Assembly: GCA_963708135.1 (NCBI GenBank)
Contig: OY970192.1
Coordinates: forward strand, 768,001 to 832,000
DNA length: 64,000 bases
Source of the DNA: an uncultured Gemmatimonadales bacterium
GTDB lineage: Bacteria; Gemmatimonadota; Gemmatimonadetes; Longimicrobiales; RSA9
Reading direction: 5' to 3'
Shown: one piece after another, positions 1 through 64,000 of the stretch
How the letters are laid out: every line of letters begins with the position of its first letter
Numbering within the stretch: the first letter of the stretch is position 1
Program-made: the position numbers and the translations under genes
Notes under the pieces: model-generated
Database searches by the model: none
What the model was told of the DNA's origin: nothing
The model's input: the letters and a program-made list of their open reading frames with translations, nothing else

Positions 1-1823
1 GCCGGGTCGAGGTTCACGACCACGAGGACGAGGTTGCCGGGGCCGCTCTCGTCCTCCCGCCGTGCCTGCTTGCTGTAGGCGATGAGCTGGTCGTTGTCCA
101 CGCGGTGGAAGCGGAGCGAGCGGTCGGCCTGGAGCGCGGGATTCTCGCGCCGGATGACGTTCACGCGCGCGATGAGCTCCTGCAGGCCGTCGGGCCGGTC
201 GAGCTCCCAGTCGCGGAGCTGGTACTTCTCCGAGTGCAGGTACTCCTCGCTGCCGGGGCGGAGCGGCTCATGCTCCATGAGCTCGAACGTGGGGCCGTAG
301 ATGCCGTAATTCGCCCCCAGTGTGGCGGCCAGGATGAAGCGGGCGGCGAAGGTGGCGCGGTCCCCGGTCTGCAGCGCGGCCGTCAGGATGTCGGGCGTGT
401 TGGGCCACAGGTTGGGCCGGAAGAAGTCGGCCACGGGCGGCGTGGTCAGCTCGGTGAAGTACTGCTCGAGCTCCCACTTCTCGTTGCGCCAGGCGAAGTA
501 CGTGTAGGACTGTGTGAAGCCGAGCTTGGCCAGGCGGTACATGACCTTCGGCCGGGTGAACGCCTCGGACAGGAAGATGAGGCCCGGGTCGCGCTCCTTC
601 AGCTCGGGCAGCAGCCAGGCCCAGAAGGGGAACGCCTTGGTGTGCGGGTTGTCCACGCGGAAGATGCGCACGCCCTGGTCCATCCAGAACTCGAAGACGC
701 CGCGGAGCGCCTCCCAGAGCCCGCGCCAGTCCTCGGACTCGAAGTCGAAGGGGTAGATGTCCTGGTACTTCTTGGGCGGGTTCTCTGCGTACTGGATGGT
801 GCCGTCGGCGCGGCTCCTGAACCACTCGGGGTGCTCGTGGACCCAGGGGTGGTCGGGCGCGGCCTGGAAGGCGATGTCGAGCGCGACCTCGAGGCCGTGC
901 CTCGCCGCCTCGCCCAGCAGGTGGCGGAACTCCTCCAGCGTGCCGAGCGCCGGGTGCAGCGCCGTGTGGCCGCCCTCCTCGGCGCCGATCGCCCAGGGGC
1001 TGCCCACATCCCCCTGCACCGCCTCGACGCTGTTGTTCTTGCCCTTGCGGTAGCTCCGGCCGATCGGGTGGACGGGCGGCAGGTAGAGAATGTCGAAGCC
1101 CATGCCGGCCACGTACGGCAGGCGCGCCTCCACGTCCCGGAGGCTGCCGTGCTCCCCCGGGGAAGGCGACGCCGAGCGCGGAAACATCTCGTACCACGCG
1201 CCGCACCGGGCGCGCTCCCGGTCCACCCACACGCGCAGCACGCGGCCGTAGCGGCAGGCGCGGGCGCGGTCGGGGTGGGCGTCCATCAGGCCGAGGAGCC
1301 GCGTCTCCATGGCCGCGCGGGCGCGCGGCTCCTGTGCCCCGGCGGCGCGCAGCCGCCCGGCGTAGGCGCTTAGCGCGGCGGCGTCCTCGGCACTCGCGGC
1401 GGCGGCGCGGGAGGCGGCGGCGTCCACGAGGGCGGCGCCTCCGAGCAGCTCGACGGAGATGTCCTGCGCGGCATCGAGCTTCTTCTCGAGGTCGTGGCGC
1501 CAGGAGCCGAAGCGGTCGATCCAGCCCTCGACGGTGTACTCGTGCAGCCCGAGCGCCTCCACGGGGAAGGAGGCGCGCCAGCGGTCGTTCGGGAGCGGCT
1601 CCATTGGCGTCTCGCACCACTCTGCGGCGCCGGGCCCGCGGTGCAGCAGCACCGCGGAGACCGCATCGTGGCCGTCGGTGAAGGCGTCCGCCTCCACGAC
1701 GACGCGATCGCCCTCCGTGCGCTTGATCGGGAACCGGCCGCAGTCGACCTCCGGCGCCACCCCCTCGATCACGACCCTGCGTCGGCCGTCCTCCCCGCCC
1801 GTCGGCTGCTTGGTTTCCCGCAC
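1..1823 (-). CDS. glgE: alpha-1,4-glucan:maltose-1-phosphate maltosyltransferase (3' end outside window)
   Basis: Manual minus-strand translation gives RVVIEGVAPEVDCGRFPIKR..ADAFTDGHD, WYEMFPRS, LYLPPVHPIG, YAENPPKKYQDIYP, FRVDNPHTK. GTG start at 1823 follows GAGGAG. Confidence 0.9.
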   Translation of the reverse strand, partial: MRETKQPTGGEDGRRRVVIEGVAPEVDCGRFPIKRTEGDRVVVEADAFTDGHDAVSAVLLHRGPGAAEWCETPMEPLPNDRWRASFPVEALGLHEYTVEGWIDRFGSWRHDLEKKLDAAQDISVELLGGAALVDAAASRAAAASAEDAAALSAYAGRLRAAGAQEPRARAAMETRLLGLMDAHPDRARACRYGRVLRVWVDRERARCGAWYEMFPRSASPSPGEHGSLRDVEARLPYVAGMGFDILYLPPVHPIGRSYRKGKNNSVEAVQGDVGSPWAIGAEEGGHTALHPALGTLEEFRHLLGEAARHGLEVALDIAFQAAPDHPWVHEHPEWFRSRADGTIQYAENPPKKYQDIYPFDFESEDWRGLWEALRGVFEFWMDQGVRIFRVDNPHTKAFPFWAWLLPELKERDPGLIFLSEAFTRPKVMYRLAKLGFTQSYTYFAWRNEKWELEQYFTELTTPPVADFFRPNLWPNTPDILTAALQTGDRATFAARFILAATLGANYGIYGPTFELMEHEPLRPGSEEYLHSEKYQLRDWELDRPDGLQELIARVNVIRRENPALQADRSLRFHRVDNDQLIAYSKQARREDESGPGNLVLVVVNLDP

Positions 1824-2111
1824 GCTCCTCCCTCGGCTGGTGGTGTTCCAGGTGACTCATCCAGGGCGTCCGCCGGAGGGCGCCGGCATGCAAGAATCCA
1901 TCCTCCGCCCGCCCCCGCGAGGCGCTCGCCGCACCGCCCGCGCGGGGCGGCGGCGGGCCGGGATGCGCCCGTCGAGCCAACGTTCCGACACCGTAAACTG
2001 TACTCTTCCTTCTGGAAGAACAAATCGGGGCCCCCGCGGGTTCTACGGGGGCCCATCGGCCGTGGTCGCGAGTGGCCCGGCCGGCCCGGTTCCCCCCGAA
2101 GCCCCGGATCG

Positions 2112-3560
2112 ATGCCGAACGCAGCGCGGAACGTACTGGCCCTGGTGCTGGCTCTCCCCACGGCGGCGGCGGCGCAGAAGCCGCCGGCGGACACGCTGCC
2201 CCTGACGCTGGAGTCGGCGGTGGTGCGCGCGCTCAGGGCGGGCGACGAGGCGCGGCTGGCGGGCGCGCAGGTGGACCTGGCGGGGGCGCAGATGGCGGCG
2301 GCGCGCTCTCAGGTGCTGCCGCAGCTGCGGATGAGCGGCGCCTACAACCACGTCGTCGAGAGCGCGCGTGGGCAGGCAGTGGGCTCGATCTTCAACCAGC
2401 CGAACACGTACAACTCCTACGTGAACCTGTCGCAGCCGATCTTCCAGGGCGGGCGCGCGATCGCCGGGTGGAAGGCGGGCTCGAAGCTGCTGCACGCGGC
2501 GGAGCTGAGCAGCCGGGAGACGGCGGCGGACGTCGCGATGAGCGTGGTGCAGGCCTACCTGCAGGCGGGGCTCGCGGAGCAGCTGCTGGCCATCCAGGAC
2601 ACGAACTACACGCTGGCGTCGGCGCGCGTGAAGCAGGTCGAGGCGTTCGAGAAGGCGGGACGCGCGGCGCACTACGACGTGTTGCGCGCGCGGGTGGAGC
2701 AGGCCAACATCGAGCCGTTGCTGATCCAGTCGCGCAGCGACCGGGACCTGGCGCTGCTCGAGCTCGAGCGGCTGCTCAACCTGCCGGCGGGGACGCCGCT
2801 CGCGCTGACGACCACGGTCGATCCCGACGACGTGGCGGCGCTGGCGGCGCGGATTTCGGACGAGGGCGGGCAGGGGCAGGAGCGGTCGGCACTCAAGGCC
2901 GCGGAGCTGACGGCGCGGGCGAAGCACGACGCGATCGGCGTGGCGCGGGCGGATCTGCTGCCGACGATCTCGGTCTTCTTCCAGACCGGGTACCAGGCCT
3001 ACCCGCTCGGCTACACCTTCCCGACCGCGCGCGGACAGCTGGCCGTGGTGGACTGCCCGGATGGCTCGACGCCCGGCCGGGTATGCACGCAGCAGAACGG
3101 CGGCTGGTTCAGCGACCGGTCGTTCGGCCTGCAGATGAGCTGGCCGCTGTTCGATGGGCTGCACACGAAGGCGAACATCGACGTGGCACAGGCGGAGGCG
3201 AGGATCGCCGACCTCCAGCTCGCGCAGGAGCGCGAGAGCGTCGCCCTCCAGGTGGCGCAGGCGCGCGCGGAGTTCGAGCGCGCGCAGTCGCTCTTCGCGG
3301 CCCGGCGCGAGAACGCGGACGAGGCGCTGGAGGCGTTCCGGCTGGCCTCGCTGCGCTACCAGCGCGGGCTCAGCACGCAGCTCGAGGTCTCGGACGCGCA
3401 GGTGGCGCTCATGACCGCGCGCACCAACGCGGCGCAGGCCACGCACGACCTGTATCTGGCGGCGGCGGGCGTGGCCCGCGCGCTGGGCCGGCCGATCCCG
3501 CTTCCGGACGGCAGCCCGCTTCCCACGGAACTCGAACCGAGGTCGAACGGCGGTGAATAG
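2112..3560 (+). CDS. TolC-family outer membrane efflux protein
   Basis: Signal peptide and two helical repeats, with RYQRGLSTQLEVSDAQ; first gene of the pump operon. Confidence 0.85.
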   Translation: MPNAARNVLALVLALPTAAAAQKPPADTLPLTLESAVVRALRAGDEARLAGAQVDLAGAQMAAARSQVLPQLRMSGAYNHVVESARGQAVGSIFNQPNTYNSYVNLSQPIFQGGRAIAGWKAGSKLLHAAELSSRETAADVAMSVVQAYLQAGLAEQLLAIQDTNYTLASARVKQVEAFEKAGRAAHYDVLRARVEQANIEPLLIQSRSDRDLALLELERLLNLPAGTPLALTTTVDPDDVAALAARISDEGGQGQERSALKAAELTARAKHDAIGVARADLLPTISVFFQTGYQAYPLGYTFPTARGQLAVVDCPDGSTPGRVCTQQNGGWFSDRSFGLQMSWPLFDGLHTKANIDVAQAEARIADLQLAQERESVALQVAQARAEFERAQSLFAARRENADEALEAFRLASLRYQRGLSTQLEVSDAQVALMTARTNAAQATHDLYLAAAGVARALGRPIPLPDGSPLPTELEPRSNGGE

Positions 3561-4929
3561 AACACGCACCCTGGCGGCAGGCGCCGCCCTCTCGCTGGTC
3601 TGGCTGGCGGCGGCGTGCTCGGGCGGAGCCGACGGCGCGCCGGCGGCGGGGGGCCCCGGCGGCGCGCCGGCGGCCGGCGCGGCGGGGCCCGGCGGCGCGG
3701 CCTCGAGCCCGATGGTGACGCTGGCGTCCACGGACGTGCTGACGCTGCACCCGATGGCGCTCTCGGAGTCCACCCCGGTGACGGGGAACCTCGTGCCGGT
3801 GGACCAGGCGGAGCTGCGGGCGCGGCTGGAAGGCGACCTGGTGGCGGTGGGCGTGCGCGAGGGCCAGCACGTGCGCGCGGGCGAGGTGCTCGCGCGCTTC
3901 GAGGACAGCGCGCAGCAGAGCGCGCTGCGGAGCGCCGAGGCGGGCGTGGCCGCGGCGCGCACCGACGTCTCCACGGCGCAGTGGACGCTGGATCAGACGA
4001 AGAGCCTCTACGAGCAGGGCGCGGTGGCCGAGCAGGACCTGCGCGGCGCGGAGCAGCAGGCGGCGGCGGCGCGCGCGCGGCTGGCCGCGGCGGTCGCGGC
4101 GCAGCGCGCGGCCGAGCTCACGGCCCGCGACACGCGCGTGACGGCGCCATTCGACGGCGTGATCGACAAGCGCGACGTGAACGCGGGCGAGCACGTGGCG
4201 CGTGGTGGCGCGCTGTTCACGATCGTGCGCAACCAGGTGCTCGAGCTGACGGCGTCCGTGCCCGCGCGGCGGGCGCAGGGGGTCGAGCCGGGGCAGCAGG
4301 TGCAGTTCACGGCCGACGCGGCGGCCTTCCAGGGGCACGTGGCGCGGGTGAGTCCGACCATCGACCCGACGACGCGCTCCGTCACGGTGTACGTGGAGGT
4401 GCCGAACCCGGACGGCCGGATCAAGGGCGGCACGTTCGCCACGGGGCGAATCGTGCGACGGGTGATCCAGGGTGCGCTGGCGGTGCCGACCTCCGCCGTG
4501 CACCAGGCGCCGGGGACGGGGCAGACGTTCGTGTACCGGGTGGCGGGCGAGGTGCTGGACGAGACCCCCATCACGCTGGGCGCGGTGGACGAGGCGCAGG
4601 AGATGGTGCAGGTGGCGGCGGGACTGCACGACGGCGACCAGGTGGTGATCGGCAACGTGGGCATGCTGGGCAAGGGCATGCGGGTGCAGGTGCTCGGCAC
4701 CGAGAGCCGGACGGGCATGGGCGCCGGCAACGCCCCGGCGCCCGCGGCGGATGATCCGCCGGCTCCGGCGGGCGCGAATGCGGCGGGGGCCGGCGCCGGG
4801 CGGCCGCGCTCCGCGGCGGGAGGGAGCGCGCCGGCGGGGGCGGGCAAGAAGGCGGCCGGCACGTCGGCGGCGGGCGGCGCGCCGCGCCCGGCCAGCGGGC
4901 CGGGCCACCTGGCTCCGGAAAGGAACTGA
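3553..4929 (+). CDS. RND efflux periplasmic adaptor (MFP), lipoprotein
   Basis: LAAAC lipobox-like, APFDGVI, SPTIDPTTRS; Ala/Pro/Gly-rich tail. Confidence 0.88.
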   Translation: MNRTRTLAAGAALSLVWLAAACSGGADGAPAAGGPGGAPAAGAAGPGGAASSPMVTLASTDVLTLHPMALSESTPVTGNLVPVDQAELRARLEGDLVAVGVREGQHVRAGEVLARFEDSAQQSALRSAEAGVAAARTDVSTAQWTLDQTKSLYEQGAVAEQDLRGAEQQAAAARARLAAAVAAQRAAELTARDTRVTAPFDGVIDKRDVNAGEHVARGGALFTIVRNQVLELTASVPARRAQGVEPGQQVQFTADAAAFQGHVARVSPTIDPTTRSVTVYVEVPNPDGRIKGGTFATGRIVRRVIQGALAVPTSAVHQAPGTGQTFVYRVAGEVLDETPITLGAVDEAQEMVQVAAGLHDGDQVVIGNVGMLGKGMRVQVLGTESRTGMGAGNAPAPAADDPPAPAGANAAGAGAGRPRSAAGGSAPAGAGKKAAGTSAAGGAPRPASGPGHLAPERN

Positions 4930-4932
4930 GCG

Positions 4933-7900
4933 ATGTTCCTCTCGGACGTCTCCATCAAGCGGCCGGTCTTCGCGACCATGATGATGCTGGCGCTGGTGGT
5001 GCTCGGCGTGGTGGCGTACAACCGGCTCGGGATCGACGAGTACCCGGACGTGACCTACCCGGTGGTGATCGTGCAGACCACGTATCCGGGAGCGTCGGCG
5101 GAGGTGATGGAGCGCGACGTCTCGCGCCCGGTCGAGGAGGCGCTGAACACGGTCCAGGGGGTGAAGGAGCTGACCTCGACGTCCATGGAGGGCAGCTCGA
5201 TGGTGCGGCTGCAGCTCAACCTGGGCGTGGACGTGAACACGGCGCAGCAGGACGTTCAGGCCAAGGTGGCGGCGATCCGGCGGGGGCTGCCCAAGGACAT
5301 CGACGAGCCGATCGTGCGCCACTTCGACCCGAACGACCGGCCGATCGTGTCGGTGGCGGTGGAGAGCGGGGAGCGCCCGATCCGCGATCTGACCGACCTG
5401 GCCAACGAGGTGATCGCGCCGCGGCTCGAGGCGGTCGAGGGCGTGGGCGAGGTGAACGTGGTGGGCGGGCAGGCGCGCCAGATCCGGGTGCAGCTCGACC
5501 CATCCGCGATGCGCGCCTACGGCGTCACGGTGCCGGAGGTCGTGGGCGCGCTGCAGCGGGAGAACCAGGAAGTGCCGGCGGGGCGGGTCGAGCGCGGCGA
5601 GTCGGAGCGGCTGGTGCGCGTGACCGGGCGGGTCACGGACCCGCGCGCGTTCGCGAAGATCGTGGTGGGCGCGCGCAACGGCGTGCCGATCCGGATCGGC
5701 GACCTGGCCACGGTCGTGGATGGGGCGCAGGACCAGCGCAGCGCGGCGCTCATGAACGGGACGCCGGCCGTCTCGCTGGACATCCTGAAGGTCTCGGGCG
5801 CCAACACCGTGGCGGTGGCGGACTCGCTCAAGGCGGCGGTGGCGAACGTGCAGGAGCAGCTTCCGCAGGACGTGCGGCTGTCGGTGATCCGGGACGACTC
5901 CGAAAGCATCCGCGAGTCGGTGGCGGACGTGAAGCTGACGATCCTGCTGGGCGCGATCCTGACGATCGCGGTGATCTACCTGTTCCTGAACTCGTGGCGC
6001 TCCACGGTCATCACGGGGCTCACGCTGCCGGTGAGCATCATCTCGGCGTTCTTCATCATGTGGGTGTTCCATTTCACCGTGAACACCATGACGCTGATGG
6101 CGCTCTCGCTGGCGATCGGGCTCCTGATCGACGACGCGATCGTGGTCCGCGAGAACATCGTCCGGCACGTGGAGATGGGGAAGGACCACTACCGCGCGGC
6201 CAAGGAGGGGACCAGCGAGATCGGCCTCGCCGTGCTGTCCACCTCGCTGGCCGTGGTGGCGGTGTTCCTGCCCGTGGCGTTCATGGGCGGGATGATCGGC
6301 AAGATCTTCATGCAGTTCGGCGTGACGGTGGCGTTCGCGGTGCTGGTCTCGCTGTTCGTCTCCTTCACGCTGGACCCGATGCTGTCGAGCGTGTGGCCGG
6401 ACCCCGACATCGAGCACGGCGGCGCGCGCCGGGATGGGCGGCGGCTGGGCCCGGTACGCCGCTTCACGCGCGCCTTCAACGACCGCTTCGAGGCGGTGGC
6501 GGACCGCTATCCGTCGTGGCTGGAGTGGGCGCTGAGGCACCGGTGGAAGGTGATCGGCGGCGCGGTGGCATTGGTCGTCCTGGCCTTCATCATCATCCCG
6601 CGGCTGGGGTTCACGTGGATGCCGGAAGCGGACTCGGACTCCTTCGACGTGAGCTTCAAGACGCAGCCGGGCTCGAACCTCGACTACTCGGTGGAGAAGG
6701 GGCGGGAGATCGCGCAGTTCCTGCGCGAGCAGCCGGACGTCAGCTTCACCTACCTGTCGGTGGGCGGCGGCTTCCGCGGCACCGTGAACGGCGGCCGCGT
6801 GATGGTGAAGCTGAAGCCCAAGGCCGAGCGCAAGCTCACGGTCTTCCAGATCGAGGACGAGCTGCGCGGCAAGCTCCGGCTGCTGCCGGGCGTGCGCCCG
6901 ACGATCACGCCCGAGCACAGCATCTTCGGTGGCTACCACCAGCCGATCGTCGTCAACGTGCAGGGCCCGGAGGCCACGCGGCTCAAGATCGCCGCGGACC
7001 AGGTGCTGGCGGCGATGAAGCGGATCCCCGGCGTCGCGGAGCCGAACTCGAGCAACGACGGCCAGGTCCCGGAGCTGGATGTGAACGTGGATCGCAACCA
7101 GGCATGGGCCGCCGGCGTCAGCATCGAAGGGATCGCGACCACGCTGCAGCCGCTCTTCGCGGGCCAGCGGGCCACGCAGTGGGAGGACCCGCTCGGCTAC
7201 TCGCACGACGTGCTCGTGGTCTACCCGGACTCCATGCGCACCTCGCCGACCGACGTCTCCGACATCCCCGTGCCGACGGCGACGACGACCGCGTCCGGCG
7301 CGACCGCAACCGTGCCGCTCTCGCAGGTGGCCGACATCCGCGCCGGACTCGGGCCGCAGACGATCGAGCGGCGAGCGCTCGAGCTGCAGACCTCCATCTC
7401 GGCGGGCGTGCTCCCCGGCTACACGGTCAGCGACGTGGTGAACTCCGTGAAGGCGGCCATCGACTCGATCGGCCTGCCGCCCGGCTATCACACCGTGTTC
7501 ACCGGCGACGCGCAGAACATCGAGGAGACCAAGGGCTACGTGGCCGAAGCGCTGGTCCTCGCGGTGGTGTTCATCTACCTGATCCTGGCCTCGCTCTTCG
7601 GCTCCTTCGTCCAGCCCGTGGCCATCATGCTGGCGCTGCCGCTGAGCCTGATCGGCGTTGCGCTCGCGCTGCTCGTGACGCACGGCAACCTCAACGTGAT
7701 GAGCATGATCGGCGTCATCATGCTCATGGGGCTGGTCACCAAGAACGGCATCCTGCTCGTGGACTTCACCAACCAGGAGCGCGCGCGCGGGCTCGACCGC
7801 ACCGCCGCCCTGCTCGCCGCCGGCCGCATCCGCCTGCGCCCGATCATCATGACCACCATGTCCATGATCTTCGGCATGATGCCGCTGGCCTTCGCCATCG

Positions 7901-8109
7901 GCCAGGGCGCCGAGCAGCGCGCGCCCATGGCCCGCGCGGTCATCGGGGGACTGCTCACCTCAACCCTGCTGACGCTGTTCGTCGTGCCCGTCGTCTACAC
8001 GCTGCTCGACGACCTCGGCGCACTCACCGCGCGCGCCCGCAGGGCGGCGCCGGCGGGCGCGCCGGATGGCGTGCCGCACACGGTGCCGCAGACCGTGCCG
8101 GGCGACTGA
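4933..8109 (+). CDS. RND efflux permease (AcrB/AcrD/AcrF family)
   Basis: SIKRPVFA, GLLIDDAIVVRENI, KNGILLVDF, RLRPIIMT; 1058 aa. Confidence 0.95.
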   Translation: MFLSDVSIKRPVFATMMMLALVVLGVVAYNRLGIDEYPDVTYPVVIVQTTYPGASAEVMERDVSRPVEEALNTVQGVKELTSTSMEGSSMVRLQLNLGVDVNTAQQDVQAKVAAIRRGLPKDIDEPIVRHFDPNDRPIVSVAVESGERPIRDLTDLANEVIAPRLEAVEGVGEVNVVGGQARQIRVQLDPSAMRAYGVTVPEVVGALQRENQEVPAGRVERGESERLVRVTGRVTDPRAFAKIVVGARNGVPIRIGDLATVVDGAQDQRSAALMNGTPAVSLDILKVSGANTVAVADSLKAAVANVQEQLPQDVRLSVIRDDSESIRESVADVKLTILLGAILTIAVIYLFLNSWRSTVITGLTLPVSIISAFFIMWVFHFTVNTMTLMALSLAIGLLIDDAIVVRENIVRHVEMGKDHYRAAKEGTSEIGLAVLSTSLAVVAVFLPVAFMGGMIGKIFMQFGVTVAFAVLVSLFVSFTLDPMLSSVWPDPDIEHGGARRDGRRLGPVRRFTRAFNDRFEAVADRYPSWLEWALRHRWKVIGGAVALVVLAFIIIPRLGFTWMPEADSDSFDVSFKTQPGSNLDYSVEKGREIAQFLREQPDVSFTYLSVGGGFRGTVNGGRVMVKLKPKAERKLTVFQIEDELRGKLRLLPGVRPTITPEHSIFGGYHQPIVVNVQGPEATRLKIAADQVLAAMKRIPGVAEPNSSNDGQVPELDVNVDRNQAWAAGVSIEGIATTLQPLFAGQRATQWEDPLGYSHDVLVVYPDSMRTSPTDVSDIPVPTATTTASGATATVPLSQVADIRAGLGPQTIERRALELQTSISAGVLPGYTVSDVVNSVKAAIDSIGLPPGYHTVFTGDAQNIEETKGYVAEALVLAVVFIYLILASLFGSFVQPVAIMLALPLSLIGVALALLVTHGNLNVMSMIGVIMLMGLVTKNGILLVDFTNQERARGLDRTAALLAAGRIRLRPIIMTTMSMIFGMMPLAFAIGQGAEQRAPMARAVIGGLLTSTLLTLFVVPVVYTLLDDLGALTARARRAAPAGAPDGVPHTVPQTVPGD

Positions 8110-8268
8110 GCGGCCGCGGCGCGGCCCGCCCCGGCGGGCCAGCGGCGCGAAATTGCGGCCTTGTGTCCGGTTCTTGCATGAGCGCCCGGATTCGGCTGCC
8201 GCGCGGCGGACGGGATCGTGCGCGGCCATGCAGCAACAACGCGAACCGCAGCACTTGGAGGAACCGAC

Positions 8269-8478
8269 ATGCGTAGCTCCAAGCTTCTCGCCCTGCTGGC
8301 CGTTGCCGCGTTCGCCACCGCCTGCGGCGGGGGCAACAACGCAGACAACCAGATGAACGCGGATACGACGACGATGCCGGCCGCCGCGCCGGCGCCGGCG
8401 GACACGGGAATGATGCCCGCGTCCACGGACACGATGGGCATGGACACGACCATGACGACCACGTCGTCGATGGACTAG
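8269..8478 (+). CDS. small lipoprotein
   Basis: GGAGG RBS, FATAC lipobox, Thr/Met/Asp-rich body. Confidence 0.65.
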   Translation: MRSSKLLALLAVAAFATACGGGNNADNQMNADTTTMPAAAPAPADTGMMPASTDTMGMDTTMTTTSSMD

Positions 8479-8593
8479 TCCGGAGTACGGTCCACCAGCC
8501 CTGGGCGGTTGTGGAGAACGGCGCCGCGCGCGGTCCGAGGACCGGGCGCGGCGCCTTTGCGATGGGTGCCGAGGTGTGCCGCGCGGCGCGGCC

Positions 8594-9532
8594 TTAGCCC
8601 TCCATCGCCCGCGCGGGCCGCGGCGCCGGCTCGGCGGACTCGCCGGTGTAGCCGCCGGCCACGCCGCCGACGACGAGAGCGAGGCCGACCCAGCCGCCGG
8701 GGGTGAGCGCCTGGCCGAAGAGGGCGAGGGCCAGGAGCGTGCCGACCACGGGCTCGACGCTGGCGGCGACGGCGGCGGGCGCGGCGTCGATGCGTTGCAC
8801 GCCGGCGAAGAAGAAGAAGTTCGCGAGCACCACGGCGCCGAGGCCGAGGGCGCCGATGTAGAGCCAGCCGGCCAGGTCGTGGGCGGGCTCGATGGGATGC
8901 CCGGCCGCGGGGAGCGCGACCGCGAGCAGCGCGACGCCGCCGAGCAGCTCCCAGAAGAGCACCTTCACGGAGCCGTAGCGCGGCACGGCCCAGCGGGCCA
9001 TGAGCGTGCTGCCGGCGTAGCCCGCGGCGGAGAGCAGCCCGCCGATGATGCCGAGCGCGCGGCTCGAGCCGGCGCCCGCGGACTCGGCGCCGGCGGCGCC
9101 GCCGCGTACGGTGAGCGCAACGCCCACCATGACGAGCGCCGCGAGCACGATCCGCTTCGGCGTGAGCGCCTCCCCCAGCAGCGGCCGCGCGAGCAGCGCC
9201 ACGAGCACCGGTGCGGTGTAGAGCAGCGCCACCGCGGGCGCGACCCCGACGCCGGCGATCGCGTACTGGTACGCCACCTCGAAGAGGGCGACGAGCGCGC
9301 CGCCGATCACGCCCACGACCACGAGCCCGCGCCGGTCGATGCGGAAGAGGTCGGACCGGAACGCGCCGTAGCAGAGGAAGCCGAGCACCGCGAGCAGCAC
9401 GCGCCAGAAGCCGACGGAGGTGAGCTGCGCGCCGTCGCTGTAGAGGGCGGTGCTGAGCGGGCCGGTAGTGCCCCAGAGGGCGCCGGCCGCGAGGGCGAAG
9501 AGATAGCCGGTGAGGCGGGGGCGGCGGGACAT
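8594..9532 (-). CDS. EamA/DMT-family transporter
   Basis: About 10 hydrophobic segments; LYTAPVLV and EPVVG motifs. Confidence 0.85.
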   Translation of the reverse strand: MSRRPRLTGYLFALAAGALWGTTGPLSTALYSDGAQLTSVGFWRVLLAVLGFLCYGAFRSDLFRIDRRGLVVVGVIGGALVALFEVAYQYAIAGVGVAPAVALLYTAPVLVALLARPLLGEALTPKRIVLAALVMVGVALTVRGGAAGAESAGAGSSRALGIIGGLLSAAGYAGSTLMARWAVPRYGSVKVLFWELLGGVALLAVALPAAGHPIEPAHDLAGWLYIGALGLGAVVLANFFFFAGVQRIDAAPAAVAASVEPVVGTLLALALFGQALTPGGWVGLALVVGGVAGGYTGESAEPAPRPARAMEG

Positions 9533-9540
9533 GCTCGGGG

Positions 9541-9597
9541 CTCGGGGTTCGGGGGTCCGGGGTCCGGGGTCCGGGGTCCGGGGTCCGGGGTCCGGGC
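9541..9597. repeat. intergenic heptamer tandem repeat (GGGGTCC)n
   Basis: About 6-7 near-perfect copies visible directly. Confidence 0.8.
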
Positions 9598-9798
9598 CGC
9601 TCGCGGATCCGGATGCCGGACCGGGCGAGAAGGATAGTGGCGCGAGCGGGTGCGGGGAAGGGTGGGAAGGGCTCCCGGCGGGCCGGCCGTGTCGAACCCG
9701 GACCCGACGAAACGCACGAGCCCCACGATGGTACTACCGAGGATTGCGCGCGGGGAGGTGCCTGGGCATCTTCGCGCGGACCCTGGACAAGAGACTAC

Positions 9799-10782
9799 AT
9801 GGACGCACTGGAGAGACGAAGCGGTCGGTCGGGCGGCGCACCCGCGGAGGGGGGCGGGCTGGCCGTTCGCTGTCGCGGTCTGGTGAAGCGATACGAGGAC
9901 CTCGTCGCCGTGGATGGGCTCGACCTGGAGGTGCGCGCGGGCGAGGTGTTCGGGATGCTCGGGCCGAACGGCGCGGGGAAGACGACGACGATCGAGATCC
10001 TGGAGGGGCTGCTGGAGCGGGACGCGGGCGAGGTGGAGGTGCTGGGGCTGACGTGGGAGCGGAGCGAGCGGGAGCTCAGGCAGCGGCTGGGGATCCAGCT
10101 GCAGGAGACGCACCTGGCGGAGAAGCTCACGGTCTACGAGACGGTGCGGCTGTTCCGCAGCTTCTTCCGGGCTGGCCGCACACCGGACCAGGTGCTCGAC
10201 GCGGTGCAGCTCCAGGAGAAGCGGAGCACGTGGGTGAGCAAGCTGTCGGGCGGGCAGAAGCAGCGGCTCTCGGTGGCGTGCGCGCTCGTGGGCGAGCCGG
10301 ACCTGCTCTTCCTGGACGAGCCGACGACGGGGCTCGACCCGCAGTCGCGTCGCGCGCTGTGGGAGCTGGTCGAGAACTATCGGGCGGGCGGTGGCACGGT
10401 GCTGCTCACGACGCACTACATGGAGGAGGCGGAGCGGCTGTGCGACCGCGTCGCCATCATGGACCACGGCAGCGTGATCGCGCTGGGCACGCCGCGCGAG
10501 CTGATCGCATCGCTCGAGGCGGAGCACGTGGTGGAGTTCGCGCTGGCGGAGGGTGTCACGCGGCCGACGGCGGAGGAGCTGCTCGCGCTCGCGGGAGTGA
10601 CGGGCGTGGCCGAGCGCAACGGCACCACGGCCCTGACCGTGCGCGAGGTGCACACGGCGGTGCCGGCGCTGCTCGATGCGCTGGAGCGGCGGGGCGCCGC
10701 GCTGGCGGGGCTGTCAACGCATCACGCGACGCTGGAGGACGTGTTCGTCGCCCACACGGGAAGGCAGCTGAGGGATGAGTAG
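9799..10782 (+). CDS. ABC transporter ATP-binding protein
   Basis: GPNGAGKTT, LSGGQKQR, FLDEPT, TTHYMEEA. Confidence 0.92.
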   Translation: MDALERRSGRSGGAPAEGGGLAVRCRGLVKRYEDLVAVDGLDLEVRAGEVFGMLGPNGAGKTTTIEILEGLLERDAGEVEVLGLTWERSERELRQRLGIQLQETHLAEKLTVYETVRLFRSFFRAGRTPDQVLDAVQLQEKRSTWVSKLSGGQKQRLSVACALVGEPDLLFLDEPTTGLDPQSRRALWELVENYRAGGGTVLLTTHYMEEAERLCDRVAIMDHGSVIALGTPRELIASLEAEHVVEFALAEGVTRPTAEELLALAGVTGVAERNGTTALTVREVHTAVPALLDALERRGAALAGLSTHHATLEDVFVAHTGRQLRDE

Positions 10783-11818
10783 GCTCGAGCGCTCGCCGCT
10801 GGCGCAGCTGACGCTCGCGCGCTTCCTGGAGTTCGTGCGCGAGAAGGAGATGGTGTTCTGGACGTTCGTGTTCCCGATCCTCATGGCGGTCGGACTCGGC
10901 ATTGCGTTCCGCGACCGGGGTCCGCAGAAGGTCTTCATCGGGGTCGAACAGGGGCCGGGCGCGTCCTCGCTGGTCAACGAGCTGGGCGGTACCGAGGGAG
11001 TGGAGGCGCGGCTGCTCGCGCCCGCGGCCGCGCCGGAGGCGCTGCGGAAGGGCGACGTCGCCCTGCTCGTGATCCCGGAGCAGGGCGGGCTGGTCTACCG
11101 CTACGATCCGACGCGTCCGGAAAGCCGGGTGGCGCGGCTCGCGGCGAACGACGCGCTGGAGCGCGCGGCGGGGAGCGTGGACCTGCCGGTGCTGCGCGAG
11201 GAGAAGGTGACGGAGAAGGGGTCGCGCTACATCGACTTCCTGATCCCGGGACTGCTCGGACTGAACCTGCTGGGCACGGGGATGTGGGGCGTGGGCTTCG
11301 CGCTGGTGCGCATGAGGACGGGCAAGCTGCTGAAGCGGCTGCTCGCGACGCCGATGCGGAAGACGGACTTCCTGCTCTCTTTCATGACGGCGCGGCTCGG
11401 CTTCCTGGTGCTCGAGATCACGGCGCTGCTCACGTTCGCGTGGCTCATCTTCGGCGTGACGGTGCGCGGCTCGATCCCCGCGCTGTTCCTGGTGGCCGCG
11501 CTCGGCGCGTTCGCGTTCTCGGGGATGGGGCTGCTGGTGGCGAGCCGCGCGAAGACGCAGGAAGGCGTGATGGGACTCATGAACGTGGTGCAGATGCCGA
11601 TGTGGATCCTGTCCGGCGTGTTCTTCTCCGTCGATCATTTTCCGAACGCGATGCAGCCGTTCATCCGCGTGCTGCCGCTCACCGCGTTGAACGATGCGCT
11701 GCGCGGGATCATGAACAACGGCGCGAGCCTCGCGGCAATGTCGCTGCCGATCGCGATCGTGCTCGTGTGGGGCGGCGCGTGCTTCGCGACGGCGCTCGCG
11801 GTGTTCCGCTGGAGGTGA
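10775..11818 (+). CDS. ABC-2 type permease
   Basis: YIDFLIPG, LKRLLATP, LSGVFFS; overlaps the ATPase stop. Confidence 0.88.
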   Translation: MSRLERSPLAQLTLARFLEFVREKEMVFWTFVFPILMAVGLGIAFRDRGPQKVFIGVEQGPGASSLVNELGGTEGVEARLLAPAAAPEALRKGDVALLVIPEQGGLVYRYDPTRPESRVARLAANDALERAAGSVDLPVLREEKVTEKGSRYIDFLIPGLLGLNLLGTGMWGVGFALVRMRTGKLLKRLLATPMRKTDFLLSFMTARLGFLVLEITALLTFAWLIFGVTVRGSIPALFLVAALGAFAFSGMGLLVASRAKTQEGVMGLMNVVQMPMWILSGVFFSVDHFPNAMQPFIRVLPLTALNDALRGIMNNGASLAAMSLPIAIVLVWGGACFATALAVFRWR

Positions 11819-11910
11819 CGCGTGTCGCGCGCGCAACAAGACTCTTGATGTACGACGCGCGACGCGTGTAGCTTCTTTCGTCGTCTCCCATTCCTTCACT
11901 GGAGGTTGTC

Positions 11911-12177
11911 ATGGCGAAGAAGCCGACAGCAGCGGCGAAGAAGAAGACCGGTACCGTGGCCAAGAAGGGGCCCGCCAAGAAGGCGGCCGCCAGGAAGCCG
12001 GCGGCGAAGAAGCCGGCAAAGAAGGGCGGCACGGCCAAGAAGACGGCGGCGAAGAAGCCCGCGGCGAAGAAGGCCGCGAGGAAGCCGGCTGCGAAGAAGG
12101 CTGCGAAGAAGCCCGCGGCGAAGAAGGCCGCGAAGAAGCCCGCAAAGAAGGCGGCGAAGAAGGCCGCGAGGAAGTAG
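11911..12177 (+). CDS. histone H1-like Lys/Ala-rich nucleoid protein
   Basis: KKPAAKKAA repeats; GGAGG RBS. Confidence 0.75.
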   Translation: MAKKPTAAAKKKTGTVAKKGPAKKAAARKPAAKKPAKKGGTAKKTAAKKPAAKKAARKPAAKKAAKKPAAKKAAKKPAKKAAKKAARK

Positions 12178-12256
12178 CTCTATCGTAGGTTGAACGCGGC
12201 CCGTCGGGCGGAACATCGCCCGGCGGGTCGCTTCTGCATCATCCCCCCGCGAGCCG

Positions 12257-12808
12257 TCACTGCTTCGCGAGCTGCTCGGCGACGAGGACCGCGATGCGAT
12301 TCTCGATGCGTCCGCGGCTCGTGCACGCGATCGAGTTCACGCTCGTGCCCTCGTTGCTCGAGGCCGTCGCCCTGAGGCGGGTGGCGATGGTCGTCTTCCC
12401 GGCGTCCGCGGGAACGAGCTCGGAGATGGCCTCGACGGTGATGCGGTGCGTGAGCGCGCGCGGACCCGAGATGCCGGAGCCGCAGTCGAACGCGTCCACC
12501 ATGGAGCCGTTCACGAGCTCGCGCTTCGCGACGAAGTTCTCGCTCTCGACGACGTGGCGCGCGGCGTCGAGCTGGCGGACGGGGATCCCGAGCTGCTGAT
12601 AGGCCTGGAGCAGCAGCGGCCAGACCGTCTGGACATCGGCGGTCACATCCATCGAGTGCGTGGGATCATCGTGCACGGTGCGCACCTCGACCTCGGTGCC
12701 GCTCGAGATGACGGCGGGCGGGAGCACCGGCCGGTTCTGGGCCGGGCCGGGTTGCCCGTGCGCACAGGCCGCGAGCAGCAGGGGCGTGACGAGCAGGAAT
12801 CGGCGCAT
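12257..12808 (-). CDS. hypothetical lipoprotein
   Basis: LLAAC lipobox. Confidence 0.65.
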   Translation of the reverse strand: MRRFLLVTPLLLAACAHGQPGPAQNRPVLPPAVISSGTEVEVRTVHDDPTHSMDVTADVQTVWPLLLQAYQQLGIPVRQLDAARHVVESENFVAKRELVNGSMVDAFDCGSGISGPRALTHRITVEAISELVPADAGKTTIATRLRATASSNEGTSVNSIACTSRGRIENRIAVLVAEQLAKQ

Positions 12809-12905
12809 GGCATCGGTCTCCGCGAGAAGTGTGGATGGAGCCGGCCGTCTCGGGCCGGTGCTTTGATGATGATGGCGACCTCGCGCCGCGCGGGCCCGGG
12901 GCCGT

Positions 12906-13664
12906 TCAGGCCGTCGGGCGCCGCAGCTCCAGCAGCCAGCGCGGCAGCTCCGGCTCGGCGTAGGCGCGGCTCCACGAGTCGTGGCCCACGCCCGGGTACT
13001 CCGTGAAGCGGACGGCGGCGCCGGCGTCCGACAGAGCCTCCGCCATGCGCCGCGACTCCGACACGTGGATCACCGCATCCGCCTCGCCGTGGAAGATCCA
13101 GACGGGGATGCGCTTCAGCGCCGCCGCGGCAGCCGCGTGAGCATCGTGCGCGCCGGCGTGACCCGCGTGCGTGCCGCCGCCCGGTCCCTCGACGGCGCGC
13201 ACCGGACGCCCGCGGCCGGGGACGTCGAGCCCGCCGCAGATCGGCGCGAGCGCGGAGAAGCGCTCGGGCTCCTCGAGCGCGAGCCGCCAGACGCCGTAGC
13301 CGCCCATCGAGATGCCGGTGAGCGAGACGCGCGCCTCGTCGCCGTGGAACTCCCCGAGGGAGGCGTCCAGCGCGGCGCGCGCCACCTCGAGCATCTCGCC
13401 GCGCCAGGCATCGCCCGTGCGGACCTGCGGGAACACCACCACGGCGGGCCAGCGCTCGCGGTGGCGGCGGAGCGAGGCGCCGAGGCCGACGTCGGTCTGG
13501 AGGATGCCGTCCTCGCCTCGCTCGCCGGAGCCGTGCAGGAACAGGATCACCGGCCACGCGCTGCCGGGCTGCCACGCCGGCGGCACGTAGACCTGGTAGC
13601 GGTGCTCGGCGCTGCCGACGCGGATGCGGCGGTCGAGGAAGCCGGTCGCGGGGGTGCGGCTCAC
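12906..13664 (-). CDS. alpha/beta hydrolase (phospholipase/carboxylesterase or peptidase-like)
   Basis: LFLHGSGERG, GISMGG, WIFHG, GVGHDSW; GTG start coupled to the GNAT stop. Confidence 0.85.
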   Translation of the reverse strand: MSRTPATGFLDRRIRVGSAEHRYQVYVPPAWQPGSAWPVILFLHGSGERGEDGILQTDVGLGASLRRHRERWPAVVVFPQVRTGDAWRGEMLEVARAALDASLGEFHGDEARVSLTGISMGGYGVWRLALEEPERFSALAPICGGLDVPGRGRPVRAVEGPGGGTHAGHAGAHDAHAAAAAALKRIPVWIFHGEADAVIHVSESRRMAEALSDAGAAVRFTEYPGVGHDSWSRAYAEPELPRWLLELRRPTA

Positions 13665-14146
13665 GGCGCCTTCCGGTAGAGCGCCAGCTCCATCAGCGAG
13701 CCCTCGCCGCGGAAGCCGTGACGCCGGTAGAGGGAGCGGCTGCGCTCCCGTGGCCAGAGGACGGCCGCGTGGACGGGCGCGACGCGGCACCACGCGAGCG
13801 CCGCCTCGAGCAGCTGCGAGCCGACGCCGCGGCCGCGCGCGTGCTCGCGCACGAAGACGTTCGTGATGTAGGCGTGCGCCTCGGGCTCCTCGCCCGGGTT
13901 CGGCACCTTCTCGATGCGCTGGAGCCAGAGCTGGCCGACCAGCGCGCCGTCCTGCTCGGCGACCCAGCAGTGCCACGGCTCCGGCGCGGCCAGGCGCTCC
14001 GCCATCCACCGTTCCGCCCGCGCGCGGAAGGCGGCCTCTTCCTCGACCGCCGGCGCGAGCGGGCCCCGGAACTCCCAGCGGAGCGCGGCGAGCGCCGCGG
14101 CATCGGCCGGGCCGGCGGCGCGGATGCCGACCTCCGTCCCGATCAT
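13661..14146 (-). CDS. GNAT N-acetyltransferase
   Basis: VFVREHARGRGVGSQLL and LYRRHGF. Confidence 0.85.
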   Translation of the reverse strand: MIGTEVGIRAAGPADAAALAALRWEFRGPLAPAVEEEAAFRARAERWMAERLAAPEPWHCWVAEQDGALVGQLWLQRIEKVPNPGEEPEAHAYITNVFVREHARGRGVGSQLLEAALAWCRVAPVHAAVLWPRERSRSLYRRHGFRGEGSLMELALYRKAP

Positions 14147-14300
14147 GGGAGGGCCGGCGCGGGGCGCGGGTGCGATAAGGCGCGCATGGTGGTCGAGAAA
14201 CGGGAACGGGTCGCGAGGGCCGCGCCGCGGCGGGGCCCCGGACGCTGCCGAAAGATAACCCGCGCGGCCGGCGCGGACACGGGTGGCGTTCGGCGGCGGC

Positions 14301-14717
14301 TCAGACTCGGCCGGTGCTCTTGCCGCGCGCGAGAGCGCCCGCGATCAGGTGCGCGGTGCGCAGCGGCTCCGGGATGCGGGAGTGGCGGGCGAAGCGGCGC
14401 ACGACGGCGGCCGCGTCCACACGGTCGATGCCGACGCGCTGCACCCACACCCCGCCGAGGTTCTCCATCGGGCCGAGCCGCTCGATGAGCCGCCACTTGC
14501 GCGCGCCGCCGCGGACGCGCGCGAGCAGAGCGTGGCGGATTGCGTCGGTGTCCGGGCGGTGCCGGGCGATGACGAGGACGGGCAGGCCGAGCGCGCTGTG
14601 GAGCGCGTGCACGTCCACGACATTGAAGCCCGCGAGCGCGATGCCCTGGAGCATGACGAGCTGGAGGTGGCCGGCGAACCTGGAGCCGGCGTGGGAGAGC
14701 GCCACCGTGCGGTCCAT
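14301..14717 (-). CDS. DUF99-like protein, possibly N-terminally truncated
   Basis: MLQGIALAGFNVVD and IPEPLRTAHLIA. Confidence 0.65.
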   Translation of the reverse strand: MDRTVALSHAGSRFAGHLQLVMLQGIALAGFNVVDVHALHSALGLPVLVIARHRPDTDAIRHALLARVRGGARKWRLIERLGPMENLGGVWVQRVGIDRVDAAAVVRRFARHSRIPEPLRTAHLIAGALARGKSTGRV

Positions 14718-15166
14718 CAGTTGTTGAGGATCCAGCGCTGGTCCGTGACGTCGTAGAAGAGGACCGGGTAGTAGCTGGCGTTGGCGGGCACGGAGAGCTC
14801 GAAGTACTCGGCGACGCGTCCGCCGCCCGGGGCCGGCGCGCCGGCCTCCGCTCCGGGCCGCGTGGGCTCCGCGTAATGCTTGTAGTTCCAGACGCGGAGC
14901 CCCCACGGCGGCGGCGCGATGGCGGCCAGGTACTTCGGGACGAGCAGCGGGAGGGAGTCGGGGTAGTGGCCGGTGTCGTGGTGGTACGCCTGGACCGCCG
15001 CCACGATGCGCAGCCCCTCCGCCTTGGTGCGGTCTATGGCCGGCAGGTCGCGGTGGGCGTAGATCCACACCGCGACGGCGAGCAGGAACGTGAGAGCGAT
15101 GAGCACGATCGTACCCGCGGACGCGGCGCCCGTGCGGGCGCGCGCGAGGGAGGGGAGGCGCTTCAC
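14717..15166 (-). CDS. pilin/pseudopilin-like hypothetical membrane protein
   Basis: One TM segment followed by AVQAYHHDTGHYPDSLPLLVPKYL. Confidence 0.55.
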   Translation of the reverse strand: MKRLPSLARARTGAASAGTIVLIALTFLLAVAVWIYAHRDLPAIDRTKAEGLRIVAAVQAYHHDTGHYPDSLPLLVPKYLAAIAPPPWGLRVWNYKHYAEPTRPGAEAGAPAPGGGRVAEYFELSVPANASYYPVLFYDVTDQRWILNN

Positions 15167-16299
15167 CGGTGCCTCCGCGCGGGCTCCGAGAGGAAGGCCC
15201 GGAGCGCCTCCTCGGCGCGCGCGGGCTGGAGCGCGATGAAGTAGTGCCCGCCCGCGAGCGTGACGAGCTCGGCACGCGGCAGCGCGGCGCGCAGCCGCTC
15301 GATGCCGCGGCGCTCCCACGGCGTGCGGATGTCGCGCAGATAGGCGGCGGCGCCCTCGCGCGCGGCCGAGTCCGCGGCGGTGAGCCACGGATACATCGCG
15401 GCCACGGTCTTCTCCGGCCAGACGACGAGGACCGGCGCCGTGATCCCGGCGTAGCGCTTCGGCGCGGCCGCGGCATCGCGGTCGAGCGCGGCCATGAGCG
15501 CGTCCCTCCGCTCCGCGTTCGCGTCCGGCCGGCTGGCCTCGCCGACGAGCTCGGCCTGGAGCGCATCGTTCCAGCCGCCGTAGAAGTAGCGGGCGAGCCA
15601 GTCGCGGTACTCCTCGATCGAGCCGGCGGGCGGCGGCGGGCGCCGGACGGGATTGGCCCGGCCGAGCACGTCGAGGCCGTCGTAGTCGATGGCGGCATCG
15701 AGGTAGATCAGCCGGTCCACGCGCTCCGGGTGCTCCCGCGCGAAGCGGGTGATCACCGCGCCCGAGAGGGAGTGGCCGGCGAGCGTGGCGCGCGGGATCC
15801 GCAGCGAGTCGAGCACCGCGCCGAGGTCGGCCGCCTCGCGCCCGACCGTGTAGCCCTCGAGCGGCGTGTCCGAGGCGCCCTGCCCGCGCGGCGTCACGGC
15901 CAGCACGTGGAAGCTGCCGGTCAGGCGCGGCGCCAGCGCGTCGAAGATGTGGGCGCTCAGCCCGGTCCCGGGCAGGAAGACGAGGGCCGGGCCGCGGCCG
16001 CCCCAGTCGAGGACGTGAACCCGCACGCCCGGCTCGACCGCAATGATCCCTTCGCGGTGCGGCGAGGGGTCCTTCCATGAATCGAAGGAGAAGGCGGAGT
16101 CCGCGGACGGCAGCGCGACGGGCGCGTGGGCGGCGGCGCGGACCGAGTCGGTGAGCGGCGCGCCTGGGGCCTGGGCACGAGCGCCCGCGGGCGCGACGAG
16201 CAGCGCGGCCGCGACGAGCAGCGCGGCCGCGAGCGCCGCCGGCAGCGCGAGGGCCGGGGCCGACGCGTGCGTGGTCGTGGAGCTTCGGATCGGAGTCAT
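15163..16299 (-). CDS. secreted alpha/beta hydrolase
   Basis: Signal peptide; LDWGGRGP, RGQGASD, GHSLSG. Confidence 0.82.
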   Translation of the reverse strand: MTPIRSSTTTHASAPALALPAALAAALLVAAALLVAPAGARAQAPGAPLTDSVRAAAHAPVALPSADSAFSFDSWKDPSPHREGIIAVEPGVRVHVLDWGGRGPALVFLPGTGLSAHIFDALAPRLTGSFHVLAVTPRGQGASDTPLEGYTVGREAADLGAVLDSLRIPRATLAGHSLSGAVITRFAREHPERVDRLIYLDAAIDYDGLDVLGRANPVRRPPPPAGSIEEYRDWLARYFYGGWNDALQAELVGEASRPDANAERRDALMAALDRDAAAAPKRYAGITAPVLVVWPEKTVAAMYPWLTAADSAAREGAAAYLRDIRTPWERRGIERLRAALPRAELVTLAGGHYFIALQPARAEEALRAFLSEPARRHR

Positions 16300-16376
16300 G
16301 TGAGGACGGGATACCCCCGGGGCGCCTCCGCGCTCCCTCGGTCCGGGCCGATTCAGGGGTTCGTTCGGAGGCGGCG

Positions 16377-17036
16377 TCAGCGCTCGGTCGCATGGACGAT
16401 GAGGCCGGTGACGACGCCGGCCGACACGCTGAAGCCCACGAGCGCGCCCGCGGGGCTCAGATCCACCACGTGAGCGAGGAGGATGTCCGCCAGCACCCCG
16501 GTCACGACGCCGGGGAACCCCTGCTCCAGCGCGGGCCCGATGCGGATGCGCCGGTGCATGCCGGCCTGGGCGCCGGTGCCCGCGCCGAGCATGCTCGCGA
16601 GCGAGCCGAGCACCAGCGCGCTGATCAGGCCGGGGTCCTCCCCGCCGCGGTCCCAGGCCATGTTGAATCCGGCGAGGATGCCGAGCACGGCCCCGCCCGC
16701 CGCGCCCACCGTGGCGCCGGCGATGGGGCCGAAGAGCGGGACGCGCGTGGTGTCGGCCTGGAGGCTGCCGAAGTCCCCGGCGCGCGCCCCGGCCGGCGGG
16801 CAAGGGGCCGCAGGGATCCGGGCGGCCGGCGCGGCGGGCGCCACGATGAACCGCTGGTGCGAGAGCACCGGCACCCGCGCCTCCCGCGGCGGGGCGAGCC
16901 GCGAGCTCGAGCGCTGGGCCGCCAGTGGTGCGGTCAGCGCCGCGGCGGCTGCCGCGGCGAGAAGCGTGCGATGCCGGGACAACGTCGCCTCCGGTGCAGG
17001 GATCGGGGTGGCGGAAGCGCAGGCGCGCTGGCGCAC
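16377..17036 (-). CDS. hypothetical membrane protein (start uncertain)
   Basis: Gly-rich hydrophobic segments. Confidence 0.5.
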   Translation of the reverse strand: MRQRACASATPIPAPEATLSRHRTLLAAAAAAALTAPLAAQRSSSRLAPPREARVPVLSHQRFIVAPAAPAARIPAAPCPPAGARAGDFGSLQADTTRVPLFGPIAGATVGAAGGAVLGILAGFNMAWDRGGEDPGLISALVLGSLASMLGAGTGAQAGMHRRIRIGPALEQGFPGVVTGVLADILLAHVVDLSPAGALVGFSVSAGVVTGLIVHATER

Positions 17037-17291
17037 GGGAGCGGGCGCCTACCTCTCGAGGCTCTGCTGCTGCGGTACTCGAAGGGCAGTCCCATCCGCG
17101 TCAAGTAGCTCGCGAAGTAGTCGTTGCCGACCTTCGATGCCGGGACCACGCTGAACATCGGTGCGCCGACCAGCGCCGAATACGGGAACGTGCAGGTCTG
17201 GACCGTGACCCGGTAACCGGCATCGCGCATCAGGCCGGCGACGCAGTTGACGGAGGCGAGGTAGCCCGGCTCGCCGGATTCATTCCAGCGA

Positions 17292-18446
17292 TCACCCCGC
17301 CGCTCCGGTTCCGCTCAGTCGGCTCTTCAGCCCGAGGAACGACGGCACCCACGTCAGCTCGCGGTCCACGATGGCCGCGAGCTCCTCCTCCTCCTGCCAG
17401 CGCTCCTCGAGCGCGGCGAGCTCCAGCTCGAGCAGGCGACGCTCCGACTCCTCGTTCACGGCGATCTCGAAGGCGAACGACTCCGTCGTGCCGATGCGGG
17501 ACAGCCGGGTGCCGCGGCTCGCGATGCGGCGGGTCAGCTCCGTGGCGGAGCCGGTCTCCTGGATCAGGCGGGTGGCGTCGCGGACCTGGTTCTCGCGCGC
17601 CCCGGAATAGTGGTGGTAGGCCAGCGTGCGGCGCAGCAGGTGCTCGGCCTCGATGCCGCGAATCACGTAGCCGGACTCCTCGCCCAGATGTCTGTCGGCC
17701 GCGATGGGGCCGGCGCCGGAGCGGCGCCCGCGGCGGGGGTGCTCGATGCGACGGAGCTCACGCCTCAGGTCGCGCCGGTAGCGGGTTGCGGAGCCGTAAT
17801 CGCAATTCATGCAGCCCATGGCAACGGCGACGCCCTCCTCGCCGTCAGGCAGCGCGACGAGACCGCCGCGGTCGCGGAAGCGGATGCTGGTGAGGGTGGC
17901 GCCGCAACTCGGGCAGGCCGCGCTGCCGCTCCAGGCCGTGCGGCCGAACTTGAGCGTGCGGGTGAGCTTGGGCAACGCTCTGCCCGCACGGCCGAACATC
18001 CACCACCCGCCAAAGATGCCGACGCCGGCCGCCGCGCCACCCGCCACCGCGCCGATCACGGCGGCCGTGCCCGCGGCGGTCAGAGCCGTGTAGATGCGTC
18101 GGCGCCGCACCAGCTCGCGGCCGTAGCGCCACCACGCCTCCTCCTGCAGCTGCGCGCTGCCCACGCGCACCAGCTCGATCTCACCGGCACGGAACAGCGC
18201 GATGTTGTCGGTCTTGGAGAGGAGCCGGGCGCGGTCGCGCGTCAGCTTCTCGAGCTCCTCCAGCGCCTCCCAGCGCTCCTCGATCGGCGCGAGGTTCCAG
18301 CGCCGGCAGGCCGGGCAGACCGCCCACAGCCGGCCGCGCCCGGGGTCGAACGCGATCTGCCGCCCGACGGGGAAGTTCTCGACCGTCTCGTTCGTCGGCA
18401 GATCGCGATGGCAGAAGATGCAGCGCGTGAACAAAGCTGGCCTCAC
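17292..18446 (-). CDS. conserved-looking hypothetical protein with CxxC zinc motifs
   Basis: CIFC, CPAC, CPSC, CMNC; coiled-coil C-terminus; codon usage typical of the window. Confidence 0.65.
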   Translation of the reverse strand: MRPALFTRCIFCHRDLPTNETVENFPVGRQIAFDPGRGRLWAVCPACRRWNLAPIEERWEALEELEKLTRDRARLLSKTDNIALFRAGEIELVRVGSAQLQEEAWWRYGRELVRRRRIYTALTAAGTAAVIGAVAGGAAAGVGIFGGWWMFGRAGRALPKLTRTLKFGRTAWSGSAACPSCGATLTSIRFRDRGGLVALPDGEEGVAVAMGCMNCDYGSATRYRRDLRRELRRIEHPRRGRRSGAGPIAADRHLGEESGYVIRGIEAEHLLRRTLAYHHYSGARENQVRDATRLIQETGSATELTRRIASRGTRLSRIGTTESFAFEIAVNEESERRLLELELAALEERWQEEEELAAIVDRELTWVPSFLGLKSRLSGTGAAG

Positions 18447-18717
18447 CGTTCGAGGAGCGTCCCCCTGAGGTACCCGCGAGGCCTGCGCAGCGTTTCGGGG
18501 TCGCGGAATCCCGGTCGGGTCGTCGCAGCGCCTTGCCCTACGGCGGGGAGGGGCGGAGGTTTCGGGCGGCGGCGCGGGCGGCCTCGTGGCGTCGCCACCC
18601 CGGCGCCGAGGCTCATGCGCCGTGCTGGCGCCAGGGGGCGCTGCGCATAACTTTCGGAAGGCGAGTGCGGGGCGGCCGCCGGTGCCCCGCTCGGCTCCCC
18701 CTCTCGGAGGTACGCTC

Positions 18718-19095
18718 ATGCGCATCGAACGCGTCCGCCCCCGGGCCTCCCTGCTGGTCGCGGTGGCGGCCTTTGCCGGCGGGTTCCTGCTCACGTCCTG
18801 CCGCAAGGTCGTGGACAGCCTGGCGGTGGTCCAGCTCGCGGAGCACACGGCCAGCGTCGCCGTGGGCGGCTCCATCCCGCTGGAGCTCCTGGCCGTGGAT
18901 CCGCCGGGCTACGTCCCGGACGTGAAATGGTCCTCCTCCGACCCCGCGACGGCCAGCGTGCGGGGCACGAGCTCGCTGAGCGCCGAGGTTGACGGGCTGC
19001 GCCCCGGCCAGGTCCGGATCATCGTCGCCGGCGGCGGCAGCGCCGATACCGCCCTCGTGAGCGTCCTCGCCACCCCCGCCGGCGTGCGCCGCTAG
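18718..19095 (+). CDS. Ig-like (Big_2-type) lipoprotein
   Basis: LTSC lipobox and WSSSDPATASV. Confidence 0.65.
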   Translation: MRIERVRPRASLLVAVAAFAGGFLLTSCRKVVDSLAVVQLAEHTASVAVGGSIPLELLAVDPPGYVPDVKWSSSDPATASVRGTSSLSAEVDGLRPGQVRIIVAGGGSADTALVSVLATPAGVRR

Positions 19096-19221
19096 AACCG
19101 CTCCGGCCGCCCCGACCCCACCCGAACCCGCTCCCGAATCAACCCGAACCCGAACCCGGCCGCCGGCTCCGCCCCGCCGCAGTTGTAGAACCTCCCGCCG
19201 GCGGCTTACATTCCCGCCCTC

Positions 19222-20724
19222 ATGTCAACGGCCAAGAACCTGCGCGCATTCCTCGACGACCTGGACCGGGCGGGCGAGCTGGTGCGCATCGAGGCGCCGA
19301 CTGCGGCGCGGCTGGAGATCGCGGCGCTGGCGGACCGGGCCATGAAGAGCCCGGGCGGCGGCCCCGCGCTGCTGTTCGAGCGGCCGGTGCTGGACGACGG
19401 CACGGAGAGCGAGATCCCGGTGGCGATCAACGTCTTCGGCTCGTGGCGCCGGATGGCCATGGCGCTGGGGGTGGAGGACGTGGCCGAGCACGGCGCGCGC
19501 ATCGCCGAGCTGCTGCAGCCGGACGTGCCGCGCGGCTTCTGGGCCAAGGTGCAGATGCTGCCGAAGTTCGCGGAGCTGGCAAAGGTCCCGCCGCGCAGCT
19601 TCAAGGGGAAGCCGCCGTGCCAGGAGGTCATCCTGGAAGGCGACGCCGCCGACCTCACCCGCCTGCCCGTCCTCACCTCCTGGCCGAAGGACGCCGGCCC
19701 GTTCGTGACCCTGCCGATGGTCATCACGCGCGACCCCGAGACGGGCGTGCAGAACCTCGGCACGTACCGCATGCAGGTTACGGGGCCGTGCACCACGTTC
19801 ATGCACTGGCAGCGGCACAAGGGTGGCGCGGCGCACTTCCGGAAGTACCGCGAGCTGGGCGAGCGGCGGATGCCCGTCGTCGTCGCGCTCGGCGCCGATC
19901 CGGCCACGATGTACACGCCCACGGCGCCACTCCCGCCGGGGATCGACGAGTACCTCTTCAGCGGGTTCCTGCGCCGGGAGCCGCTGCTCACCGCTACCGC
20001 GACGACGGCGGACCTGCAGGTGCCGGCCGAGGCGGAGATCGTGCTCGAGGGCTACGTGGACGCCACGGAGCCGCTCGGCATGGAGGGCCCCTTCGGCGAC
20101 CATACGGGCTTCTACACGCCCGCGGACCTCTTCCCGGTATTCCACGTGGAGCGGATCACGCGCCGCAAGGAGGCCATCTACCCGGCCACGATCGTCGGCG
20201 TCCCGCCCATGGAGGACTTCTACCTGGGCGGCGCCACGGAGCGGATCTTCCTGCCGCTGCTCCGGATGACGCTGCCGGAGATCGTGGACTACCACATGCC
20301 GGCCGAGGGCATCTTCCACAACCTGGTGATGGTGTCGATCCGGAAGGAGTATCCCGGGCACGCCCACAAGGTGATGAACGGGCTGTGGGGCCAGGGGCTC
20401 ATGGCGCTCGCCAAGGTGATCGTCGTGGTGGATGCGGATATCGACGTGCACGACCCGCGGCGCGTGTGGTGGTACGCGCTGAACAACATCGACCCCGAGC
20501 GCGACGTCCGCTTCACCATGGGCCCGGCCGACGACCTCGACCACGCCGCGCGCGGGGCCGCCTTCGGCTCGAAGATGGGCATCGACGGCACGCGGAAATG
20601 GCCGGAGGAGGGCGTGGACCGCGTGAAGCCGTGGCCCGAGGTGATCCGGCAGGATACGGCGGTGCAGGAGAAGATGGACGCGCTGTGGGAGCGGCTGGGC
20701 TGGCGTGAGGGAGGGGGCCGGTAA
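19222..20724 (+). CDS. ubiD: UbiD-family decarboxylase (menaquinone futalosine-pathway type)
   Basis: NLGTYRMQ, EGPFGDHTGFY, GSKMGID. Confidence 0.9.
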   Translation: MSTAKNLRAFLDDLDRAGELVRIEAPTAARLEIAALADRAMKSPGGGPALLFERPVLDDGTESEIPVAINVFGSWRRMAMALGVEDVAEHGARIAELLQPDVPRGFWAKVQMLPKFAELAKVPPRSFKGKPPCQEVILEGDAADLTRLPVLTSWPKDAGPFVTLPMVITRDPETGVQNLGTYRMQVTGPCTTFMHWQRHKGGAAHFRKYRELGERRMPVVVALGADPATMYTPTAPLPPGIDEYLFSGFLRREPLLTATATTADLQVPAEAEIVLEGYVDATEPLGMEGPFGDHTGFYTPADLFPVFHVERITRRKEAIYPATIVGVPPMEDFYLGGATERIFLPLLRMTLPEIVDYHMPAEGIFHNLVMVSIRKEYPGHAHKVMNGLWGQGLMALAKVIVVVDADIDVHDPRRVWWYALNNIDPERDVRFTMGPADDLDHAARGAAFGSKMGIDGTRKWPEEGVDRVKPWPEVIRQDTAVQEKMDALWERLGWREGGGR

Positions 20725-21809
20725 TGGGAGCCCGACGGGGAGAGTGGGAGAGTGGGGGAGTGGGGGAGTGGGAGTCGCGCGCGGCAGGGCGGGCTTCCGG
20801 AGAATCGCCGCTTCCCTCGCCGGCGCGGATGGCTCGCGGCTCCGGTGCCGGGTCGGCGGGCCCGGGCGCGGACGGCTCCGCCGGCGCGCGCACCGAGGGG
20901 CAGGTCTACCACGGCGCGTCGCTGCTCGCGCGCTACGCCTCGCTGGTCAAGCTGCCGCACACGCTCTTCGCGCTGCCGTTCGCGGGCGTGGGCGCGGTGC
21001 TCGCCTCCTACCGCCATCCGCAGGGGGCCACGCTCGGCGCGGCGCTCCTGATCGTGGTGGCGTTCACGGCGGCGCGCTTCGCGGCCATGGCGTTCAACCG
21101 CATCGTGGACCGCGAGATCGACGCGGAGAACCCGCGTACCCGCCTGCGCGAGATCCCGAGCGGGCGGCTGAGCGTGCCGCAGGCCTGGGCGGCGGTGGTG
21201 GCGACGTCGGCCCTCTTCATCCTCGCGGCGTTCGCGCTCAACCCGCTGTGCGGCTGGCTCTCGCCCGCGGCCCTCGCGTGGGTCTTCTTCTACTCGTACA
21301 CGAAGCGCTTCACGAGCTGGGCGCACAACGTGCTCGGCTTCGCGCTCGGCATCGCGCCCGTCGGCGCGTTCCTCGCCATCGCGGGGCACTGGAGCCGGCC
21401 GTGGTACGCGCTCCTCACGCTGGCAAGCGCCGTGATGTTCTGGGTGGCCGGCTTCGACATCATCTACTCGCTCCAGGATGTCGAATACGACCGCGCGAAG
21501 GGGCTCAAGTCCCTGCCGGCGACGAAGGGCGTCGCGAAGTCGCTCCTCCTGGCGCGCATCTTCCACGCGCACTCCTTCGTCTTCTTCCTCGTGCTCGGGC
21601 TGCTGCACCGCTTCCCCGTGCACTGGCTCTACCTCGTGGGTGTGGCGATCATGGGTGCGATCCTCGGCTACGAGCACTGGGTAGTGGCGCGGCAGGACCC
21701 GCAGCGGCTCGACCTGCCGACCATCGACCGCGCCTTCTTCCTGGCCAACGTCGGCGTGTCCACCACGCTGTTCGCCTTCACGCTGCTCGACCGGCTCTTC
21801 CTGGGATGA
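20724..21809 (+). CDS. ubiA: UbiA-family polyprenyltransferase (start may be further downstream)
   Basis: HTLFALPF, NRIVDREIDAENPRT, YSYTKRF, DIIYSLQD. Confidence 0.88.
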   Translation: MGARRGEWESGGVGEWESRAAGRASGESPLPSPARMARGSGAGSAGPGADGSAGARTEGQVYHGASLLARYASLVKLPHTLFALPFAGVGAVLASYRHPQGATLGAALLIVVAFTAARFAAMAFNRIVDREIDAENPRTRLREIPSGRLSVPQAWAAVVATSALFILAAFALNPLCGWLSPAALAWVFFYSYTKRFTSWAHNVLGFALGIAPVGAFLAIAGHWSRPWYALLTLASAVMFWVAGFDIIYSLQDVEYDRAKGLKSLPATKGVAKSLLLARIFHAHSFVFFLVLGLLHRFPVHWLYLVGVAIMGAILGYEHWVVARQDPQRLDLPTIDRAFFLANVGVSTTLFAFTLLDRLFLG

Positions 21810-21852
21810 CGGCGCGGCGCGGCACGCCAGCGGGAGCCGGCGGAGTCCTCCC

Positions 21853-22452
21853 ATGAGCGATGCCGGACTTCCCGTCACCCTCGCCATCACCGGCGCCTCC
21901 GGCGCGCCCTACGGCGTCCGGCTGCTCGCGGCGCTCTGCGCCACCGACATCGATGTCAGGCTGATCGTCTCCGAGACCGGCTGGCGGCTGCTCCGCGAGG
22001 AGCTGGACATCGACGGGCCGACCATGCTGCGGCAGCACACGGGCGACTGGGCGCGCGTCACGCTCTACCAGGACCGCGACCGCGGCGCCACGCCGGCGTC
22101 CGGCTCCGCGCCGTCGCGTGGCATGGCCATCTGCCCCTGCTCCATGGGCACGCTGGCCAGCATCGCGCAGGGCACCACGCGCTCGCTCGTCGAGCGCGCC
22201 GCCGATGTCGTGCTGAAGGAGCGCAGGCGCCTCGTGCTCGTGCCGCGCGAGACCCCCTATTCCGCGATCCACCTCGAGAACATGCTCCGCCTCACCCACG
22301 CCGGCGCCGTCATCCTGCCCGCTTCGCCCGGCTTCTACCACCGGCCGAAGCACATCGACGACCTCGTTGACTTCGTGGTGGGCCGCGTGCTCGCGCAGCT
22401 CGGCATCGCCTCCTCCCTCGGCCCGCGCTGGCAGAGTGGCGAGCCCGAGTGA
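21853..22452 (+). CDS. ubiX: flavin prenyltransferase
   Basis: ITGASGAPYG, CPCSMGTL, LVPRETP, PGFYH. Confidence 0.92.
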   Translation: MSDAGLPVTLAITGASGAPYGVRLLAALCATDIDVRLIVSETGWRLLREELDIDGPTMLRQHTGDWARVTLYQDRDRGATPASGSAPSRGMAICPCSMGTLASIAQGTTRSLVERAADVVLKERRRLVLVPRETPYSAIHLENMLRLTHAGAVILPASPGFYHRPKHIDDLVDFVVGRVLAQLGIASSLGPRWQSGEPE

Positions 22453-22555
22453 GGGCGGCGCCGAGCCGCGCCGCGCCGAGCCCGGCCGACCCCGCGGTGC
22501 GCCGGCCGGCGCGGGGGCCGGCGCGGCCCGCCGTGCGCCGAGCGGCGCCGGCCCC

Positions 22556-23023
22556 GTGCGCATTGGCCTGATCAGCGACACGCACGGGAAGCTGCGGCCG
22601 GCGGTCTTCGAACACTTCCGCGGCGTCGAGCGGATCCTTCACGCGGGCGATGTCGGCCCCTACGACCTCCTCGTCGAGCTCGAGGCGATCGCGCCGGTGA
22701 CGGCCGTCGTCGGCAACACCGACGGCTTCGAGCTGCGCGGGCGCCTGCCGGAGGTGGCGGAGCTCGAGGCGGCCGGCCGCCGCATCGTGGTCGTGCACGG
22801 CCACCTGCTCGGCTCGCCGACGCCTGCCCGCCTGCACGCGGCCTATCCCTCGGCCGACATCATCGTGTACGGCCACACCCATCGCCCCCTCGCAGAGCGC
22901 CTCGAGGGCACCCTCGTCGTGAACCCCGGCGGCGCCGGCGCGCCCCGCTTCTCCCTGCGCCCGAGCGTGGGACTGCTCACGCTGACCGAGGCCGGCATGG
23001 AGGTTCGGCTGATCGAGCTGTAG
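22556..23023 (+). CDS. metallophosphoesterase (YfcE-like)
   Basis: SDTHG, HAGD, GNTD, GHTH, NPG. Confidence 0.88.
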   Translation: MRIGLISDTHGKLRPAVFEHFRGVERILHAGDVGPYDLLVELEAIAPVTAVVGNTDGFELRGRLPEVAELEAAGRRIVVVHGHLLGSPTPARLHAAYPSADIIVYGHTHRPLAERLEGTLVVNPGGAGAPRFSLRPSVGLLTLTEAGMEVRLIEL

Positions 23024-23578
23024 GCGGCGGGTGCGGACGCCGCGCACCGGTCCCCTGCCGAGCTTCGACGTCCAGGTCACGGGCCGGTGTATGGCTCCGC
23101 GCGTGCGGCGCGCGAGCGCCCTCTCGTCGGTTTTTCCGCGCACCCCGGTGAGTTGGTGGGATGGCCGTGGCCGATCTGCGCTCCGCCGTCCGACACGCGG
23201 ACCTTTCTGCGCGTTCGTCGCCTCGCTGTCGGCGCTCTCGCACTTTCAGCCGCCCAGCGGACCAAAGTCACCGCACGTCGCCCCCGCCGCCGACCGCGAC
23301 GGGACTCTGGTCCGCATAGCGGCCATTTCCGCGGCTGCGACTCCGCGCCCTCGACGATCTGTGAGTTTGGTCCGCCCTGCCCCCGCGTCGGGCGGTGGGA
23401 GGGCCGCGTCGAACCGCGGTGCGCCGGACCGAATCGCCGGCCGGATCGAATCCGCGGTGCGCCGGCCGGACCGAATCCGCCGGCCGGGTCGAATCCGCGG
23501 TGGGCCGGTGCTCCGAGGCGGCGGCACGGATCTTCCCCGGACGAGCAGCGTGGCGGACACACAGCGCTCGAGGCGAAA

Positions 23579-23971
23579 ATGCAGTTCCTTTACAACGAGT
23601 TCACCTCCCTCACCTTCGGCCTGCTGGGCATCGTGCTGCTGGCGTGGCTCACGGCCAACGTGATCACGTTGAGCGAGCGCCGGCTGGTCGGCGCGGTGGC
23701 GCTCATTCTGGCGGGGATCTTCTTCGTGGCGCGGCCGGCGACGGCGCCCCTGCTGGTCGGGATCGGCGTCGTCCTGTGGGCGTTCGGGTTGGTGACCTTC
23801 GTGCGGACGGGACTCGCGTGGCGGCAGCGCGACGGGTCGCGCGCGGGGCCCGTCGCCATCCTGGTGCTGCTCCCGGCGGCGTTCTTCGGGGCAATGCTGC
23901 TCGGCGGCCTGCTGTTCAGCATGCTGGAGGCGCCGGCGCGGCTGGCGCTCCGGCTGGCCGGCGGAGGCTGA
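23579..23971 (+). CDS. hypothetical membrane protein
   Basis: About 4 TM segments. Confidence 0.6.
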   Translation: MQFLYNEFTSLTFGLLGIVLLAWLTANVITLSERRLVGAVALILAGIFFVARPATAPLLVGIGVVLWAFGLVTFVRTGLAWRQRDGSRAGPVAILVLLPAAFFGAMLLGGLLFSMLEAPARLALRLAGGG

Positions 23972-24051
23972 AGGCGGATCCGCGCCCGATCCACTCGCCC
24001 GGAGCCGGCGCGGGCGCGCAAGGGGAGGGTGCAATGCGGCCGCGCCGGCCG

Positions 24052-25281
24052 TCACGATCCGGTCAGGAACGCCTCCGGCGGGGTCGTCCTCTCGAGCTCC
24101 TCCGGCCGCAGGTGGAACCAGCGCGCGACGAGCAGGATCTCCGCGATCTGCGCGGCGGGGACGCTGCCGGGGTGCGGCTCGCGCGCGGCGAAGATGCGGT
24201 GGGCGCGCGGCGCGAGCGCGCGGCGCTCGGCGGGCGTGCGGGGCGCTCGGACCTCGGCGCGGATGCTGCCGCCGCGGATGAGGTAGAGCCGGTCGTCGCC
24301 CTGGTGGCCGGCCACACGATAGGCGAAGGACAGCCGCTCGAGGGTGGCGCGCAGCGCCACCAGCTCGTCACGCACGGCCTCGAGGCGGAGCGCGCGGTCG
24401 CGCAGCTCGGCGGCGTACTCGAACTGTAGCCGGCGCGCGGCGGCCTCCATGCGCTGCTGCAGGATGGCGAGCGGCCGGTCGGCGTCACCCTCGAGGAAGC
24501 GGCGGGCGGAGGCGACAGCGGCGGTGTACTCGGCCGACGTGCACCGGCCGGCGCACGGCGCCAGGCAGCGGCCGACGTCGCCACGCATGCAGCGCGGGGC
24601 GAGCTCGTGGCGGAACAGCTCCATCTGGTCCGCGAAGCGGAGCGGTGTCGAGGGCGGACAATCGCGCAGCTCGAGCACATCGCGCAGCTCGCGGAGCGCC
24701 GCGCGCAGCCGTTTCCGCCCGGCAAACGGGCCGAAGTAGAGGGCGCGGTCCTCGCGGGCCTCGTTCACCACCACCAGCCGCGGCGCCGGCCCGGGCACGA
24801 GCTTGATGAAGCACACCGCGCCGCGACCGCGATGCTGCACGTTGAAGAGCGGCCGCCAGCGCTTGATCAGCCGGAGCTCCAGCAGCAGCGAGGCGAACTC
24901 GCTCGGGACGTACTCCCACTCGATCCGGTGCGCGTGGCCGATGATCTCGCGCGCCTTCTCGCCGCGGTCGGCGCGGAAGTAGGAGAGCAGCCGCGTCCGC
25001 ACCTTCACCGACTTGCCCACGTAGAGCAGCTCGCCCGAAGGACCGTGCATCCGGTAGACGCCCGGCCGGTTCTCCGCGTGCGCGCGCACGTGCTCGCGGA
25101 GCTCCGCCGCCGTGGGCTGGCGCGGTGGCCGCAGCCCGGGCGGGCGGGAAAGGGTGCGCGCAGGCGGCGCCGGACGGGCGGAGGCCGGCACCCGCGACGC
25201 CCGGCGGCTCGTGGCGGCCGGGCGCGCGCGTGGCGCCGGACGGGCGGAGGCGGCGGCGTCGCCGGAGGTCAGCGTTGGCAT
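24052..25281 (-). CDS. UvrC/Cho-like GIY-YIG nuclease with UVR domain
   Basis: PGVYRM..LYVGKS, CLAPCAG, MEAAARRLQFEYAAELRD. Confidence 0.82.
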   Translation of the reverse strand: MPTLTSGDAAASARPAPRARPAATSRRASRVPASARPAPPARTLSRPPGLRPPRQPTAAELREHVRAHAENRPGVYRMHGPSGELLYVGKSVKVRTRLLSYFRADRGEKAREIIGHAHRIEWEYVPSEFASLLLELRLIKRWRPLFNVQHRGRGAVCFIKLVPGPAPRLVVVNEAREDRALYFGPFAGRKRLRAALRELRDVLELRDCPPSTPLRFADQMELFRHELAPRCMRGDVGRCLAPCAGRCTSAEYTAAVASARRFLEGDADRPLAILQQRMEAAARRLQFEYAAELRDRALRLEAVRDELVALRATLERLSFAYRVAGHQGDDRLYLIRGGSIRAEVRAPRTPAERRALAPRAHRIFAAREPHPGSVPAAQIAEILLVARWFHLRPEELERTTPPEAFLTGS

Positions 25282-26090
25282 CTCGGGCAGTAGAAGGCGG
25301 AGCGGTTCGTCAGCACGACGCGCTTCACGGGCGTGCCGCACGCGGGGCAGGGCAGGCCGTCGCGGCCGTAGACGCGCAGCCGCGGCAGGTACTCGCCCGC
25401 CTCGCCGCTGGCGTCGCGGTAGAGGCTGAAGGTGGTGCCGCGGGCCTGGATGGCGGCCTCGAGCACCTCGCGGAGGTTGTCGCGGAGCCGTGCGGCCTCG
25501 GCCCGCGTGAGGGTGCGCGCGCGGCGCGTGGGCCGGACCGCGGCGCCGAAAAGCGCCTCGTTGGCGTAGATGTTCCCCACGCCGGCCACCTTCGTCTGGT
25601 CGAGCAGGAAGTTCCGGATCGGCACCTTCGAGGCGCGCGTCATCCGGTGCAGCGCGGCGCCCGTGAAGTCGTCCGCGAGGGGCTCGTGGCCCAGTTCTGC
25701 GGTGCGGCGCGCCCAGGCCTCGGGCGTGAGGAAGCGCAGCCGGCCGAAACGGCGCGCGTCGTCGTACAGCAGCCGGCGGCCGTCATCCAGGTCGAAGGCG
25801 ACGGCGACGTGCCCGAGCTCCGCCGCGCGCGGAGAGTCCCCGACCACGAGCCGGCCGCTCATCCCGAGGTTCACCATCAGGCGCGCGCCATCCGCGAAGA
25901 CGAGGACCACGTTCTTGCCGCGGCGCTCGACGGCCGAGACCGTGCGGCCGGAGAGCGCATCCGCGAAGGCGGCGGCGGGCGGCTCGTCCAGCACGTCCTC
26001 GTGGCGGACCTCCGTGCCGGCGACGCGCGCACCGAGGATCCGGCCACGCAGGTCCCGCACAATGGTCTCGGCCTCAGGCAGCTCCGGCAC
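25269..26090 (-). CDS. mutM: formamidopyrimidine-DNA glycosylase
   Basis: N-terminal PELPE, RRGK, GVGNIYANE, C-terminal Zn finger. Confidence 0.93.
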   Translation of the reverse strand: MPELPEAETIVRDLRGRILGARVAGTEVRHEDVLDEPPAAAFADALSGRTVSAVERRGKNVVLVFADGARLMVNLGMSGRLVVGDSPRAAELGHVAVAFDLDDGRRLLYDDARRFGRLRFLTPEAWARRTAELGHEPLADDFTGAALHRMTRASKVPIRNFLLDQTKVAGVGNIYANEALFGAAVRPTRRARTLTRAEAARLRDNLREVLEAAIQARGTTFSLYRDASGEAGEYLPRLRVYGRDGLPCPACGTPVKRVVLTNRSAFYCPRCQR

Positions 26091-27363
26091 CGCGCGCGAG
26101 CTCCCGCCAGCCGATGTCACGCCGGAGCTGCCGGCCCTCGAAGGTGATCGCCTCCGCGCCGGCCCGGCTGCGCGCGGCCGCTTCCGCCATGGTGGGCGCG
26201 AGCGCCGTCACCGCGAGCACCCGCCCGCCCGCCGTCACGAGGCGGCCATCCTCCAGCTTCGTGCCCGCGTGGAAGACCAGCAGGTCCTGCGCGTCCGAGA
26301 CCTCGGGCGGAATGCGGATCTCGTCGCCCTTCCGCACCGGACCCGGATAGCCGGCCGCGGCGAGCACCGTGGTCAGCGCCGCACCCGGCCGCCAGGCGAG
26401 CGTGAGGCCCTCGATCGAGCCGCCCCGGCCGATGGCGTGGAGCGGCTCGAGAAGCGAGGAGTCGAGCATCGGCAGCACGACCTGCGTCTCCGGATCGCCG
26501 AAGCGCGCGTTGAACTCCACCACCTTCGGACCCGCCGGCGTGAGCATCAGGCCGGCGTAGAGGAGGCCGCGGAAGGGACGCTCGTCCTCGCGCAGCGCGG
26601 TCACCGTCGGCTGGAGGATGCGCTCGGCAATGTCCCGGATCAGCGCCGGGTCCACGGTACCGACCGGCGTGTAGGCGCCCATGCCGCCCGTGTTCGGCCC
26701 CGTGTCGCCCTCGCCGATGCGCTTGTGGTCCTGCGCCGGGAGCATCGGCACCACCCGCGTGCCGTCGGACAGGGCGAAGACCGAGATCTCCTCGCCCTCG
26801 AGGAAGTCCTCCACCACGATCTCCTCGCCCGCCGCGCCGAAAGAGCGGTCCTCGAGCATCGTCCGCGCGGCCGAGAGCGCCTCCTCCGTCGTGCGGCAGA
26901 CGACGGCCCCCTTGCCGGCCGCCAGTCCCGACGCCTTCACCACCAGCGGCGCCGGCCGTTCCGCGATGTACCTCGCGGCCGCCGCGAGCTCCGTGAACGT
27001 GGCGAACCCCGCCGTGGGCACCTCCGCGTCCCGCATGAGCCGCTTGGCGTAGGACTTCGACGACTCGATCTCCGTGGCCGCCTTGCTCGGCCCGAAGATC
27101 GCCAGCCCGTAGCGAAGGAACGTGTCCACGATCCCCTCCGCCAGCGGCCCCTCCGGGCCGACCACGGTCAGGTCGATCGAGTTCCCCTGCGCCCACGCCC
27201 CCAGCGCGGGCGCGTCGGCCGGGTCGAGCGGAAGGTGGCGCGCGAGCGACTCCGTGCCGCCGTTGCCGCGCGTGATGAACAGCTCCGCGTCCGGCGCGTC
27301 GCGCCGGAGCTTCCACAGGAGCGCGTGCTCCCTGCCGCCGTTGCCGACGATGAGGATCCGCAT
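26074..27363 (-). CDS. purD: phosphoribosylamine-glycine ligase
   Basis: GNGGREHAL, GLAAGKG, QDHKRIGEGDTGPNTGGMGAY, EFNARFGDPE. Confidence 0.95.
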   Translation of the reverse strand: MRILIVGNGGREHALLWKLRRDAPDAELFITRGNGGTESLARHLPLDPADAPALGAWAQGNSIDLTVVGPEGPLAEGIVDTFLRYGLAIFGPSKAATEIESSKSYAKRLMRDAEVPTAGFATFTELAAAARYIAERPAPLVVKASGLAAGKGAVVCRTTEEALSAARTMLEDRSFGAAGEEIVVEDFLEGEEISVFALSDGTRVVPMLPAQDHKRIGEGDTGPNTGGMGAYTPVGTVDPALIRDIAERILQPTVTALREDERPFRGLLYAGLMLTPAGPKVVEFNARFGDPETQVVLPMLDSSLLEPLHAIGRGGSIEGLTLAWRPGAALTTVLAAAGYPGPVRKGDEIRIPPEVSDAQDLLVFHAGTKLEDGRLVTAGGRVLAVTALAPTMAEAAARSRAGAEAITFEGRQLRRDIGWRELARGAGAA

Positions 27364-27535
27364 GTCGGGCTTCGTGTCGGGGGTCAGCTGCCTGAGGCGG
27401 CGGGGGCTGCGGCCCCGCCGCACCTGCGTCGGAGCAAGATAGCCGGGCGGCGTGGTTTCGGCAAACGTTCGGGTGGGAAGGCCGGCAGGCACGCCGCGAG
27501 AGCGCCAGGCCGGCGCTCCCGCGGTGCGGCGGACC

Positions 27536-29206
27536 TCACTTCCTCGTCGTGATCTCGATCACGCCGTTGGCGGCGGCGGGGTCGGGGAAGAGCTTCATGG
27601 CGCGCTCGCCCTTGAGCACTTCGACCGAGGCGATCCTGGAGGGGTCCAGCGAGTGGAGGGCGCTCGGCTCCGCGCGCCTGCCATCGATCACGAGGAGCCC
27701 GGTGAAGCCGTGCGAGTCCAGCGACGAGACCCTGCCGCGGGTCGCGGTGCGGCCGGGCTCATCCGCGATCCCTTCCGCGCGCAGCGTGAGCTGCTTCCCG
27801 ACCGAGACCGCGCCGTTCTCCGGCACCGTCACGATCCGGATCTCGGTCGGGCCCGCGGCGGCCGGCGGTGCGCCGTCCCTGCGCCGGAGAACGCCGGCGC
27901 TCGCTTCTCGTTCGCCCGCGCCCACGGCACGGAGCTCCGCGGTCAACTTCCTCTCCCGCTCAGCCGACTCGGCGGGATCTCCAGTGGCGGTCCCCATTTC
28001 GCGCAATGTTCCAGTGGCCGCGGCGGACCGGGCGACGACGGCGCGCTCGGCGACCGCAGGGCGCAGGTTCCGCACCTCGACGGACGCGATCCGGCTCGCC
28101 GGAAGCGCGTGGGCCTCCGCCGCCGTCACGCGGTGGCCGTCAACGTAGTAGACCGGCGCGACGGTGGGCTGGGGCGCCCCCGCCTGGCGGGCGGCGAGCG
28201 TCGCGATCCGATCCGCGTGCGCGGCATCCAGGTCCTGGATCTCGGTGTCCGTCGGGAGCCGGGTCTCGCAGGCGACGACCACCGCGGCGGCGCCGAGCGT
28301 CGCCAGGAAGGCCACGCGGACGCGGCGGAACGGGCGGAAGGAGCGAAGCGGGGTCATGGCGACGAGCCTCCGTTCGAGTTGAGAGCCTCTGCCGGCCAGG
28401 GCGAGCGCCCCGGCCGCCAGGCCGGGGCCGCGCCCCGCCAGGGCGATGAGCATGGAGCCGTAGGAGCGGGCATCGACGCCGCGCGCGAGGACGCGCCGGT
28501 CGCAGTCGAGCTCGACGGCCACCCGCAGGCGCGCGAGCATCCACCACGTCGCCGGATGCCACGGCACGAGCGCGGCGGACGCGCACCCCGCGGCCAGCAG
28601 CCAGTGGTCGCGCGCGCGCAGGTGCTCGCGCTCGTGCGCCAGGGCGAGGCGCTGCTCTTCGGCGTCGCGCTCGAGCAGCCAGCGCGGCACGACGATCTCC
28701 GCGCGCCGAAGCCCCACCACCGCCGGGCCGCCGTCCGGCGCCACCCGCACGCCCGTCCCCGCCACCTCGCCGCCGGGCCAGCGCAGCCGCGCGAGCCGCA
28801 TGCGGCGGTACGCGAGCGTGAACGCCAGCAGCGTCGCCAGGGTGAGCGCGAGCCAGGCGACGCCGAGCCCCCGCGCGATCCCCGGTGGCACCGCACGCGC
28901 CGCGCGGCCGATCACGCGCGCGATCGCCGCCGACGCGCTCTCCCGCGAGCGTTCGGCCCCCGCAGAGGCGGAGGACGCCGGGGACGCGACGGGAAGCGTC
29001 GCCTGAAAGGCCGGCGCGGCCGGCGCCCGGCCGACGATCTCGCGCACGGGAGCGGCCGCCGCCAGCGCGACGCAGCCCAGCAGCGCCGCCGCCCACGCCC
29101 ACCGGGATGGCCGGTCCAGCGCGCGCAGCACGCGGTCCGCGCTCGCCGCCGCGACCGACAGGACGGCGCCGACCAGGAGCACGGACGCGATCCACGCGGC
29201 GATCAT
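27536..29206 (-). CDS. M56 (BlaR1-like) peptidase with TonB-plug-like C-terminal repeats
   Basis: HEREH, ELDCDRRVL, YYVDG/IASVEVLKG. Confidence 0.85.
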   Translation of the reverse strand: MIAAWIASVLLVGAVLSVAAASADRVLRALDRPSRWAWAAALLGCVALAAAAPVREIVGRAPAAPAFQATLPVASPASSASAGAERSRESASAAIARVIGRAARAVPPGIARGLGVAWLALTLATLLAFTLAYRRMRLARLRWPGGEVAGTGVRVAPDGGPAVVGLRRAEIVVPRWLLERDAEEQRLALAHEREHLRARDHWLLAAGCASAALVPWHPATWWMLARLRVAVELDCDRRVLARGVDARSYGSMLIALAGRGPGLAAGALALAGRGSQLERRLVAMTPLRSFRPFRRVRVAFLATLGAAAVVVACETRLPTDTEIQDLDAAHADRIATLAARQAGAPQPTVAPVYYVDGHRVTAAEAHALPASRIASVEVRNLRPAVAERAVVARSAAATGTLREMGTATGDPAESAERERKLTAELRAVGAGEREASAGVLRRRDGAPPAAAGPTEIRIVTVPENGAVSVGKQLTLRAEGIADEPGRTATRGRVSSLDSHGFTGLLVIDGRRAEPSALHSLDPSRIASVEVLKGERAMKLFPDPAAANGVIEITTRK

Positions 29207-29583
29207 TCGCCCCCCTCCAGCCGCTCCTCCAGCAGCCGGCGCATCCGCTCCAGCTCCTCGGGGGAGAGATCCCGGTCCGACACCAGCTGCGCGAAGAGCT
29301 TCTCCACCGAGCCCTGGAAGATCTGCTCGCGGATCCGCGCCAGCGCGCTCCGTCCCGCCCGCTCCGCCGGCACCGTCGGGTGGTAGCGGTACGCCCGCCC
29401 CTCCGACTCGTGCCGGACGTAGCCCTTGGCCTCCAGCGTCTGCAAGGCCGAGAGCACCGACGTGTAGGCGAGCTCGTCCTCGAGGGCATCACGCACGTCG
29501 CCCACCGTGGCCGAGCCCAGCCGCCAGAGCACGGCCATCACGGCCAGCTCGCGGGGAGGGAAGTAGATCTCGTCTTCGGGCAA
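29203..29583 (-). CDS. BlaI/MecI/CopY transcriptional regulator
   Basis: RELAVMAVLW, LAYTSVLS, KGYV; coupled to the M56 gene. Confidence 0.88.
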   Translation of the reverse strand: MPEDEIYFPPRELAVMAVLWRLGSATVGDVRDALEDELAYTSVLSALQTLEAKGYVRHESEGRAYRYHPTVPAERAGRSALARIREQIFQGSVEKLFAQLVSDRDLSPEELERMRRLLEERLEGGE

Positions 29584-29763
29584 GGCTCGGCTCCGGTGAG
29601 AGGGTGCTCGAACGGCATCACCGGTGGCGCATCGTCCGGTGAGGTTCGCCGTTGCTACGGAATCTCCCGTAGATTAATGCGGCGGTGGCGGGCTGTCAAC
29701 GGGTTTGTCAGTAGACGGGCAGGACAGCTCGTTGCGGGGGTGGAGCCCGGCGCCCGCGCGGGG

Positions 29764-29955
29764 CTAGGGGCCGGGACTCGGCGCGGGTTGGATGGGGCCG
29801 GGTTGGAGCTTCGCCCCGGGGCTCCCGGCGCGCAGCTGGGAATCGAACTCGGCCGTCGCGGCCAGGCGCTCGAGCGCTTCCGTGAGCTGGTGGACCTCGT
29901 CCTCCAGCGCGGCGATGCGCCCAAGTTGTATGGCGGTTTCGACATCCGTGACCAT
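29764..29955 (-). CDS. small hypothetical protein, partial paralog of 29964-30254
   Basis: Shares L.E..ERL....FD.QLR with its neighbour. Confidence 0.45.
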   Translation of the reverse strand: MVTDVETAIQLGRIAALEDEVHQLTEALERLAATAEFDSQLRAGSPGAKLQPGPIQPAPSPGP

Positions 29956-29963
29956 GAGCGGTC

Positions 29964-30254
29964 CTAGGAACCCGGGAGCTGCTGCTTCCTCGGAGCCGGC
30001 CCGCTCCGGAGCTGGGCGTCGAAGTTGACGGCGGCCTCGAGCCGCTCCACGGTTTCGCGCAGCTCGTTCACCTGCTCGACGATCATCGGGACGCGCGGGT
30101 CCTCGACCACCTGATGATCGCGGTCCATCGCGTCGCGCAAGCGGATGACGGAGTCAACGACCGGCTTCAGCGCGAAGCGGGCGGTGAGCCCCAGCATCGG
30201 GATGCCGATGACCGCAATGATGGCGACGATCGCGACGATATCATTACTCTGCAT
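29964..30254 (-). CDS. small membrane-anchored coiled-coil protein
   Basis: N-terminal TM; GGAGG RBS. Confidence 0.65.
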   Translation of the reverse strand: MQSNDIVAIVAIIAVIGIPMLGLTARFALKPVVDSVIRLRDAMDRDHQVVEDPRVPMIVEQVNELRETVERLEAAVNFDAQLRSGPAPRKQQLPGS

Positions 30255-30290
30255 CTCACGCCTCCGTACGCATGAGTCGGCGCCCGCCCG

Positions 30291-31265
30291 CTACGACTTC
30301 CTGAAGCCCTGAGCGAACGACTCCTTCATTTTCCGCGCGGCTTCGCCCAGCTGCTCGGTGAACTCGCGGGCGCCGTCGCGGTAGGCGCGGGCGGCCTCGG
30401 CGAGGTCCTCCTTGTAGGGGGGCTGCTCGTCGCCGCGGCGGGTGTACTCGCCGCGCAGGATGCGGTCGTAGCTGCCGTCCTCGATCCAGTCGCGCAGCTC
30501 GGCGGCGCGGAGCACGTGGAAGGGGTGGGTGGAGCCGAGCAGGTTGAGCACCTTGAACACGGAGTCGGCGACGTCGCCTGTCTGGCGATACTCATCGGCC
30601 TGGCGCAGGAACTCGTTGAGATCGGTCTCCTCCGGGGTGCCGCCGCCGGCGAGGGTGAGCATGCTGGAGAGGGCGGCCTGCGGGTTCTGGGCCGCCAGCA
30701 GCCCGGCGCGGTCGGAGGAGAGCTCGGCCTTGCGGGACCACTCGAGGAGCCCGACCAGCACGGCGCGGGCGGCGAGGCCGATGATCGGGAAGCCGAGCTG
30801 CGCGAGCTGGAGCAGCACCACGAGCATGGTGCGGTAGAGCACGTGGCCGGAGAGGATGTGGCCGAGCTCGTGGCCGAGGATGAAGGTCATCTCCTCGTCG
30901 TTGAGCAGCCGGAGCGCCCCGGAGTTGAGGACGATGAAGGGCTTGTCGAGGCCGTAGGCCCCCGCGTTGACGAGCGGCGTCTGCGAGAGGAAGAGCTCGT
31001 ACTCCTCCGGCGCGTCCATGGTCTCGAGCACCTCGCGGTAGCGGCGCCAGACCTCCGGGAACTGCTTCTCGCCGACACGCACGGCGTTGGCCTGAAACGC
31101 GAGGCGGATGGGCTTCTCGCCCAGCAGGCCGAAGATCTTGCGCAGCACCTCGTCGAAGGCGGGGATCTTCCGGAGCGCGGCAAGCGCCGCGCGGTCGGCC
31201 GGATGCTCCCAGGTGCGGGGGCTGATGTCGGTCAGGATGCGGCGGGCGCGGACGTCGTCGGCCAT
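30291..31265 (-). CDS. M48 family Zn metallopeptidase
   Basis: HELGH, AELSSDRAG, THP. Confidence 0.88.
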   Translation of the reverse strand: MADDVRARRILTDISPRTWEHPADRAALAALRKIPAFDEVLRKIFGLLGEKPIRLAFQANAVRVGEKQFPEVWRRYREVLETMDAPEEYELFLSQTPLVNAGAYGLDKPFIVLNSGALRLLNDEEMTFILGHELGHILSGHVLYRTMLVVLLQLAQLGFPIIGLAARAVLVGLLEWSRKAELSSDRAGLLAAQNPQAALSSMLTLAGGGTPEETDLNEFLRQADEYRQTGDVADSVFKVLNLLGSTHPFHVLRAAELRDWIEDGSYDRILRGEYTRRGDEQPPYKEDLAEAARAYRDGAREFTEQLGEAARKMKESFAQGFRKS

Positions 31266-31436
31266 GGGGGCGGCTCCGAGTGCGGGGTACTCCGGTTGCT
31301 CTCTGTCCTACGCCGTGCGGCGTGCGCGGGTTTCGCGGCGCCGCCGCAAGCGCAAGGCGCAAGGCGCAAGCGCAAGCGGTGGCCAGCATTCCCCTCGCTT
31401 GCGCTTGCCCTTGCCCTTGCTCTTGCGCCTGCCGGA

Positions 31437-32588
31437 CTACCGCAGCGCACGATCCAGGTCCTCCATCAGGTCCTCCGGGTCCTCGATGCCGGCGGAGAGG
31501 CGGACGAGCCCGTCGGTGATGCCCATGGCCTCGCGCATCTCGCGGGGCACCGAGGCGTGCGTCATGATGGCGGGGTGGTTGACGAGCGACTCCACGCCGC
31601 CGAGGCTCTCGGCGAGGGCGAAGAGGCGGGTCGCCTCCATGAACTTCCGGGCGCGCTCGAGTGAGCCGAGCTCGATGCTGACCATGCCGGTGTAGCCGCG
31701 CATCTGCCGCTGGGCGAGCGCGTGCTGCGGGTGGTCCGAGAGGCCCGGGTAGTAGACGCGCTCGACTGCCGGGTGCTGGGCCAGGTACTCGGCCACGAGC
31801 TGGCCGTTGCGGTTGTGCGCCTCCATGCGCAGCGGCAGCGTCTTGGTGCCGCGCAGCACGAGCCAGCAGTCCATCGGGCCGGGCACGCCGCCCGTCGCCT
31901 TCTGCTGGTAGCGGAGCTCGTCGGCGATCTGGTCGTCGCTCGTGACGACGATCCCGCCGATGACGTCCGAATGGCCGTTCAGGTACTTCGTCGTCGAGTG
32001 CAGCACGATCGTGGCGCCGAGCTCCAGCGGCCGCTGGTTGAACGGCGTCGCGAAGGTGTTGTCCACGGAGAGCGGCACCCCGGCCTCGCGCGCGACGGCG
32101 GCCACGGCGCCGAGGTCCGTGAGCCGCATCATCGGGTTGGTCGGCGTCTCGACGTGGATCAGCCGGGTCTCCGGGCGGAGCGCTTCGCGCACGCGCTCGG
32201 CCTCGCGCGTGTCCACGGGCGTGAACTCGATGCCCAGCTTCGCGAACACGGTCTGGAACATCCGGTGCGTGCCGCCGTAGACGTTCTCCTCGTAGATCAC
32301 GTGGTCGCCGGCGGACAGCCGCTTCACCACGGCCTCGATGGCGGCCAGCCCGCTGGCGAACGCCATCCCGTGGCGTCCACCCTCGAGCGAGGCGACGTTC
32401 TTCTCCAGCGCGCTCCGCGTGGGATTCGTGACCCGCGCGTACTCGTACCCCTCGCGCGGGTGTCCCAGCGACTCCTGGACGTAGGTCGATGTCTGGAAGA
32501 TCGGCGGCATGATCGCGCCGGTCGTCGGGTCCGGCGTCTGGCCTGCGTGGACCGCGCGCGTGGCGAAGCGGTCCTCTCTCTCGCTCAT
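31437..32588 (-). CDS. cystathionine gamma-synthase/lyase (PLP-dependent)
   Basis: ETPTNP, DNTFATP, HSTTKYLNGHSD, AESLGGVESL. Confidence 0.92.
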   Translation of the reverse strand: MSEREDRFATRAVHAGQTPDPTTGAIMPPIFQTSTYVQESLGHPREGYEYARVTNPTRSALEKNVASLEGGRHGMAFASGLAAIEAVVKRLSAGDHVIYEENVYGGTHRMFQTVFAKLGIEFTPVDTREAERVREALRPETRLIHVETPTNPMMRLTDLGAVAAVAREAGVPLSVDNTFATPFNQRPLELGATIVLHSTTKYLNGHSDVIGGIVVTSDDQIADELRYQQKATGGVPGPMDCWLVLRGTKTLPLRMEAHNRNGQLVAEYLAQHPAVERVYYPGLSDHPQHALAQRQMRGYTGMVSIELGSLERARKFMEATRLFALAESLGGVESLVNHPAIMTHASVPREMREAMGITDGLVRLSAGIEDPEDLMEDLDRALR

Positions 32589-32699
32589 GATGGGTCGGGG
32601 TTCGAGCCTCCGCCCGCGCCCCCCGGCGCGGGATCCGGTCGAAGAATAGGGGCCGGGTGGGGCTTGCCGCCACTCCGGCGGCGCTGGCCGGCCGGGGCG

Positions 32700-32910
32700 A
32701 TGAGCCGCGGTGCGAGACGCGAGATGCCGGATGCCGGATGCGGGACGCGGGGTGTGGGGCGCGGGATGCGGGGTGCGCGGCATGCGGGGTGCGGGCGCGG
32801 GACGGGGATGCGTTTGCGGGATGCGGCATGCGCGACGCGGGGCGCGCGACGCGGGGCGCGAGATGCGGGATGCGGCATGCGCGACGCGGGACGCGGGAGG
32901 CGGGGTGCGG
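32700..32910. repeat. degenerate heptamer repeats (GATGCGG/GACGCGG)
   Basis: Visible tandem degenerate units. Confidence 0.6.
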
Positions 32911-33119
32911 GGCTCGGAACGGGAGACCCGAGCGAGATCGCGCACTCGGGGCCATCCGAACCGTCGGGATCCCGATTCTTCCCGGATATCGAGCAAAAGA
33001 GGGATCTCGATGTCGCGGGGACGCGAGCGTTGCGCCATCCTTCTCGAAATCCGATCAACATCGGGGCGGCGAGGCCGCGGCGCTGCTCGACTTGCCGATC
33101 TTGATCGGCCAGGCACGGC

Positions 33120-33830
33120 CCGCCGGCCGCGCCGGCAGGGCACCGCCACCCCCCCCGGCCGCTACCGCCGCCGCCTCCGCCCCCCCCCGCCGCCGCCTCC
33201 GCCCCCCCGCCGCCGCCCCGGCCCCGCGCCCCCGCCGCCGCCCCCGCCCCCGCGCCCCCGCCCCCGCGCCCCCGCGCCCGCCGCCCGCCGCCCGCGCCTG
33301 CAGGGCACCGCCCGCGCCGCGCCCCCCGCCCCGCGCCCCGCCGCCCCGGCCTCGCCGCCGCCGCCCCCGCCCCCGCGCCCCCGCCCCCGCCGCCGCCGCC
33401 CCCGCCGCCCCCGCCGCCCCCGCCGCCCCCGCCCCCGCCCCCGCCCCCCGCCGCCGCCCCGGCCGCCCCCGCCCCCGCCGCCCCCGCCCCCGCCGCCCCC
33501 GCCGCCCCCGCCGCCCCCGCCCCCGCCCCCGCCCCCCGCCGCCGCCCCGGCCGCCCCCGCCCCCGCCGCCCCCGCCCCCGCCCCGCCCCCGCCCCGCCGC
33601 CCCCGCCCCCGCCCCCGCCCCGCCCCCGCCCCGCCGCCCCCGCCCCCGCCCCCGCCCCGCCGCCCCCGCCCCCGCCCCCGCCCCGCCCCGCCGCCCCGGC
33701 CGCGCCGCCCCCGCCGCCCGCCGGCCGCGCCTGCAGGGCACCGCCCGCGCCGCGGCCCCCGCCCCGCGCCCCGCCGCCCCGGCCTCGCCGCCGCGCCCCC
33801 GCCCCCGCGCCCCCGCCCCCCCGCGCGGCG
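33120..33830. repeat. about 700 bp C/G-only low-complexity tract (CCCCG/CCG units)
   Basis: Almost no A/T; CAGGGCACCGCC recurs three times. Confidence 0.85.
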
Positions 33831-34053
33831 GCTCGTCGTCGGGTCGGCCGCTCCGCACGCCGGCCGAGGCCCGCTCTCCCGGGCGGCGGCCTGGACCGGC
33901 CGCCCCCGCCGCCGGTTCGCCCTTGCCCGGCACGGCTCGCCCGGCGATCCTGCGGGGTTCGCCGCCGCGGCCGTGAGCTCCTGCCGTGACGGTGGTTCAC
34001 GCGCCGCTGCCTCGATCCAGATCTCGAGCCCCGACCCCCGAACCGCGAGTCCC

Positions 34054-34887
34054 GTGCAACTTCTCTCCCACACGACGCTCTCGGCCGAGGACGCCTCGCC
34101 GCGGCGGGCCATCCTCTTCCTCCACGGCATCTACGGCGCGGGCCGCAACTGGGCCTCGGTGGCGCGGCGGCTGGTGCGGGCGCGGCCGGAGTGGAGCGCG
34201 GTGCTGGTCGATCTGCGCGAGCACGGCGGCTCGAGCGGCTTCACGCCGCCGCACACGCTGGAGGCCGCGGCTGCGGACCTGGCGCGGCTGGCGACATCGC
34301 TTTCGGTGCCGGTGGACGCCGTGCTGGGCCACTCGTTCGGCGGCAAGGTCGCGCTCGTGTACGCGCGCGCCCACGCGCGAGGGCTCGGGCAGGTCTGGGT
34401 CGTGGACTCGACGCCCGAGGCGGGCGAGCCGCGCGGAAGCGCCTGGGGGATGCTCGGCGTGCTGCGTCGCGTTCCGGGGCCGTTCGAGGAGCGGAGCGAG
34501 GCGATCGCGGCGCTGGAGGTGCAGGGCGTGGCGGGCCCGGTGGCCCAGTGGCTGTCCACGAACCTCGAGTCGCGGGACGGCAAGCTGGTATGGCGCCTGG
34601 ACCTGGAGGCCATGGAGGCGCTGCTCCGCGACTTCTTCCGCACGGACCTCTGGCCCGTGGTCGAGGATCCGCCGGGCGAGCTGCGGCTCCATTTCGTGAA
34701 GGCGGAGGAATCGTCGGTGCTCTCGGAGGTGGCGTGCGCGCGGATCGAGGCGGCCGGGCGGACGAACGGGCGGGTGTTCCTGCACCGCGTCGAGGGCGGC
34801 CACTGGCTGAATGCGGACAACCCCGACGCGCTGCAGGAGCTGCTGGTGAGGCAGCTTCGCGGCGGCCGCGGGTCCCAACCGCCCTGA
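34054..34887 (+). CDS. alpha/beta hydrolase (YbfF-like esterase)
   Basis: LHGIYG, DLREHG, GHSFGG, GHWL. Confidence 0.85.
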   Translation: MQLLSHTTLSAEDASPRRAILFLHGIYGAGRNWASVARRLVRARPEWSAVLVDLREHGGSSGFTPPHTLEAAAADLARLATSLSVPVDAVLGHSFGGKVALVYARAHARGLGQVWVVDSTPEAGEPRGSAWGMLGVLRRVPGPFEERSEAIAALEVQGVAGPVAQWLSTNLESRDGKLVWRLDLEAMEALLRDFFRTDLWPVVEDPPGELRLHFVKAEESSVLSEVACARIEAAGRTNGRVFLHRVEGGHWLNADNPDALQELLVRQLRGGRGSQPP

Positions 34888-35119
34888 CACGGAGGGCTCG
34901 GAGGAAACGGAGAAGACGGAGCGGGGGTGTCGGGTTCGCGGGCGCCTGCCGACGCACCGCGCAGGTGCTGCGACCGTTGACCGATCACGGACGGCGGGCC
35001 AAGTTGGGCGCGCGAGGCCGCCTCCCCCGGGTGTGGCGGCCCCTTTTTTCGGCCATTTTCGCGGGTTGGTGAACGCGTGCCCGCATGCGCATGCGAACCA
35101 GCCGTCTTCCCGAGGAGCC

Positions 35120-36505
35120 ATGGCGTTCGAGATTCCCAGTGGACTGATGGTCAGCGTCTCCGGCGTGCGCGGCCGGGTGGGCGAGGCGCTGGACCCGGAG
35201 GTGGTGGCGCGCTTCGCCGCGGCGTTCGGCGCCTGGCTTCGGGAGGCCGCGGGCGGGCGCCGGGCCCGCGTCGTCCTGGGCCGGGACACCCGCACCTCGG
35301 GGCCGATGTTCGCCCGGGCGGTCGCGGCCGCGCTGCAGTCCGTGGGATGCGACGTCATCGACCTCGGGCTCGCCCCCACGCCGACCACCCTCTTCGCCAT
35401 CCGCCACCACGGCGCCGACGGCGCGATCGTCGTGACGGCCAGCCACAACCCCGTCGAGTGGAACGCGCTCAAGTTCGCCTCCTCGGCGGGGATGTTCCTG
35501 GACGGGGAGCAGGCGGAGCGGATGCGCGCCTATGTTGACGCCCTGCCGATTCCGCGCGCCGGCTGGGACGCCCTGGGCGAGGTCTCGACCGACAGCGGCG
35601 CCATCGAGCGGCACCTCGAGGCGGTCCTCGCGCTGCCCTACCTCGACATCGACGGACTGCGACGTCGCCGATTCCGCGTGGCGCTCGACGCCTGCCACGG
35701 CACCGGCGCCGTGCTGATCCCGCCGCTCCTGGACGCGCTCGGCTGCGAGCTGGTCGGCATCAACCTGGAGCCGGACGGCCGCTTCCACCGCTCCCCCGAG
35801 CCCGTGGCGGAGAACCTGGGCGAGCTCGAGCGGGTCGTCCGCGAGAGCGACGCCGACATCGGCCTGGCCACCGACCCGGACGCCGACCGCCTTTCGCTCG
35901 TCGGCGACCACGGCCGCGCCATCGGCGAGGACTTCACCCTCGCCCTGGCCGCGCAGCTCGTGCTGCGCCACCGCTCCGGCCCCGTCGTCACGAACCTGTC
36001 CACGTCCAGGGTGGTCGAAGACATTGCGGCCGAGGCCGGGGTGGCGCTGGTGCGCACGCCGGTCGGCGAGATCAACGTCGCCCGCCGGATGGAGTCGCTG
36101 CACGCGGTCGTGGGCGGGGAGGGGAACGGCGGGGTGATCCTGCCCGACATCCACCTCACGCGCGACTCCGCCGTGGCGACGGCGCTCGTGCTCCAGCTGC
36201 TGCACGAGACCGCGCAGCCGCTCGACGCGCTGGTGGGCGCGCGCCCCGCGTACACCATCGTGAAGGCCAGGCTGCCGCGCGACGCCGGCTCGCTCGAGGA
36301 CGCCTACGCCCGCCTCGAGGCCGGCCTCGCCGCCCCCGAGACCGACCGGCAGGACGGGCTCCGGCTGGCGTGGCCCGCCGAGGCCCGGTGGCTCCACCTG
36401 CGCGCCTCCGGCACCGAGCCGATCCTACGCATCATCGCCGAGGCGAGGACGCGGGAGCAGGCCGAGGCGTTGGTGGAGCAGGCCCGACAGGCGCTGGAGG
36501 GCTGA
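35120..36505 (+). CDS. glmM: phosphoglucosamine mutase / phosphohexomutase
   Basis: TASHNP, DPDADR, GEGNGG, RASGTEP; next to glmS. Confidence 0.85.
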   Translation: MAFEIPSGLMVSVSGVRGRVGEALDPEVVARFAAAFGAWLREAAGGRRARVVLGRDTRTSGPMFARAVAAALQSVGCDVIDLGLAPTPTTLFAIRHHGADGAIVVTASHNPVEWNALKFASSAGMFLDGEQAERMRAYVDALPIPRAGWDALGEVSTDSGAIERHLEAVLALPYLDIDGLRRRRFRVALDACHGTGAVLIPPLLDALGCELVGINLEPDGRFHRSPEPVAENLGELERVVRESDADIGLATDPDADRLSLVGDHGRAIGEDFTLALAAQLVLRHRSGPVVTNLSTSRVVEDIAAEAGVALVRTPVGEINVARRMESLHAVVGGEGNGGVILPDIHLTRDSAVATALVLQLLHETAQPLDALVGARPAYTIVKARLPRDAGSLEDAYARLEAGLAAPETDRQDGLRLAWPAEARWLHLRASGTEPILRIIAEARTREQAEALVEQARQALEG

Positions 36506-36608
36506 TCTCTCCGGCCGGAGCCTGGCCCTTCCCGGCGCCATCCCCCCGGCCCCCGGCGGCTGATCTCTCCGGCCGCGGGCTGGCCCTTCCCGGCGCCATC
36601 CCCCCGGC
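36502..36608. repeat. about 49-bp direct repeat x2 after glmM
   Basis: CTGATCTCTCCGGCCG..CTGGCCCTTCCCGGCGCCATCCCCCCGGC starts at 36502 and 36560. Confidence 0.75.
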
Positions 36609-36882
36609 GCCGGACGCGAGGACGCGGGGCGAAGCCGAGCATCGTGACCGCGGGCCGAAGCCTCCCGGCGGAGCAGCGTCCGTTCCCGGGTGTAAACATT
36701 GCGGTTGGGGACGATGCGCCGGGAGCCGACGCCGCCCGGGACCCGGGTGACGCGATCGCGCGGATCGACGTTTCCCCGCGTCCTGGCGGAGCGGGGGTGG
36801 AGGGGCATCCTCCCTCCGGCACCCGGACGTCCGGGAAAAAAGGTTTCACCTTCCAGCACCAAAGAACGAGGTCACGCCACGC

Positions 36883-38715
<1,833 letters not shown>

Positions 38716-38913
38716 AGAGCTGGGCTCCGTTCGTCCGCCCGCGTGTCCGGAGGCCGTTTCCCCCGGGGACGCGGAGGAGCGAAGTCATAGCGCTTCACCC
38801 CGCGTTCTCCGCCACCCTGCGTCTCCGCGTGGAACGCTGCCGAGCCATTCGAGGTGCAGGATCTCAGCCCGAGCGCCGCATCGAGACATCCGATCACCAG
38901 CCGAGGCAAGCGC

Positions 38914-39354
38914 ATGCGTGTCGTGCTCCAGCGTGTCGCCCGCGCCGAGGTCCGCATCGGCGGCCGCGTCGCCGGCCGCATCGGCCGCGGCTTCCTGCTC
39001 CTCGTCGGCTTCCGCGAGGGCGACGACGAGGCCACGCTCGCCTGGATGGCCGACAAGGTCGTGGGCCTGCGGCTCTTCGGCGACGCGGAGGGCAAGATGA
39101 ACGTGGCGCTGGACGACGTCGCCGGAGGCCTCCTCGTCGTCAGCCAGTTCACCCTCTACGGCGACACCCGCAAGGGCCGCCGGCCGAGCTTCGTCGAGGC
39201 GGCCCGCCCCGAGACCGCGATCCCGCTCTACGAGCGATTCCTGCAGCTGCTCCGCGCGCGCGCGCCCGGCCACGTCGAGAGCGGCGAGTTCGGCGCCATG
39301 ATGGACGTGGAGCTCGTCAACGACGGCCCCGTCACCCTCATCCTGGAGCGGTGA
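38914..39354 (+). CDS. dtd: D-aminoacyl-tRNA deacylase
   Basis: MRVVLQRV, SQFTL, KGRRPSF, NDGPVT. Confidence 0.93.
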   Translation: MRVVLQRVARAEVRIGGRVAGRIGRGFLLLVGFREGDDEATLAWMADKVVGLRLFGDAEGKMNVALDDVAGGLLVVSQFTLYGDTRKGRRPSFVEAARPETAIPLYERFLQLLRARAPGHVESGEFGAMMDVELVNDGPVTLILER

Positions 39355-40097
39355 TGGCGGCGGGCTTCGATTCCTCTCCAGGCGACGCTTCCCCGTCAGG
39401 CGACGTGTCCCCCCGCCTGATCCTCGCCTCCGCGTCCCCACGGCGGGCGCAGCTCCTCGCCATGCTCGGCCTCCGCTTCGAGATCGTGCCCTCCGGCATC
39501 CCGGAGGAGGGCCTGCATGGCGAGACGCCCGCCGAGCACGCGCGCGGGCTCGCCGAGAAGAAGGCGCTGGCCGTCGCGGCGTCCCATCCCAATGCGCTCG
39601 TCATCGGAAGTGACACGATCGTCGTGATCGACGGCGAGATCGTGAACAAGCCCGAGGATGAGGAGGACGCCGTCGGCATGCTGATGCGGTTGCAGGGCAG
39701 GGAGCACGAGGTGCACACGGGCGTGGCGGTGGTCGAGACGGGCGGGCGCCGCGGGACCCGGCGCGAGGAGCCGGCGGTGAGCGCAGGGATGGACTGGTCC
39801 GTGGCGCAGAGCGGCGCCTTCCCGACGATCGGCTTGCCGCTTCGTCGCGCCAGCGGCACCGAGTCCGTGCGCGTCCGCTTTCGCCCCTTCGACGAGGCCA
39901 CCGCCCGCGCCTACGTGGCCACCGGCGAGCCCATGGACAAGGCCGGCGCCTACGGCATCCAGGGCTACGGCGCCACGCTGGTCGAGAAGATCGACGGCGA
40001 CTTCTTCGCCGTCATGGGGCTGCCGGTCGTGCGGCTGCTCCGGCTGCTGGAGGAGCTCGGGTACCGGTATGATTTCCGGGGGCTCGAGCGGGGGTAG
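39354..40097 (+). CDS. maf: Maf-family nucleoside triphosphate pyrophosphatase
   Basis: LASASPRR, GSDTIV, DKAGAYGIQG. Confidence 0.9.
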   Translation: MAAGFDSSPGDASPSGDVSPRLILASASPRRAQLLAMLGLRFEIVPSGIPEEGLHGETPAEHARGLAEKKALAVAASHPNALVIGSDTIVVIDGEIVNKPEDEEDAVGMLMRLQGREHEVHTGVAVVETGGRRGTRREEPAVSAGMDWSVAQSGAFPTIGLPLRRASGTESVRVRFRPFDEATARAYVATGEPMDKAGAYGIQGYGATLVEKIDGDFFAVMGLPVVRLLRLLEELGYRYDFRGLERG

Positions 40098-40249
40098 ACT
40101 CGCTGGCGCCCCACGCGCGCTCCCTTCGCGGCGGCCGGCGGTTCCAACGGCCTTGACACGGAGGACTCGAAGAGATCGGAGGCAGCGGAGCCGGGCTCTG
40201 GCGGAGCCCTGGACGGTCGCCGCGGAAGCGGGCACCTCCGGACCCCGTG

Positions 40250-40501
40250 ATTCTTTTCGTTCGCCCTGCCGAGGCCCGACGCCCCGCCTACCTCCTGGTC
40301 CGAGTACGAGGCCCGCATGCTGCCGGCGCGGATCAATCGCAATAGCGCCACCAGCACCTTTTCTTTCGTAAAGGACCGTCCGCATTCGGCGACCCAGCCC
40401 ACTTCAGTGCCGCTGTTCAGCATTCAGAGGATGGATTCGAGATCCTCCACGTCATTCGCCAGCGCGCCCAAGACATACATATCAGGAATCGACTCTATCA
40501 T
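40250..40501 (-). pseudogene. decayed lower-GC ORF, possibly an old immunity gene
   Basis: MIESIPDMYVLGALANDVEDLESIL*MLNSGTEVGW...; internal TGA; composition like the toxin cassettes. Confidence 0.35.
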
Positions 40502-40534
40502 TGGTCTCTTCCAGGAGCTTTCGGACGGCAGCTG

Positions 40535-41107
40535 CGTGTCCGTCCGGCAGACGCCCGAACTCGCCCCAGTCCACCTGCGCGTGATACCCGGCGCCGTTTC
40601 TTAGCGCACCGTCAGCTCTTCCAGCCGGTGCCGCTCCGTGCGCAGCGGCCGCACGAACGCCTTGAGCTGGGTGATCTGCCCCGAGTAGCCCTCGGCGCGG
40701 ATCTCCCTCAGCAGCACCGTGACGGGCAGCTCCGGGAGCTTCTTCAGCCGCGCCTCCACATACGCCTTGTACGGATCGAGTAGCGTCCGTCGCGGCGGGC
40801 GCGGACCCTAGGCCGGCGGCTCCTCACCCCTCAGGTACCGCCGCACCGTATTCCGGCTGAGCCCCGTCTCGCGGCCGATCGCGCGGATCGAGCGCTCGCC
40901 ACGCACCATGCATTGAATGTCCAACCAGGCCTCCGTCGAGATCATCCCGGCCTCCGGCTGCGTCACCATCACGAGGGTCCGGGATCGGAAGGTAAGCGTT
41001 TCGAGTCGTGGTCTCCGCGGCTGCGCCGCTACGACCCGACTCACCCGCCGCAGGGTGGGTCAGTTTTCAACCGACGCGAGTGGGTCAACTTTCAACCGGC
41101 GATGACA
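40535..41107 (-). mobile_element. istA: IS21-family remnant: left end plus decayed istA 5' part (ATG at 40945)
   Basis: Terminus TGTCA at 41107 with tandem GGGTCA.TTTTCAACCG-like repeats. Translation SIRAIGRETGLSRNTVRRYL..LLDPYKAY..GYSG..ETAPG/AQVDWGEF has two stops and a frameshift. Confidence 0.85.
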
Positions 41108-41212
41108 ACGCCGAAGAAGAAGGTGCTGGTCGGCATCGCCCGCAAGGCGACGCGCATGATGTTCCGGGTCGCGGTCGAGCGGCGGCTGTACACGGCCGAG
41201 CCGCCGCGGTAG

Positions 41213-41710
41213 GATGACGTAGCAGACAGGCTGGGGCGGGGCGCCGCTGCGCGCTCCCGCTTCCGGCCCGTGCACCGGGTCCAGGCCGGGGCAGAGCGCG
41301 CGAAGATGGATCGAAGGGACCCGCGTGGTCCGCTTCCGAGTGTGGCATTCGCGTACCCCGGCCCTGAGCACGCTCAAGTCTCCCATGTGGGGGTGTTGAG
41401 GGCCCTGCGGGGCGCCTCCGAATACCGACGCGATCGAGCTACGCGTGCTCATGTGGCCGGGGTGCGATTTGACAACAGGAGTCATCCTTTCAGGCGAGAG
41501 GAGCACCGCGTGCTCGCCGGGATGGTGGCCGGGCGTGGATCCGAGGCAGCACGTGAGGGGAGCGATGTCTCCGCCTCCGTCGAGTCGGCTGATCGCGCCC
41601 GGTCCACTCCCGTTGCTGTGACGCGCGGCTGAGGGGCCGGTGCGGATCCGATAATCTGGTCGAGGCGCACCCCGTGCGGCCTCCAAGGTGGCACTCGATC
41701 GCACCGGCCC
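41213..41710 (+). ncRNA. putative bridge/seek RNA of IS110-A (donor-like loop plus 2 target-like loops)
   Basis: Conserved blocks AGTCTCC, ATCGAGCTACGCG, GTGCGATTTGACAAC; stem-loops at 41526-41606 and 41635-41710. Confidence 0.7.
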
Positions 41711-41717
41711 ATCTGGG

Positions 41718-41957
41718 TCACTCTGCCAGCAGTTGGACTTCGAGTATCTCGCCGACCCCCGCCGCGGCGGCCGCTGTTCGATCGACGGAGTCGGGGTCCA
41801 CTGAGCCCCAGTTCAGAACTTCAAGGACATCGTACACAACCTCGCGCCCCGGGGAGTGTGGGTCTACAGACAGAATCTTGGCGACGACCACCTGACCATC
41901 GGCAAACCGCATCCGGACCCTCTGGTTTGCCAGCGGGATGAGTTCGGTAGCCTTCAT
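41718..41957 (-). CDS. putative immunity protein
   Basis: Small ORF directly after the Rhs tip; AGGAG RBS; alternative start at 42008. Confidence 0.65.
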   Translation of the reverse strand: MKATELIPLANQRVRMRFADGQVVVAKILSVDPHSPGREVVYDVLEVLNWGSVDPDSVDRTAAAAAGVGEILEVQLLAE

Positions 41958-41992
41958 CCTTTGCTCCTGTAGAAGTCGCGAGTACCCGGAGA

Positions 41993-42505
41993 TCACTTCC
42001 ACATCCATCGTTGGATGAGGAGGTGGACATTCCCACCAGTCAGTCTATTCTCCAAATTTCCGACCAATTCGCCCGCGTTGAAATGGCCCGCCGGCTTGAT
42101 CTGCGGCGCACGATAGACTCGATCTCCCGCGACTCGACCGATCTCGGCGCCCGCTCCACGAGCGGCTCGAATTGCGCGCCCTCCAGCGGTCCATATGCGG
42201 CCTGCGATGGTAGCCTCTAATTCACTACCGAGCCGAACGGTGACGTTTTTGACCGCGCCTGCCGCCGTTTCCAGAGCGCGTCCAACGCGTCCAGCTGCTC
42301 TCGCGACAGGAGGCATAGGGAGCATCGCCGTCATGCAGGAAATCGACTCAGCACACGTTGCGAGCACGCCACCTGCGTAGTTCAGCGCAGCGTTGCCTTC
42401 TCCCGTGGCGAGACGGTGCGCGTACCACTCTGACGTGCCCGCTTCACAGTTGTTGAAGTCATCATCGGCAGGCGGACACGAACCGAAGGGATCCGTGTAA
42501 GACGC
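41993..42505 (-). pseudogene. orphan Rhs C-terminal toxin tip (possibly an RNase)
   Basis: Open frame beginning ASYTDPFGSCPP, no start codon of its own; ends RVYRAPQIK..NLE..NVHL. Confidence 0.8.
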
Positions 42506-42815
42506 ACCCCTCTACCGCGATTGCCCCGCCTTCCGGCCGACCCAGCAATTCAGCGATCTTATTCGTCTCAAACAGCGTCCCGTACCGTGACCCTGCAGGT
42601 GCAACCCTGAACCGTATCGCTGGGCTGCCGATCGGCTGAAGCCGGGTGGTCGATTCATCGACGTGCTCGGGATTCGCCTCCAGCCTGGCCGGCGTTACGG
42701 TCAACGGTTCGGCTCCGAGCTCCCCACGGCAGGCCTCGGCCGCCGTCTGACCGCGTTTTCTGTCATCGTCCGGTTCACGGTACGTCCCCGGCTCACCTCA
42801 ACCGGGAGACGCACC

Positions 42816-44048
42816 ATGAGCCACTACAAGAAGCGCCAGAGGGCCCAGCGAGCCGCCGCCGTGGTCGGGATCGACGCCGCAAAGCGCAGGCACGCGATGG
42901 TCGTGCGGCCGCGCGGCGGCGAGGACTCGACGCCGATGTTCTTCGAGGCGACGCGCGCCGGCTTCGGCAAGGCCCTGGAGGAGATCGAGGCCTGCGCCCC
43001 TGACGCCGAGCGGCACGAGATCCTGGTCGGCATCGAGTTCGCCGGGAACTACGGCTTCACGCTGGCGCACCACTTCGCGGCCGAGGGCCTCCAGGTCGTG
43101 AGCGTGCTCGGCTCGCACTCGAAGAAGTGGAAGGAGGTCGTCCACAACCAGAGCCTGAAGAGCGACCCGGCCGACGCCGTCACGATCACCGACCTGGCCA
43201 GCCAGGGGCACTTCGTGATCTTCCCCTTCCTCGAGCAGGTATTTGCAGACCTGCGCTACCTCGTGAGCCTGCGCGAGCGCCTGACGAAGCTCCGCACGGG
43301 CGCCATCACGCGCCTCAAGGACGTGCTCCAGGTCGTGTGGCCGGAGTTCGACCGCCGCTTCGGCAACTTCAACCACAAGACGCCGATCGCGCCCCTGGAC
43401 GCCTTCCCGGGGCCCGACGCGCTCCTGAAGGCGTCCAAGCGCCGCATCATGACCGTGCTCCGGAAGGCGAGCCGCGGCCACCTCGGCGAGAAGGCCTATC
43501 AGGAGCTCCGGCACATGGCGGAGCACACCGTCGCCCTTCCGGGGGCCCAGGGCGTGCTCAAGGACGAGATCGCCCTCCAGCTCGAGCTCCTCGCCACCTA
43601 CGAGCGGCAGATGGCCGAGGTCGAGCGGCTCATGGCGGAGTCTGTGTCGAGCGTGCCTGAGGGCGAGGCACTCCTTACGATCCCGAAGCTCGGGGCCGTC
43701 ACCGCGGCGACGTTCCTCGGCTCGATCGGCGATCCGCAGGTCTACGAGTCCAGCCGTCAGGCACTCCGCGTCGGCGGACTGTCGCTCGTCGTCCACGAGA
43801 GCGGCAACCGGCACGGGCGTCCGCGGCTCTCCAAGCGGGGCCGCCCCGAGCTCCGGCGCCAGATGTACATGTTCGCGCTCCGGAGCGTCTCCAACCGGTC
43901 CCTCTACCACGACTACTACCGCCGCATGCTGGAGCGGAACGGTGGCGAGAAGATCCCCGCGCTGGTCGCCGTGATGCGCAAGGCGGCGCGCCTCATGTTC
44001 AGCGTCGCGAAGGACCGGCGCGCCTTCACCATGGAACCACCGCGGTAG
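42816..44048 (+). CDS. IS110-family DEDD recombinase
   Basis: GIDAAK, GIE, KSDPADA (DEDD) and C-terminal HESG..LSKRG..LR. Confidence 0.93.
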   Translation: MSHYKKRQRAQRAAAVVGIDAAKRRHAMVVRPRGGEDSTPMFFEATRAGFGKALEEIEACAPDAERHEILVGIEFAGNYGFTLAHHFAAEGLQVVSVLGSHSKKWKEVVHNQSLKSDPADAVTITDLASQGHFVIFPFLEQVFADLRYLVSLRERLTKLRTGAITRLKDVLQVVWPEFDRRFGNFNHKTPIAPLDAFPGPDALLKASKRRIMTVLRKASRGHLGEKAYQELRHMAEHTVALPGAQGVLKDEIALQLELLATYERQMAEVERLMAESVSSVPEGEALLTIPKLGAVTAATFLGSIGDPQVYESSRQALRVGGLSLVVHESGNRHGRPRLSKRGRPELRRQMYMFALRSVSNRSLYHDYYRRMLERNGGEKIPALVAVMRKAARLMFSVAKDRRAFTMEPPR

Positions 44049-44602
44049 CTCGGGGGAATAAACGGTGTGAGAGGGTCGGCTGGCGCGGACGCGCGCCGGC
44101 CCTCTCCGACCCAAGTGCACCCGACGCACGCCGGGGAGTTGCGCCCGAGAATGGATCGAGGAGGCCGCCCTTCGAGCGGCGGCCGGCCTCCGAATGCGGC
44201 ACACGCGCACCCCGGCCGGGAAGGCGCCCCAGTCTCCGAGATAGGGGTGTCGAGGGCTCCCAGGAACGCTGGCAGAACCGCGTTCCCGAGCGCCTCCTAC
44301 TTTGACCGCGATCGAGCTACGCGTCTTCATGCGGCCGGGGTGCGATCTGACAACACGGTTGCGGTTTCGCCCGGCGGGAGCGGCTCGCCGGGCGCGGACA
44401 CTCGCCTGGACGCGGATCCCGAGCGGCACTCGAGGGGAGCACAGCCTCTGCCTCCGAACAGGCCCCAGATCGCGTCCCGGCACCCTCTCCCCCGCCCCTG
44501 TGCGAGCAGACGGGGAAGAGGTGCACGAGGGGCCGGTGCGGATCCGATAATCCGGTCGAGGCGTCATCCGACGGCCTCCGAAGAGGCACTCGATCGCACC
44601 GG
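44049..44602 (+). ncRNA. putative bridge/seek RNA of IS110-B (donor-like loop plus 2 target-like loops)
   Basis: Donor-like loop 44243-44309; stem-loops 44405-44480 and 44533-44602. Confidence 0.75.
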
Positions 44603-44604
44603 GC

Positions 44605-44892
44605 CTACTCCGAAATCCCAAAGCGTGCTCTCGCATCCTCGGGAGCCACATTGATGAGCAACGGCGGTCCTCCACCGGGTAATTCGCTGTGGGGATAAGT
44701 CAGTACCCAAAAGCGTCCGTCCTTGGCGCGATACATGACGCTCCACCCATCATCTGAGCGCGCCACTTCCGTGATTTCGTGCGTAGTGATGATACGCTCA
44801 ATTCGACGGCATTCGTCGTCAGGGACAAGGCGGCCGTCCTGATCAACCCAAGTTCCGGTGATGACCGTTTCGTCTGGCTGAATGAGAGTCAT
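44605..44892 (-). CDS. immunity protein, Imm27-like
   Basis: GWSVMY..DGRFWVLTYPHSELPGGGPP; overlaps the toxin stop (ATGA). Confidence 0.8.
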   Translation of the reverse strand: MTLIQPDETVITGTWVDQDGRLVPDDECRRIERIITTHEITEVARSDDGWSVMYRAKDGRFWVLTYPHSELPGGGPPLLINVAPEDARARFGISE

Positions 44893-45404
44893 GGGATCTT
44901 CCTTATCAGGGCCTCAAACGGAATCGTGCCGTTGGGGATTACGAATTCACGAGCACCACCTGAAGTAAGTCCACGCCCGACGAAGCCCGGTGTCTTTCGG
45001 CCGACGGGAGAAGCAATCGCCTCGATGGCCGAACTCGGGAATTCAATGATGTTGAAGCCGAAGGGGCTTTCTGGGATCCCCAACCGAGTGGCAATCTCCT
45101 TCGACCCCATCCCCGCTATATCCTCGGCGGCCGTGACAAACACATCTTCGGCGCCAGCTCGCCCCAACGTTGCTGGAACAATATTCCCGGGAACGACGCG
45201 AGCAAGGACACTTGGGACAGCATTGGCTACTTCCCGACCGAGCAAGCGCCTTCCGAAGTCCGCAATGCCGCCTGCAATTCCGCCCGCGAGAACAGCGATG
45301 GGATCGAAAAATCCGGCGCTTTCAAGGCCTGGTTCGCCGCCGGGACACCCCGTATGCCACTCAGTCTCTGGGGGACACAATCCGAAGGGATCTGTATATA
45401 CCGG
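44889..45404 (-). pseudogene. orphan Rhs toxin tip, Ntox10-like
   Basis: Begins PVYTDPFGLCPP; contains DVFVTAAEDI and PGFVGRGLTSGGAREFVIPN. Confidence 0.8.
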
Positions 45405-45574
45405 ACGCCTCTAACCCAATGCGCCCCGTTTCGGCCTCAGACACCTCCCGCCGGACTCTACCTCCAGCCGTCTCAATCAGCCGTCCTGACACCCCCCCGA
45501 ACACCGAAGCCCTTCAGCATACCACCTAAAGTTCCATCGCCTCAGGCGCCCTCAGCCGCCGTCGATCCGCCCGG

Positions 45575-47011
45575 GGAGGTATTTTCAGAAGTTGTGGATC
45601 GCGTGACTTGATGGGGTGAAAAAAGGCGGCGTATCCTTCCGCGTTGGTTCGTTCACCGAAACGCGAAGCCCCGCTGGCCGGCGGGGGGAAGGAGACGCCA
45701 CCCATGCTGAAGCTATTCATGGACGCCCCTGCGGAGCAAGCGGGGGGGCTGGAGTTCACGCTGGACGAGCTCGCGCGTGAGGGCGCGCGGCGGATGCTGG
45801 CGGTGGCGCTGGAGGCGGAGGTGGCCGCCTACGTGGAGCGCTACCGGGGCGAGCGGGACGAGGCGGGACACGCGCTCGTGGTGCGCAACGGGAAGGCGCG
45901 GCCGCGACGCGTGACGCTCGGGGCCGGGACGGTGGAGGTCGCCGCGCCGCGGGTGAATGACCGACGGGTGGTGGAGGGGACGCGCCAGCGCTTCACGAGC
46001 GAGATCCTGCCGCCGTACATGCGGCGCAGTCCCAAGGTGGCGGAGGTGCTGCCGGTGCTCTATTTGCGCGGGCTCTCGACCGGGGACTTTCAGGAGGCGC
46101 TGCGGGCGCTGCTCGGAGCGGAGGCCACAGCGGGGCTGTCGCCGAGCGTCATCAGCCGCCTGACTGGAGCTTGGGAGGAGGAGTACCGGGCCTGGCGGCG
46201 GCGCGATCTCTCGGACCGAGACTACGTCTACGTCTGGGTGGACGGGGTGCATTTCCGGATCCGGCTGGAAGAGGACCGCCTGTGTGCGCTCGTCGTGATC
46301 GGAGTGCGCCCGGACGGGACCAAGGAGCTCGTGGCCATCGAGGACGGCTACCGCGAATCGACGGAGAGCTGGGCGGCGCTCCTGCGCGATCTGACGAGGC
46401 GCGGCATGCGCCCTCCCGTCCTGGCCGTAGGGGATGGCGCGCTCGGCTTCTGGGCGGCCGCGCGCGACGTCTGGCCCGACACGCGGGAGCAGCGCTGCTG
46501 GGTGCACCGGCTGGCCAACGTGCTGGACAAGCTGCCCAAGCGGCTCCAGCCGAAAGCGAAAGCGCATCTGCGCGAGATCATGAACGCGGAGAGCCGCGCG
46601 GCGGCCCAGGAGGAGATTGAGCGCTTCCGCGAAGAGTACGGCGCCAAGTACCCCAAGGCGGTGGCGTCCCTCGTGCGCGACCAGGACCAGCTCCTGGCCT
46701 TCTTCGACTTCCCGGCCGAACACTGGAAGCATCTGCGCACCACCAATCCGGTGGAGAGCACCTTCGCGACCGTGCGGCTCCGGCAGCGGGTGACGAAGGG
46801 AGCGGGCTCGAGAACGCGCGGGCTGGTGTTCGCCTACAAGCTCCTGGACATGGCCAGCCAGCGGTGGCGGCGCCTCGACGGCGCCCACCTCCTCCCCCTC
46901 GTTCGGGCGGAGGTCCAGTTCACCGACGGCATCATGCAAGAGAGGGAGGATCAAGAAGGGCGGAGGAGCGCCGCCTGATCACCCCAATCCACAACATTTG
47001 ACAATAGCTCT
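45575..47011 (+). mobile_element. IS256-family element
   Basis: Imperfect terminal IRs (GAGGTATTTTCAGAAGTTGTGGAT / GAGCTATTGTCAAATGTTGTGGAT); 8-9 bp target duplication (T)CCGCCCGG. Confidence 0.92.
45704..46978 (+). CDS. IS256-family transposase
   Basis: LYLRGLSTGDF, YVWVDG, GDGALGFW, QRCWVH, RTTNPVES. Confidence 0.93.
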   Translation: MLKLFMDAPAEQAGGLEFTLDELAREGARRMLAVALEAEVAAYVERYRGERDEAGHALVVRNGKARPRRVTLGAGTVEVAAPRVNDRRVVEGTRQRFTSEILPPYMRRSPKVAEVLPVLYLRGLSTGDFQEALRALLGAEATAGLSPSVISRLTGAWEEEYRAWRRRDLSDRDYVYVWVDGVHFRIRLEEDRLCALVVIGVRPDGTKELVAIEDGYRESTESWAALLRDLTRRGMRPPVLAVGDGALGFWAAARDVWPDTREQRCWVHRLANVLDKLPKRLQPKAKAHLREIMNAESRAAAQEEIERFREEYGAKYPKAVASLVRDQDQLLAFFDFPAEHWKHLRTTNPVESTFATVRLRQRVTKGAGSRTRGLVFAYKLLDMASQRWRRLDGAHLLPLVRAEVQFTDGIMQEREDQEGRRSAA

Positions 47012-47162
47012 CCGCCCGGATTCCGTCACCACTCCGGCGGTGATACGCTTCCGGGTTCGGGCTCAAACCCGGCAGGCGCCGCTCACAACGCCATTCAGCC
47101 CGATTCCGCCATCGGTGCGGCCCACGGTACCGCTCTGGTCCACTTCAACCAGGAGCGAGACC

Positions 47163-48398
47163 ATGAGCCGTTTCGAGAAGCGCCGCCGGGCCCAGCGCGC
47201 CGCCGCCGTCGCCGGAGTGGACGCGGGCAAGAGGAAGCACGCGATCGCCGTCCGGCCGCGCGGCGGCGAGGACAGCACGCCGCTCGAGTTCCAGACGACG
47301 CGGGAGGGCTTCGAGATCGCCGTCCACGCGATCCTCGACAACGCGCCCGACGCGCGGCCGGAGGACGTGCTGGTCGGCATCGAGTTCGCCGGCAACTACG
47401 GCTTCACCTTCGCGCACTTCCTGCGCGACCGCGGCTTCCAGGTCGTGAACGTGCTCGGCGCGCACAGCAAGCGCTGGAAGGAGGTCGTCCACAACCAGGG
47501 GCTGAAGAGCGACGCGAAGGACGCGCTCACGATCACCGACATGGTGGCGCAGGGCGCCTTCGTCGGCTTCCCGTTCCTCGAGCAGGTCTACGCCGACCTG
47601 CGCTACCTGGTCAGCATGCGCGAGCGCCTGACGAAGCTCCGGAGCGCGACGATCGCGCGGCTGAAGGACGTGCTCCAGGTCGTCTGGCCGGAGTTCGAGC
47701 GGCGCTTCAGCAACTTTAGCAAGAAGACGCCGATCGCGATCCTGGAGGCGTTCCCCGGGCCGGATGCGTTCCTGCGCGCACCGAAGCGGCGCGTGCTGAA
47801 GGTGATCCGGGAGGCGAGCCGGGGTCATCTGGGCGCGGCCGCCTACGAGCACCTGCGGTGCGCGGCCGAGGACACCGTGGCGCTCCCCGGCGCGCAGGGC
47901 GTGCTTGCGCAGGAGGTCGGCCTCCAGCTCGATCTCTTGGCCTCCTACGAGCGCCAGATCGCCGAGGTCGACCGCCTCATGGCCGAGCGGCTCGTGGACG
48001 CGCCCGAGGCCGAGGCGCTCCTGTCCGTCCCGAAGCTCGGCGCCGTCACGGCCGCCGTGTTCCTGGGCTCGATCGGCGACCCGCGGGCCTACGACTCCAG
48101 CCGGCAGGCGCTCAAGGTCGGCGGCCTCGGGCTCGTCGTGAGCGAGAGCGGCGCCCAGCGCGGCCGGCCGCGGCTCCCCAAGCGCGGCCGGCCCGAGCTC
48201 CGGCGCCAGATGTACATGTTCGCGGTGCGGAGCGTGAGCCGGGGCGGCCTGTTCCGGGCGGAATACGAGCGGGCGCTCGAGCGCAATCCGAACACGCCGA
48301 AGAAGAAGGTGCTGGTCGCGCTCGCGCGGAAGGCGACGCGGCTCATGTTCGCGCTCGCGAAGGAGCGGCGGCTGTACACGATGGAACCGCCGCGGTAG
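47163..48398 (+). CDS. IS110-family DEDD recombinase
   Basis: GVDAGK, GIE, KSDAKDA, SESG; clear paralog of 42816-44048. Confidence 0.93.
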   Translation: MSRFEKRRRAQRAAAVAGVDAGKRKHAIAVRPRGGEDSTPLEFQTTREGFEIAVHAILDNAPDARPEDVLVGIEFAGNYGFTFAHFLRDRGFQVVNVLGAHSKRWKEVVHNQGLKSDAKDALTITDMVAQGAFVGFPFLEQVYADLRYLVSMRERLTKLRSATIARLKDVLQVVWPEFERRFSNFSKKTPIAILEAFPGPDAFLRAPKRRVLKVIREASRGHLGAAAYEHLRCAAEDTVALPGAQGVLAQEVGLQLDLLASYERQIAEVDRLMAERLVDAPEAEALLSVPKLGAVTAAVFLGSIGDPRAYDSSRQALKVGGLGLVVSESGAQRGRPRLPKRGRPELRRQMYMFAVRSVSRGGLFRAEYERALERNPNTPKKKVLVALARKATRLMFALAKERRLYTMEPPR

Positions 48399-49042
48399 GT
48401 TGGGGGAATCAACACCATGGGAGGGCCGGCTGGCGCGGTGCGCGCCGGCCCTCCTACAGTGCACCAGACGCAGGCCGGGGGATGGAGCAGAAGAATCCAT
48501 CGAAGGGGCCGTCTCGCACGAACGTGAGGCCTGCTTCCCAAGGTCGGACCCGCTCCCCCTGACCCAGAGTTCGCCACAGTCTCCGAGGAAGGCGTGTCGA
48601 GGGCCACGCGCGGCAGACGCCGCCACGGTGCCTCCGAGGACTTGAGGGTATCGAGCTACGCGATCTCGAGTGGTCTGGGTGCGATTTGACAACTCAGCGC
48701 TTGCCTTCGCCGTCGCGGCGTCGAGCCGGCCGCGACGGAACGGGTGGCGTGTGCCCGGCGCGGATCCGACATCCAGCCTGAGGCGGCCCAGCCGGCCTCC
48801 CATGATGGACCTGATCGCGTCGGGCACCGTCCTCCTCATGGGCATCGGCCCGGCATGGACCCGATAATCCGGATGAAGGGCGCTCTGCGGCCTCCCATGT
48901 GGGACTCGGTCGTGCCGGGCCCCGCCTCCCCGCCGGGCTGGCCGACGGGGAGGTGAGCCGAACCGGGGCCTGTGTGGATCGGGGGATCCGACAGAGGCGC
49001 GAACATCGCGGCCTCGGAAAGTGACACTTGATCGCATCGGCC
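48399..49042 (+). ncRNA. putative bridge/seek RNA of IS110-C (donor-like loop plus 3 target-like loops)
   Basis: Donor-like loop 48590-48648; stem-loops 48751-48827, 48847-48921 and 48967-49042. Confidence 0.75.
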
Positions 49043-49055
49043 TCTTCGCTGGTCG

Positions 49056-49457
49056 TCATCGGTACTCCTCCTCCAAGCGTTGCAGTAGGGCAGTAAACTC
49101 AGCTACAGCCTCCGGAATCCCCTCGCCCAAGTCCTCGTGGAAGTAGTCGCGGAAGAGTAGATCTGGCCAGATCCGCGTCTGCCCAGGCGCGGTGGTGTCG
49201 ACGCGCCAATATCGGGAAGCCCGGCCATCTACTATCTCGAACAGTGAGATCGGTGCCCAGGAGAGCTTCCCATGCTCATTGACGAGGTGCAGCCATGTCC
49301 CGGTGCCCAAGACGTTGGAGTCAACCGAGAATTGGACTCCAACTACCATGTAGGTCTTCCCCAATTCCAATGCGAACTCATGGGCATCAGCAGCTACTCG
49401 GCCCATCCGCATCCGCTGCTCGGCGGTCGGCGAAATGGAGACACACTTGGCTCGCAT
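49056..49457 (-). CDS. putative immunity protein
   Basis: Start overlaps the toxin stop (TAATG); lower GC. Confidence 0.72.
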   Translation of the reverse strand: MRAKCVSISPTAEQRMRMGRVAADAHEFALELGKTYMVVGVQFSVDSNVLGTGTWLHLVNEHGKLSWAPISLFEIVDGRASRYWRVDTTAPGQTRIWPDLLFRDYFHEDLGEGIPEAVAEFTALLQRLEEEYR

Positions 49458-50011
49458 TATCTGAATACCGTTTTGAATTCCACCCGCACACCGGTTACGA
49501 GGTTTTCGACCCAGTGTGTCTCGAACCGGACTCCGTCGTCTGCCCTAAATATGCTACTACTCTTCTTGACCCAGTCTCCTGCCTCGCCTCCGTACTGCTC
49601 AGCTATCCTGCCAGCATCCCGAAACACGGTTCCGGATCGACCACCGGCAAAGATGGTCCCTCGCTCCGCCATCTGCGCTTTGCTGGCGATCTGTTTCGCC
49701 AGGTTGAGGGCTTCGCCACTTCTGCCGACGCCGCCGATGAAGGCCCCGGGCGAGCCGCACAAAACACCTTCACCACAACCGCCCCCCATAAGGTCGTTGA
49801 AGGTCTGTTCTCCGGCTTCAAGAGCTGCGCCCACGTTCAGCGCCCAAGAACGGCCGGTTCGAGACCCCCAGTTGGCCAGTAATTGGTAACAGGATTCATC
49901 GGAACCGGTGAAGGGACACAGCCCGAACGGATCGGTATAGGAGGCCGGATTATCCCCGTTGTAGCTGTAGAGGTTGAGCCCGCCCGCAAGTCCAATGGGG
50001 TCTTCCTGCGT
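49457..50011 (-). pseudogene. orphan Rhs toxin tip with short core remnant
   Basis: TQEDPIGLAGGLNLYSYNGDNPASYTDPFGL followed by a variable tip (YGG..DWVKK..ETHW..EFK). Confidence 0.82.
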
Positions 50012-50139
50012 TAATATCCGCTCAGACGCCTCCGGCCGACTCCCGAGCCGCTATCCCTCTGTCGTTTCTTTCTTTAGCCGCTTCCTTCCCGCCTTCTTCG
50101 TCGTAGTTTTCCGCTTCAGACCTGGATGCGTGTTTTCCC

Positions 50140-50361
50140 CTACGCAAAGAGGAGGCGTCCCTTCGGCGGTGGTACCTCACGACCGATGTCGCGCGCCGTC
50201 TCGATCCACTCCTCGATCACCGTCTGCACGTTGCCCAGCGCCTCGCGATACGTGGCACCGTCGGCGGCACAGCCCGGCAGCTCGGGCACCTCGGCGATGT
50301 AGGCATCGTCCTCCTCGCTCCAGTAGAGGATGATCTCGTAGCGTGGGTCAGTCTTCGCCAT
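50140..50361 (-). CDS. hicB: HicB-family antitoxin
   Basis: YWSEEDDAYIAEVPELPGCAADG.T..EAL. Confidence 0.88.
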   Translation of the reverse strand: MAKTDPRYEIILYWSEEDDAYIAEVPELPGCAADGATYREALGNVQTVIEEWIETARDIGREVPPPKGRLLFA

Positions 50362-50614
50362 CGGCCGTGCCTCCAAGCTTGTACGTCACGATTACACGCC
50401 GGACCTGCTTCACCTGATACGGCTTCGCCAGCTTGCCCCTGGGCTGCAGGTTCAGGATCTCCGCGATGCCATCACGCAAGTAAATGTGATGGCTGCCGCG
50501 GATCCGCTCCTCGAAGCCGAGCGCATGGAGCAGACGCCGCAGATCCTGGAAATCGATGGCGCTGTCGGAGGTTCCCCGCAGCAGCCGCGCCAGGATCTTG
50601 TCGATCTGCGTCAT
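50348..50614 (-). CDS. hicA: HicA-family toxin
   Basis: LGF..RIRGSHHIY and AKPYQVKQV. Confidence 0.88.
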   Translation of the reverse strand: MTQIDKILARLLRGTSDSAIDFQDLRRLLHALGFEERIRGSHHIYLRDGIAEILNLQPRGKLAKPYQVKQVRRVIVTYKLGGTADGED

Positions 50615-50668
50615 GCCGAAAGATAGCGTGCCGGCTCCTCGCGCGGGACCACCAAGGTGCGGGGCAGG

Positions 50669-50756
50669 TTTACGTAACCCGGTTACGTAAAGGGCCAGAG
50701 GCCCCCAGCGCAGGCGCGGCGAGGCCGAGTGCGCATAATCCCGGGATTATGCGCAC
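50669..50756. repeat. two palindromes, Xer/dif-like
   Basis: TTTACGTAACC-C-GGTTACGTAAA (50669-50691) and GTGCGCATAATCCC-GGGATTATGCGCAC (50729-50756). Confidence 0.8.
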
Positions 50757-50884
50757 CGAGCGAAAGCGAGGGGACCCGGCCGGTCCCGAGCGAGAGCGAG
50801 GGCGGCGCGCCGGAGCGCAGCCTGCGCCGCACGCGCCACGCTGCCGGCCCTGCCACCACCACCCTAAATAGACAAGCAAAGCAG

Positions 50885-51847
50885 CTAAAGAGAGGAGGGG
50901 TGGGTGGGCCGTGTGAGATGGGCCGGGTGAGTGCGGGCGTGCACCTGCTTGAGGCGGGCGATGGAGACGCGGGTGTAGAGCTGGGTGGTGGAGAGCTGGG
51001 CATGACCGAGCATCTCCTGGATGTCGCGGATGTCGGCGCCGCCCTCGAGCATGAGGGTGGCCATGGTGTGGCGAAAGAGGTGGCAGGAGCCGCTCTTGCC
51101 GAGGTCAGCCGCGGCCACGTAGCGGCGCACCAGCTCAGAGAGACGATTGGCCCGGAGCCGCCGTCCGCGGCGGGAGAGAAAGAGGAGTCCGTGATCGGGC
51201 GGCACGAGCAGGTGCGGCCGCACATCCGAGAGGTAGCGCTGGGCCCAGGCGAGCGCCCGCTCCCCGACGGGCACCAGCCGGTCGCGTCGTCCCTTGCCCT
51301 CGCGCACGAAGAGACTGCCGCGGGCAGGATCAATGTCCACCAGGCGGAGCCGGATGAGTTCGGTGCGACGGATCCCGGTCGAGTAGAGCACCTCGAGGAG
51401 CGTGCGGTCCCGCACCCCGAGCAGGGTGAACAGATCCGGCTGCGCAAGCACCCGCTCCGCTTCGTCGCTGGTGAGCACGGCGCCGGGCAGGTGATGGGCT
51501 CGCCTGGGCAGCTCGAGGTCGGCCGCGGGGTTGTAGGGCAGGCGGTGGGTCCGCACGAGCCACTTCAACAGGCCCTTGATGGCGATGAGCTTCTGCGCCT
51601 GTGCGCCCCAGCCCAGCGGCTGTCCGTTCTTCTGCCGCTGCTGGAAGAGCGCCGTGCGATAGCGCTCGAGGAGCGGCAGCGAGAGATCCTGCACGGTCTC
51701 GACGCCGCGCTCCTCGCACCAGGTGCGGAAGTGGTTCAGGTAGCTTTTGCGGCTGCGCACCGTGTGCGGCGAGTAGGCCGCGGCCGCAAGCGCGGCCAGG
51801 TGCAGCGCGATGAGCGTGGCGAGTTCGCTCTCCGCGGCCGCACTCAT
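50885..51847 (-). CDS. XerC/XerD-type tyrosine recombinase
   Basis: YSTGIRRTE, GKG, HLFRH, LGHAQLSTTQLYT (R-K-H-R-H-Y intact). Confidence 0.93.
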   Translation of the reverse strand: MSAAAESELATLIALHLAALAAAAYSPHTVRSRKSYLNHFRTWCEERGVETVQDLSLPLLERYRTALFQQRQKNGQPLGWGAQAQKLIAIKGLLKWLVRTHRLPYNPAADLELPRRAHHLPGAVLTSDEAERVLAQPDLFTLLGVRDRTLLEVLYSTGIRRTELIRLRLVDIDPARGSLFVREGKGRRDRLVPVGERALAWAQRYLSDVRPHLLVPPDHGLLFLSRRGRRLRANRLSELVRRYVAAADLGKSGSCHLFRHTMATLMLEGGADIRDIQEMLGHAQLSTTQLYTRVSIARLKQVHARTHPAHLTRPTHPSSL

Positions 51848-54800
51848 GCGTCCGCCGGGCCGTGATGGCCATTGCCCGAGGGAGCGGTTGCGACTACGTA
51901 CGATTCCAGCCGCTCGTCGCCCTGAGATGGCTTTTCCAGTCTTTCTTTAGCAGCTAAAGAAGGGATCCGACTGACAGGAGCGGAGTTAGTACCGCTCGAA
52001 GCACCCCGGCCCCGGCCCGACCTCCCGCCGGCCGGGGGCCGACCGGACCCCGACCGCTCCACTCGGAGCCCCGACCGCTTCGCGTCATAGCCACCCTCGT
52101 GCAACGCCTCCACCTCGATCAGCCCCGGCAGAAACGCCTCACCTCCCATCCCCTGGCCCCGGTAGAGCAGCTCATAGGTGTAGCGCGGCCCCACCCGGTG
52201 CATGAGCACGTACTCGAGATCCACCAGTCGGCCCAGATGGATCTTTGTCTGCGTCGCACCCGTCGCGAGCGCCTCGCGCACCGACCGGGCTGTGAAGCGG
52301 AAGGTCTCCGGCTCGACCGTCTCACGACTGCACTCCTCGATGGCCCACTCGTTGAGCGCCTCCAGGAAACGGCGCGTCTGCGGCGGCAGCTCATCCAGCG
52401 ATCTCCCCAGCACCGCGGCCGCCAGCCGGTTCGCGACCTCGATATCCTCTCGAGTGACTTCGATGTAGTCGATCCGCTCACCACCCCGCTCCGCCTGCTT
52501 CACCTCGCGCTGGTACTGGTGCAGCAACGCGATCGCATCCATCAGCGTCAGGTACTTCTCGTGATCGCGCCGCGTGCGGGTGCACGTGTCCAGAAACGTG
52601 AGCTGCGGCGCGTACGGGTTCACCACCGCCAGCGGTCGGAGCAGTCGCTGCGCGTTCTGATGCAGTCGCACCAGGGCATTCCCCTCCCGCCGTGCCAGCA
52701 GGCCCTCCAGTGTGCGCCGCGCCCGTTGCCGCTCGTGCACGCGCCGCGTCTGCGCGCGCGCCTCATCCACACTCAGCACCAGCGCCCGATTGAGCAGTTC
52801 CTCGTCCAGGTCCGTGGCCGTCGTGGTCAGCATGATCGCCACCGGCCCCTCCACCCGGTACTCCTCCGTCACCAGCCGGCCCGTGTGCGGATCCTTGCCC
52901 GTACTCGCGATGCTCAGCGTCCCCTCGCTCTGCAGCAGCTTGAGCGCGTAGCTCGCCCGCTCCGCACCTTCTTCTTCCACCACCGCCAGCACCTTGTGGC
53001 GCAGGTCCCGCCCGCCCATGTAGAAGAGGCTCTGCCCCGTCATGGCGGAGTACTCAATGCGCTCCTCTTCAGGCACGAAGCCCAGCACCGCATCGAGCAG
53101 GCTCGTCTTGCCCGCCGCACTGCTGCTCTGCACGATCACCGCGAGCGGCCGCTCCAGCTTCCGGCTCACGCTCGCCAGATAGCCCACCAGCTTGTTCGTC
53201 TCCTCGCCTACCACCCCCACCGCCTCGAAAGCACCGAGTACCTGCTCCAGCAGGTCGGGGGCGCGCAGCAGATCGAGCGCCGCGGCCTCCTCCCCCTCCG
53301 AGAGCTCGGGCGGCTTCTGTTCCCGGGGCGTGAGCGCATCGCGGAGTCGCTCCTCCTGCAGCGTCTCCAGCGCCAGCAGCACCTGGCCCAGCTCCGTCTT
53401 GAGCGCCGGCTCCGGGGCGCCGAGCTCGCTGGCGGCTTGCTTGAGGTAGGCCGTGCGCTGCTTGGCCGCGTACAGGTCCAGCGTGTCCACGTGCAGCGCC
53501 GCGCCCTGACGTACCAGCAGGTTGATCCGCAGCGCGTCCGCACTCGTGTTCTTCTCCAGCCCCCGCACCCGGTAACTCCGCTCGCCCGCGCGCAGCACGA
53601 CCTCATGCTCACCCACCTCCACCGGCAGCGGCGGGGTGGGCGCGGCGGGAAGCGGAGAGGCAGACGGCACAGAGGGAGAGGAGGCGGCTAAAGGAGAGGA
53701 GGTCGAGGCCTTCGCAGTGGAGTGCGACGTGCCGGACACCCCCACTGATAGCTCATCCGCACCTGGCTCGTCCGGAGGACGTGCGGACTTCGCCGCGGGC
53801 GTTGCACGGCCACCGCCCAACCACACCGCGTGCCGGATCCGCTCCCCCAGGCTCTCCGCTGCCGGTGTCGAGGCCAGGGCATAGGCGTTGGCGTCCATCC
53901 CCTGCGGAAACTGGATGCGATAACACCCGATTCCGTCCGCCGCGAGTTGCTCGGCCAGTGCGGCCGCCGCGCTCTCGCCCGCCGCGTCCCGGTCGTAGGC
54001 GATCAGCACGCGCTCGGTGCCGTATCTGCGAAACGCCTCGTGATGCGCCGCCGTGAAGCCGCTCACCCCGTAGCTCGCCGTCACGTTCCGGTAGCCCGCG
54101 CACCAGAAGCTCAGCGCATCGAGCAGCGCCTCGCACAGGATGACCTCCTTCGACTCCGCCAGCGCCGCTTCGTTCCACACCCCCGCGTGCGCCCCCGGCA
54201 GGTAGAGGTGCAGCGGCGTGCCTGCCCGCAGTCCCTCCGTGATCTTGCGACCGTACATCTCCCGCACCGCTTCATCGGCATCGATCACCGGCACCACCAG
54301 CGAGCCGGTGAAATGCTCGTGTCCGCTCGGTCGCAGGATCCCCAGCCGCTGCAGCCGACTCCGGATCTCCGCTCCCGCCTTGAGCGCCTTCTTCGGCAGG
54401 TGGTAGCCCAGCGTCCGGTTGGCGAAGCCCAGTTGGAAGCGGTCAATATCCGCCACCTGGGCGAGGCCCCGCTTCTCCAGGTAGGCGATGGCTTCCGGAC
54501 TCTCCTTCAGCGTCTCGTGGTAGTAGCCCACCACCTGCTGCAGCAGCGCCTGGTCATCGACGTCCGGCTCCAGCAGCGGCGGCAGTGCTCTGGCCTTTGC
54601 ACTCGCGGCGGGCGCACCCCGCAGGATCTCCACCGCGTGCCGGAAGCTCACCCCCTCGCGCCGCATCACCCAGTCGATCACGCTCCCGCCCGCCTGGCAC
54701 GCGCCCAGGCAGTGCCACAGCCCTTTCGCCGGGCTCACCACCAGACTCGGCTCGTGGTCCTCGTGGAACGGACACAGCCCCAGCAGGTCCGCGCCGTGCC

Positions 54801-54891
54801 GCCGCAGCTTCACTCCGCTCCCCTCCACCAGCCCCACCAGGTCCGCCTCGCGCTTGAGCCGCTCCAACTCCTCCCTCTGGATCCGGGCCAT
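51844..54891 (-). CDS. DnaG-like primase (CHC2 Zn finger + Toprim) fused to a P-loop domain
   Basis: CPFHEDHEPS..WHC..C, CEALLD, YDRD, SSAAGKT. Confidence 0.88.
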   Translation of the reverse strand: MARIQREELERLKREADLVGLVEGSGVKLRRHGADLLGLCPFHEDHEPSLVVSPAKGLWHCLGACQAGGSVIDWVMRREGVSFRHAVEILRGAPAASAKARALPPLLEPDVDDQALLQQVVGYYHETLKESPEAIAYLEKRGLAQVADIDRFQLGFANRTLGYHLPKKALKAGAEIRSRLQRLGILRPSGHEHFTGSLVVPVIDADEAVREMYGRKITEGLRAGTPLHLYLPGAHAGVWNEAALAESKEVILCEALLDALSFWCAGYRNVTASYGVSGFTAAHHEAFRRYGTERVLIAYDRDAAGESAAAALAEQLAADGIGCYRIQFPQGMDANAYALASTPAAESLGERIRHAVWLGGGRATPAAKSARPPDEPGADELSVGVSGTSHSTAKASTSSPLAASSPSVPSASPLPAAPTPPLPVEVGEHEVVLRAGERSYRVRGLEKNTSADALRINLLVRQGAALHVDTLDLYAAKQRTAYLKQAASELGAPEPALKTELGQVLLALETLQEERLRDALTPREQKPPELSEGEEAAALDLLRAPDLLEQVLGAFEAVGVVGEETNKLVGYLASVSRKLERPLAVIVQSSSAAGKTSLLDAVLGFVPEEERIEYSAMTGQSLFYMGGRDLRHKVLAVVEEEGAERASYALKLLQSEGTLSIASTGKDPHTGRLVTEEYRVEGPVAIMLTTTATDLDEELLNRALVLSVDEARAQTRRVHERQRARRTLEGLLARREGNALVRLHQNAQRLLRPLAVVNPYAPQLTFLDTCTRTRRDHEKYLTLMDAIALLHQYQREVKQAERGGERIDYIEVTREDIEVANRLAAAVLGRSLDELPPQTRRFLEALNEWAIEECSRETVEPETFRFTARSVREALATGATQTKIHLGRLVDLEYVLMHRVGPRYTYELLYRGQGMGGEAFLPGLIEVEALHEGGYDAKRSGLRVERSGSGRPPAGGRSGRGRGASSGTNSAPVSRIPSLAAKERLEKPSQGDERLESYVVATAPSGNGHHGPADA

Positions 54892-54928
54892 GGCTCCTGC
54901 CTCCTCCGGAAATCCCGTCAATGGACCC

Positions 54929-54978
54929 TTGCGTCTCTTGTGGTATGGACTAATATGTCATCATCGCACCGGACGCAA
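54929..54978. promoter_or_regulatory. divergent promoter/operator between primase and XRE genes
   Basis: Inverted repeat TTGCGTC...GACGCAA around an AT-richer core. Confidence 0.45.
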
Positions 54979-54994
54979 GAGAGGAGGCCTTATC

Positions 54995-55381
54995 ATGATC
55001 GACCACGTGAAGCTCTATCCCGAGGTCGATATGGAGCAGTTCCCGGAGACCCTCAAGCTGCTGAGGGAAAGCAGGGGTCTGACGCAGGCCCGGCTTGCCG
55101 AGTTGATCGAGGCCAGTCCGCGCGTCTACAATCGGTGGGAAACGGGCGCGGCGGCCCCGCGGCTAGACACTCTCGTGAAGATCGCTGACATCCTCAACGT
55201 CAGCCTGGACGAGCTCGTCGGGCGCACCGAGCCCAGTTCCGAGGTCGAGATCCAGAATCCCAGGCTCCACGCCCTCTACCGCCACATCGATCGGCTCTCC
55301 GACGAGGACCAGCAGGCCGTCATCATCCTTCTCGACTCTCTCGTCAAGCGGTCCCAGATGGACCAGATCCTCGCTTCCTGA
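54995..55381 (+). CDS. XRE-family HTH regulator
   Basis: LRESRGLTQARLAE..YNRWETG..P..LNVSLDELVG; GAGGAGG RBS. Confidence 0.88.
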   Translation: MIDHVKLYPEVDMEQFPETLKLLRESRGLTQARLAELIEASPRVYNRWETGAAAPRLDTLVKIADILNVSLDELVGRTEPSSEVEIQNPRLHALYRHIDRLSDEDQQAVIILLDSLVKRSQMDQILAS

Positions 55382-55624
55382 CCAGCCACCGCCGCCCACG
55401 GGAACGAGCAGCTAAAGGAAGAAGCCCGGCCATCGCTGGTCGGGCTCTCCGGCTTCATGCCTGTGTCTCGGCACCGTTGCGGGCTCCGCTCCGGCGTGCC
55501 GGCCTCGCATTATGCGCCCTCGCCCTCGGCGCGCCTCCGCTCCGGGCGCTTCGCGCCTCTACATAACCGGGTTATGCAAACCCGCTGCGGCAGATCTCGT
55601 TGACAAAACGCCATATTCATTTGC

Positions 55625-56074
55625 TCATTCAGAGTTCAGCGGAGACTGACTGGCAACTTGCGTCGATTCCGAGAATTCCCATGCCTTAAAAGTAATCTCG
55701 ATCCACGAGTAGCCCTCGCGGCGAAATGACGCTTTGTAGCTGGGCCCGGTCAGCCGTGAACGAACCAAGGCTCCAGCATCTTCGACTCGAAGGCAAGCGA
55801 TTTCGCCGAAGCCCCAACCAAGTGATGCCTCCTTCTGCATCACTGAGTCAGAGAGTTCGTTGATAACGTGCAGTTCACTCACGCCGCAGAAGCGGATTGA
55901 CACAATACGCCGGTCAGCGTATTGGGTCCGAATCGTTCCATCCTCCTGCCACACGAAGTCAATGTCGATGCTGAGGGACGCGCCCCAGTTCAGCCACTGG
56001 ACGCCGACAACAACACACTCCTCGAAATCGCGGTACGCGTGAAGCTCTGCTCTCAATACAGGCAATCCGCTCAT
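55625..56074 (-). CDS. putative immunity protein
   Basis: ATGA overlap with the Rhs stop; lower GC. Confidence 0.72.
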   Translation of the reverse strand: MSGLPVLRAELHAYRDFEECVVVGVQWLNWGASLSIDIDFVWQEDGTIRTQYADRRIVSIRFCGVSELHVINELSDSVMQKEASLGWGFGEIACLRVEDAGALVRSRLTGPSYKASFRREGYSWIEITFKAWEFSESTQVASQSPLNSE

Positions 56075-59040
56075 CGATTCCAGATGTTAAGATGCGTGGT
56101 CGCGTTGGGACCAGGGTTACCCAGCGCGTCGAGATAGTTGCGAGCTGCATTCATGATGCGCAGTTGCCAACCATTTTCCCGCCGCATTAAGCGAACTTCT
56201 TCGCCCGTTCCATTCGTGAAAAGGTAGCCACTCTTATTCTCCGTCAGTCCCATCACAAACCCGTTCTCTTTCAGAATTGCGCGAATTCCAATGATCGACT
56301 CATCCGCAAGTCCGCCTCCCTCCGAGAACAGCGCGCGTAGCCCGGCGCTCGCTCCCCGTAGCCCCCGCCCGACGGCACCACCACCCACCGTGAATGCCGC
56401 CATTGCGAAGCCGCGTCCGGCGTGACCACTCCCGATATCGAAGCCAGCATCAAACGCTGCGGTGATCGGATTGACATCGTTGATCGCATTCAACCCAGCT
56501 GCGGCATTGAGCACCACGCCGCCCAGGCCACCGCCACGCTGCGCTCCCCAATTTGCCGCTTTCTGCAAGCAATCTTCAATCGGCGGGCACAATCCGAACG
56601 GGTCGGTATAAGACGCGGGGTTGTTGCCCGCATACGCATAGAGGTTAAGCCCGCCGGCAAATCCGATGGGGTCTTCCTGCGTGAACCTCCCCAATCTGGC
56701 GTCGTAGTAGCGGTTGCGGAAGAAGGCTCCGGTCTCCTGGTTCGAGTCGCCGTTGCGGGCGGGGGCGAAGCTGTAGCTTTCGCGGATGGCACCCGACTGC
56801 GAGCCCCAGGTACTCCACGCCGGGAGCTCGTTTCCGTTCGTGTCCGTGATGCAGTTCTCGCCCTGCGGGCCCTGGAAGCTGAACAGTCGTTCGCGATGCG
56901 TGATGAAATATGCGCGCTTGTCGTTCAGGCTGCCGAGGGGACACGCAGCGTTGCCGTACATCATCAGCGGGTCGTCGAGCCCCGGCCCGTCCACGAACTC
57001 GACCGTCGAGTGCTCGATCACGTTCTGACCATCGTAGAAGGTCTCCGCGCCGGAGTGGGCATAAGCGCCGCGGATCCGCCGGCCCAGGCCGTCGTAGCGG
57101 AAGAAGGCGGTATCGGGGTGAGTGCCGGAGAGCTGGCCGGCGGCGCTGTAGTAGCGGTGCCAGGTGTAGGCGGTCCCGGCGTAGGTGCCCTGCTCGAGCG
57201 TCTCGTTGCCGTTCGCGTCGTAGCTGAAGTCGACGCTCTCCGGACCGGAGACGCCGCTGTAGTAGCGGGTCCGGCGGGTCACCTCGTTCGAGAGGCCGTC
57301 GAGCTGGAAGAGCACGCTGTCGGCGCACAGGCTGCCGCGCACGCACAGGTACTCCTTCACGCGGTTGCCGGCCGCGTCGTGGACCAGGCTGTCCATGGAG
57401 GCGTAGGTGCCGTTCTTCATCTGGTCCGTGTAGCGGATCTTCCCCCGGTGGTCGTAGGCCCAGTGGCTGACCCACGTCCCTCCGTTCGTCTCCCGGCCCC
57501 GGTTCACGACCGAGTCCGGCCGGCCCGCGGCGTCGTAGGCGAAGGTAAGGTCCACGGGCGTGTAGCCCGTCGTCGCATTGACCGAGACGACGCGCGCGAG
57601 CTGCCCGTCCTTCGTGTAGCCGTAGCTCGTCTTCGTGCCGTTGGGCAGCGAGACCGTGTCGCGCCGGCCGAGCGCGTCGTAATGGAAGGAGATCACCTCG
57701 CCCGCCGGCGTCTGGATCTGGCTGACGAGCCCGCCCGGGCCGAAGGTCGAGGTGTAGGTGCCCTTCGGCGTGGTCCGCGTGTGCCGGCCCGCCCACTGGT
57801 AGGCCGACGTGTACGTCCGCGTCGTTCCCGACCACTTGTGGAGCTGGACGCTCGAGGCGAGGGTGCCCTCGCGGTTGAAGGTGCGCGTGACCTTCGAGCT
57901 GTCCTCGTCGAGCACGGTCGGGTTGCCGGCGGCGTCGTACTGGAGGTCGATCGTGGTGCCGCGCACGCCGAGGACACCGCCCTGGTAGGTGCTCGAGAGA
58001 ATCCGCTGCTTCGGGCGGTCGTCGCCGTCGTAGTGGATCGTGACGGTGCTGCCGTCGCGGTTCGTGCCCAGGGTGAGGTTCCCGGCGAGGTCGTAGGCGT
58101 CGAGCTGGGTGGCCCCCTTGGCGTCGACCATTGCCGTGTCCTCGCCCAGGGCGTTGTACTGCCAGATGCGGGCGAGCAGGCGGGGGTCTGACGCGCCAAT
58201 GCGGTTACCATCCGCATCGAACGTGAAGCGGCTGGGGCGTATGAGGCCGTGGTCGTACTGGTCGACCTCGGTCCGGTTGCCGAGAAGGTCGTGCACGAAG
58301 GTCGTGCTGTCACCGGCGGGGTCGCTCACGCGGCGCAACAGCCCGTAGGCGTCGTAGCCGTAGCTGGTGGTGTCGCCGCCGGGCGTGGTGCTCGAGAGCA
58401 GGTTGCCGGTGCCGGAATCGTCGTTGCCGAGCATCGTGGTGAGATCCTGCACGCCGGCGCCGTAGACCGGCACGGAGTGCTCGGTCGCGCTCGCCACCTG
58501 GCCGCGGCTGTTGTACGTGAAGCTGGTCTCGTGCCCGCGCGGGTCCACGACGTTGTCCAGCGTGCCGTCCGTGGCGTTGTAGGTGAAGGTGGTGGTGTCC
58601 CGGTGCGTCCCGTCGCGCGGCTCGATCAGCTTCCACGGCTTGTCAGGCGCCGCCGTCGAATACCGATAGGTCACCGAATCCGCGCCGGCGCTCGACGTGA
58701 GGTCCGCGGCGTAGGCGACCCGGCCGGAGCCGTCGTAGGCGGTCGTGGTGGTGCGGCCGTTCGGCCAGTCGACCTCCTTCGTGAGCAGGGGGAAGCTGGC
58801 GTCGTGCTTCAGGACGGTTGTATTGCCCACGGCGTCGACAACCGTGTCCGGCGCGCCGAAGCGGTCCAGGTAGAACTTCGTGATCTGCAGGGTGTCCGTG
58901 CGCGGCCCGTGCACCTCGAAGTCGGCGCTCGCGGCCGCGTAGCTGGCGTTGAGGCCGGTGGCGGCGGTGGCAAGGCCGCGGCTCGCGAGAGGAGTAAACG
59001 TCGTGACCGGCGTTCCGGCCGTGACCTGCGGCAGGGTGTC
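56071..59040 (-). pseudogene. rhs: 5'-truncated Rhs/YD-repeat protein with toxin tip
   Basis: Many YDxxGR repeats and the core motif RNRYYDARLGRFTQEDPIGFAGGLNLYAYAGNNPASYTDPFGL. The ORF-track extension to 59454 reads through ncRNA and immunity DNA. Confidence 0.88.
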
Positions 59041-59292
59041 GGCCTCCCACGATGGACCTGATCGCGTCGGGCACGCCCCTCCTTCGCACTCATGGCCATC
59101 GACCCGGCATGGACCCGATAATCCGGGCGAGGCGCGCTCTGCGGCCTCCCATGTGGGACTCGGTCGTGCCGGGGCCCCACCTCCCCGCCGGGATGACCGA
59201 CGGGGAGGTGAGCGGAACGGGGCCGGTGTGGATCCGATAATCCGGTCGAGGGGTCTATGACCGCCTCCAATCTCGGACTCGATCGCACCGGC
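59041..59292 (+). ncRNA. truncated target-loop array (half a loop plus two full loops)
   Basis: Stem-loops 59103-59173 and 59221-59292, both with ATAATCCG. Confidence 0.7.
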
Positions 59293-59293
59293 T

Positions 59294-59596
59294 CTACTCG
59301 CTTGGTTGGTTCCGCAGCAAGTCCCAGAGGCGTTCGCGAAGATGATCGAGGGTGGCATTCGCAACCGCTTCATCATCAACTGAATGGCCGTTTGCGCGGC
59401 TAATCCAAAGATCGGTGAAGCTGCCCATGCCTCCGAACAGTGCGCGGGCGTCATCGCAAATGTCCGGGCAATTTAGTTTTGATCTATGCTGGTTCAATAT
59501 TGAATCAACCATCGAAGCCCACCCGGTTTCGTTGTGTCTACGTAAAAACTGCTCAATATCCTTGAGCACAGCTTCAACGTCCGCGTGTGCCGCCAT
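59294..59596 (-). CDS. putative immunity protein (DUF6966-like)
   Basis: ETGWA..FGGMGSFTDLWI..N..LR; GAGGAGG RBS. Confidence 0.72.
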   Translation of the reverse strand: MAAHADVEAVLKDIEQFLRRHNETGWASMVDSILNQHRSKLNCPDICDDARALFGGMGSFTDLWISRANGHSVDDEAVANATLDHLRERLWDLLRNQPSE

Positions 59597-59605
59597 CGGT
59601 CCTCC

Positions 59606-60193
59606 TCACGGGTGCGGGATCAGTACGCTTGGATCCCGAAGCCAGATCTGCGTCGCCCACGGAGCACCGCCAGCAACGCGACCAGTAAAGATTTCCGTTC
59701 CTTTCGGAATCACAAAACTGTTAAGTGTTTCAGCCGTTGCGCTTTCGGGCAAGTTCAGCGCGGCTCGCGCGATTTCGCCCGAAGCGATTCGGGAAACCGT
59801 TTGACGCGTGGTCAGGAAACGGCCGATCGGTCGGGAAACACCGCCGGAATATCGGTAACCGCTGACGTCACTTTGGAGAACTCTACTGCGTACGGTTCCG
59901 GCGAACGATTCAGCTACATCAGAAGCGAGGTCGCTCTTCGCAGCAGAAGCCGCGACCCGCCCGACCAACGCCTCCACCCCATGGCTCAGGAGTCCAGAAA
60001 TTCCTCCCGCGAGCAGCGCCACCGGATCGAGAAGGCCCCCGCTCTTTAGCCCTGGCTCACCACCGGGGCACCCCGCGTGCCATTCGGTTTCCGGCGGGCA
60101 CAGACCAAAGGGGTCCGTATAGGAGGCCGGATTATTCCCCGCATACGCATAGAGGTTGAGCCCGCCCGCAAGTCCGATGGGGTCTTCCTGCGT
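59606..60193 (-). pseudogene. orphan Rhs toxin tip (possible ADP-ribosyltransferase/NADase-like fold)
   Basis: TQEDP..NNPASYTDPFGL followed by YRYSG..GRFLT..LNLP..IPKGT..GRVAGG..QI. Confidence 0.78.
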
Positions 60194-60321
60194 TAATATC
60201 CGCTCAGACGCCTCCGGCCGACTCCCGAGCCGCTATCCCTCTGTCGTTTCTTTCTTTAGCCGCTTCCTTCCCGCCTTCTTCGTCGTAGTTTTCCGCTTCA
60301 GACCTGGATGCGTGTTTTCCC

Positions 60322-60543
60322 CTACGCAAAGAGGAGGCGTCCCTTCGGCGGTGGTACCTCACGACCGATGTCGCGCGCCGTCTCGATCCACTCCTCGATC
60401 ACCGTCTGCACGTTGCCCAGCGCCTCGCGATACGTGGCACCGTCGGCGGCACAGCCCGGCAGCTCGGGCACCTCGGCGATGTAGGCATCGTCCTCCTCGC
60501 TCCAGTAGAGGATGATCTCGTAGCGTGGGTCAGTCTTCGCCAT
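60322..60543 (-). CDS. hicB: HicB-family antitoxin
   Basis: Protein identical to copy 1. Confidence 0.88.
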   Translation of the reverse strand: MAKTDPRYEIILYWSEEDDAYIAEVPELPGCAADGATYREALGNVQTVIEEWIETARDIGREVPPPKGRLLFA

Positions 60544-60796
60544 CGGCCGTGCCTCCAAGCTTGTACGTCACGATTACACGCCGGACCTGCTTCACCTGAT
60601 ACGGCTTCGCCAGCTTGCCCCTGGGCTGCAGGTTCAGGATCTCCGCGATGCCATCACGCAAGTAGATGTGATGGCTGCCGCGGATCCGCTCCTCGAAGCC
60701 GAGCGCATGGAGCAGACGCCGCAGATCCTGGAAATCGATGGCGCTGTCGGAGGTTCCCCGCAGCAGCCGCGCCAGGATCTTGTCGATCTGCGTCAT
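60530..60796 (-). CDS. hicA: HicA-family toxin
   Basis: Protein identical to copy 1. Confidence 0.88.
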   Translation of the reverse strand: MTQIDKILARLLRGTSDSAIDFQDLRRLLHALGFEERIRGSHHIYLRDGIAEILNLQPRGKLAKPYQVKQVRRVIVTYKLGGTADGED

Positions 60797-61066
60797 GCCG
60801 AAAGATAGCGTGCCGGCTCCTCGCGCGGGACCACCAAGGTGCGGGGCAGGTTTACGTAACCCGGTTACGTAAAGGGCCAGAGGCCCCCAGCGCAGGCGCG
60901 GCGAGGCCGAGTGCGCATAATCCCGGGATTATGCGCACCGAGCGAAAGCGAGGGGACCCGGCCGGTCCCGAGCGAGAGCGAGGGCGGCGCGCCGGAGCGC
61001 AGCCTGCGCCGCACGCGCCACGCTGCCGGCCCTGCCACCACCACCCTAAATAGACAAGCAAAGCAG

Positions 61067-62029
61067 CTAAAGAGAGGAGGGGTGGGTGGGCCGTGTGAGA
61101 TGGGCCGGGTGAGTGCGGGCGTGCACCTGCTTGAGGCGGGCGATGGAGACGCGGGTGTAGAGCTGGGTGGTGGAGAGCTGGGCATGACCGAGCATCTCCT
61201 GGATGTCGCGGATGTCGGCGCCGCCCTCGAGCATGAGGGTGGCCATGGTGTGGCGAAAGAGGTGGCAGGAGCCGCTCTTGCCGAGGTCAGCCGCGGCCAC
61301 GTAGCGGCGCACCAGCTCAGAGAGACGATTGGCCCGGAGCCGCCGTCCGCGGCGGGAGAGAAAGAGGAGTCCGTGATCGGGCGGCACGAGCAGGTGCGGC
61401 CGCACATCCGAGAGGTAGCGCTGGGCCCAGGCGAGCGCCCGCTCCCCGACGGGCACCAGCCGGTCGCGTCGTCCCTTGCCCTCGCGCACGAAGAGACTGC
61501 CGCGGGCAGGATCGATGTCCACCAGGCGGAGCCGGATGAGTTCGGTGCGACGGATCCCGGTCGAGTAGAGCACCTCGAGGAGCGTGCGGTCCCGCACCCC
61601 GAGCAGGGTTGACAGATCCGGCTGCGCAAGCACCCGCTCCGCTTCGTCGCTGGTGAGCACGGCGCCGGGCAGGTGATGGGCTCGCCTGGGCAGCTCGAGG
61701 TCGGCCGCGGGGTTGTAGGGCAGGCGGTGGGTCCGCACGAGCCACTTCAACAGGCCCTTGATGGCGATGAGCTTCTGCGCCTGTGCGCCCCAGCCCAGCG
61801 GCTGTCCGTTCTTCTGCCGCTGCTGGAAGAGCGCCGTGCGATAGCGCTCGAGGAGCGGCAGCGAGAGATCCTGCACGGTCTCGACGCCGCGCTCCTCGCA
61901 CCAGGTGCGGAAGTGGTTCAGGTAGCTTTTGCGGCTGCGCACCGTGTGCGGCGAGTAGGCCGCGGCCGCAAGCGCGGCCAGGTGCAGCGCGATGAGCGTG
62001 GCGAGTTCGCTCTCCGCGGCCGCACTCAT
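61067..62029 (-). CDS. XerC/XerD-type tyrosine recombinase
   Basis: One amino-acid difference from copy 1 (PDLF vs PDLS). Confidence 0.93.
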   Translation of the reverse strand: MSAAAESELATLIALHLAALAAAAYSPHTVRSRKSYLNHFRTWCEERGVETVQDLSLPLLERYRTALFQQRQKNGQPLGWGAQAQKLIAIKGLLKWLVRTHRLPYNPAADLELPRRAHHLPGAVLTSDEAERVLAQPDLSTLLGVRDRTLLEVLYSTGIRRTELIRLRLVDIDPARGSLFVREGKGRRDRLVPVGERALAWAQRYLSDVRPHLLVPPDHGLLFLSRRGRRLRANRLSELVRRYVAAADLGKSGSCHLFRHTMATLMLEGGADIRDIQEMLGHAQLSTTQLYTRVSIARLKQVHARTHPAHLTRPTHPSSL

Positions 62030-64000
62030 GCGTCCGCCGGGCCGTGATGGCCATTGCCCGAGGGAGCGGTTGCGACTACGTACGATTCCAGCCGCTCGTC
62101 GCCCTGAGATGGCTTTTCCAGTCTTTCTTTAGCAGCTAAAGAAGGGATCCGACTGACAGGAGCGGAGTTAGTACCGCTCGAAGCACCCCGGCCCCGGCCC
62201 GACCTCCCGCCGGCCGGGGGCCGACCGGACCCCGACCGCTCCACTCGGAGCCCCGACCGCTTCGCGTCATAGCCACCCTCGTGCAACGCCTCCACCTCGA
62301 TCAGCCCCGGCAGAAACGCCTCACCTCCCATCCCCTGGCCCCGGTAGAGCAGCTCATAGGTGTAGCGCGGCCCCACCCGGTGCATGAGCACGTACTCGAG
62401 ATCCACCAGTCGGCCCAGATGGATCTTTGTCTGCGTCGCACCCGTCGCGAGCGCCTCGCGCACCGACCGGGCTGTGAAGCGGAAGGTCTCCGGCTCGACC
62501 GTCTCACGACTGCACTCCTCGATGGCCCACTCGTTGAGCGCCTCCAGGAAACGGCGCGTCTGCGGCGGCAGCTCATCCAGCGATCTCCCCAGCACCGCGG
62601 CCGCCAGCCGGTTCGCGACCTCGATATCCTCTCGAGTGACTTCGATGTAGTCGATCCGCTCACCACCCCGCTCCGCCTGCTTCACCTCGCGCTGGTACTG
62701 GTGCAGCAACGCGATCGCATCCATCAGCGTCAGGTACTTCTCGTGATCGCGCCGCGTGCGGGTGCACGTGTCCAGAAACGTGAGCTGCGGCGCGTACGGG
62801 TTCACCACCGCCAGCGGTCGGAGCAGTCGCTGCGCGTTCTGATGCAGTCGCACCAGGGCATTCCCCTCCCGCCGTGCCAGCAGGCCCTCCAGTGTGCGCC
62901 GCGCCCGTTGCCGCTCGTGCACGCGCCGCGTCTGCGCGCGCGCCTCATCCACACTCAGCACCAGCGCCCGATTGAGCAGTTCCTCGTCCAGGTCCGTGGC
63001 CGTCGTGGTCAGCATGATCGCCACCGGCCCCTCCACCCGGTACTCCTCCGTCACCAGCCGGCCCGTGTGCGGATCCTTGCCCGTACTCGCGATGCTCAGC
63101 GTCCCCTCGCTCTGCAGCAGCTTGAGCGCGTAGCTCGCCCGCTCCGCACCTTCTTCTTCCACCACCGCCAGCACCTTGTGGCGCAGGTCCCGCCCGCCCA
63201 TGTAGAAGAGGCTCTGCCCCGTCATGGCGGAGTACTCGATGCGCTCCTCTTCAGGCACGAAGCCCAGCACCGCATCGAGCAGGCTCGTCTTGCCCGCCGC
63301 ACTGCTGCTCTGCACGATCACCGCGAGCGGCCGCTCCAGCTTCCGGCTCACGCTCGCCAGATAGCCCACCAGCTTGTTCGTCTCCTCGCCTACCACCCCC
63401 ACCGCCTCGAAAGCACCGAGTACCTGCTCCAGCAGGTCGGGGGCGCGCAGCAGATCGAGCGCCGCGGCCTCCTCCCCCTCCGAGAGCTCGGGCGGCTTCT
63501 GTTCCCGGGGCGTGAGCGCATCGCGGAGTCGCTCCTCCTGCAGCGTCTCCAGCGCCAGCAGCACCTGGCCCAGCTCCGTCTTGAGCGCCGGCTCCGGGGC
63601 GCCGAGCTCGCTGGCGGCTTGCTTGAGGTAGGCCGTGCGCTGCTTGGCCGCGTACAGGTCCAGCGTGTCCACGTGCAGCGCCGCGCCCTGACGTACCAGC
63701 AGGTTGATCCGCAGCGCGTCCGCACTCGTGTTCTTCTCCAGCCCCCGCACCCGGTAACTCCGCTCGCCCGCGCGCAGCACGACCTCATGCTCACCCACCT
63801 CCACCGGCAGCGGCGGGGTGGGCGCGGCGGGAAGCGGAGAGGCAGACGGCACAGAGGGAGAGGAGGCGGCTAAAGGAGAGGAGGTCGAGGCCTTCGCAGT
63901 GGAGTGCGACGTGCCGGACACCCCCACTGATAGCTCATCCGCACCTGGCTCGTCCGGAGGACGTGCGGACTTCGCCGCGGGCGTTGCACGGCCACCGCCC
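62026..64000 (-). CDS. primase/P-loop protein, 3' part (start outside window)
   Basis: Identical to the C-terminal part of 51844-54891. Confidence 0.88.
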   Translation of the reverse strand, partial: GGGRATPAAKSARPPDEPGADELSVGVSGTSHSTAKASTSSPLAASSPSVPSASPLPAAPTPPLPVEVGEHEVVLRAGERSYRVRGLEKNTSADALRINLLVRQGAALHVDTLDLYAAKQRTAYLKQAASELGAPEPALKTELGQVLLALETLQEERLRDALTPREQKPPELSEGEEAAALDLLRAPDLLEQVLGAFEAVGVVGEETNKLVGYLASVSRKLERPLAVIVQSSSAAGKTSLLDAVLGFVPEEERIEYSAMTGQSLFYMGGRDLRHKVLAVVEEEGAERASYALKLLQSEGTLSIASTGKDPHTGRLVTEEYRVEGPVAIMLTTTATDLDEELLNRALVLSVDEARAQTRRVHERQRARRTLEGLLARREGNALVRLHQNAQRLLRPLAVVNPYAPQLTFLDTCTRTRRDHEKYLTLMDAIALLHQYQREVKQAERGGERIDYIEVTREDIEVANRLAAAVLGRSLDELPPQTRRFLEALNEWAIEECSRETVEPETFRFTARSVREALATGATQTKIHLGRLVDLEYVLMHRVGPRYTYELLYRGQGMGGEAFLPGLIEVEALHEGGYDAKRSGLRVERSGSGRPPAGGRSGRGRGASSGTNSAPVSRIPSLAAKERLEKPSQGDERLESYVVATAPSGNGHHGPADA

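Follow-up and report, generated by a model that had tools for sequence, protein, structure and literature searches.

How polymorphic toxin genes obtain new tips is usually answered by homologous recombination with incoming DNA. A 64,000-nt stretch (the window) of the 5.45-Mb genome of a soil bacterium, an uncultured member of the Gemmatimonadales (GCA_963708135.1 OY970192.1:768001-832000), raises the question of whether mobile elements can deliver such tips. Sequence inspection had pointed to three nested units, A, B and C, at 41108-49953. Each combines an Rhs tip and an immunity gene with structured hairpin RNAs, an oppositely oriented IS110/IS1111-type recombinase gene and a 310-bp left end. 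Our analysis suggests, with a probability of roughly 80%, that these are IS1111-type (IS110-family) RNA-guided elements of ~2.9 to 3.1 kb that carry tip and immunity gene as cargo and insert at the Rhs core. The features concerned are the following (window positions).

41108..41212, plus strand: 3' remnant of the element A recombinase gene, homologous to the gene ends of B and C; remainder and left end deleted
41213..41713, plus: non-coding region of element A, containing two hairpin units at 41528-41603 (48.7 bits) and 41635-41709 (83.7 bits; guide ATAATCTGG), from covariance model and alignment
41718..42008, minus: immunity-gene candidate A, 96 aa, an ORF immediately after tip A, without Pfam match
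41993..42504, minus: Rhs tip A, coreless, starting 5 nt before the Y codon of YTDPFG
42505..42815, plus: the 311-bp left end of element B, with ...AGAGGGGTG (minus strand) as the outer terminus that touches tip A; the terminus motif is kept at other loci
42816..44048, plus: element B recombinase, 410 aa, DEDD_Tnp_IS110 and Transposase_20 (Pfam, alignment)
44049..44604, plus: element B non-coding region (model matches of 58.5 and 85.6 bits; structure covariation)
44405-44480, plus: element B hairpin unit 1, with the other guide
44531-44604, plus: element B hairpin unit 2, 5' loop CGATAATCCGG, 3' loop ..AAGAGGCAC
44605..44892, minus: immunity gene B, Imm27 (Pfam, 7.9e-18)
44889..45403, minus: Rhs tip B, Ntox10, coreless (Pfam, 3e-45; junction)
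45404..45574, plus: outer part of the element C left end, aligning collinearly with the left end of H, which is uninterrupted
45575..47014, plus: IS256/Mutator-family insertion sequence inside the C left end (Transposase_mut, 1.2e-64), with two more genome copies at 99.7-99.9% identity
47015..48398, plus: inner left end and recombinase gene of element C (47163-48398, 411 aa; Pfam, conserved start)
48399..49042, plus: element C non-coding region with three hairpin units (model matches of 79.7, 78.2 and 57.2 bits)
48753-48825, 48848-48920 (guide GATAATCCGG) and 48967-49042 (guide GGGGGATCCG), plus: the element C hairpin units
49056..49457, minus: immunity-gene candidate C, 133 aa, without Pfam match
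49457..49944, minus: Rhs tip C
49945..50014, minus: Rhs core remnant ..QEDPIGLAGGLNLYSYNGDNP, behind a stop codon; it forms the target half-site, with GATAATCCGG at its end
56071..59040, minus: Rhs body truncated at its 5' end, carrying a core and tip (E) of its own (RHS_repeat, 2.9e-22)
59040..59293, plus: element D non-coding remnant, with full hairpin units at 59102-59174 and 59221-59293 and a truncated third
59294-59596, minus: immunity gene D, DUF6966
59606-60126, minus: Rhs tip D, on a second core remnant (60127-60196)

Every item listed for the three units in the initial annotation is present in the sequence. Its statement that the junctions at 49945, 45404 and 42505 share one codon position was likewise borne out, as each lies 5 nt upstream of the Y codon (YTDPFG codons start at 42499 in A, 45398 in B and 49939 in C, minus strand). 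It had missed the IS256 split of the C left end, the ~70-nt Rhs core remnants on which C and D rest instead of a full Rhs gene, and the extension of the array past the window to ~77000. There, a full-length Rhs bears a fourth unit in frame, its ORF (up to 1732 aa) running into tip H. The YD-repeat body, core motif, variable tips and adjacent immunity genes, together with this full-length ORF, are those of Rhs polymorphic toxins. Only H is intact and flanked by a usable target in this genome; C is split, and A, D and G are truncated. The D remnant joins the 5'-truncated Rhs body at 59040, and the core of that body (AACAACCCCGCG) is matched by none of the array's guides. All six copies or remnants of the array's recombinase family in the genome adjoin Rhs tips.

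The plus-strand ORFs of B and C matched PF01548 and PF02371 above the curated cut-offs (5.6e-20 and 3.6e-19 for B, 2.8e-23 and 1.8e-16 for C), that is, they have the N-terminal DEDD/RuvC-like and C-terminal Tnp domains of the IS110 family and IS1111 group. Their conserved starts at 42816 and 47163 give a left end of 311 bp. From the stop codon to the end of the last hairpin, 556 to 644 bp are non-coding (44049-44604 and 48399-49042), in keeping with the long non-coding region 3' of the recombinase gene described for IS1111-type elements (PMC11187229). Local alignment against shuffles in 12 elements found no clear subterminal inverted repeats (~7 to 17 bp, as in IS1111). The two ends share only a short CCTAT..GAT pattern, and their local alignment scores stayed within ~2.5 SD of the shuffle mean throughout the 12 elements, six of which scored no higher than that mean. 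The units differ from the classical minimal element, which has no passenger genes, in that the boundaries set by the guides enclose a tip and an immunity gene. At 2.9 kb, they resemble the IS110-family elements of more than 2 kb with cargo between guide-matched flanks that are defined in a 2026 preprint (bioRxiv 10.64898/2026.08.14.744561).

In the structure alignment, each hairpin consists of a stem, an internal loop and a stem-loop. Across 45 units, 96.3% of cells were paired and 14 of 20 pairs showed compensatory change, a level matched in none of 500 shuffles; slid controls paired at 36 to 46%. As judged from this alignment, the hairpins form a covarying structured RNA. All 14 covariance-model matches genome-wide fell inside the array, on the recombinase strand. 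The motif ATAATCCG occurs at 44547, 48864, 59118 and 59237 (plus strand) and at 49946 and 60128 (minus strand), and ATAATCCGG has 14 occurrences in the genome, counting both strands, of which five fall in hairpins and three at Rhs junctions. The initial annotation had recognized the guide motif as the Rhs coding strand left of the junction, and we found it at all listed positions, with ATAATCTGG in A. It had also expected a bridge or seek RNA with target and donor loops; the hairpins are target loops of the seekRNA type, and no separate donor-binding loop was found.

In the Rhs-directed unit, the 5' loop strand carries the Rhs coding-strand bases that encode ..(D/N)NP, reaching to the junction, and the 3' loop strand is the complement of the first 5 to 6 bases of the resident tip plus the initial three left-end bases. 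Comparison with other genomes, mostly represented by metagenome bins or contigs, indicates that guide and Rhs-core target covary. Guides match the Rhs core flush at the junction as ATAATCCGG in this genome (L003), TGGCGACCCGGT at L007 (12 nt), GGCGACCCGGT at L008, ACAACCCGGC at L010 and GGGGATCCG(G) at L004 and L046. Exact flush matches of at least 8 nt were present at 10 of 41 left junctions, including 9 of the 20 with an Rhs-core flank, while shuffled flanks averaged 0.08 such matches and never gave more than 1. The remaining 11 Rhs-core-flanked elements, with flush matches of less than 8 nt, count against insertion of guided elements at the core. The 3' loop equals the junction of left end and displaced tip over 9 exact nt in ACGTGACAC (L009, L011, L041 and L043) and ACGCGACAC (L012). 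Junction-spanning 3' loop matches of at least 7 nt occurred at 8 of 20 junctions (shuffled mean, 0.27), and the final three loop bases track the first three of the left end, GAC or CAC. This spelling of the junction is analogous to the handshake guides of IS621 (PMC11208158). Judged by sequence, segments of the predicted RNA are complementary to both target strands around the insertion point, as in the IS1111 group.

Rhs and CdiA orphan toxin/immunity arrays, in which older displaced tips lie downstream, are attributed to homologous recombination. They share with the array described here the order of Rhs core motif, variable tip and immunity gene. By the textbook model of orphan arrays, in which tips are exchanged through the conserved core, classical tip displacement would have built the array and the IS110-type elements would be passengers near immunity genes. 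The ~70-nt core remnants beneath C and D agree with such an origin. They are the only remnants of this kind, whereas orphan tips should retain upstream core-coding homology. Tips A, B and G start 5 nt before the Y codon, directly behind the element terminus; like most displaced tips elsewhere, they lack the core and begin at one fixed nucleotide beside a conserved terminus. Each displaced tip is separated from the next by a recombinase module. Moreover, a duplicated unit in another genome (G152, below) has only ~25 nt of downstream homology, and covariation of guide and junction is left unexplained. We regard this origin as the least probable of those considered.

If the elements carry cargo, tip and immunity gene should move with the recombinase. 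In genome G152, one ~2.9-kb unit occurs in two different Rhs genes as a block of 2997 bp at 98.6% identity that takes in tip and immunity gene. Homology stops ~25 nt into the different displaced tips and fades within 100 to 140 nt of Rhs core. Against the cargo-carrying reading, only 7 of 9 guide positions of this duplicated element match its present cores. Three further cargo-bearing elements lie at non-Rhs sites where both flanks match the two strands of one hairpin (8 and 6 nt at L014, 9 and 10 nt at L049, 8 and 9 nt at L044), and at all three the guide-matching left flank touches the tip start. A search for an empty site of L049 found none. Of 47 related loci, 42 show the architecture; by survey, a tip-start motif lies on the strand opposite the recombinase in 16/18, 12/12 and 14/17 loci.

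A different picture emerges from the recombinase modules (left end, gene and hairpins). Closely related modules bear cargo that is unrelated, and their homology breaks off abruptly at the last hairpin. Identity reaches 94% between C and H, 91-93% among L006, L007 and L008, and 91% over 2164 bp between B and a metagenome contig; the immunity stop codon lies 0 to 15 nt from the last hairpin. These observations fit a module that is mobile alone and lands between tip/immunity cassettes already present in an orphan array built by the host, so that tips are never carried. For such a module, the 5' guide would be expected to match hairpin-adjacent DNA, but it matches the Rhs core ~1 kb away, past tip and immunity gene, and an Rhs core directly touching the hairpins was found in no locus of the three surveys (18, 12 and 17 loci). 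The meeting of guide-matched flank and tip start at the non-Rhs sites and the inclusion of the cargo in the G152 block also argue against it, and we consider it very unlikely. Nevertheless, cargo and recombinase module are combined in a modular way, and the chief reservation is that the simple model leaves cargo exchange unaccounted for.

The recombinase might instead serve the host mainly as a switch: by taking units out and putting them back at one locus, it would alter which stored tip is expressed, with little horizontal movement. The rebuilt target and donor-like junctions of left end and tip would permit reversible excision, arrays of 2 to 5 units are common, and some units hold three hairpins with different guides. 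Yet occurrence is patchy (found in 1 of 40 relatives and, apart from the source genome, in 9 of 400 genomes of the phylum), recombinase modules are more alike between genomes than the adjacent Rhs genes, and copies are present outside Rhs loci. A switch of this kind is compatible with guided, cargo-carrying elements and does not exclude them; as a sole explanation it is also very unlikely, ranking behind the module that moves alone.

The initial inference of cargo-carrying IS110s that fuse a new tip and immunity gene to a resident Rhs is therefore largely supported, by guide-target covariation, the G152 copies, the non-Rhs flanks and the fusion to tip H. In the assembled contigs of one run, no circular junction, excision allele or empty site came to light, which counts against it. 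The mobile unit would extend from the first bases of the Rhs tip through the immunity gene, hairpin guides and opposite-strand recombinase to the 310-bp left end. The guided recombinase would join a circular form (left end plus tip start) to the Rhs core at a point 5 nt ahead of the YxDPxG tyrosine (Y) codon, fusing the incoming tip in frame and bringing its immunity gene. The old tip would be shifted downstream without its core. Since the new tip opens with the same conserved codons, the target would be restored and later insertions could stack, in the order C, B, A in the window and H, then G, further on. By homing to a conserved Rhs codon stretch, the elements would supply a new warhead with each insertion and move the old one downstream, and excision would bring the previous tip back into play. 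The first hairpin, beside the recombinase gene, probably specifies a second, non-Rhs target, where an element may sit unexpressed.

If this is correct, the elements are a dedicated agent supplying new tips to polymorphic toxin genes. We know of no other dedicated mobile agent for tip exchange, and full-text literature searches found no description of one for tip acquisition. To our knowledge, there is also no earlier natural case of an RNA-guided recombinase aimed at a coding motif to build an in-frame protein fusion. The element end would double as coding sequence, and separate guide hairpins for expression and parking sites would add a new layer of logic to IS110-type systems. The listed guide/target pairs make the idea directly testable in a laboratory host.

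We give even odds to a broader proposal, that across the Gemmatimonadota these elements constitute a multi-guide system of toxin-warhead exchange in which recombinase and cargo are themselves exchanged separately. Each element would carry one tip/immunity module, with the first codons of the module serving as the element's recombination end. One guide would address the Rhs core as expression site, another a neutral parking site and sometimes a third a variant core. Insertion would arm the Rhs with a new toxin and excision would restore the previous one, so that stacked arrays would act as a reversible magazine.

Among known systems, the IS1111 seekRNA elements (ISEc11, ISPa11, ISKpn4 and ISPst6; Siddiquee et al. 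2024, PMC11187229) are described with the same DEDD recombinase and downstream non-coding region, a 70- to 100-nt RNA unit with two short segments complementary to opposite strands at the insertion point, and a specific, naturally reprogrammable target choice. In contrast to that description, the right end here is a protein-coding toxin tip with its immunity gene, the target is a codon stretch within a gene so that insertion yields an in-frame fusion, two to three tandem guide units have different targets, and the search for subterminal inverted repeats yielded no clear ones. The bridge RNA of IS621/IS110 (Durrant et al. 2024, PMC11208160; Hiraizumi et al. 2024, PMC11208158) likewise has internal-loop guides, whose 5' strand is reported to pair with one DNA strand (at least 8 to 9 nt) and whose 3' strand pairs with the other, with extra bases matching the partner DNA after strand exchange. 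As reported there, its position is upstream of the gene, and target and donor are each recognized by a loop of their own; in the present elements we identified no donor loop, and the 3' loop strand itself holds three left-end bases.

The cargo-carrying IS110 elements of Hu et al. (bioRxiv 10.64898/2026.08.14.744561) are similarly reported to exceed the minimal 1.5 kb, to carry passenger genes and to insert repeatedly into occupied loci, forming tandem arrays. Their cargo is given as mostly plasmid-derived, with resistance genes most enriched, and the words toxin, in-frame and IS1111 are absent from the main text of that preprint. By comparison, the cargo of the units described here is a single dedicated module, and its first codons both make up the end of the element and complete a host gene. 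IS1111 elements that target attC are cited in PMC11208160.

Integrons also build arrays of promoterless, hairpin-ended cassettes behind a fixed expression point by site-specific recombination. Here, by contrast, the recombinase goes with every cassette, recognition would be RNA guided and the cassette becomes part of a resident protein's reading frame.

The contig holding the window (at 768001-832000) is a single sequence of 5.45 Mb with a G+C content of ~68%. Reading of window positions 41108-49953 delimited units C, B and A, in agreement with the three nested minus-strand units proposed in the initial annotation. Their features are listed below (window coordinates; minus-strand reading, recombinases on the plus strand).

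Features of units C, B and A
Unit C, 49944-49457, minus strand: tip
Unit C, 49457-49056, minus strand: immunity gene
Unit C, 49042-48399, plus strand: non-coding region
Unit C, 48398-47163, plus strand: recombinase
Unit C, 47162-45404: left end, with an IS256-family element inside at 45575-47014
Unit B, 45403-44889, minus strand: tip
Unit B, 44892-44605, minus strand: immunity gene
Unit B, 44604-44049, plus strand: non-coding region
Unit B, 44048-42816, plus strand: recombinase
Unit B, 42815-42505: left end
Unit A, 42504-41993, minus strand: tip
Unit A, 42008-41718, minus strand: immunity gene
Unit A, 41713-41213, plus strand: non-coding region
Unit A, 41212 down to 41108, plus strand: recombinase remnant; left end lost

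Both complete recombinase ORFs (B and C) carried DEDD_Tnp_IS110 and Transposase_20 domains. As tip B contains an Ntox10 domain and its neighbor is an Imm27 protein, the tips and their partners are real toxin and immunity modules; the Pfam search assigned the remaining tips and partners no family or DUFs only. All three tips start at a fixed point 5 nt upstream of the YTDPFG tyrosine codon (the junction). The upstream side of C retained only a 70-nt remnant of the Rhs core, the conserved codons just left of the junction, with a stop codon before it, while B and A directly followed the left end of the neighboring unit, which closes with a conserved terminus (..TTAGAGGCGTC or ..TAGAGGGGTG). The insertion sequence within the left end of C belongs to the IS256/Mutator family, and its two further genome copies are 99.7 to 99.9% identical, so it was probably active recently.

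The non-coding regions contain hairpins in which a 13-bp outer stem opens into an internal loop (~13 nt per strand) and then continues as a 7-bp inner stem-loop. In a structure alignment of 17 hairpin units from this genome and others, compensatory changes were found in 13 of the 20 pairs. When 45 units from 19 sources were considered, 96.3% of cells paired and 14/20 pairs changed on both sides, a level reached by none of 500 shuffles; slid controls paired at 36 to 46%. The covariance model detected two hairpins each in A, B, D and G and three each in C and H. Its 14 genome matches all lay within the Rhs array and on the recombinase strand (only 150 of 13358 first-look candidates scored), and the reading as a genome-wide REP-like repeat was rejected on this basis. 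No Rfam match was obtained in window 40500-60500 at E values up to 1. Unit length and position downstream of the gene agree with those described for IS1111-type seekRNA (PMC11187229). Judged by sequence and predicted fold, the hairpins are structured RNAs of the seekRNA or bridge-RNA type. The predicted transcripts measure ~75 to 90 nt and would span 44405-44480 and 44531-44604 in B and the three hairpin units in C and H.

The 5' strand of the internal loop was identical to the Rhs coding strand directly left of the junction, as originally noted for the guide motif, and both changed together across loci. This Rhs-directed guide sits in the hairpin nearest the immunity gene, or, in C and H, in the middle hairpin.

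Guide sequences identical to the Rhs core, in this genome and in comparison loci with related recombinases
This genome and L003: (G)ATAATCCGG
L007: TGGCGACCCGGT
L008: GGCGACCCGGT
L010: ACAACCCGGC
L004 and L046: GGGGATCCG(G)
L050: GGGGGGACCC

Exact flush matches of at least 8 nt occurred at 10 of the 41 left junctions with hairpins (9 of the 20 core-flanked junctions, plus the non-Rhs site L014), whereas 200 trials with shuffled flanks averaged 0.08 such matches and peaked at 1. The other 11 core-flanked junctions had fewer matching bases (<8 nt flush). The 21 junctions lacking a core lie mostly behind the left end of another tandem element, where no guide match is expected. The motif ATAATCCGG is rare, with 14 occurrences in the genome, 8 of them within this system.

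The 3' loop strand corresponded to the plus strand over the other junction, that is, the complement of the first 5 to 6 bases of the displaced tip and, after it, the three bases with which the left end starts. The loops ACGTGACAC (L009 and L011) and ACGCGACAC (L012) matched their own junctions exactly over 9 nt, as did ACGTGACAC in L041 and L043 over 9 nt; in B, the loop reads AAGAGGCAC versus AAGACGCAC at the junction. Junction-spanning exact matches of at least 7 nt were present at 8 of 20 junctions (shuffles: mean, 0.27; maximum, 3), and the final three loop bases followed the left-end start, GAC with GAC and CAC with CAC. Handshake guides have been described in IS621 as bases that pair with the partner DNA only after strand exchange (PMC11208158), and the 5' and 3' loop strands generally pair with opposite DNA strands (PMC11208160). 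Subterminal inverted repeats of the IS1111 type were not found above the level of shuffles. The extra hairpins of C (unit 3, window 48967-49042) and H (unit 2, positions 8103-8175 of L001, a locus of this genome) carry the guides GGGGGATCCG and GAGAACCCGG, which fit Rhs core variants of other genomes and no core in this one. Among candidate targets listed in this genome for the guides in the first hairpin of C/H, the first hairpin of G and the third hairpin of C, sites differed from the predicted target by ~3 mismatches, the maximum of the search.

Three tip-bearing elements were located at sites other than Rhs genes, and both of their flanks matched the two strands of the recombinase-adjacent hairpin.

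Flanks of elements at non-Rhs sites
L014: left flank GCTGTGAG; right flank AAA + CAC
L049: left flank AACAAGCAC; right side CACCA + GACCC, 10 nt exact
L044: left flank CCATGCGC; right side CCTAACCA + G

These matches identify this hairpin as a second target guide, and the element that it defines again begins at the tip. A donor-binding loop, as initially anticipated, did not emerge: the 5' strand of the first hairpin had no match to the left-end terminus in any inspected locus and matched the non-Rhs flanks instead, which rules out this hairpin for that role. In the left flank of L049, a segment of ~55 nt (bases 126-181 of query L049:5753-6500, minus strand) is a clustered repeat found many times in relatives; one genome alone has 18 matches, and 16 of these fall within ~12 kb. 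An empty site for L049 was not found; one relative keeps part of the left flank, with homology stopping 63 nt short of the junction.

That the tip moves with the recombinase is indicated by three lines of evidence, which support the cargo role first ascribed to the tip and immunity gene. The half-site read by the 5' loop strand is the Rhs core, and the tip and immunity gene separate this core from the hairpins; in none of the surveyed loci (genome collection, phylum sample and metagenomes) did a core adjoin the hairpins directly. In comparison genome G152, two Rhs genes separated by 26 kb share a 2,997-bp block with 98.6% identity, comprising tip, immunity gene, two hairpins, recombinase and left end. 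On the downstream side, all similarity between these copies is lost ~25 nt into different displaced tips, and upstream, identity drops to paralogue level within 100 to 140 nt of the core; a third copy belongs to a 12.7-kb duplication. The three non-Rhs elements, with their guide-defined start at the tip, provide the third line.

All three lines speak against the rival explanation that only the recombinase module moves and the tip/immunity cargo stays behind, which we consider quite improbable. Its best argument is the sharp cargo edge at the last hairpin, beside similar modules with unrelated cargo. Among the elements compared, recombinase modules were far more similar than cargo: C and H share 94% identity over the stretch between the left end and the second hairpin and have unrelated tips, L006, L007 and L008 are 91 to 93% identical with homology stopping just past the last hairpin, and a metagenome contig matched B at 91% identity confined to window 42477-44612. 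The last hairpin lies 0 to 15 nt from the immunity stop codon. Ordinary recombination in common flanks could shuffle existing cargo between elements, but the first attachment of a new tip at the exact last-hairpin edge is unexplained by the model of tip-carrying elements.

The survey of homologous recombinases for adjacent Rhs tips, suggested at the outset, recovered the architecture in 16 of 18 genome-collection loci, in all 12 of the loci added by a phylum sample of 401 genomes and in 14 of 17 metagenome contigs, the three misses being contigs of <2.8 kb. Records with related elements were mostly Gemmatimonadota bins, and much of the comparison set was metagenome assembled. Recombinases only 35 to 37% identical to that of B also adjoin starts of Rhs tips without an upstream core (L044, L048, L051, L052 and L053), and the association seems to predate the present family. 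L053 contains three tandem repeats of the tip-recombinase arrangement.

Sequence comparison alone demonstrates where the elements begin and end, that guides match on both sides, that the full-length Rhs gene is fused in frame and that units stack at one nucleotide position. By analogy with the families involved, the left end would be joined to the tip start in a circular intermediate, and this circle would undergo RNA-guided recombination with the core site. As all tips begin with the same codons, the target would be rebuilt after each insertion, so that units pile up and each left-end/tip junction resembles a donor; excision may be reversible, restoring the older tip. Among public runs, one DNA run and no RNA run was listed as containing the sequence. 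No circle joint or excision allele was seen in this DNA run, which consists of assembled contigs that bridge junctions 45404 and 49945 and may be the sample of the genome's origin. The recombinase was present in 1 of 40 relatives, and close relatives for an empty-site comparison were lacking.

RNA-guided IS110/IS1111 elements (PMC11187229, PMC11208160, PMC11208158; 2024) and cargo-bearing IS110 loci (2026 preprint, bioRxiv 10.64898/2026.08.14.744561) are already known. Full-text literature searches, supplements aside, returned no element with a coding sequence as its end, no conserved protein motif as an element target and no toxin tip with immunity gene as payload, and these are the features for which we found no description in print.

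Self-comparison and tblastn extended the Rhs array to approximately genome position 846000. There, tip H (start at 841160) is read in frame from a full-length Rhs ORF spanning 840670-845868 (up to 1,732 amino acids). The remainder of unit H consists of an immunity gene, three hairpins, a recombinase that is intact and a left end with its terminus at 838125; no other element in this genome is both intact and next to a usable target. Beyond unit H, tip G lacks a core and is accompanied by an immunity gene and hairpins of its own and by the remnant of a recombinase. Two ~8.1-kb blocks, 98% identical and 10,182 bp apart, come after G and separate G, D and C; each contains the 3' part of an Rhs body, tip E or F, an immunity gene, an integrase-primase element, HicAB and a core remnant. 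The 4.9-kb integrase-primase element (window 50664-55585; second copy from 60846 to beyond 64000) is edged by 77-bp inverted repeats (79% identical) and encodes a 320-amino-acid tyrosine integrase and a 1,025-amino-acid primase (CHC2 zinc finger and Toprim, with a weak helicase C-terminal-like match). The HicA/HicB toxin-antitoxin pair (window 50143-50614) has this element on one side and the Rhs core remnant on the other, and all three are duplicated together.

A second locus at 2.78 to 2.80 Mb holds three more Rhs genes or fragments. Genome-wide, this recombinase family is represented by six copies or remnants, each of them beside Rhs tips. L002 (genome 2791445-2795634) comprises a distantly related Rhs (26% identity; core variant GNDPVD|ARDPFG) and, behind it, a degenerate copy of the element: a tip, a small ORF and a non-coding stretch lead to a recombinase gene of the same family that carries an internal deletion. 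Within the array, two 5'-truncated Rhs bodies are joined, one to a cut hairpin unit at window 59040 with GGCCGA microhomology only and the other to a cut recombinase gene at genome 836199-836208 with GAG microhomology only; we read both breakpoints as resembling deletion scars.

Follow-up and report, generated by a model that had tools for sequence, protein, structure and literature searches.

The closest described relatives of the elements analysed here are IS621 with its bridge RNA (Durrant et al. 2024, PMC11208160; Hiraizumi et al. 2024, PMC11208158), the IS1111 group with its seekRNA (Siddiquee et al. 2024, PMC11187229) and the expanded, cargo-bearing IS110 loci of a preprint (Hu et al. 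2026, 10.64898/2026.08.14.744561). We analysed a window of 64,000 nt (positions 768,001 to 832,000, forward strand, of contig OY970192.1, assembly GCA_963708135.1) from an uncultured Gemmatimonadales bacterium, in which three elements of the RNA-guided IS110 family, A, B and C, lie in tandem, each with a 3′ non-coding RNA; two further copies of the same type, D and E, lie just beyond the window edge. The host of A, B and C is a soil bacterium. The survey covered 91 relatives (10 genomes, 78 metagenome contigs), and their junctions were placed without use of guides, 10 nt past the reverse complement of the D codon of DPxGL.

IS621 and A–E have in common a recombinase with DEDD and Tnp domains, a structured RNA whose loop strands read the bottom strand left and the top strand right of the core, distinct donor and target loops, and short guides (3–7 nt) on one side. 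A–E differ in that the RNA lies 3′ of the gene and appears to start with the donor loop, with up to three target loops, in that guide positions within the target loop are reversed, in that the second core base appears not to be shared, unlike the identical core of IS621, and in that the right end falls within a protein-coding tip carried as cargo. With the IS1111 group A–E share a long non-coding region 3′ of the transposase gene, in which the match to the top strand precedes, in the 5′ to 3′ direction, that to the bottom strand, and a conserved repeated sequence as target. Possible counterparts of the subterminal inverted repeats of IS1111 (7–17 bp; PMC11187229) are imperfect and gapped in a consensus of 27 LEs and 50 REs (LE CCTAT..CC.GAT versus RE ATC.GG..ATAGG). 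The transposases of 410–411 aa fall outside the 330–350 aa of the IS1111 group (PMC11187229), and A–E further differ in a right repeat arm made of rhs YTDP codons, in natural cargo and in several target loops. The loci of Hu et al. resemble A–E in their passenger genes and in tandem arrays built up as insertion recurs at sites that are already occupied; they mostly carry plasmid DNA and resistance genes, with donor matches on one side, and the words 'Rhs' and 'toxin' are absent from the preprint text. A–E, unlike those loci, combine a fixed toxin tip and immunity gene with a two-sided donor match and in-frame gene fusion. A search of the full-text literature, with subscription journals and bioRxiv supplements outside its scope, found no prior report linking IS110 or bridge RNA with Rhs or polymorphic-toxin tips.

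Orphan Rhs and CdiA arrays consist of displaced tip and immunity modules 3′ of a full-length rhs gene, with tips that start at the DPxGL boundary, and their tips are switched by homologous recombination. The arrangement and the DPxGL start are shared by A–E, but in A–E every module has an RNA-guided recombinase element as its boundary, and the guides of that element set the exchange point. The invertase Piv switches the 3′ segments of pilin genes by inversion between fixed sites, and to our knowledge neither guide RNA nor mobile cargo is known for it. Piv-type DEDD invertases are relatives of the IS110-type recombinases (PMC11187229). In Piv a recombinase of this superfamily alters, and in A–E would alter, the part of a surface or weapon gene that encodes the C terminus, by inversion at fixed sites in Piv and by a predicted guide RNA with mobile cargo in A–E.

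The transposases of B and C combine an N-terminal DEDD/RuvC-like domain (PF01548) with a C-terminal Transposase_20 domain (PF02371), the domain pair of the IS110 family, and score 185 and 178.6 bits against NF033542, 'IS110 family RNA-guided transposase' (cut-off 140; Table 1). RNAalifold and covariance models R1 and R2, which found 91 loop-1 copies and 167 modules across 91 sources, showed internal loops closed by stems in the 3′ non-coding end. In these model-fitted alignments, 93.5% of loop-1 stem cells were paired, with double changes in 14 of 19 pairs, as were 97.5% of module stem cells (double changes in 13 of 16 pairs), and none of 500 shuffles equalled either value. An Rfam search of the RNA gave no family match.

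Table 1. Features of elements A, B and C, in window coordinates.
Feature	Position	Strand	Details
A transposase C-terminal remnant (IS110-family)	41114..41212	+	residues 379-410, 56% identity
A loop 1 (predicted donor-binding loop)	41365..41452	+	CM R1 82.5 bits; GAC+GC at 41427-41431 in 3′ strand
A predicted target-loop modules	41530..41707 (41530-41601, 41637-41707)	+	CM R2 hits; second module 5′ strand CGATAATCTGGTC
A cargo	41718..42503	-	immunity-like ORF 41718-42008; Rhs tip 41993-42503; element-end GAC 42501-03
Core GC, A/B junction	42504..42505	.	junction rule
Element B entire	42506..45402	+	left end ACCCCTCTACC..., transposase, predicted bridge RNA, Imm27, Ntox10 tip; right end ...TGTATATACC
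B transposase, 410 aa	42816..44048	+	Pfam DEDD_Tnp_IS110 5.6e-20, Transposase_20 3.6e-19; NCBIfam NF033542
B loop 1 (predicted donor loop)	44219..44330	+	CM R1 77 bits; covarying stems
B predicted target loop (module M2)	44533..44602	+	CM R2 84.3 bits
B cargo	44605..45402	-	Imm27 44605-44892 (Pfam 7.9e-18); Ntox10 tip 44889-45402 (Pfam 3.2e-45)
Core GG, B/C junction = donor-type core of C	45403..45404	.	sequence at junction
Element C entire	45405..49943	+	left end ACGCCTCTAACC..., right end ...GGTATAGGAG
IS256-family insertion nested in C left non-coding end	45565..47021	+	transposase 45644-46978, Pfam Transposase_mut 1.2e-64
C transposase, 411 aa	47163..48398	+	70% identity to B transposase
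C loop 1 (predicted donor loop)	48566..48669	+	CM R1 84.5 bits; 5′ strand AGGCGTGT 48590-97
C predicted target-loop modules x3	48755..49040 (48755-48823, 48850-48918, 48969-49040)	+	CM R2 hits
C cargo	49056..49943	-	immunity-like ORF 49056-49457; tip 49457-49943
Core GC 49944-45 + rhs core-end fragment TQEDPIGLAGGLNLYSYNGDNP(A)	49944..50010	-	right half of target

An earlier, sequence-only reading had proposed that a donor-like loop changes with each element's own two ends. The strings it quoted all lie where it placed them, and the loop-1 form AGTCTCC-[5′ strand]-GT-YGAGG...CCTCC-[3′ strand]-ATCGAGC recurs in A (41377–41445), B (44231–44323) and C (48578–48662). The 5′ strand and the left end are complementary: in B, AGGGGTGT (44237–44251) pairs with the core and ACCCCT (42506–11), of which the left guide AGGGGT (44243–48) is the reverse complement, and in C the guide AGGCGT (48590–95) is that of ACGCCT (45405–10), so that the guide said to 'equal' its end is complementary rather than identical to it. 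The Rhs tip ORF contains the far (right) end, which is 10 nt away from the D codon of DPxGL and whose last three nucleotides are GAC in A, ACC in B and GAG in C. These recur in the 3′ strand: the right guide CGACGC of A (41426–31) contains the GACGC of 42501–05; GACCGC of B (44304–09, within the 3′ strand at 44296–44312) contains ACC (44305–07) and GC (44308–09), the tip-side ACC of 45400–02 and the core; and TGAGGG of C (48643–48) contains GAG (48644–46) and GG (48647–48), the GAG of 49941–43 and the core. Copies D and E both end in GAG and obey the same rule, such that all five copies in the genome fit. Guide and end matches in the window are too short (4–7 nt) for significance alone, and an unrelated 7-nt coincidence (I12) is a covarying RNA stem.

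The covariation proposed by that reading was assessed in the relatives, where, for 50 of 54 elements, the 3′-strand trinucleotide equalled the final three nucleotides of the tip-side end. Among unique pairs the rule held in 29 of 33 (92 of 99 positions, 14 trinucleotide types), and none of 10,000 permutations reached 92 positions (mean 39.3, maximum 61), though these figures overstate independence because the loci are related. Match frequencies over the three nucleotides and first core base were 0.96, 0.96, 0.94 and 0.92, compared to 0.62, 0.35, 0.34 and 0.70 when permuted, and the per-position test found no right-guide signal outside these four; the right guide reads this stretch only. The true misses were three elements (L001, L045a and L047). 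On the left, E+1 to E+5 matched in 0.85–0.96 of pairs, with E+3 as the single informative position (0.96 versus 0.66 permuted) and the remaining paired positions conserved; the left guides of B and C differ by one base. At the handshake positions, loop 1 showed no match to the right flank (0.22 and 0.10). Judged from these matches, loop 1 is the predicted donor loop, with guides for both element ends as if joined in a circle, the donor-loop arrangement of IS621.

The boundaries given by the sequence-only reading (42506, 45405 and 49945) agree with ours to the base, and its explanation of the P-V codons at 45403–04 by a crossover is borne out, in that a donor core GG there meets a target core GC. 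Left and right cores differ often, in several lineages. The crossover was said to map to about 1 bp; it falls within the 2-nt core, but the strict 1-bp placement does not stand, since covariation is absent at the second core base (0.41, versus 0.40 when permuted).

Loops downstream of loop 1 correspond to target loops, with one strand resembling the rhs core-end beyond the cargo and the other matching, on the left, the tip that was displaced, that is, two guides on opposite strands either side of the core, as in IS621. In B, the 5′ strand of M2, GATAATCCGGT (44546–56), is the reverse complement of [AC]CGGATTATC in the rhs core-end, and the 3′ strand, GAAGAGGCACT (44580–90), agrees with the left junction TAAGACGCAC (42498–42507) at 8 of 10 positions. 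The 5′ strand of C module 2, read as its reverse complement TCCGGATTATC, agrees with GCCGGATTATC (49944–54) at 10 of 11 positions; the rhs core-end fragment there is ended at 50010/50011 by an integrase element. The modules of C showed no match to its own left flank past the core (3/6), the module of copy D did (ATACCGGAC, 9/9), and the modules of copy E showed no match to the left flank of E. Across relatives, the 3′ strand matched the cognate left flank at 4.83 of 6 positions compared to 2.97 for non-cognate flanks (0 of 10,000 permutations), and the 5′ strand matched the right flank at 6.27 of 10 compared to 5.22 (2 of 10,000); the cross-control was low (2.29/6). Exact 9-mers were shared by target loop and flank in L014, L015 and L016, and in L015 the T-to-C change is mirrored. 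The AC of the module 3′ strand equals the first two nucleotides of the LE (0.87 and 0.81), though these bases are invariant.

In two-module elements the last module suited tip-flanked sites in 11 of 11 cases, and the first suited non-tip sites in 3 of 3. One metagenome contig, L064, holds the entire unit, immunity gene and tip included, in a non-rhs site, GTGAGAA[AC]TCACAGCA, whose halves match its first module (3′ strand GGAGAAACAC, 5′ strand GUGCUGUGAGC), so that this site is, as read from the pairing, addressed by a second kind of target loop. The right flank predicted by target loops (CGGATTATC and variants) never lies directly after the RNA; it lies beyond immunity gene and tip.

Tips start at the PxxxxDPxGL core boundary and are followed by a small immunity gene, as expected of Rhs cargo, with starts (G)ASYTDPFGS in A, (P)VYTDPFGL in B and (A)SYTDPFGL in C. 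Among distinct cargo ORFs, 48 of 49 start with x[YF]xDPxG(L/S) (146–177 aa) and a toxin or hydrolase domain of Pfam was recognised in 8 of the 49 tips; Pfam searches gave no match for the cargo ORFs of A or C. A tip start lay within 2.5 kb in 36 of the 42 elements for which 1500 nt or more of downstream sequence exist, and four of the six others show H or L for Y/F, such that a tip is probably present in 40 of 42. The median distance from last module to junction was 894 nt. Of 53 elements, 18 have a long rhs core, of up to 1504 codons, that reads in frame into the tip, and in 19 the junction abutted the LE of another element; the tip of copy E is in the same frame as an rhs open frame of 1732 codons. 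Element A has lost its left part, and the IS256-family insertion in C has 35-nt inverted repeats. Near-identical backbones carry unrelated tips (C versus E, 93.2% identity over 2118 nt; B versus L045, 92.8%), which points to cargo exchange by some route outside the model proposed below. In one contig, X2, position 44604 is joined to 45382 with different sequence between.

That the Rhs tip lies inside the element, as the sequence-only reading had placed it, is supported by three independent lines: the donor loop reads the tip start, target loops match flanks outside the cargo, and L064 carries the whole unit; together these predict a mobile unit of transposase, bridge RNA, immunity gene and tip. 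A–E are thus very probably IS110-family bridge-RNA elements, with a predicted unit running LE, transposase, non-coding RNA, immunity, Rhs tip, whose insertion would swap the tip in frame. The RNA would open with the donor loop, followed by one to three target loops. The loop-1 3′ strand would carry the sense of the last three tip-side nucleotides and first core base, and with this orientation would pair with the bottom strand. In a target loop, the 5′ strand would pair with the top strand, on the right side of the crossover, being in rhs-directed loops the antisense of codons ..(D/N)-N-P, and the 3′ strand would have the same sense as the opening bases of the resident tip. The unit may exit as a circle joining tip start to LE, which would recombine at a 1–2-nt core with the rhs core/tip boundary; the incoming tip would be fused in frame, and the old tip, immunity gene and older elements displaced downstream. 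Repeated rounds could build the array ...A, B, C ... D, E-rhs, and the second kind of target loop would direct the same unit to a non-rhs site. No circle junction, excision, empty site or transcript was seen in the public data, whose runs are all assembled contigs.

Another account would make a compact IS the usual mobile form, with tip and immunity gene captured by one-sided 'half-match' recombination, a route put forward for expanded IS110 loci, loop 1 adapting later and the long form moving rarely or never. The right guide is short, cargo differs on near-identical backbones, and the X2 join would suit such capture, as would the mostly one-sided donor matches reported for cargo-bearing IS110 loci (Hu et al. 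2026, 10.64898/2026.08.14.744561). We nevertheless consider it unlikely: both donor halves match in the A–E family, no compact copy lacking a tip was found among 42 elements, the long form sits at a non-rhs site in L064, and in-frame fusions to long rhs cores are recurrent. Less probable still is that the IS ends right after the RNA and sits between older orphan tip–immunity cassettes made by duplication and homologous recombination, with guide matches due to chance or shared conservation. Classically, orphan rhs arrays are seen as products of recombination, and the shortness of the window matches, the I12 coincidence and the different tips on similar backbones agree with this account, but it is set against the trinucleotide rule with its 14 types, the expected right flank lying beyond the tip, and the L064 cargo with halves matching the first module. 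Finally, the loop-1 3′ strand could in principle read a resident tip as a target guide rather than its own end, since tip starts are all alike (xYTDPFGL), but this is hardly credible and refuted by the left-flank control (3 of 23 unique pairs matched the left-flank tip, versus 29 of 33 for the own tip).

Returning to the element with its tip inside, we lean towards a broader reading, in which this would be an RNA-guided family with a host weapon-gene boundary as its right end, each hop exchanging the Rhs toxin domain in a programmed manner and in frame, and bringing the matching immunity gene. The target-loop array would then hold at least two address classes (rhs core-end 'arming' and palindromic non-rhs 'parking'), and orphan tip arrays in these bacteria would be a fossil record of successive RNA-guided swaps and not of homologous recombination. 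If true, recombination guided by bridge or seek RNA would serve a natural purpose past selfish insertion, the exchange of a polymorphic toxin's business end with the frame kept, and the growth of orphan tip arrays would have a mechanism for one phylum or more. The known tolerance of such systems would be widened by a natural bridge RNA that has several target loops and by a donor end within coding sequence, and the 3′-RNA branch would gain testable guide rules: three bases plus one core base at the right end, and four to six bases at the left flank.

We found one unit three times in tandem between window positions 41,000 and 50,010 (copies A, B and C), with the rhs sense running from high plus-strand coordinates downward. 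The transposase of the unit scored 185 bits against NCBIfam 'IS110 family RNA-guided transposase' (cut-off 140), and the opposite-strand cargo pair of B, an immunity ORF and a C-terminal Rhs toxin ORF (the tip, starting near DPxGL), is Imm27 plus Ntox10. The left part of A is lost; unrelated sequence cuts it off there (window 40600-41100), with a minus-strand ORF at 40808-41044. The source genome is a single 5.45-Mb contig in which two further copies, the truncated D and E, lie just past the window, so that the array order is A, B, C ... D, E-rhs. The tip of E is in one reading frame with an rhs open frame of 1732 codons (window-equivalent 72673-77868).

Parts of the repeated unit, junctions and related features (window coordinates unless a locus is named)
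Feature	Position	Details
Repeated unit, part 1		left non-coding end
Repeated unit, part 2		410-aa transposase, DEDD_Tnp_IS110 + Transposase_20 domains
Repeated unit, part 3		~550-640 nt non-coding sequence
Repeated unit, part 4		opposite strand: small ORF + 160-170-aa ORF starting xYTDPFG(L/S)
A/B junction	core 42504-05	left end of B from 42506
B/C junction	core 45403-04	left end of C from 45405
Right end of C	49943	core 49944-45
Nested IS256-family element	45565-47021	within C
First-module non-rhs target	L064 4880-4897 and 7816-7835	also L087, L081, L088, L056, L062, L063
Junctions with neighbours of other left-end type	L035 (5783)	also L045, L069, L070, L074, L078, L092, L103, L107, L110, L112, L115

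Guide matches in the window are just 4-7 nt long, and one 7-nt coincidence, between the left flank of B and 44321-27, proved to belong to a covarying stem; we therefore enlarged the sample. A single-protein scan of genome contigs, which had found 1 locus, was superseded by a phylum-wide genome search, in which the transposase was present in 11 of 401 genomes (source genome included), and by a metagenome scan with the alignment of 11 proteins, which returned 142 relatives, with 78 loci retained. Covariance models of loop 1 (the donor-binding loop of the 3′ non-coding RNA) and of the downstream modules (target loops) gave 92 and 167 matches, one of the 92 being a weak cross-match to a module. 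The total was 91 elements (79 without duplicates), with a right junction in 54 and a tip-type left junction in 40; the loci are kin, and the RNA alignments were fitted to their models. Rfam at gathering thresholds had no match in the window or in seven related loci.

Junctions were placed by a guide-independent rule. Read along the IS strand, the reverse-complemented D codon of DPxG is followed by 10 nt of tip, the 2-nt core at the crossover, and then a left end (LE) or the right flank. The tip-start pattern picked a spurious site in L067 and wrong sites for C and L042, the latter two being replaced from sequence. The rule returned the same boundary coordinates as the sequence-only reading, whose quoted strings were all found at their window positions. 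That reading had held that loop-1 guides covary with the two ends of their own element, placing the Rhs tip inside it, and in the larger set the right-hand covariation was borne out: the trinucleotide preceding the core on the 3′ strand of loop 1 equalled the last 3 nt of the tip-side right end (RE) in 50 of 54 elements (29/33 unique pairs; 0/10,000 permutations came close). Fourteen trinucleotide types were represented (GCT, GCA, GCC, GAC, GAT, GAG, GAA, GTT, TTC, TTA, TTG, TCC, CTT, ACC), and the misses comprised a spurious motif call in L067 and real misses in L001, L045a and L047. The right-end signal is limited to these 3 nt and the first core base. When the trinucleotide was compared with a tip on the left flank, it matched in 3 of 23 only. 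The 5′ strand of loop 1 complements LE over its first five or six bases, where the proposed left-guide covariation was recovered at LE position 3 (0.96 vs 0.66), the other positions being too invariant to show any. Two stems that covary among copies flank the loop.

The crossover had been mapped to about 1 bp, and its first core base does lie inside the signal, while the second showed no covariation and left and right cores were often unlike; a fixed-register reading of the 2-nt core was dropped because the second base was inconsistent. A donor core GG meeting a target core GC explains the odd P-V codons where B joins C; on this reading, B would have read in frame as ..NPAVYTDP.. before C arrived. 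When the tip-side end is reverse-complemented (..CCTATACCGATCC) and compared with LE (ACCCCTAT..CC.GAT), the two resemble an imperfect subterminal inverted repeat (27 LE and 50 RE unique elements; e.g. 42506-42522 vs 45388-45402). Its right arm is made up of (A/S)YTDP codons, and each Rhs tip start therefore resembles a right end. When LE was searched against both candidate right ends for long inverted repeats, weak pairs alone were found, such as I4 (75% over 24 nt in the Ntox10 ORF), taken as chance.

The modules after loop 1 are built like it. Reverse-complementing the 5′ strand of the last module (GAUAAUCCGGU in B) gives [A/G]CCGGATTATC, which spells the rhs codons GAT AAT CCG G, and this rhs core-end sequence was found past the immunity ORF and tip, not directly after the RNA (for C at 49944-54, 10/11). 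The 3′ strand reads as the sense of left flank, core and AC, agreeing at 8 of 10 positions in B, with exact 9-mers in L014, L015 and L016 and a T-to-C change mirrored in L015. With the best module picked alike for cognate and non-cognate pairs, agreement was higher for cognate pairs both between the 3′ strand and the left flank (4.83/6 vs 2.97; 0/10,000) and between the 5′ strand and the right flank (6.27/10 vs 5.22; 2/10,000). The last module fitted tip-flanked sites in 11/11 two-module elements, and the first module fitted non-tip sites in 3/3. The left flanks of C and E were unmatched by the modules of C and E respectively. The last-module 3′ strand of D (GATACCGGACT; L005 2436-2504, window-equivalent ~69140-69215) equals the left junction of C, ATACC[GG]AC (45396-45406), at 9/9 positions, and C may have been placed by an RNA resembling that of D. 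The third module of C (48969-49040) has another guide type, with 5′ strand GGGGGATCCGACA, resembling modules of other lineages with rhs core-ends CGGATCCCC; E has a B-like module there.

Nearly all elements have a tip start 709-1166 nt past their last module (median 894 nt). Of the 42 elements whose sequence extends far enough, 36 have one, and in four of the other six H or L stands instead of Y/F. Among 53 right junctions, 18 keep their frame on entering a long rhs core, 19 adjoin the LE of another element, and the other 16 meet core-end fragments, non-rhs sites or contig ends. At L064, a complete unit sits within the non-rhs sequence GTGAGAA[AC]TCACAGCA, both halves of which agree with the first module of the element there. 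We infer from these sequence comparisons that the cargo travels with the element. The first module's non-rhs target reads GTCGTGAGAA AC TCACAGCA, nearly a palindrome; it lies beside repeated CTCACAG motifs and had no Rfam match. Five public runs are available, all as assembled Logan contigs, and in the four compared with 41000-50100 no RE-to-LE joint was found, nor did any circle, transcript or empty site come to light; such contigs are uninformative on circles or expression. A joint that 'goes back' (48963>44529) in one run, X1, is most simply copy E matched onto C and B.

The 49 distinct tip sequences all differed from one another, and 8 had Pfam matches, the domains being Ntox10, Colicin_E5, YkuD, NLPC_P60, CHAP, Peptidase_M15_4/VanY and eCIS_core. 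Unrelated tips occur on near-identical backbones, which means that cargo is exchanged by some route. A wetland metagenome contig from run X2 tracks a relative of B (~90-95% alike) to the RNA end (44604) and rejoins it at the conserved tip start (45382), with different sequence in the interval, as though this backbone carried a different cargo. The tips of B (44889-45402), D and X, a further tip/immunity cassette in the window (59600-60113), have their first 45-60 residues in common (YTDPFGLCPPETEWH.GCPG.EPGL...LAGGI) and then diverge, which suggests mosaic tips.

An element of ~5.6 kb carrying HicA/HicB, a tyrosine integrase, a primase-helicase and an XRE-like ORF occurs twice (window 50011-~55600 and 60202-64000+), both copies interrupting an rhs core-end at an identical base (..cctgcgt|taatatcc), inside TQEDP codons; their first 300 nt, core-end included, are 95% identical, and the uninterrupted sequence occurs beside copy E. 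A second rhs type (window 56071-59038; core-end AACAACCCCGCGTCTTATACC), apparently 5′-truncated, is joined at ~59039 to a target-loop module, midway along it, and a 1127-aa ORF (56071-59454) therefore passes through RNA-module sequence; modules at 59104-59172 and 59223-59291 precede cassette X (to ~60113). Many arrays also have neighbours with left ends ACATCTA.. or ACCTCTAT.., perhaps sister lineages of this type of element that share the rhs site.

By its predicted transposase and RNA, the A/B/C family is an IS110 member with an IS1111-like RNA layout. Within the available text of the published accounts, its modules resemble those of IS621 in strand logic, the left half corresponding to the bottom strand and the right half to the top strand (PMC11208160), whereas the right-half guide lies on the 5′ side, unlike IS621 and like IS1111 of Siddiquee et al. 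(PMC11187229). Cargo-bearing IS110 loci are already known from Hu et al. (2026 preprint, 10.64898/2026.08.14.744561), the available text of which mentions neither Rhs nor toxins. A full-text literature search, with subscription journals and bioRxiv supplements outside its scope, found no earlier account of an IS110-family element with this Rhs tip and immunity arrangement. Compared with IS110-family members as far as the available accounts describe them, the family differs in having more than one target loop, a right end inside coding sequence, a fixed toxin tip with immunity as cargo, and in-frame fusions that would be made by insertion.

Follow-up and report, generated by a model that had tools for sequence, protein, structure and literature searches.

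Putative multi-loop bridge RNAs in IS110-family elements that appear to carry toxin-immunity cassettes at Rhs junctions

Downstream of the recombinase gene in the IS110-family elements of an uncultured Gemmatimonadales bacterium lies a series of stem-loop units, and we propose that these are the guide loops of a multi-loop bridge-type RNA, which would direct the element, with a toxin-immunity cassette as its cargo, to the junction between the core and the toxin tip of rhs genes. We put the probability of this explanation as a whole at roughly 0.55. The loop structure, the matches between loop arms and DNA sites and the layout of the arrays are all supported by sequence statistics. The original prediction, that each unit of the tandem array is a target loop for a variant of the Rhs motif, is supported in part: the units do appear to be IS110 guide loops, but not every unit is directed at Rhs. 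Of greater weight than the array itself are the cargo, a toxin cassette, and the targeting of Rhs in frame.

Organization of the elements and their loop units

The window, by which we mean the whole 64,000-nt stretch of DNA analysed, corresponds to positions 768001-832000 of a 5.4-Mb single-contig genome. Between 40 and 64 kb, rhs pieces occupy the minus strand, and the plus strand holds four IS110-family elements (A-D); together with elements E and F, beyond the window, six IS110-type elements lie at genome 809-840 kb. Pfam places both PF01548 (DEDD RuvC-like) and PF02371 (Tnp) in the recombinase genes of B (42663-44048) and C (46998-48398), and relatives of the recombinase were found in Gemmatimonadota MAGs. 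The features, numbered from the first base of the window, are as follows.

41108-42503, plus strand: element A, left-truncated, with recombinase tail, U0, A1, A2, and cargo immunity and toxin ORFs on the minus strand
41108-41216, plus strand: remnant of the A recombinase gene, last codons only
41378-41444, 41525-41606 and 41632-41712, plus strand: U0, A1 and A2 of element A, with outer stems
42506-45402, plus strand: element B, with left end (LE), recombinase gene at 42663-44048, U0, B1, B2 and cargo
44232-44322, 44402-44483 and 44528-44607, plus strand: U0, B1 and B2 of element B, with outer stems
44608-44892 and 44892-45398, minus strand: Imm27 and Ntox10 (Pfam), the cargo of B
45405-45574, plus strand: LE of element C, starting AC GCC TCT AAC, from the left-junction string
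45575-47033, plus strand: IS256-family (Transposase_mut) element inside C, with PF00872 at 45644-46978
46998-48398, plus strand: IS110-family recombinase gene of C (PF01548 and PF02371), likely start at ~47163 from alignment with copy B
48579-48661, plus strand: U0 of C, donor-type loop by its arm matches
48750-48828, plus strand: unit C1, the first loop, with the GG + AC core as in the element and arms that match no known half-site
48845-48923, plus strand: unit C2, Rhs target-type, whose 5' arm agrees with the D-N-P codons at 10/10 and whose core, GG, is also that of the left junction of C
48924-48954, plus strand: linker hairpin common to B, D and F, from sequence and fold
48964-49045, plus strand: unit C3, a foreign-type loop and the second of the Rhs-type loops, with a G-D-P arm and core AC
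49056-49457, minus strand: immunity-like cargo ORF of C, 133 aa, no Pfam match
49457-49943, minus strand: cargo toxin C-terminal region of C, an in-frame fusion to the Rhs motif, its first codons being the donor left arm
49944-49954, minus strand: right junction of C, made up of the core GC (49944-49945) and the right target half, which is the Rhs D-N-P codons
59037-60127, plus strand: remnant of element D, with cut D1, D2 (59099-59177), D3 (59218-59296), cargo immunity and toxin, and right junction at 60122-60136
About 68200-69212 (window-relative), beyond the window: element E, degenerate
70126-72295 (window-relative), beyond the window: element F, 94% identical to C

The crossover core of C is GG (45403-45404), the left target half ending at 45402, and an LE-like start of the form AC.CCT.T is common to the related elements. 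The 5' part of C is interrupted by the IS256-family insertion, which is absent from a related contig of another run where 45574 is joined to 47034; counted from the conserved Met, the recombinase of C is ~410 aa. The right end of C, overlooked in the original prediction, appears to lie ~1 kb past the RNA, beyond the immunity and toxin genes. Element D is a 3' remnant whose RNA part spans 59037-59296. Both D (at 59037-59040) and E (at ~68199, beyond the window) adjoin internal Rhs core sequence, D being cut within the hairpin of its first unit, which suggests deletions or recombination between element and rhs core behind their truncation.

Several further features of the region may be recorded here. 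A segment of 8.1 kb is duplicated with 98% identity at window positions 49913-58017 and 60096-68199; it contains a tyrosine integrase (50885-51847) and a primase-like gene (51844-54921), together with a toxin-immunity pair, a stub of the Rhs core end and a partial Rhs core. The recombinase gene of A is cut at 41040-41108, beside a short direct repeat (…caaccg…caaccgg). Three junction motifs occur in a second rhs locus, at genome 2777105-2786773, and nearby, at 2795105-2795519, is a copy of the present IS with heavy deletions. In nearly all elements the conserved motif GCGATTTGACAAC, which includes a -35-like TTGACA, follows the donor loop and precedes the first unit (48679-48692, 41464-41477 and 44342-44355).

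The stretch 48751-49042 holds three units of 55-58 nt, C1 (48762-48816), C2 (48857-48911) and C3 (48976-49033), which with their outer stems extend over 48750-49045, and in each unit an internal loop of 13/13 nt separates the outer stem from the inner hairpin. Without outer stems, the units of A lie at 41537-41594 and 41644-41700, those of B at 44414-44471 and 44540-44595, and those of D at 59111-59165 and 59230-59284, preceded by the cut first unit (59037-59063). The counts given in the original prediction (two units in A, two in B, three in C and, in D, a cut first unit plus two) agree with ours, and the pattern it described, stem-GGATC-loop-GAGG-hairpin-CCTC-loop-GATC-stem, holds, with the variant GGACC/GGTC in C2 and D2. 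The covariance analysis that it proposed gave the same picture. We gathered relatives as loci anchored on the recombinase protein and aligned 52 units from 26 elements, six from this genome and 20 from other genomes and metagenomes. In this alignment 93.4% of cells are paired in the proposed structure, as against 32-43% with slid partners, double-sided changes occur in 13 of the 19 base pairs, and no measure was reached in any of 500 shuffles (0/500); the units thus align, fold and covary, and the stem-loop observation is confirmed. The fold of the single sequence was uninformative (z = -1.87 against shuffles).

Searching the 5.4-Mb genome with the covariance model (17043 first-pass candidates, of which 150 were scored) returned 14 units at E<=0.01, every one of them within the 3' non-coding region of one of the six IS110-family elements. 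Among 72 other genomes of the family the units were present in nine, two in tandem in seven genomes, one in one, and three in one (G033). A DNA search with the RNA region over 401 genomes of the order returned few real matches. No Rfam family reached its gathering score in the window, and at E up to 10 the region 48300-49100 gave only chance-level matches.

Loop arms, insertion site and proposed mechanism

The loops were compared with the DNA on either side of the elements. On the right, the 5' arms of the last units are identical to the Rhs core-end codons at 125 of 160 positions in 16 elements (permuted mean 106.0, p=0.0002), the 5' arm being the sense strand of the Rhs codons beside the right junction, for which the host versions are D-N-P, G-D-P and N-N-P. 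At the left junction, the four bases on the left side of the core agree with the 3' arm of the first Rhs-type loop at 55 of 80 positions in 20 elements, against 38.6 by permutation (0 of 50,000 permutations as high), and a reduced set of 16 elements gave 42/64 against 28.4 (p=2e-5); in these comparisons the register was set from the LE motif, L065 and L077 were adjusted by hand, the left-site strings were copied by hand, and many of the compared elements are kin (L055-57, L074/76, B/L070). In 19 of 20 elements the two bases that follow the left arm are those of the junction core, of which there are four types. The loop core is itself followed by AC, the first two bases of LE, in 12/12, but this is invariant and hence uninformative.

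For individual loops, the matches to the right half, out of 10, are 10 for C2, 9 for D2 and 8 for F2, and 6, 9 and 10 for C3, D3 and F3; A and B have one Rhs-directed loop each (A2 and B2). The guide strings had been read correctly in the original prediction, as may be seen from the 16-mer derived from B2, which has seven genome sites at <=3 mismatches, three of them intact Rhs junctions (49939, 60121 and 73155) with 1-2 mismatches. Its claim that the units are Rhs guides stands for one loop per element, whose 5' arm holds the D-N-P codons and whose 3' arm holds the post-Pro codons, and does not stand for the first units, whose matches are at chance. Its caveat, that no loop of C fits the insertion site of C well, also holds, C2 matching at 1/4 and C3 at 0/4. 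The left arm and core of E2 (genome 837149-837203, window-relative 69149-69203), by comparison, are exactly the insertion site of C (TACC + GG, 4/4). The predicted targets of C2, D2, D3, F3 and C3 are absent from every Rhs site in this genome. A position at genome 4,017,360, which C2 and D2 fit at 2 mismatches, was rejected as a target, there being no Rhs junction at that place. The left flanks of L063, L072 and L073 are not Rhs-like, from which there may be other classes of target beyond Rhs; that of L072 presumably resembles an IS3-type transposase.

Each element has, upstream of these units, a donor-type loop, U0, that was not listed in the original prediction. Over its last 7 nt the 5' arm of U0 agrees with the reverse complement of the LE start at 64 of 77 positions (permuted mean 56.5, p=0.00025), the agreement over all 11 nt being weak (80/121 against 75.3, p=0.026). 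The 3' arm agrees with the codons at the start of the cargo toxin at 78 of 114 positions in 19 elements, against 48.4, a value as high occurring in 0 of 20,000 permutations; the bases matched are the four before the Tyr codon and the core at the far right junction. This fit of the 3' arm is the main evidence that the right end of the element lies past the toxin gene. Judged by its arms, both of which match ends of the element, U0 is the donor loop.

The flanks of the RNA have a recurring order. To the right of each RNA comes an immunity-like ORF, then a toxin C-terminal ORF of 160-180 aa, both on the minus strand, and then an intact Rhs motif (…DNPAS-YTDPFGL); to the left, LE adjoins a motif cut just before S/T-Y, beyond which is another toxin-immunity pair. 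This layout recurs in most related loci with enough flank, the exceptions being the left flanks of L063, L072 and L073. In element B the cargo pair is Ntox10 with Imm27. The right junction of F is in frame with 1571 open Rhs codons, and those of C and D are on core-end stubs of 37 codons. The surrounding locus has the marks of an Rhs polymorphic toxin locus, with RHS repeats (PF05593), variable tips with immunity genes, and the junction motif at five places.

From these observations the following pathway can be proposed. A multi-loop bridge-type RNA would be encoded downstream of the recombinase, with the units as its guide loops. The 5' arm of U0 would pair with the start of LE and its 3' arm with the first toxin codons, 0.9-1.5 kb past the RNA, such that the mobile unit would consist of LE, recombinase, RNA, immunity gene and toxin tip. 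The first Rhs-type unit would act as the target loop, its 5' arm pairing with the core-end codons of Rhs (D/N/G-N/D-P) and the partners of its 3' arm being the four bases that precede the Tyr codon, the 2-nt core and, in a handshake-like manner, AC, the first two bases of LE. Insertion would take place antisense to rhs at the core/toxin junction, the cargo toxin becoming fused in frame to the Rhs core and the resident toxin-immunity pair being displaced behind the element, which would yield an array such as A-B-C. The extra loop in C, D, F and a second clade would have been acquired when loop-plus-cargo ends recombined as modules. Production of the RNA, joint movement of element and cargo and the mechanism itself are what we infer from the sequence comparisons; neither a circle junction nor an empty site was seen, and movement of element and cargo as one unit is thus a predicted step.

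The first unit and the extra Rhs-type loops

In C, D and F there are two Rhs-type loops with similar Rhs arms and different left arms, TGTG in C2, D2 and F2 as against AGTG, TCTC and CATC in C3, D3 and F3, respectively. The same condition, two loops with one right arm and differing left arms, is found in a second clade (L073, L074/75/76/78, G033), which is separate from C on the recombinase tree; L052, the sister of C, has two units. The original prediction held that the loop array broadens the range of Rhs alleles, and the presence of two Rhs-type loops in C, D and F agrees with it, but the left site as it now stands agrees with the extra loop at only 3 of 20 positions (a match in 0/5 three-unit elements), which is at chance or below, with C3 and F3 both scoring 0. 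In L074 and L076 it is the middle loop that fits the real left site (4/4), the last loop fitting at 1/4. It is plausible, from the arms, that the extra loop serves as an alternative target loop, directed at Rhs alleles in which the Pro is followed by other codons. A broader reading of the array, in which one RNA has one donor loop and two or three target-type loops sharing one core, with choice among Rhs alleles, possibly a second class of target through the first unit, and loops perhaps acting in trans, is one that we regard as tentative and would not favor at even odds.

It can alternatively be hypothesized that the extra loop (C3, D3, F3 and, in L073-L078 and G033, the third loop) is a folded passenger of swaps that involve loop plus cargo and is not used for targeting, which we consider possible but doubtful. 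The poor match of these loops to the current site would fit such a passenger, as would the core of C3, which is AC where the C junction has GG, and its likeness to the single loop of L053 and L077, which has the same core AC. The similarity between C and F ends exactly at 48980, where C3 and F3 begin, cargo and last loop differing from there on; since the two elements are otherwise 94% identical, the cargo seems to have been exchanged or captured, rather than faithfully co-transposed, which counts against the proposed joint movement of element and cargo. D3 and F3 are 83-86% like B2, and a contig from another run fuses a C-type RNA to a B2-like unit, so that such joins spread. Thus C3 looks to have been acquired by recombination, and the loop-plus-cargo end seems, from these alignments, to be exchanged between elements. 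The idle-passenger account has to contend, however, with the retention of the three-unit state across a diverged clade (branch lengths of L073 and L074, 0.18 and 0.30), in which the 5' arm of the third loop is identical in L073, L074 and G033, the 3' arms are 1-2 bases apart and the changes in the hairpin are compensating, and with the retention of the element core in 4 of 5 extra loops.

The first unit (A1, B1, C1, D1 and their counterparts) is present in all full elements and carries the element core in 16 of 16, and its arms fit none of the four half-sites. Its 5' arm is at chance against the Rhs right half (42/120, permuted mean 43.5, 12 elements) and also against LE (20/100 against 26.3), its 3' arm is at chance against the start of the cargo (34/102 against 33.2), and the match of the unit to the left site, 17/64, is likewise at chance. 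Exact 8-9-mers from its arms, searched for within ~1.5 kb beyond each of 13 elements, gave nothing consistent, nor did 10-mers with 1 mismatch. The first unit, the third, or both could serve a step other than targeting, such as binding of a junction for excision, titration of the recombinase or supply of target-loop RNAs in trans. A separate, truncated target-loop RNA is used in a pathway reported in a preprint (10.1101/2025.10.25.684509), and the 4/4 fit of E2 to the site of C is consistent with action in trans. Junction binding by the first unit, however, failed in the comparisons with cargo and LE, and the 3' arms of the third loops, compared by eye, do not match the starts of their own cargo in C, D, F, L073 and L074, on which ground binding of the integrated right junction by the third loop was rejected; we think a non-target role unlikely. 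Least probable by far is that the units are merely REP-like repeats or transcription terminators devoid of any guide role. They are GC-rich hairpins in non-coding DNA beside convergent genes, and the z of -1.87 is modest, but 14/14 genome matches are inside IS110-type elements with none elsewhere in 5.4 Mb, the loop arms covary with the flanking DNA, and the units have no subsequent T-run. The original prediction had itself named REP-like or terminator behavior as the finding that would speak against it, and the placement of the matches and the lack of T-runs contradict that behavior. We retain the multi-loop bridge RNA as the preferred reading.

Comparison with known systems and implications

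In the bridge RNAs or seekRNAs that have been described, a single target loop is accompanied by a single donor loop (PMC11208160), and the IS110 bridge RNA is treated as a single two-stem unit (PMC12045711), in agreement with the statement in the original prediction that characterised bridge RNAs have one target loop. The elements studied here share with IS110/IS1111 elements such as IS621 and ISEc11 the DEDD + Tnp recombinase and an ncRNA in the long non-coding end, internal loops whose two arms base-pair to opposite strands of the target and of the donor, and a 2-nt core in common (PMC11208160, PMC11187229, PMC13626964). The dinucleotides fit the exchanged strand, as do the handshake guides of IS621 (PMC13626964), and the arm complementary to the top strand is placed 5', as in IS1111-type seekRNAs (PMC11208160, PMC11187229, PMC13626964). 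With its recombinase domains, structured RNA and matches of both target-loop and donor-loop arms, the present RNA is a good candidate for an IS110 bridge RNA. In IS1111 elements, as described, the gene has a long non-coding region downstream of it, the inverted repeats are subterminal and the transposase has 330-350 aa (PMC11187229); here too the RNA is downstream, but the ~410-aa protein fits the IS110-type size. The far end of LE bears what reads as an imperfect copy, in inverted orientation, of the Ser-Tyr codons, e.g. TCCTAT in L056.

There are also clear differences from the IS110/IS1111 elements as those sources describe them. Three to four guide loops are found here in place of two, that is, U0 plus two units in most elements and U0 plus three in C, D, F, L073-L078 and G033. 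Beyond this, the arms of the first unit match no half-site, some lineages have two loops for one right target half, the donor left arm is ~1 kb from the RNA owing to the toxin-immunity cassette inside the element, and insertion, which leaves the reading frame intact, is aimed at a motif within the coding sequence of rhs. Expanded IS110 elements have been reported with plasmid-derived and resistance cargo, in a paper whose main text uses the words toxin and Rhs 0 times (10.64898/2026.08.14.744561). Extra genes between recognised ends, and a flexible or half-matched use of the boundaries, are common to those elements (10.64898/2026.08.14.744561) and ours, whereas the cargo here is the tip of a polymorphic toxin, the first codons of which themselves form the donor arm. 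As far as main texts go, our literature search for IS110 together with Rhs, or for multiple or tandem target-binding loops, found nothing comparable.

The tandem stem-loops, with two spacers each for opposite DNA strands, resemble TIGR-Tas, and TIGR-Tas proteins are structurally related to IS110's RNA-binding domain (PMC12045711). TIGR arrays are regular, are processed to 36-nt RNAs and go with Nop-domain proteins and no recombination (PMC12045711). The present RNAs, unlike these arrays, have only three to four units (two or three after U0), irregularly spaced by their linkers, beside a full IS110 recombinase.

The displaced toxin-immunity arrays downstream of rhs, with the junction at the conserved motif before DPxGL, recall Rhs orphan cassettes. 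Such orphan toxin cassettes are associated with replacement of the C-terminal tip through homologous recombination. Background on Rhs cassettes and tip replacement is provided by PMC3482391. In the loci studied here, unlike orphan cassettes, an RNA-guided element would separate each displaced pair, and the left junctions have no upstream homology stub and break at a fixed 2-nt core.

Bridge recombinases are programmable tools for genome writing that have been described with one target and one donor loop. If the present reading is true, several target-type loops on one RNA would imply that the enzyme tolerates multiplexed or alternative targeting, and the layout of the cargo suggests RNA-guided, in-frame delivery of a gene fragment into a host gene. 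On the broader, tentative reading of the array, the elements would also be a living intermediate between two-loop bridge RNAs and guide arrays of the TIGR type, which bears on the proposed evolutionary link from IS110 RNAs to tandem guide arrays. For the rhs loci themselves, they would provide a site-specific route for the exchange of toxin tips, alongside homologous recombination.
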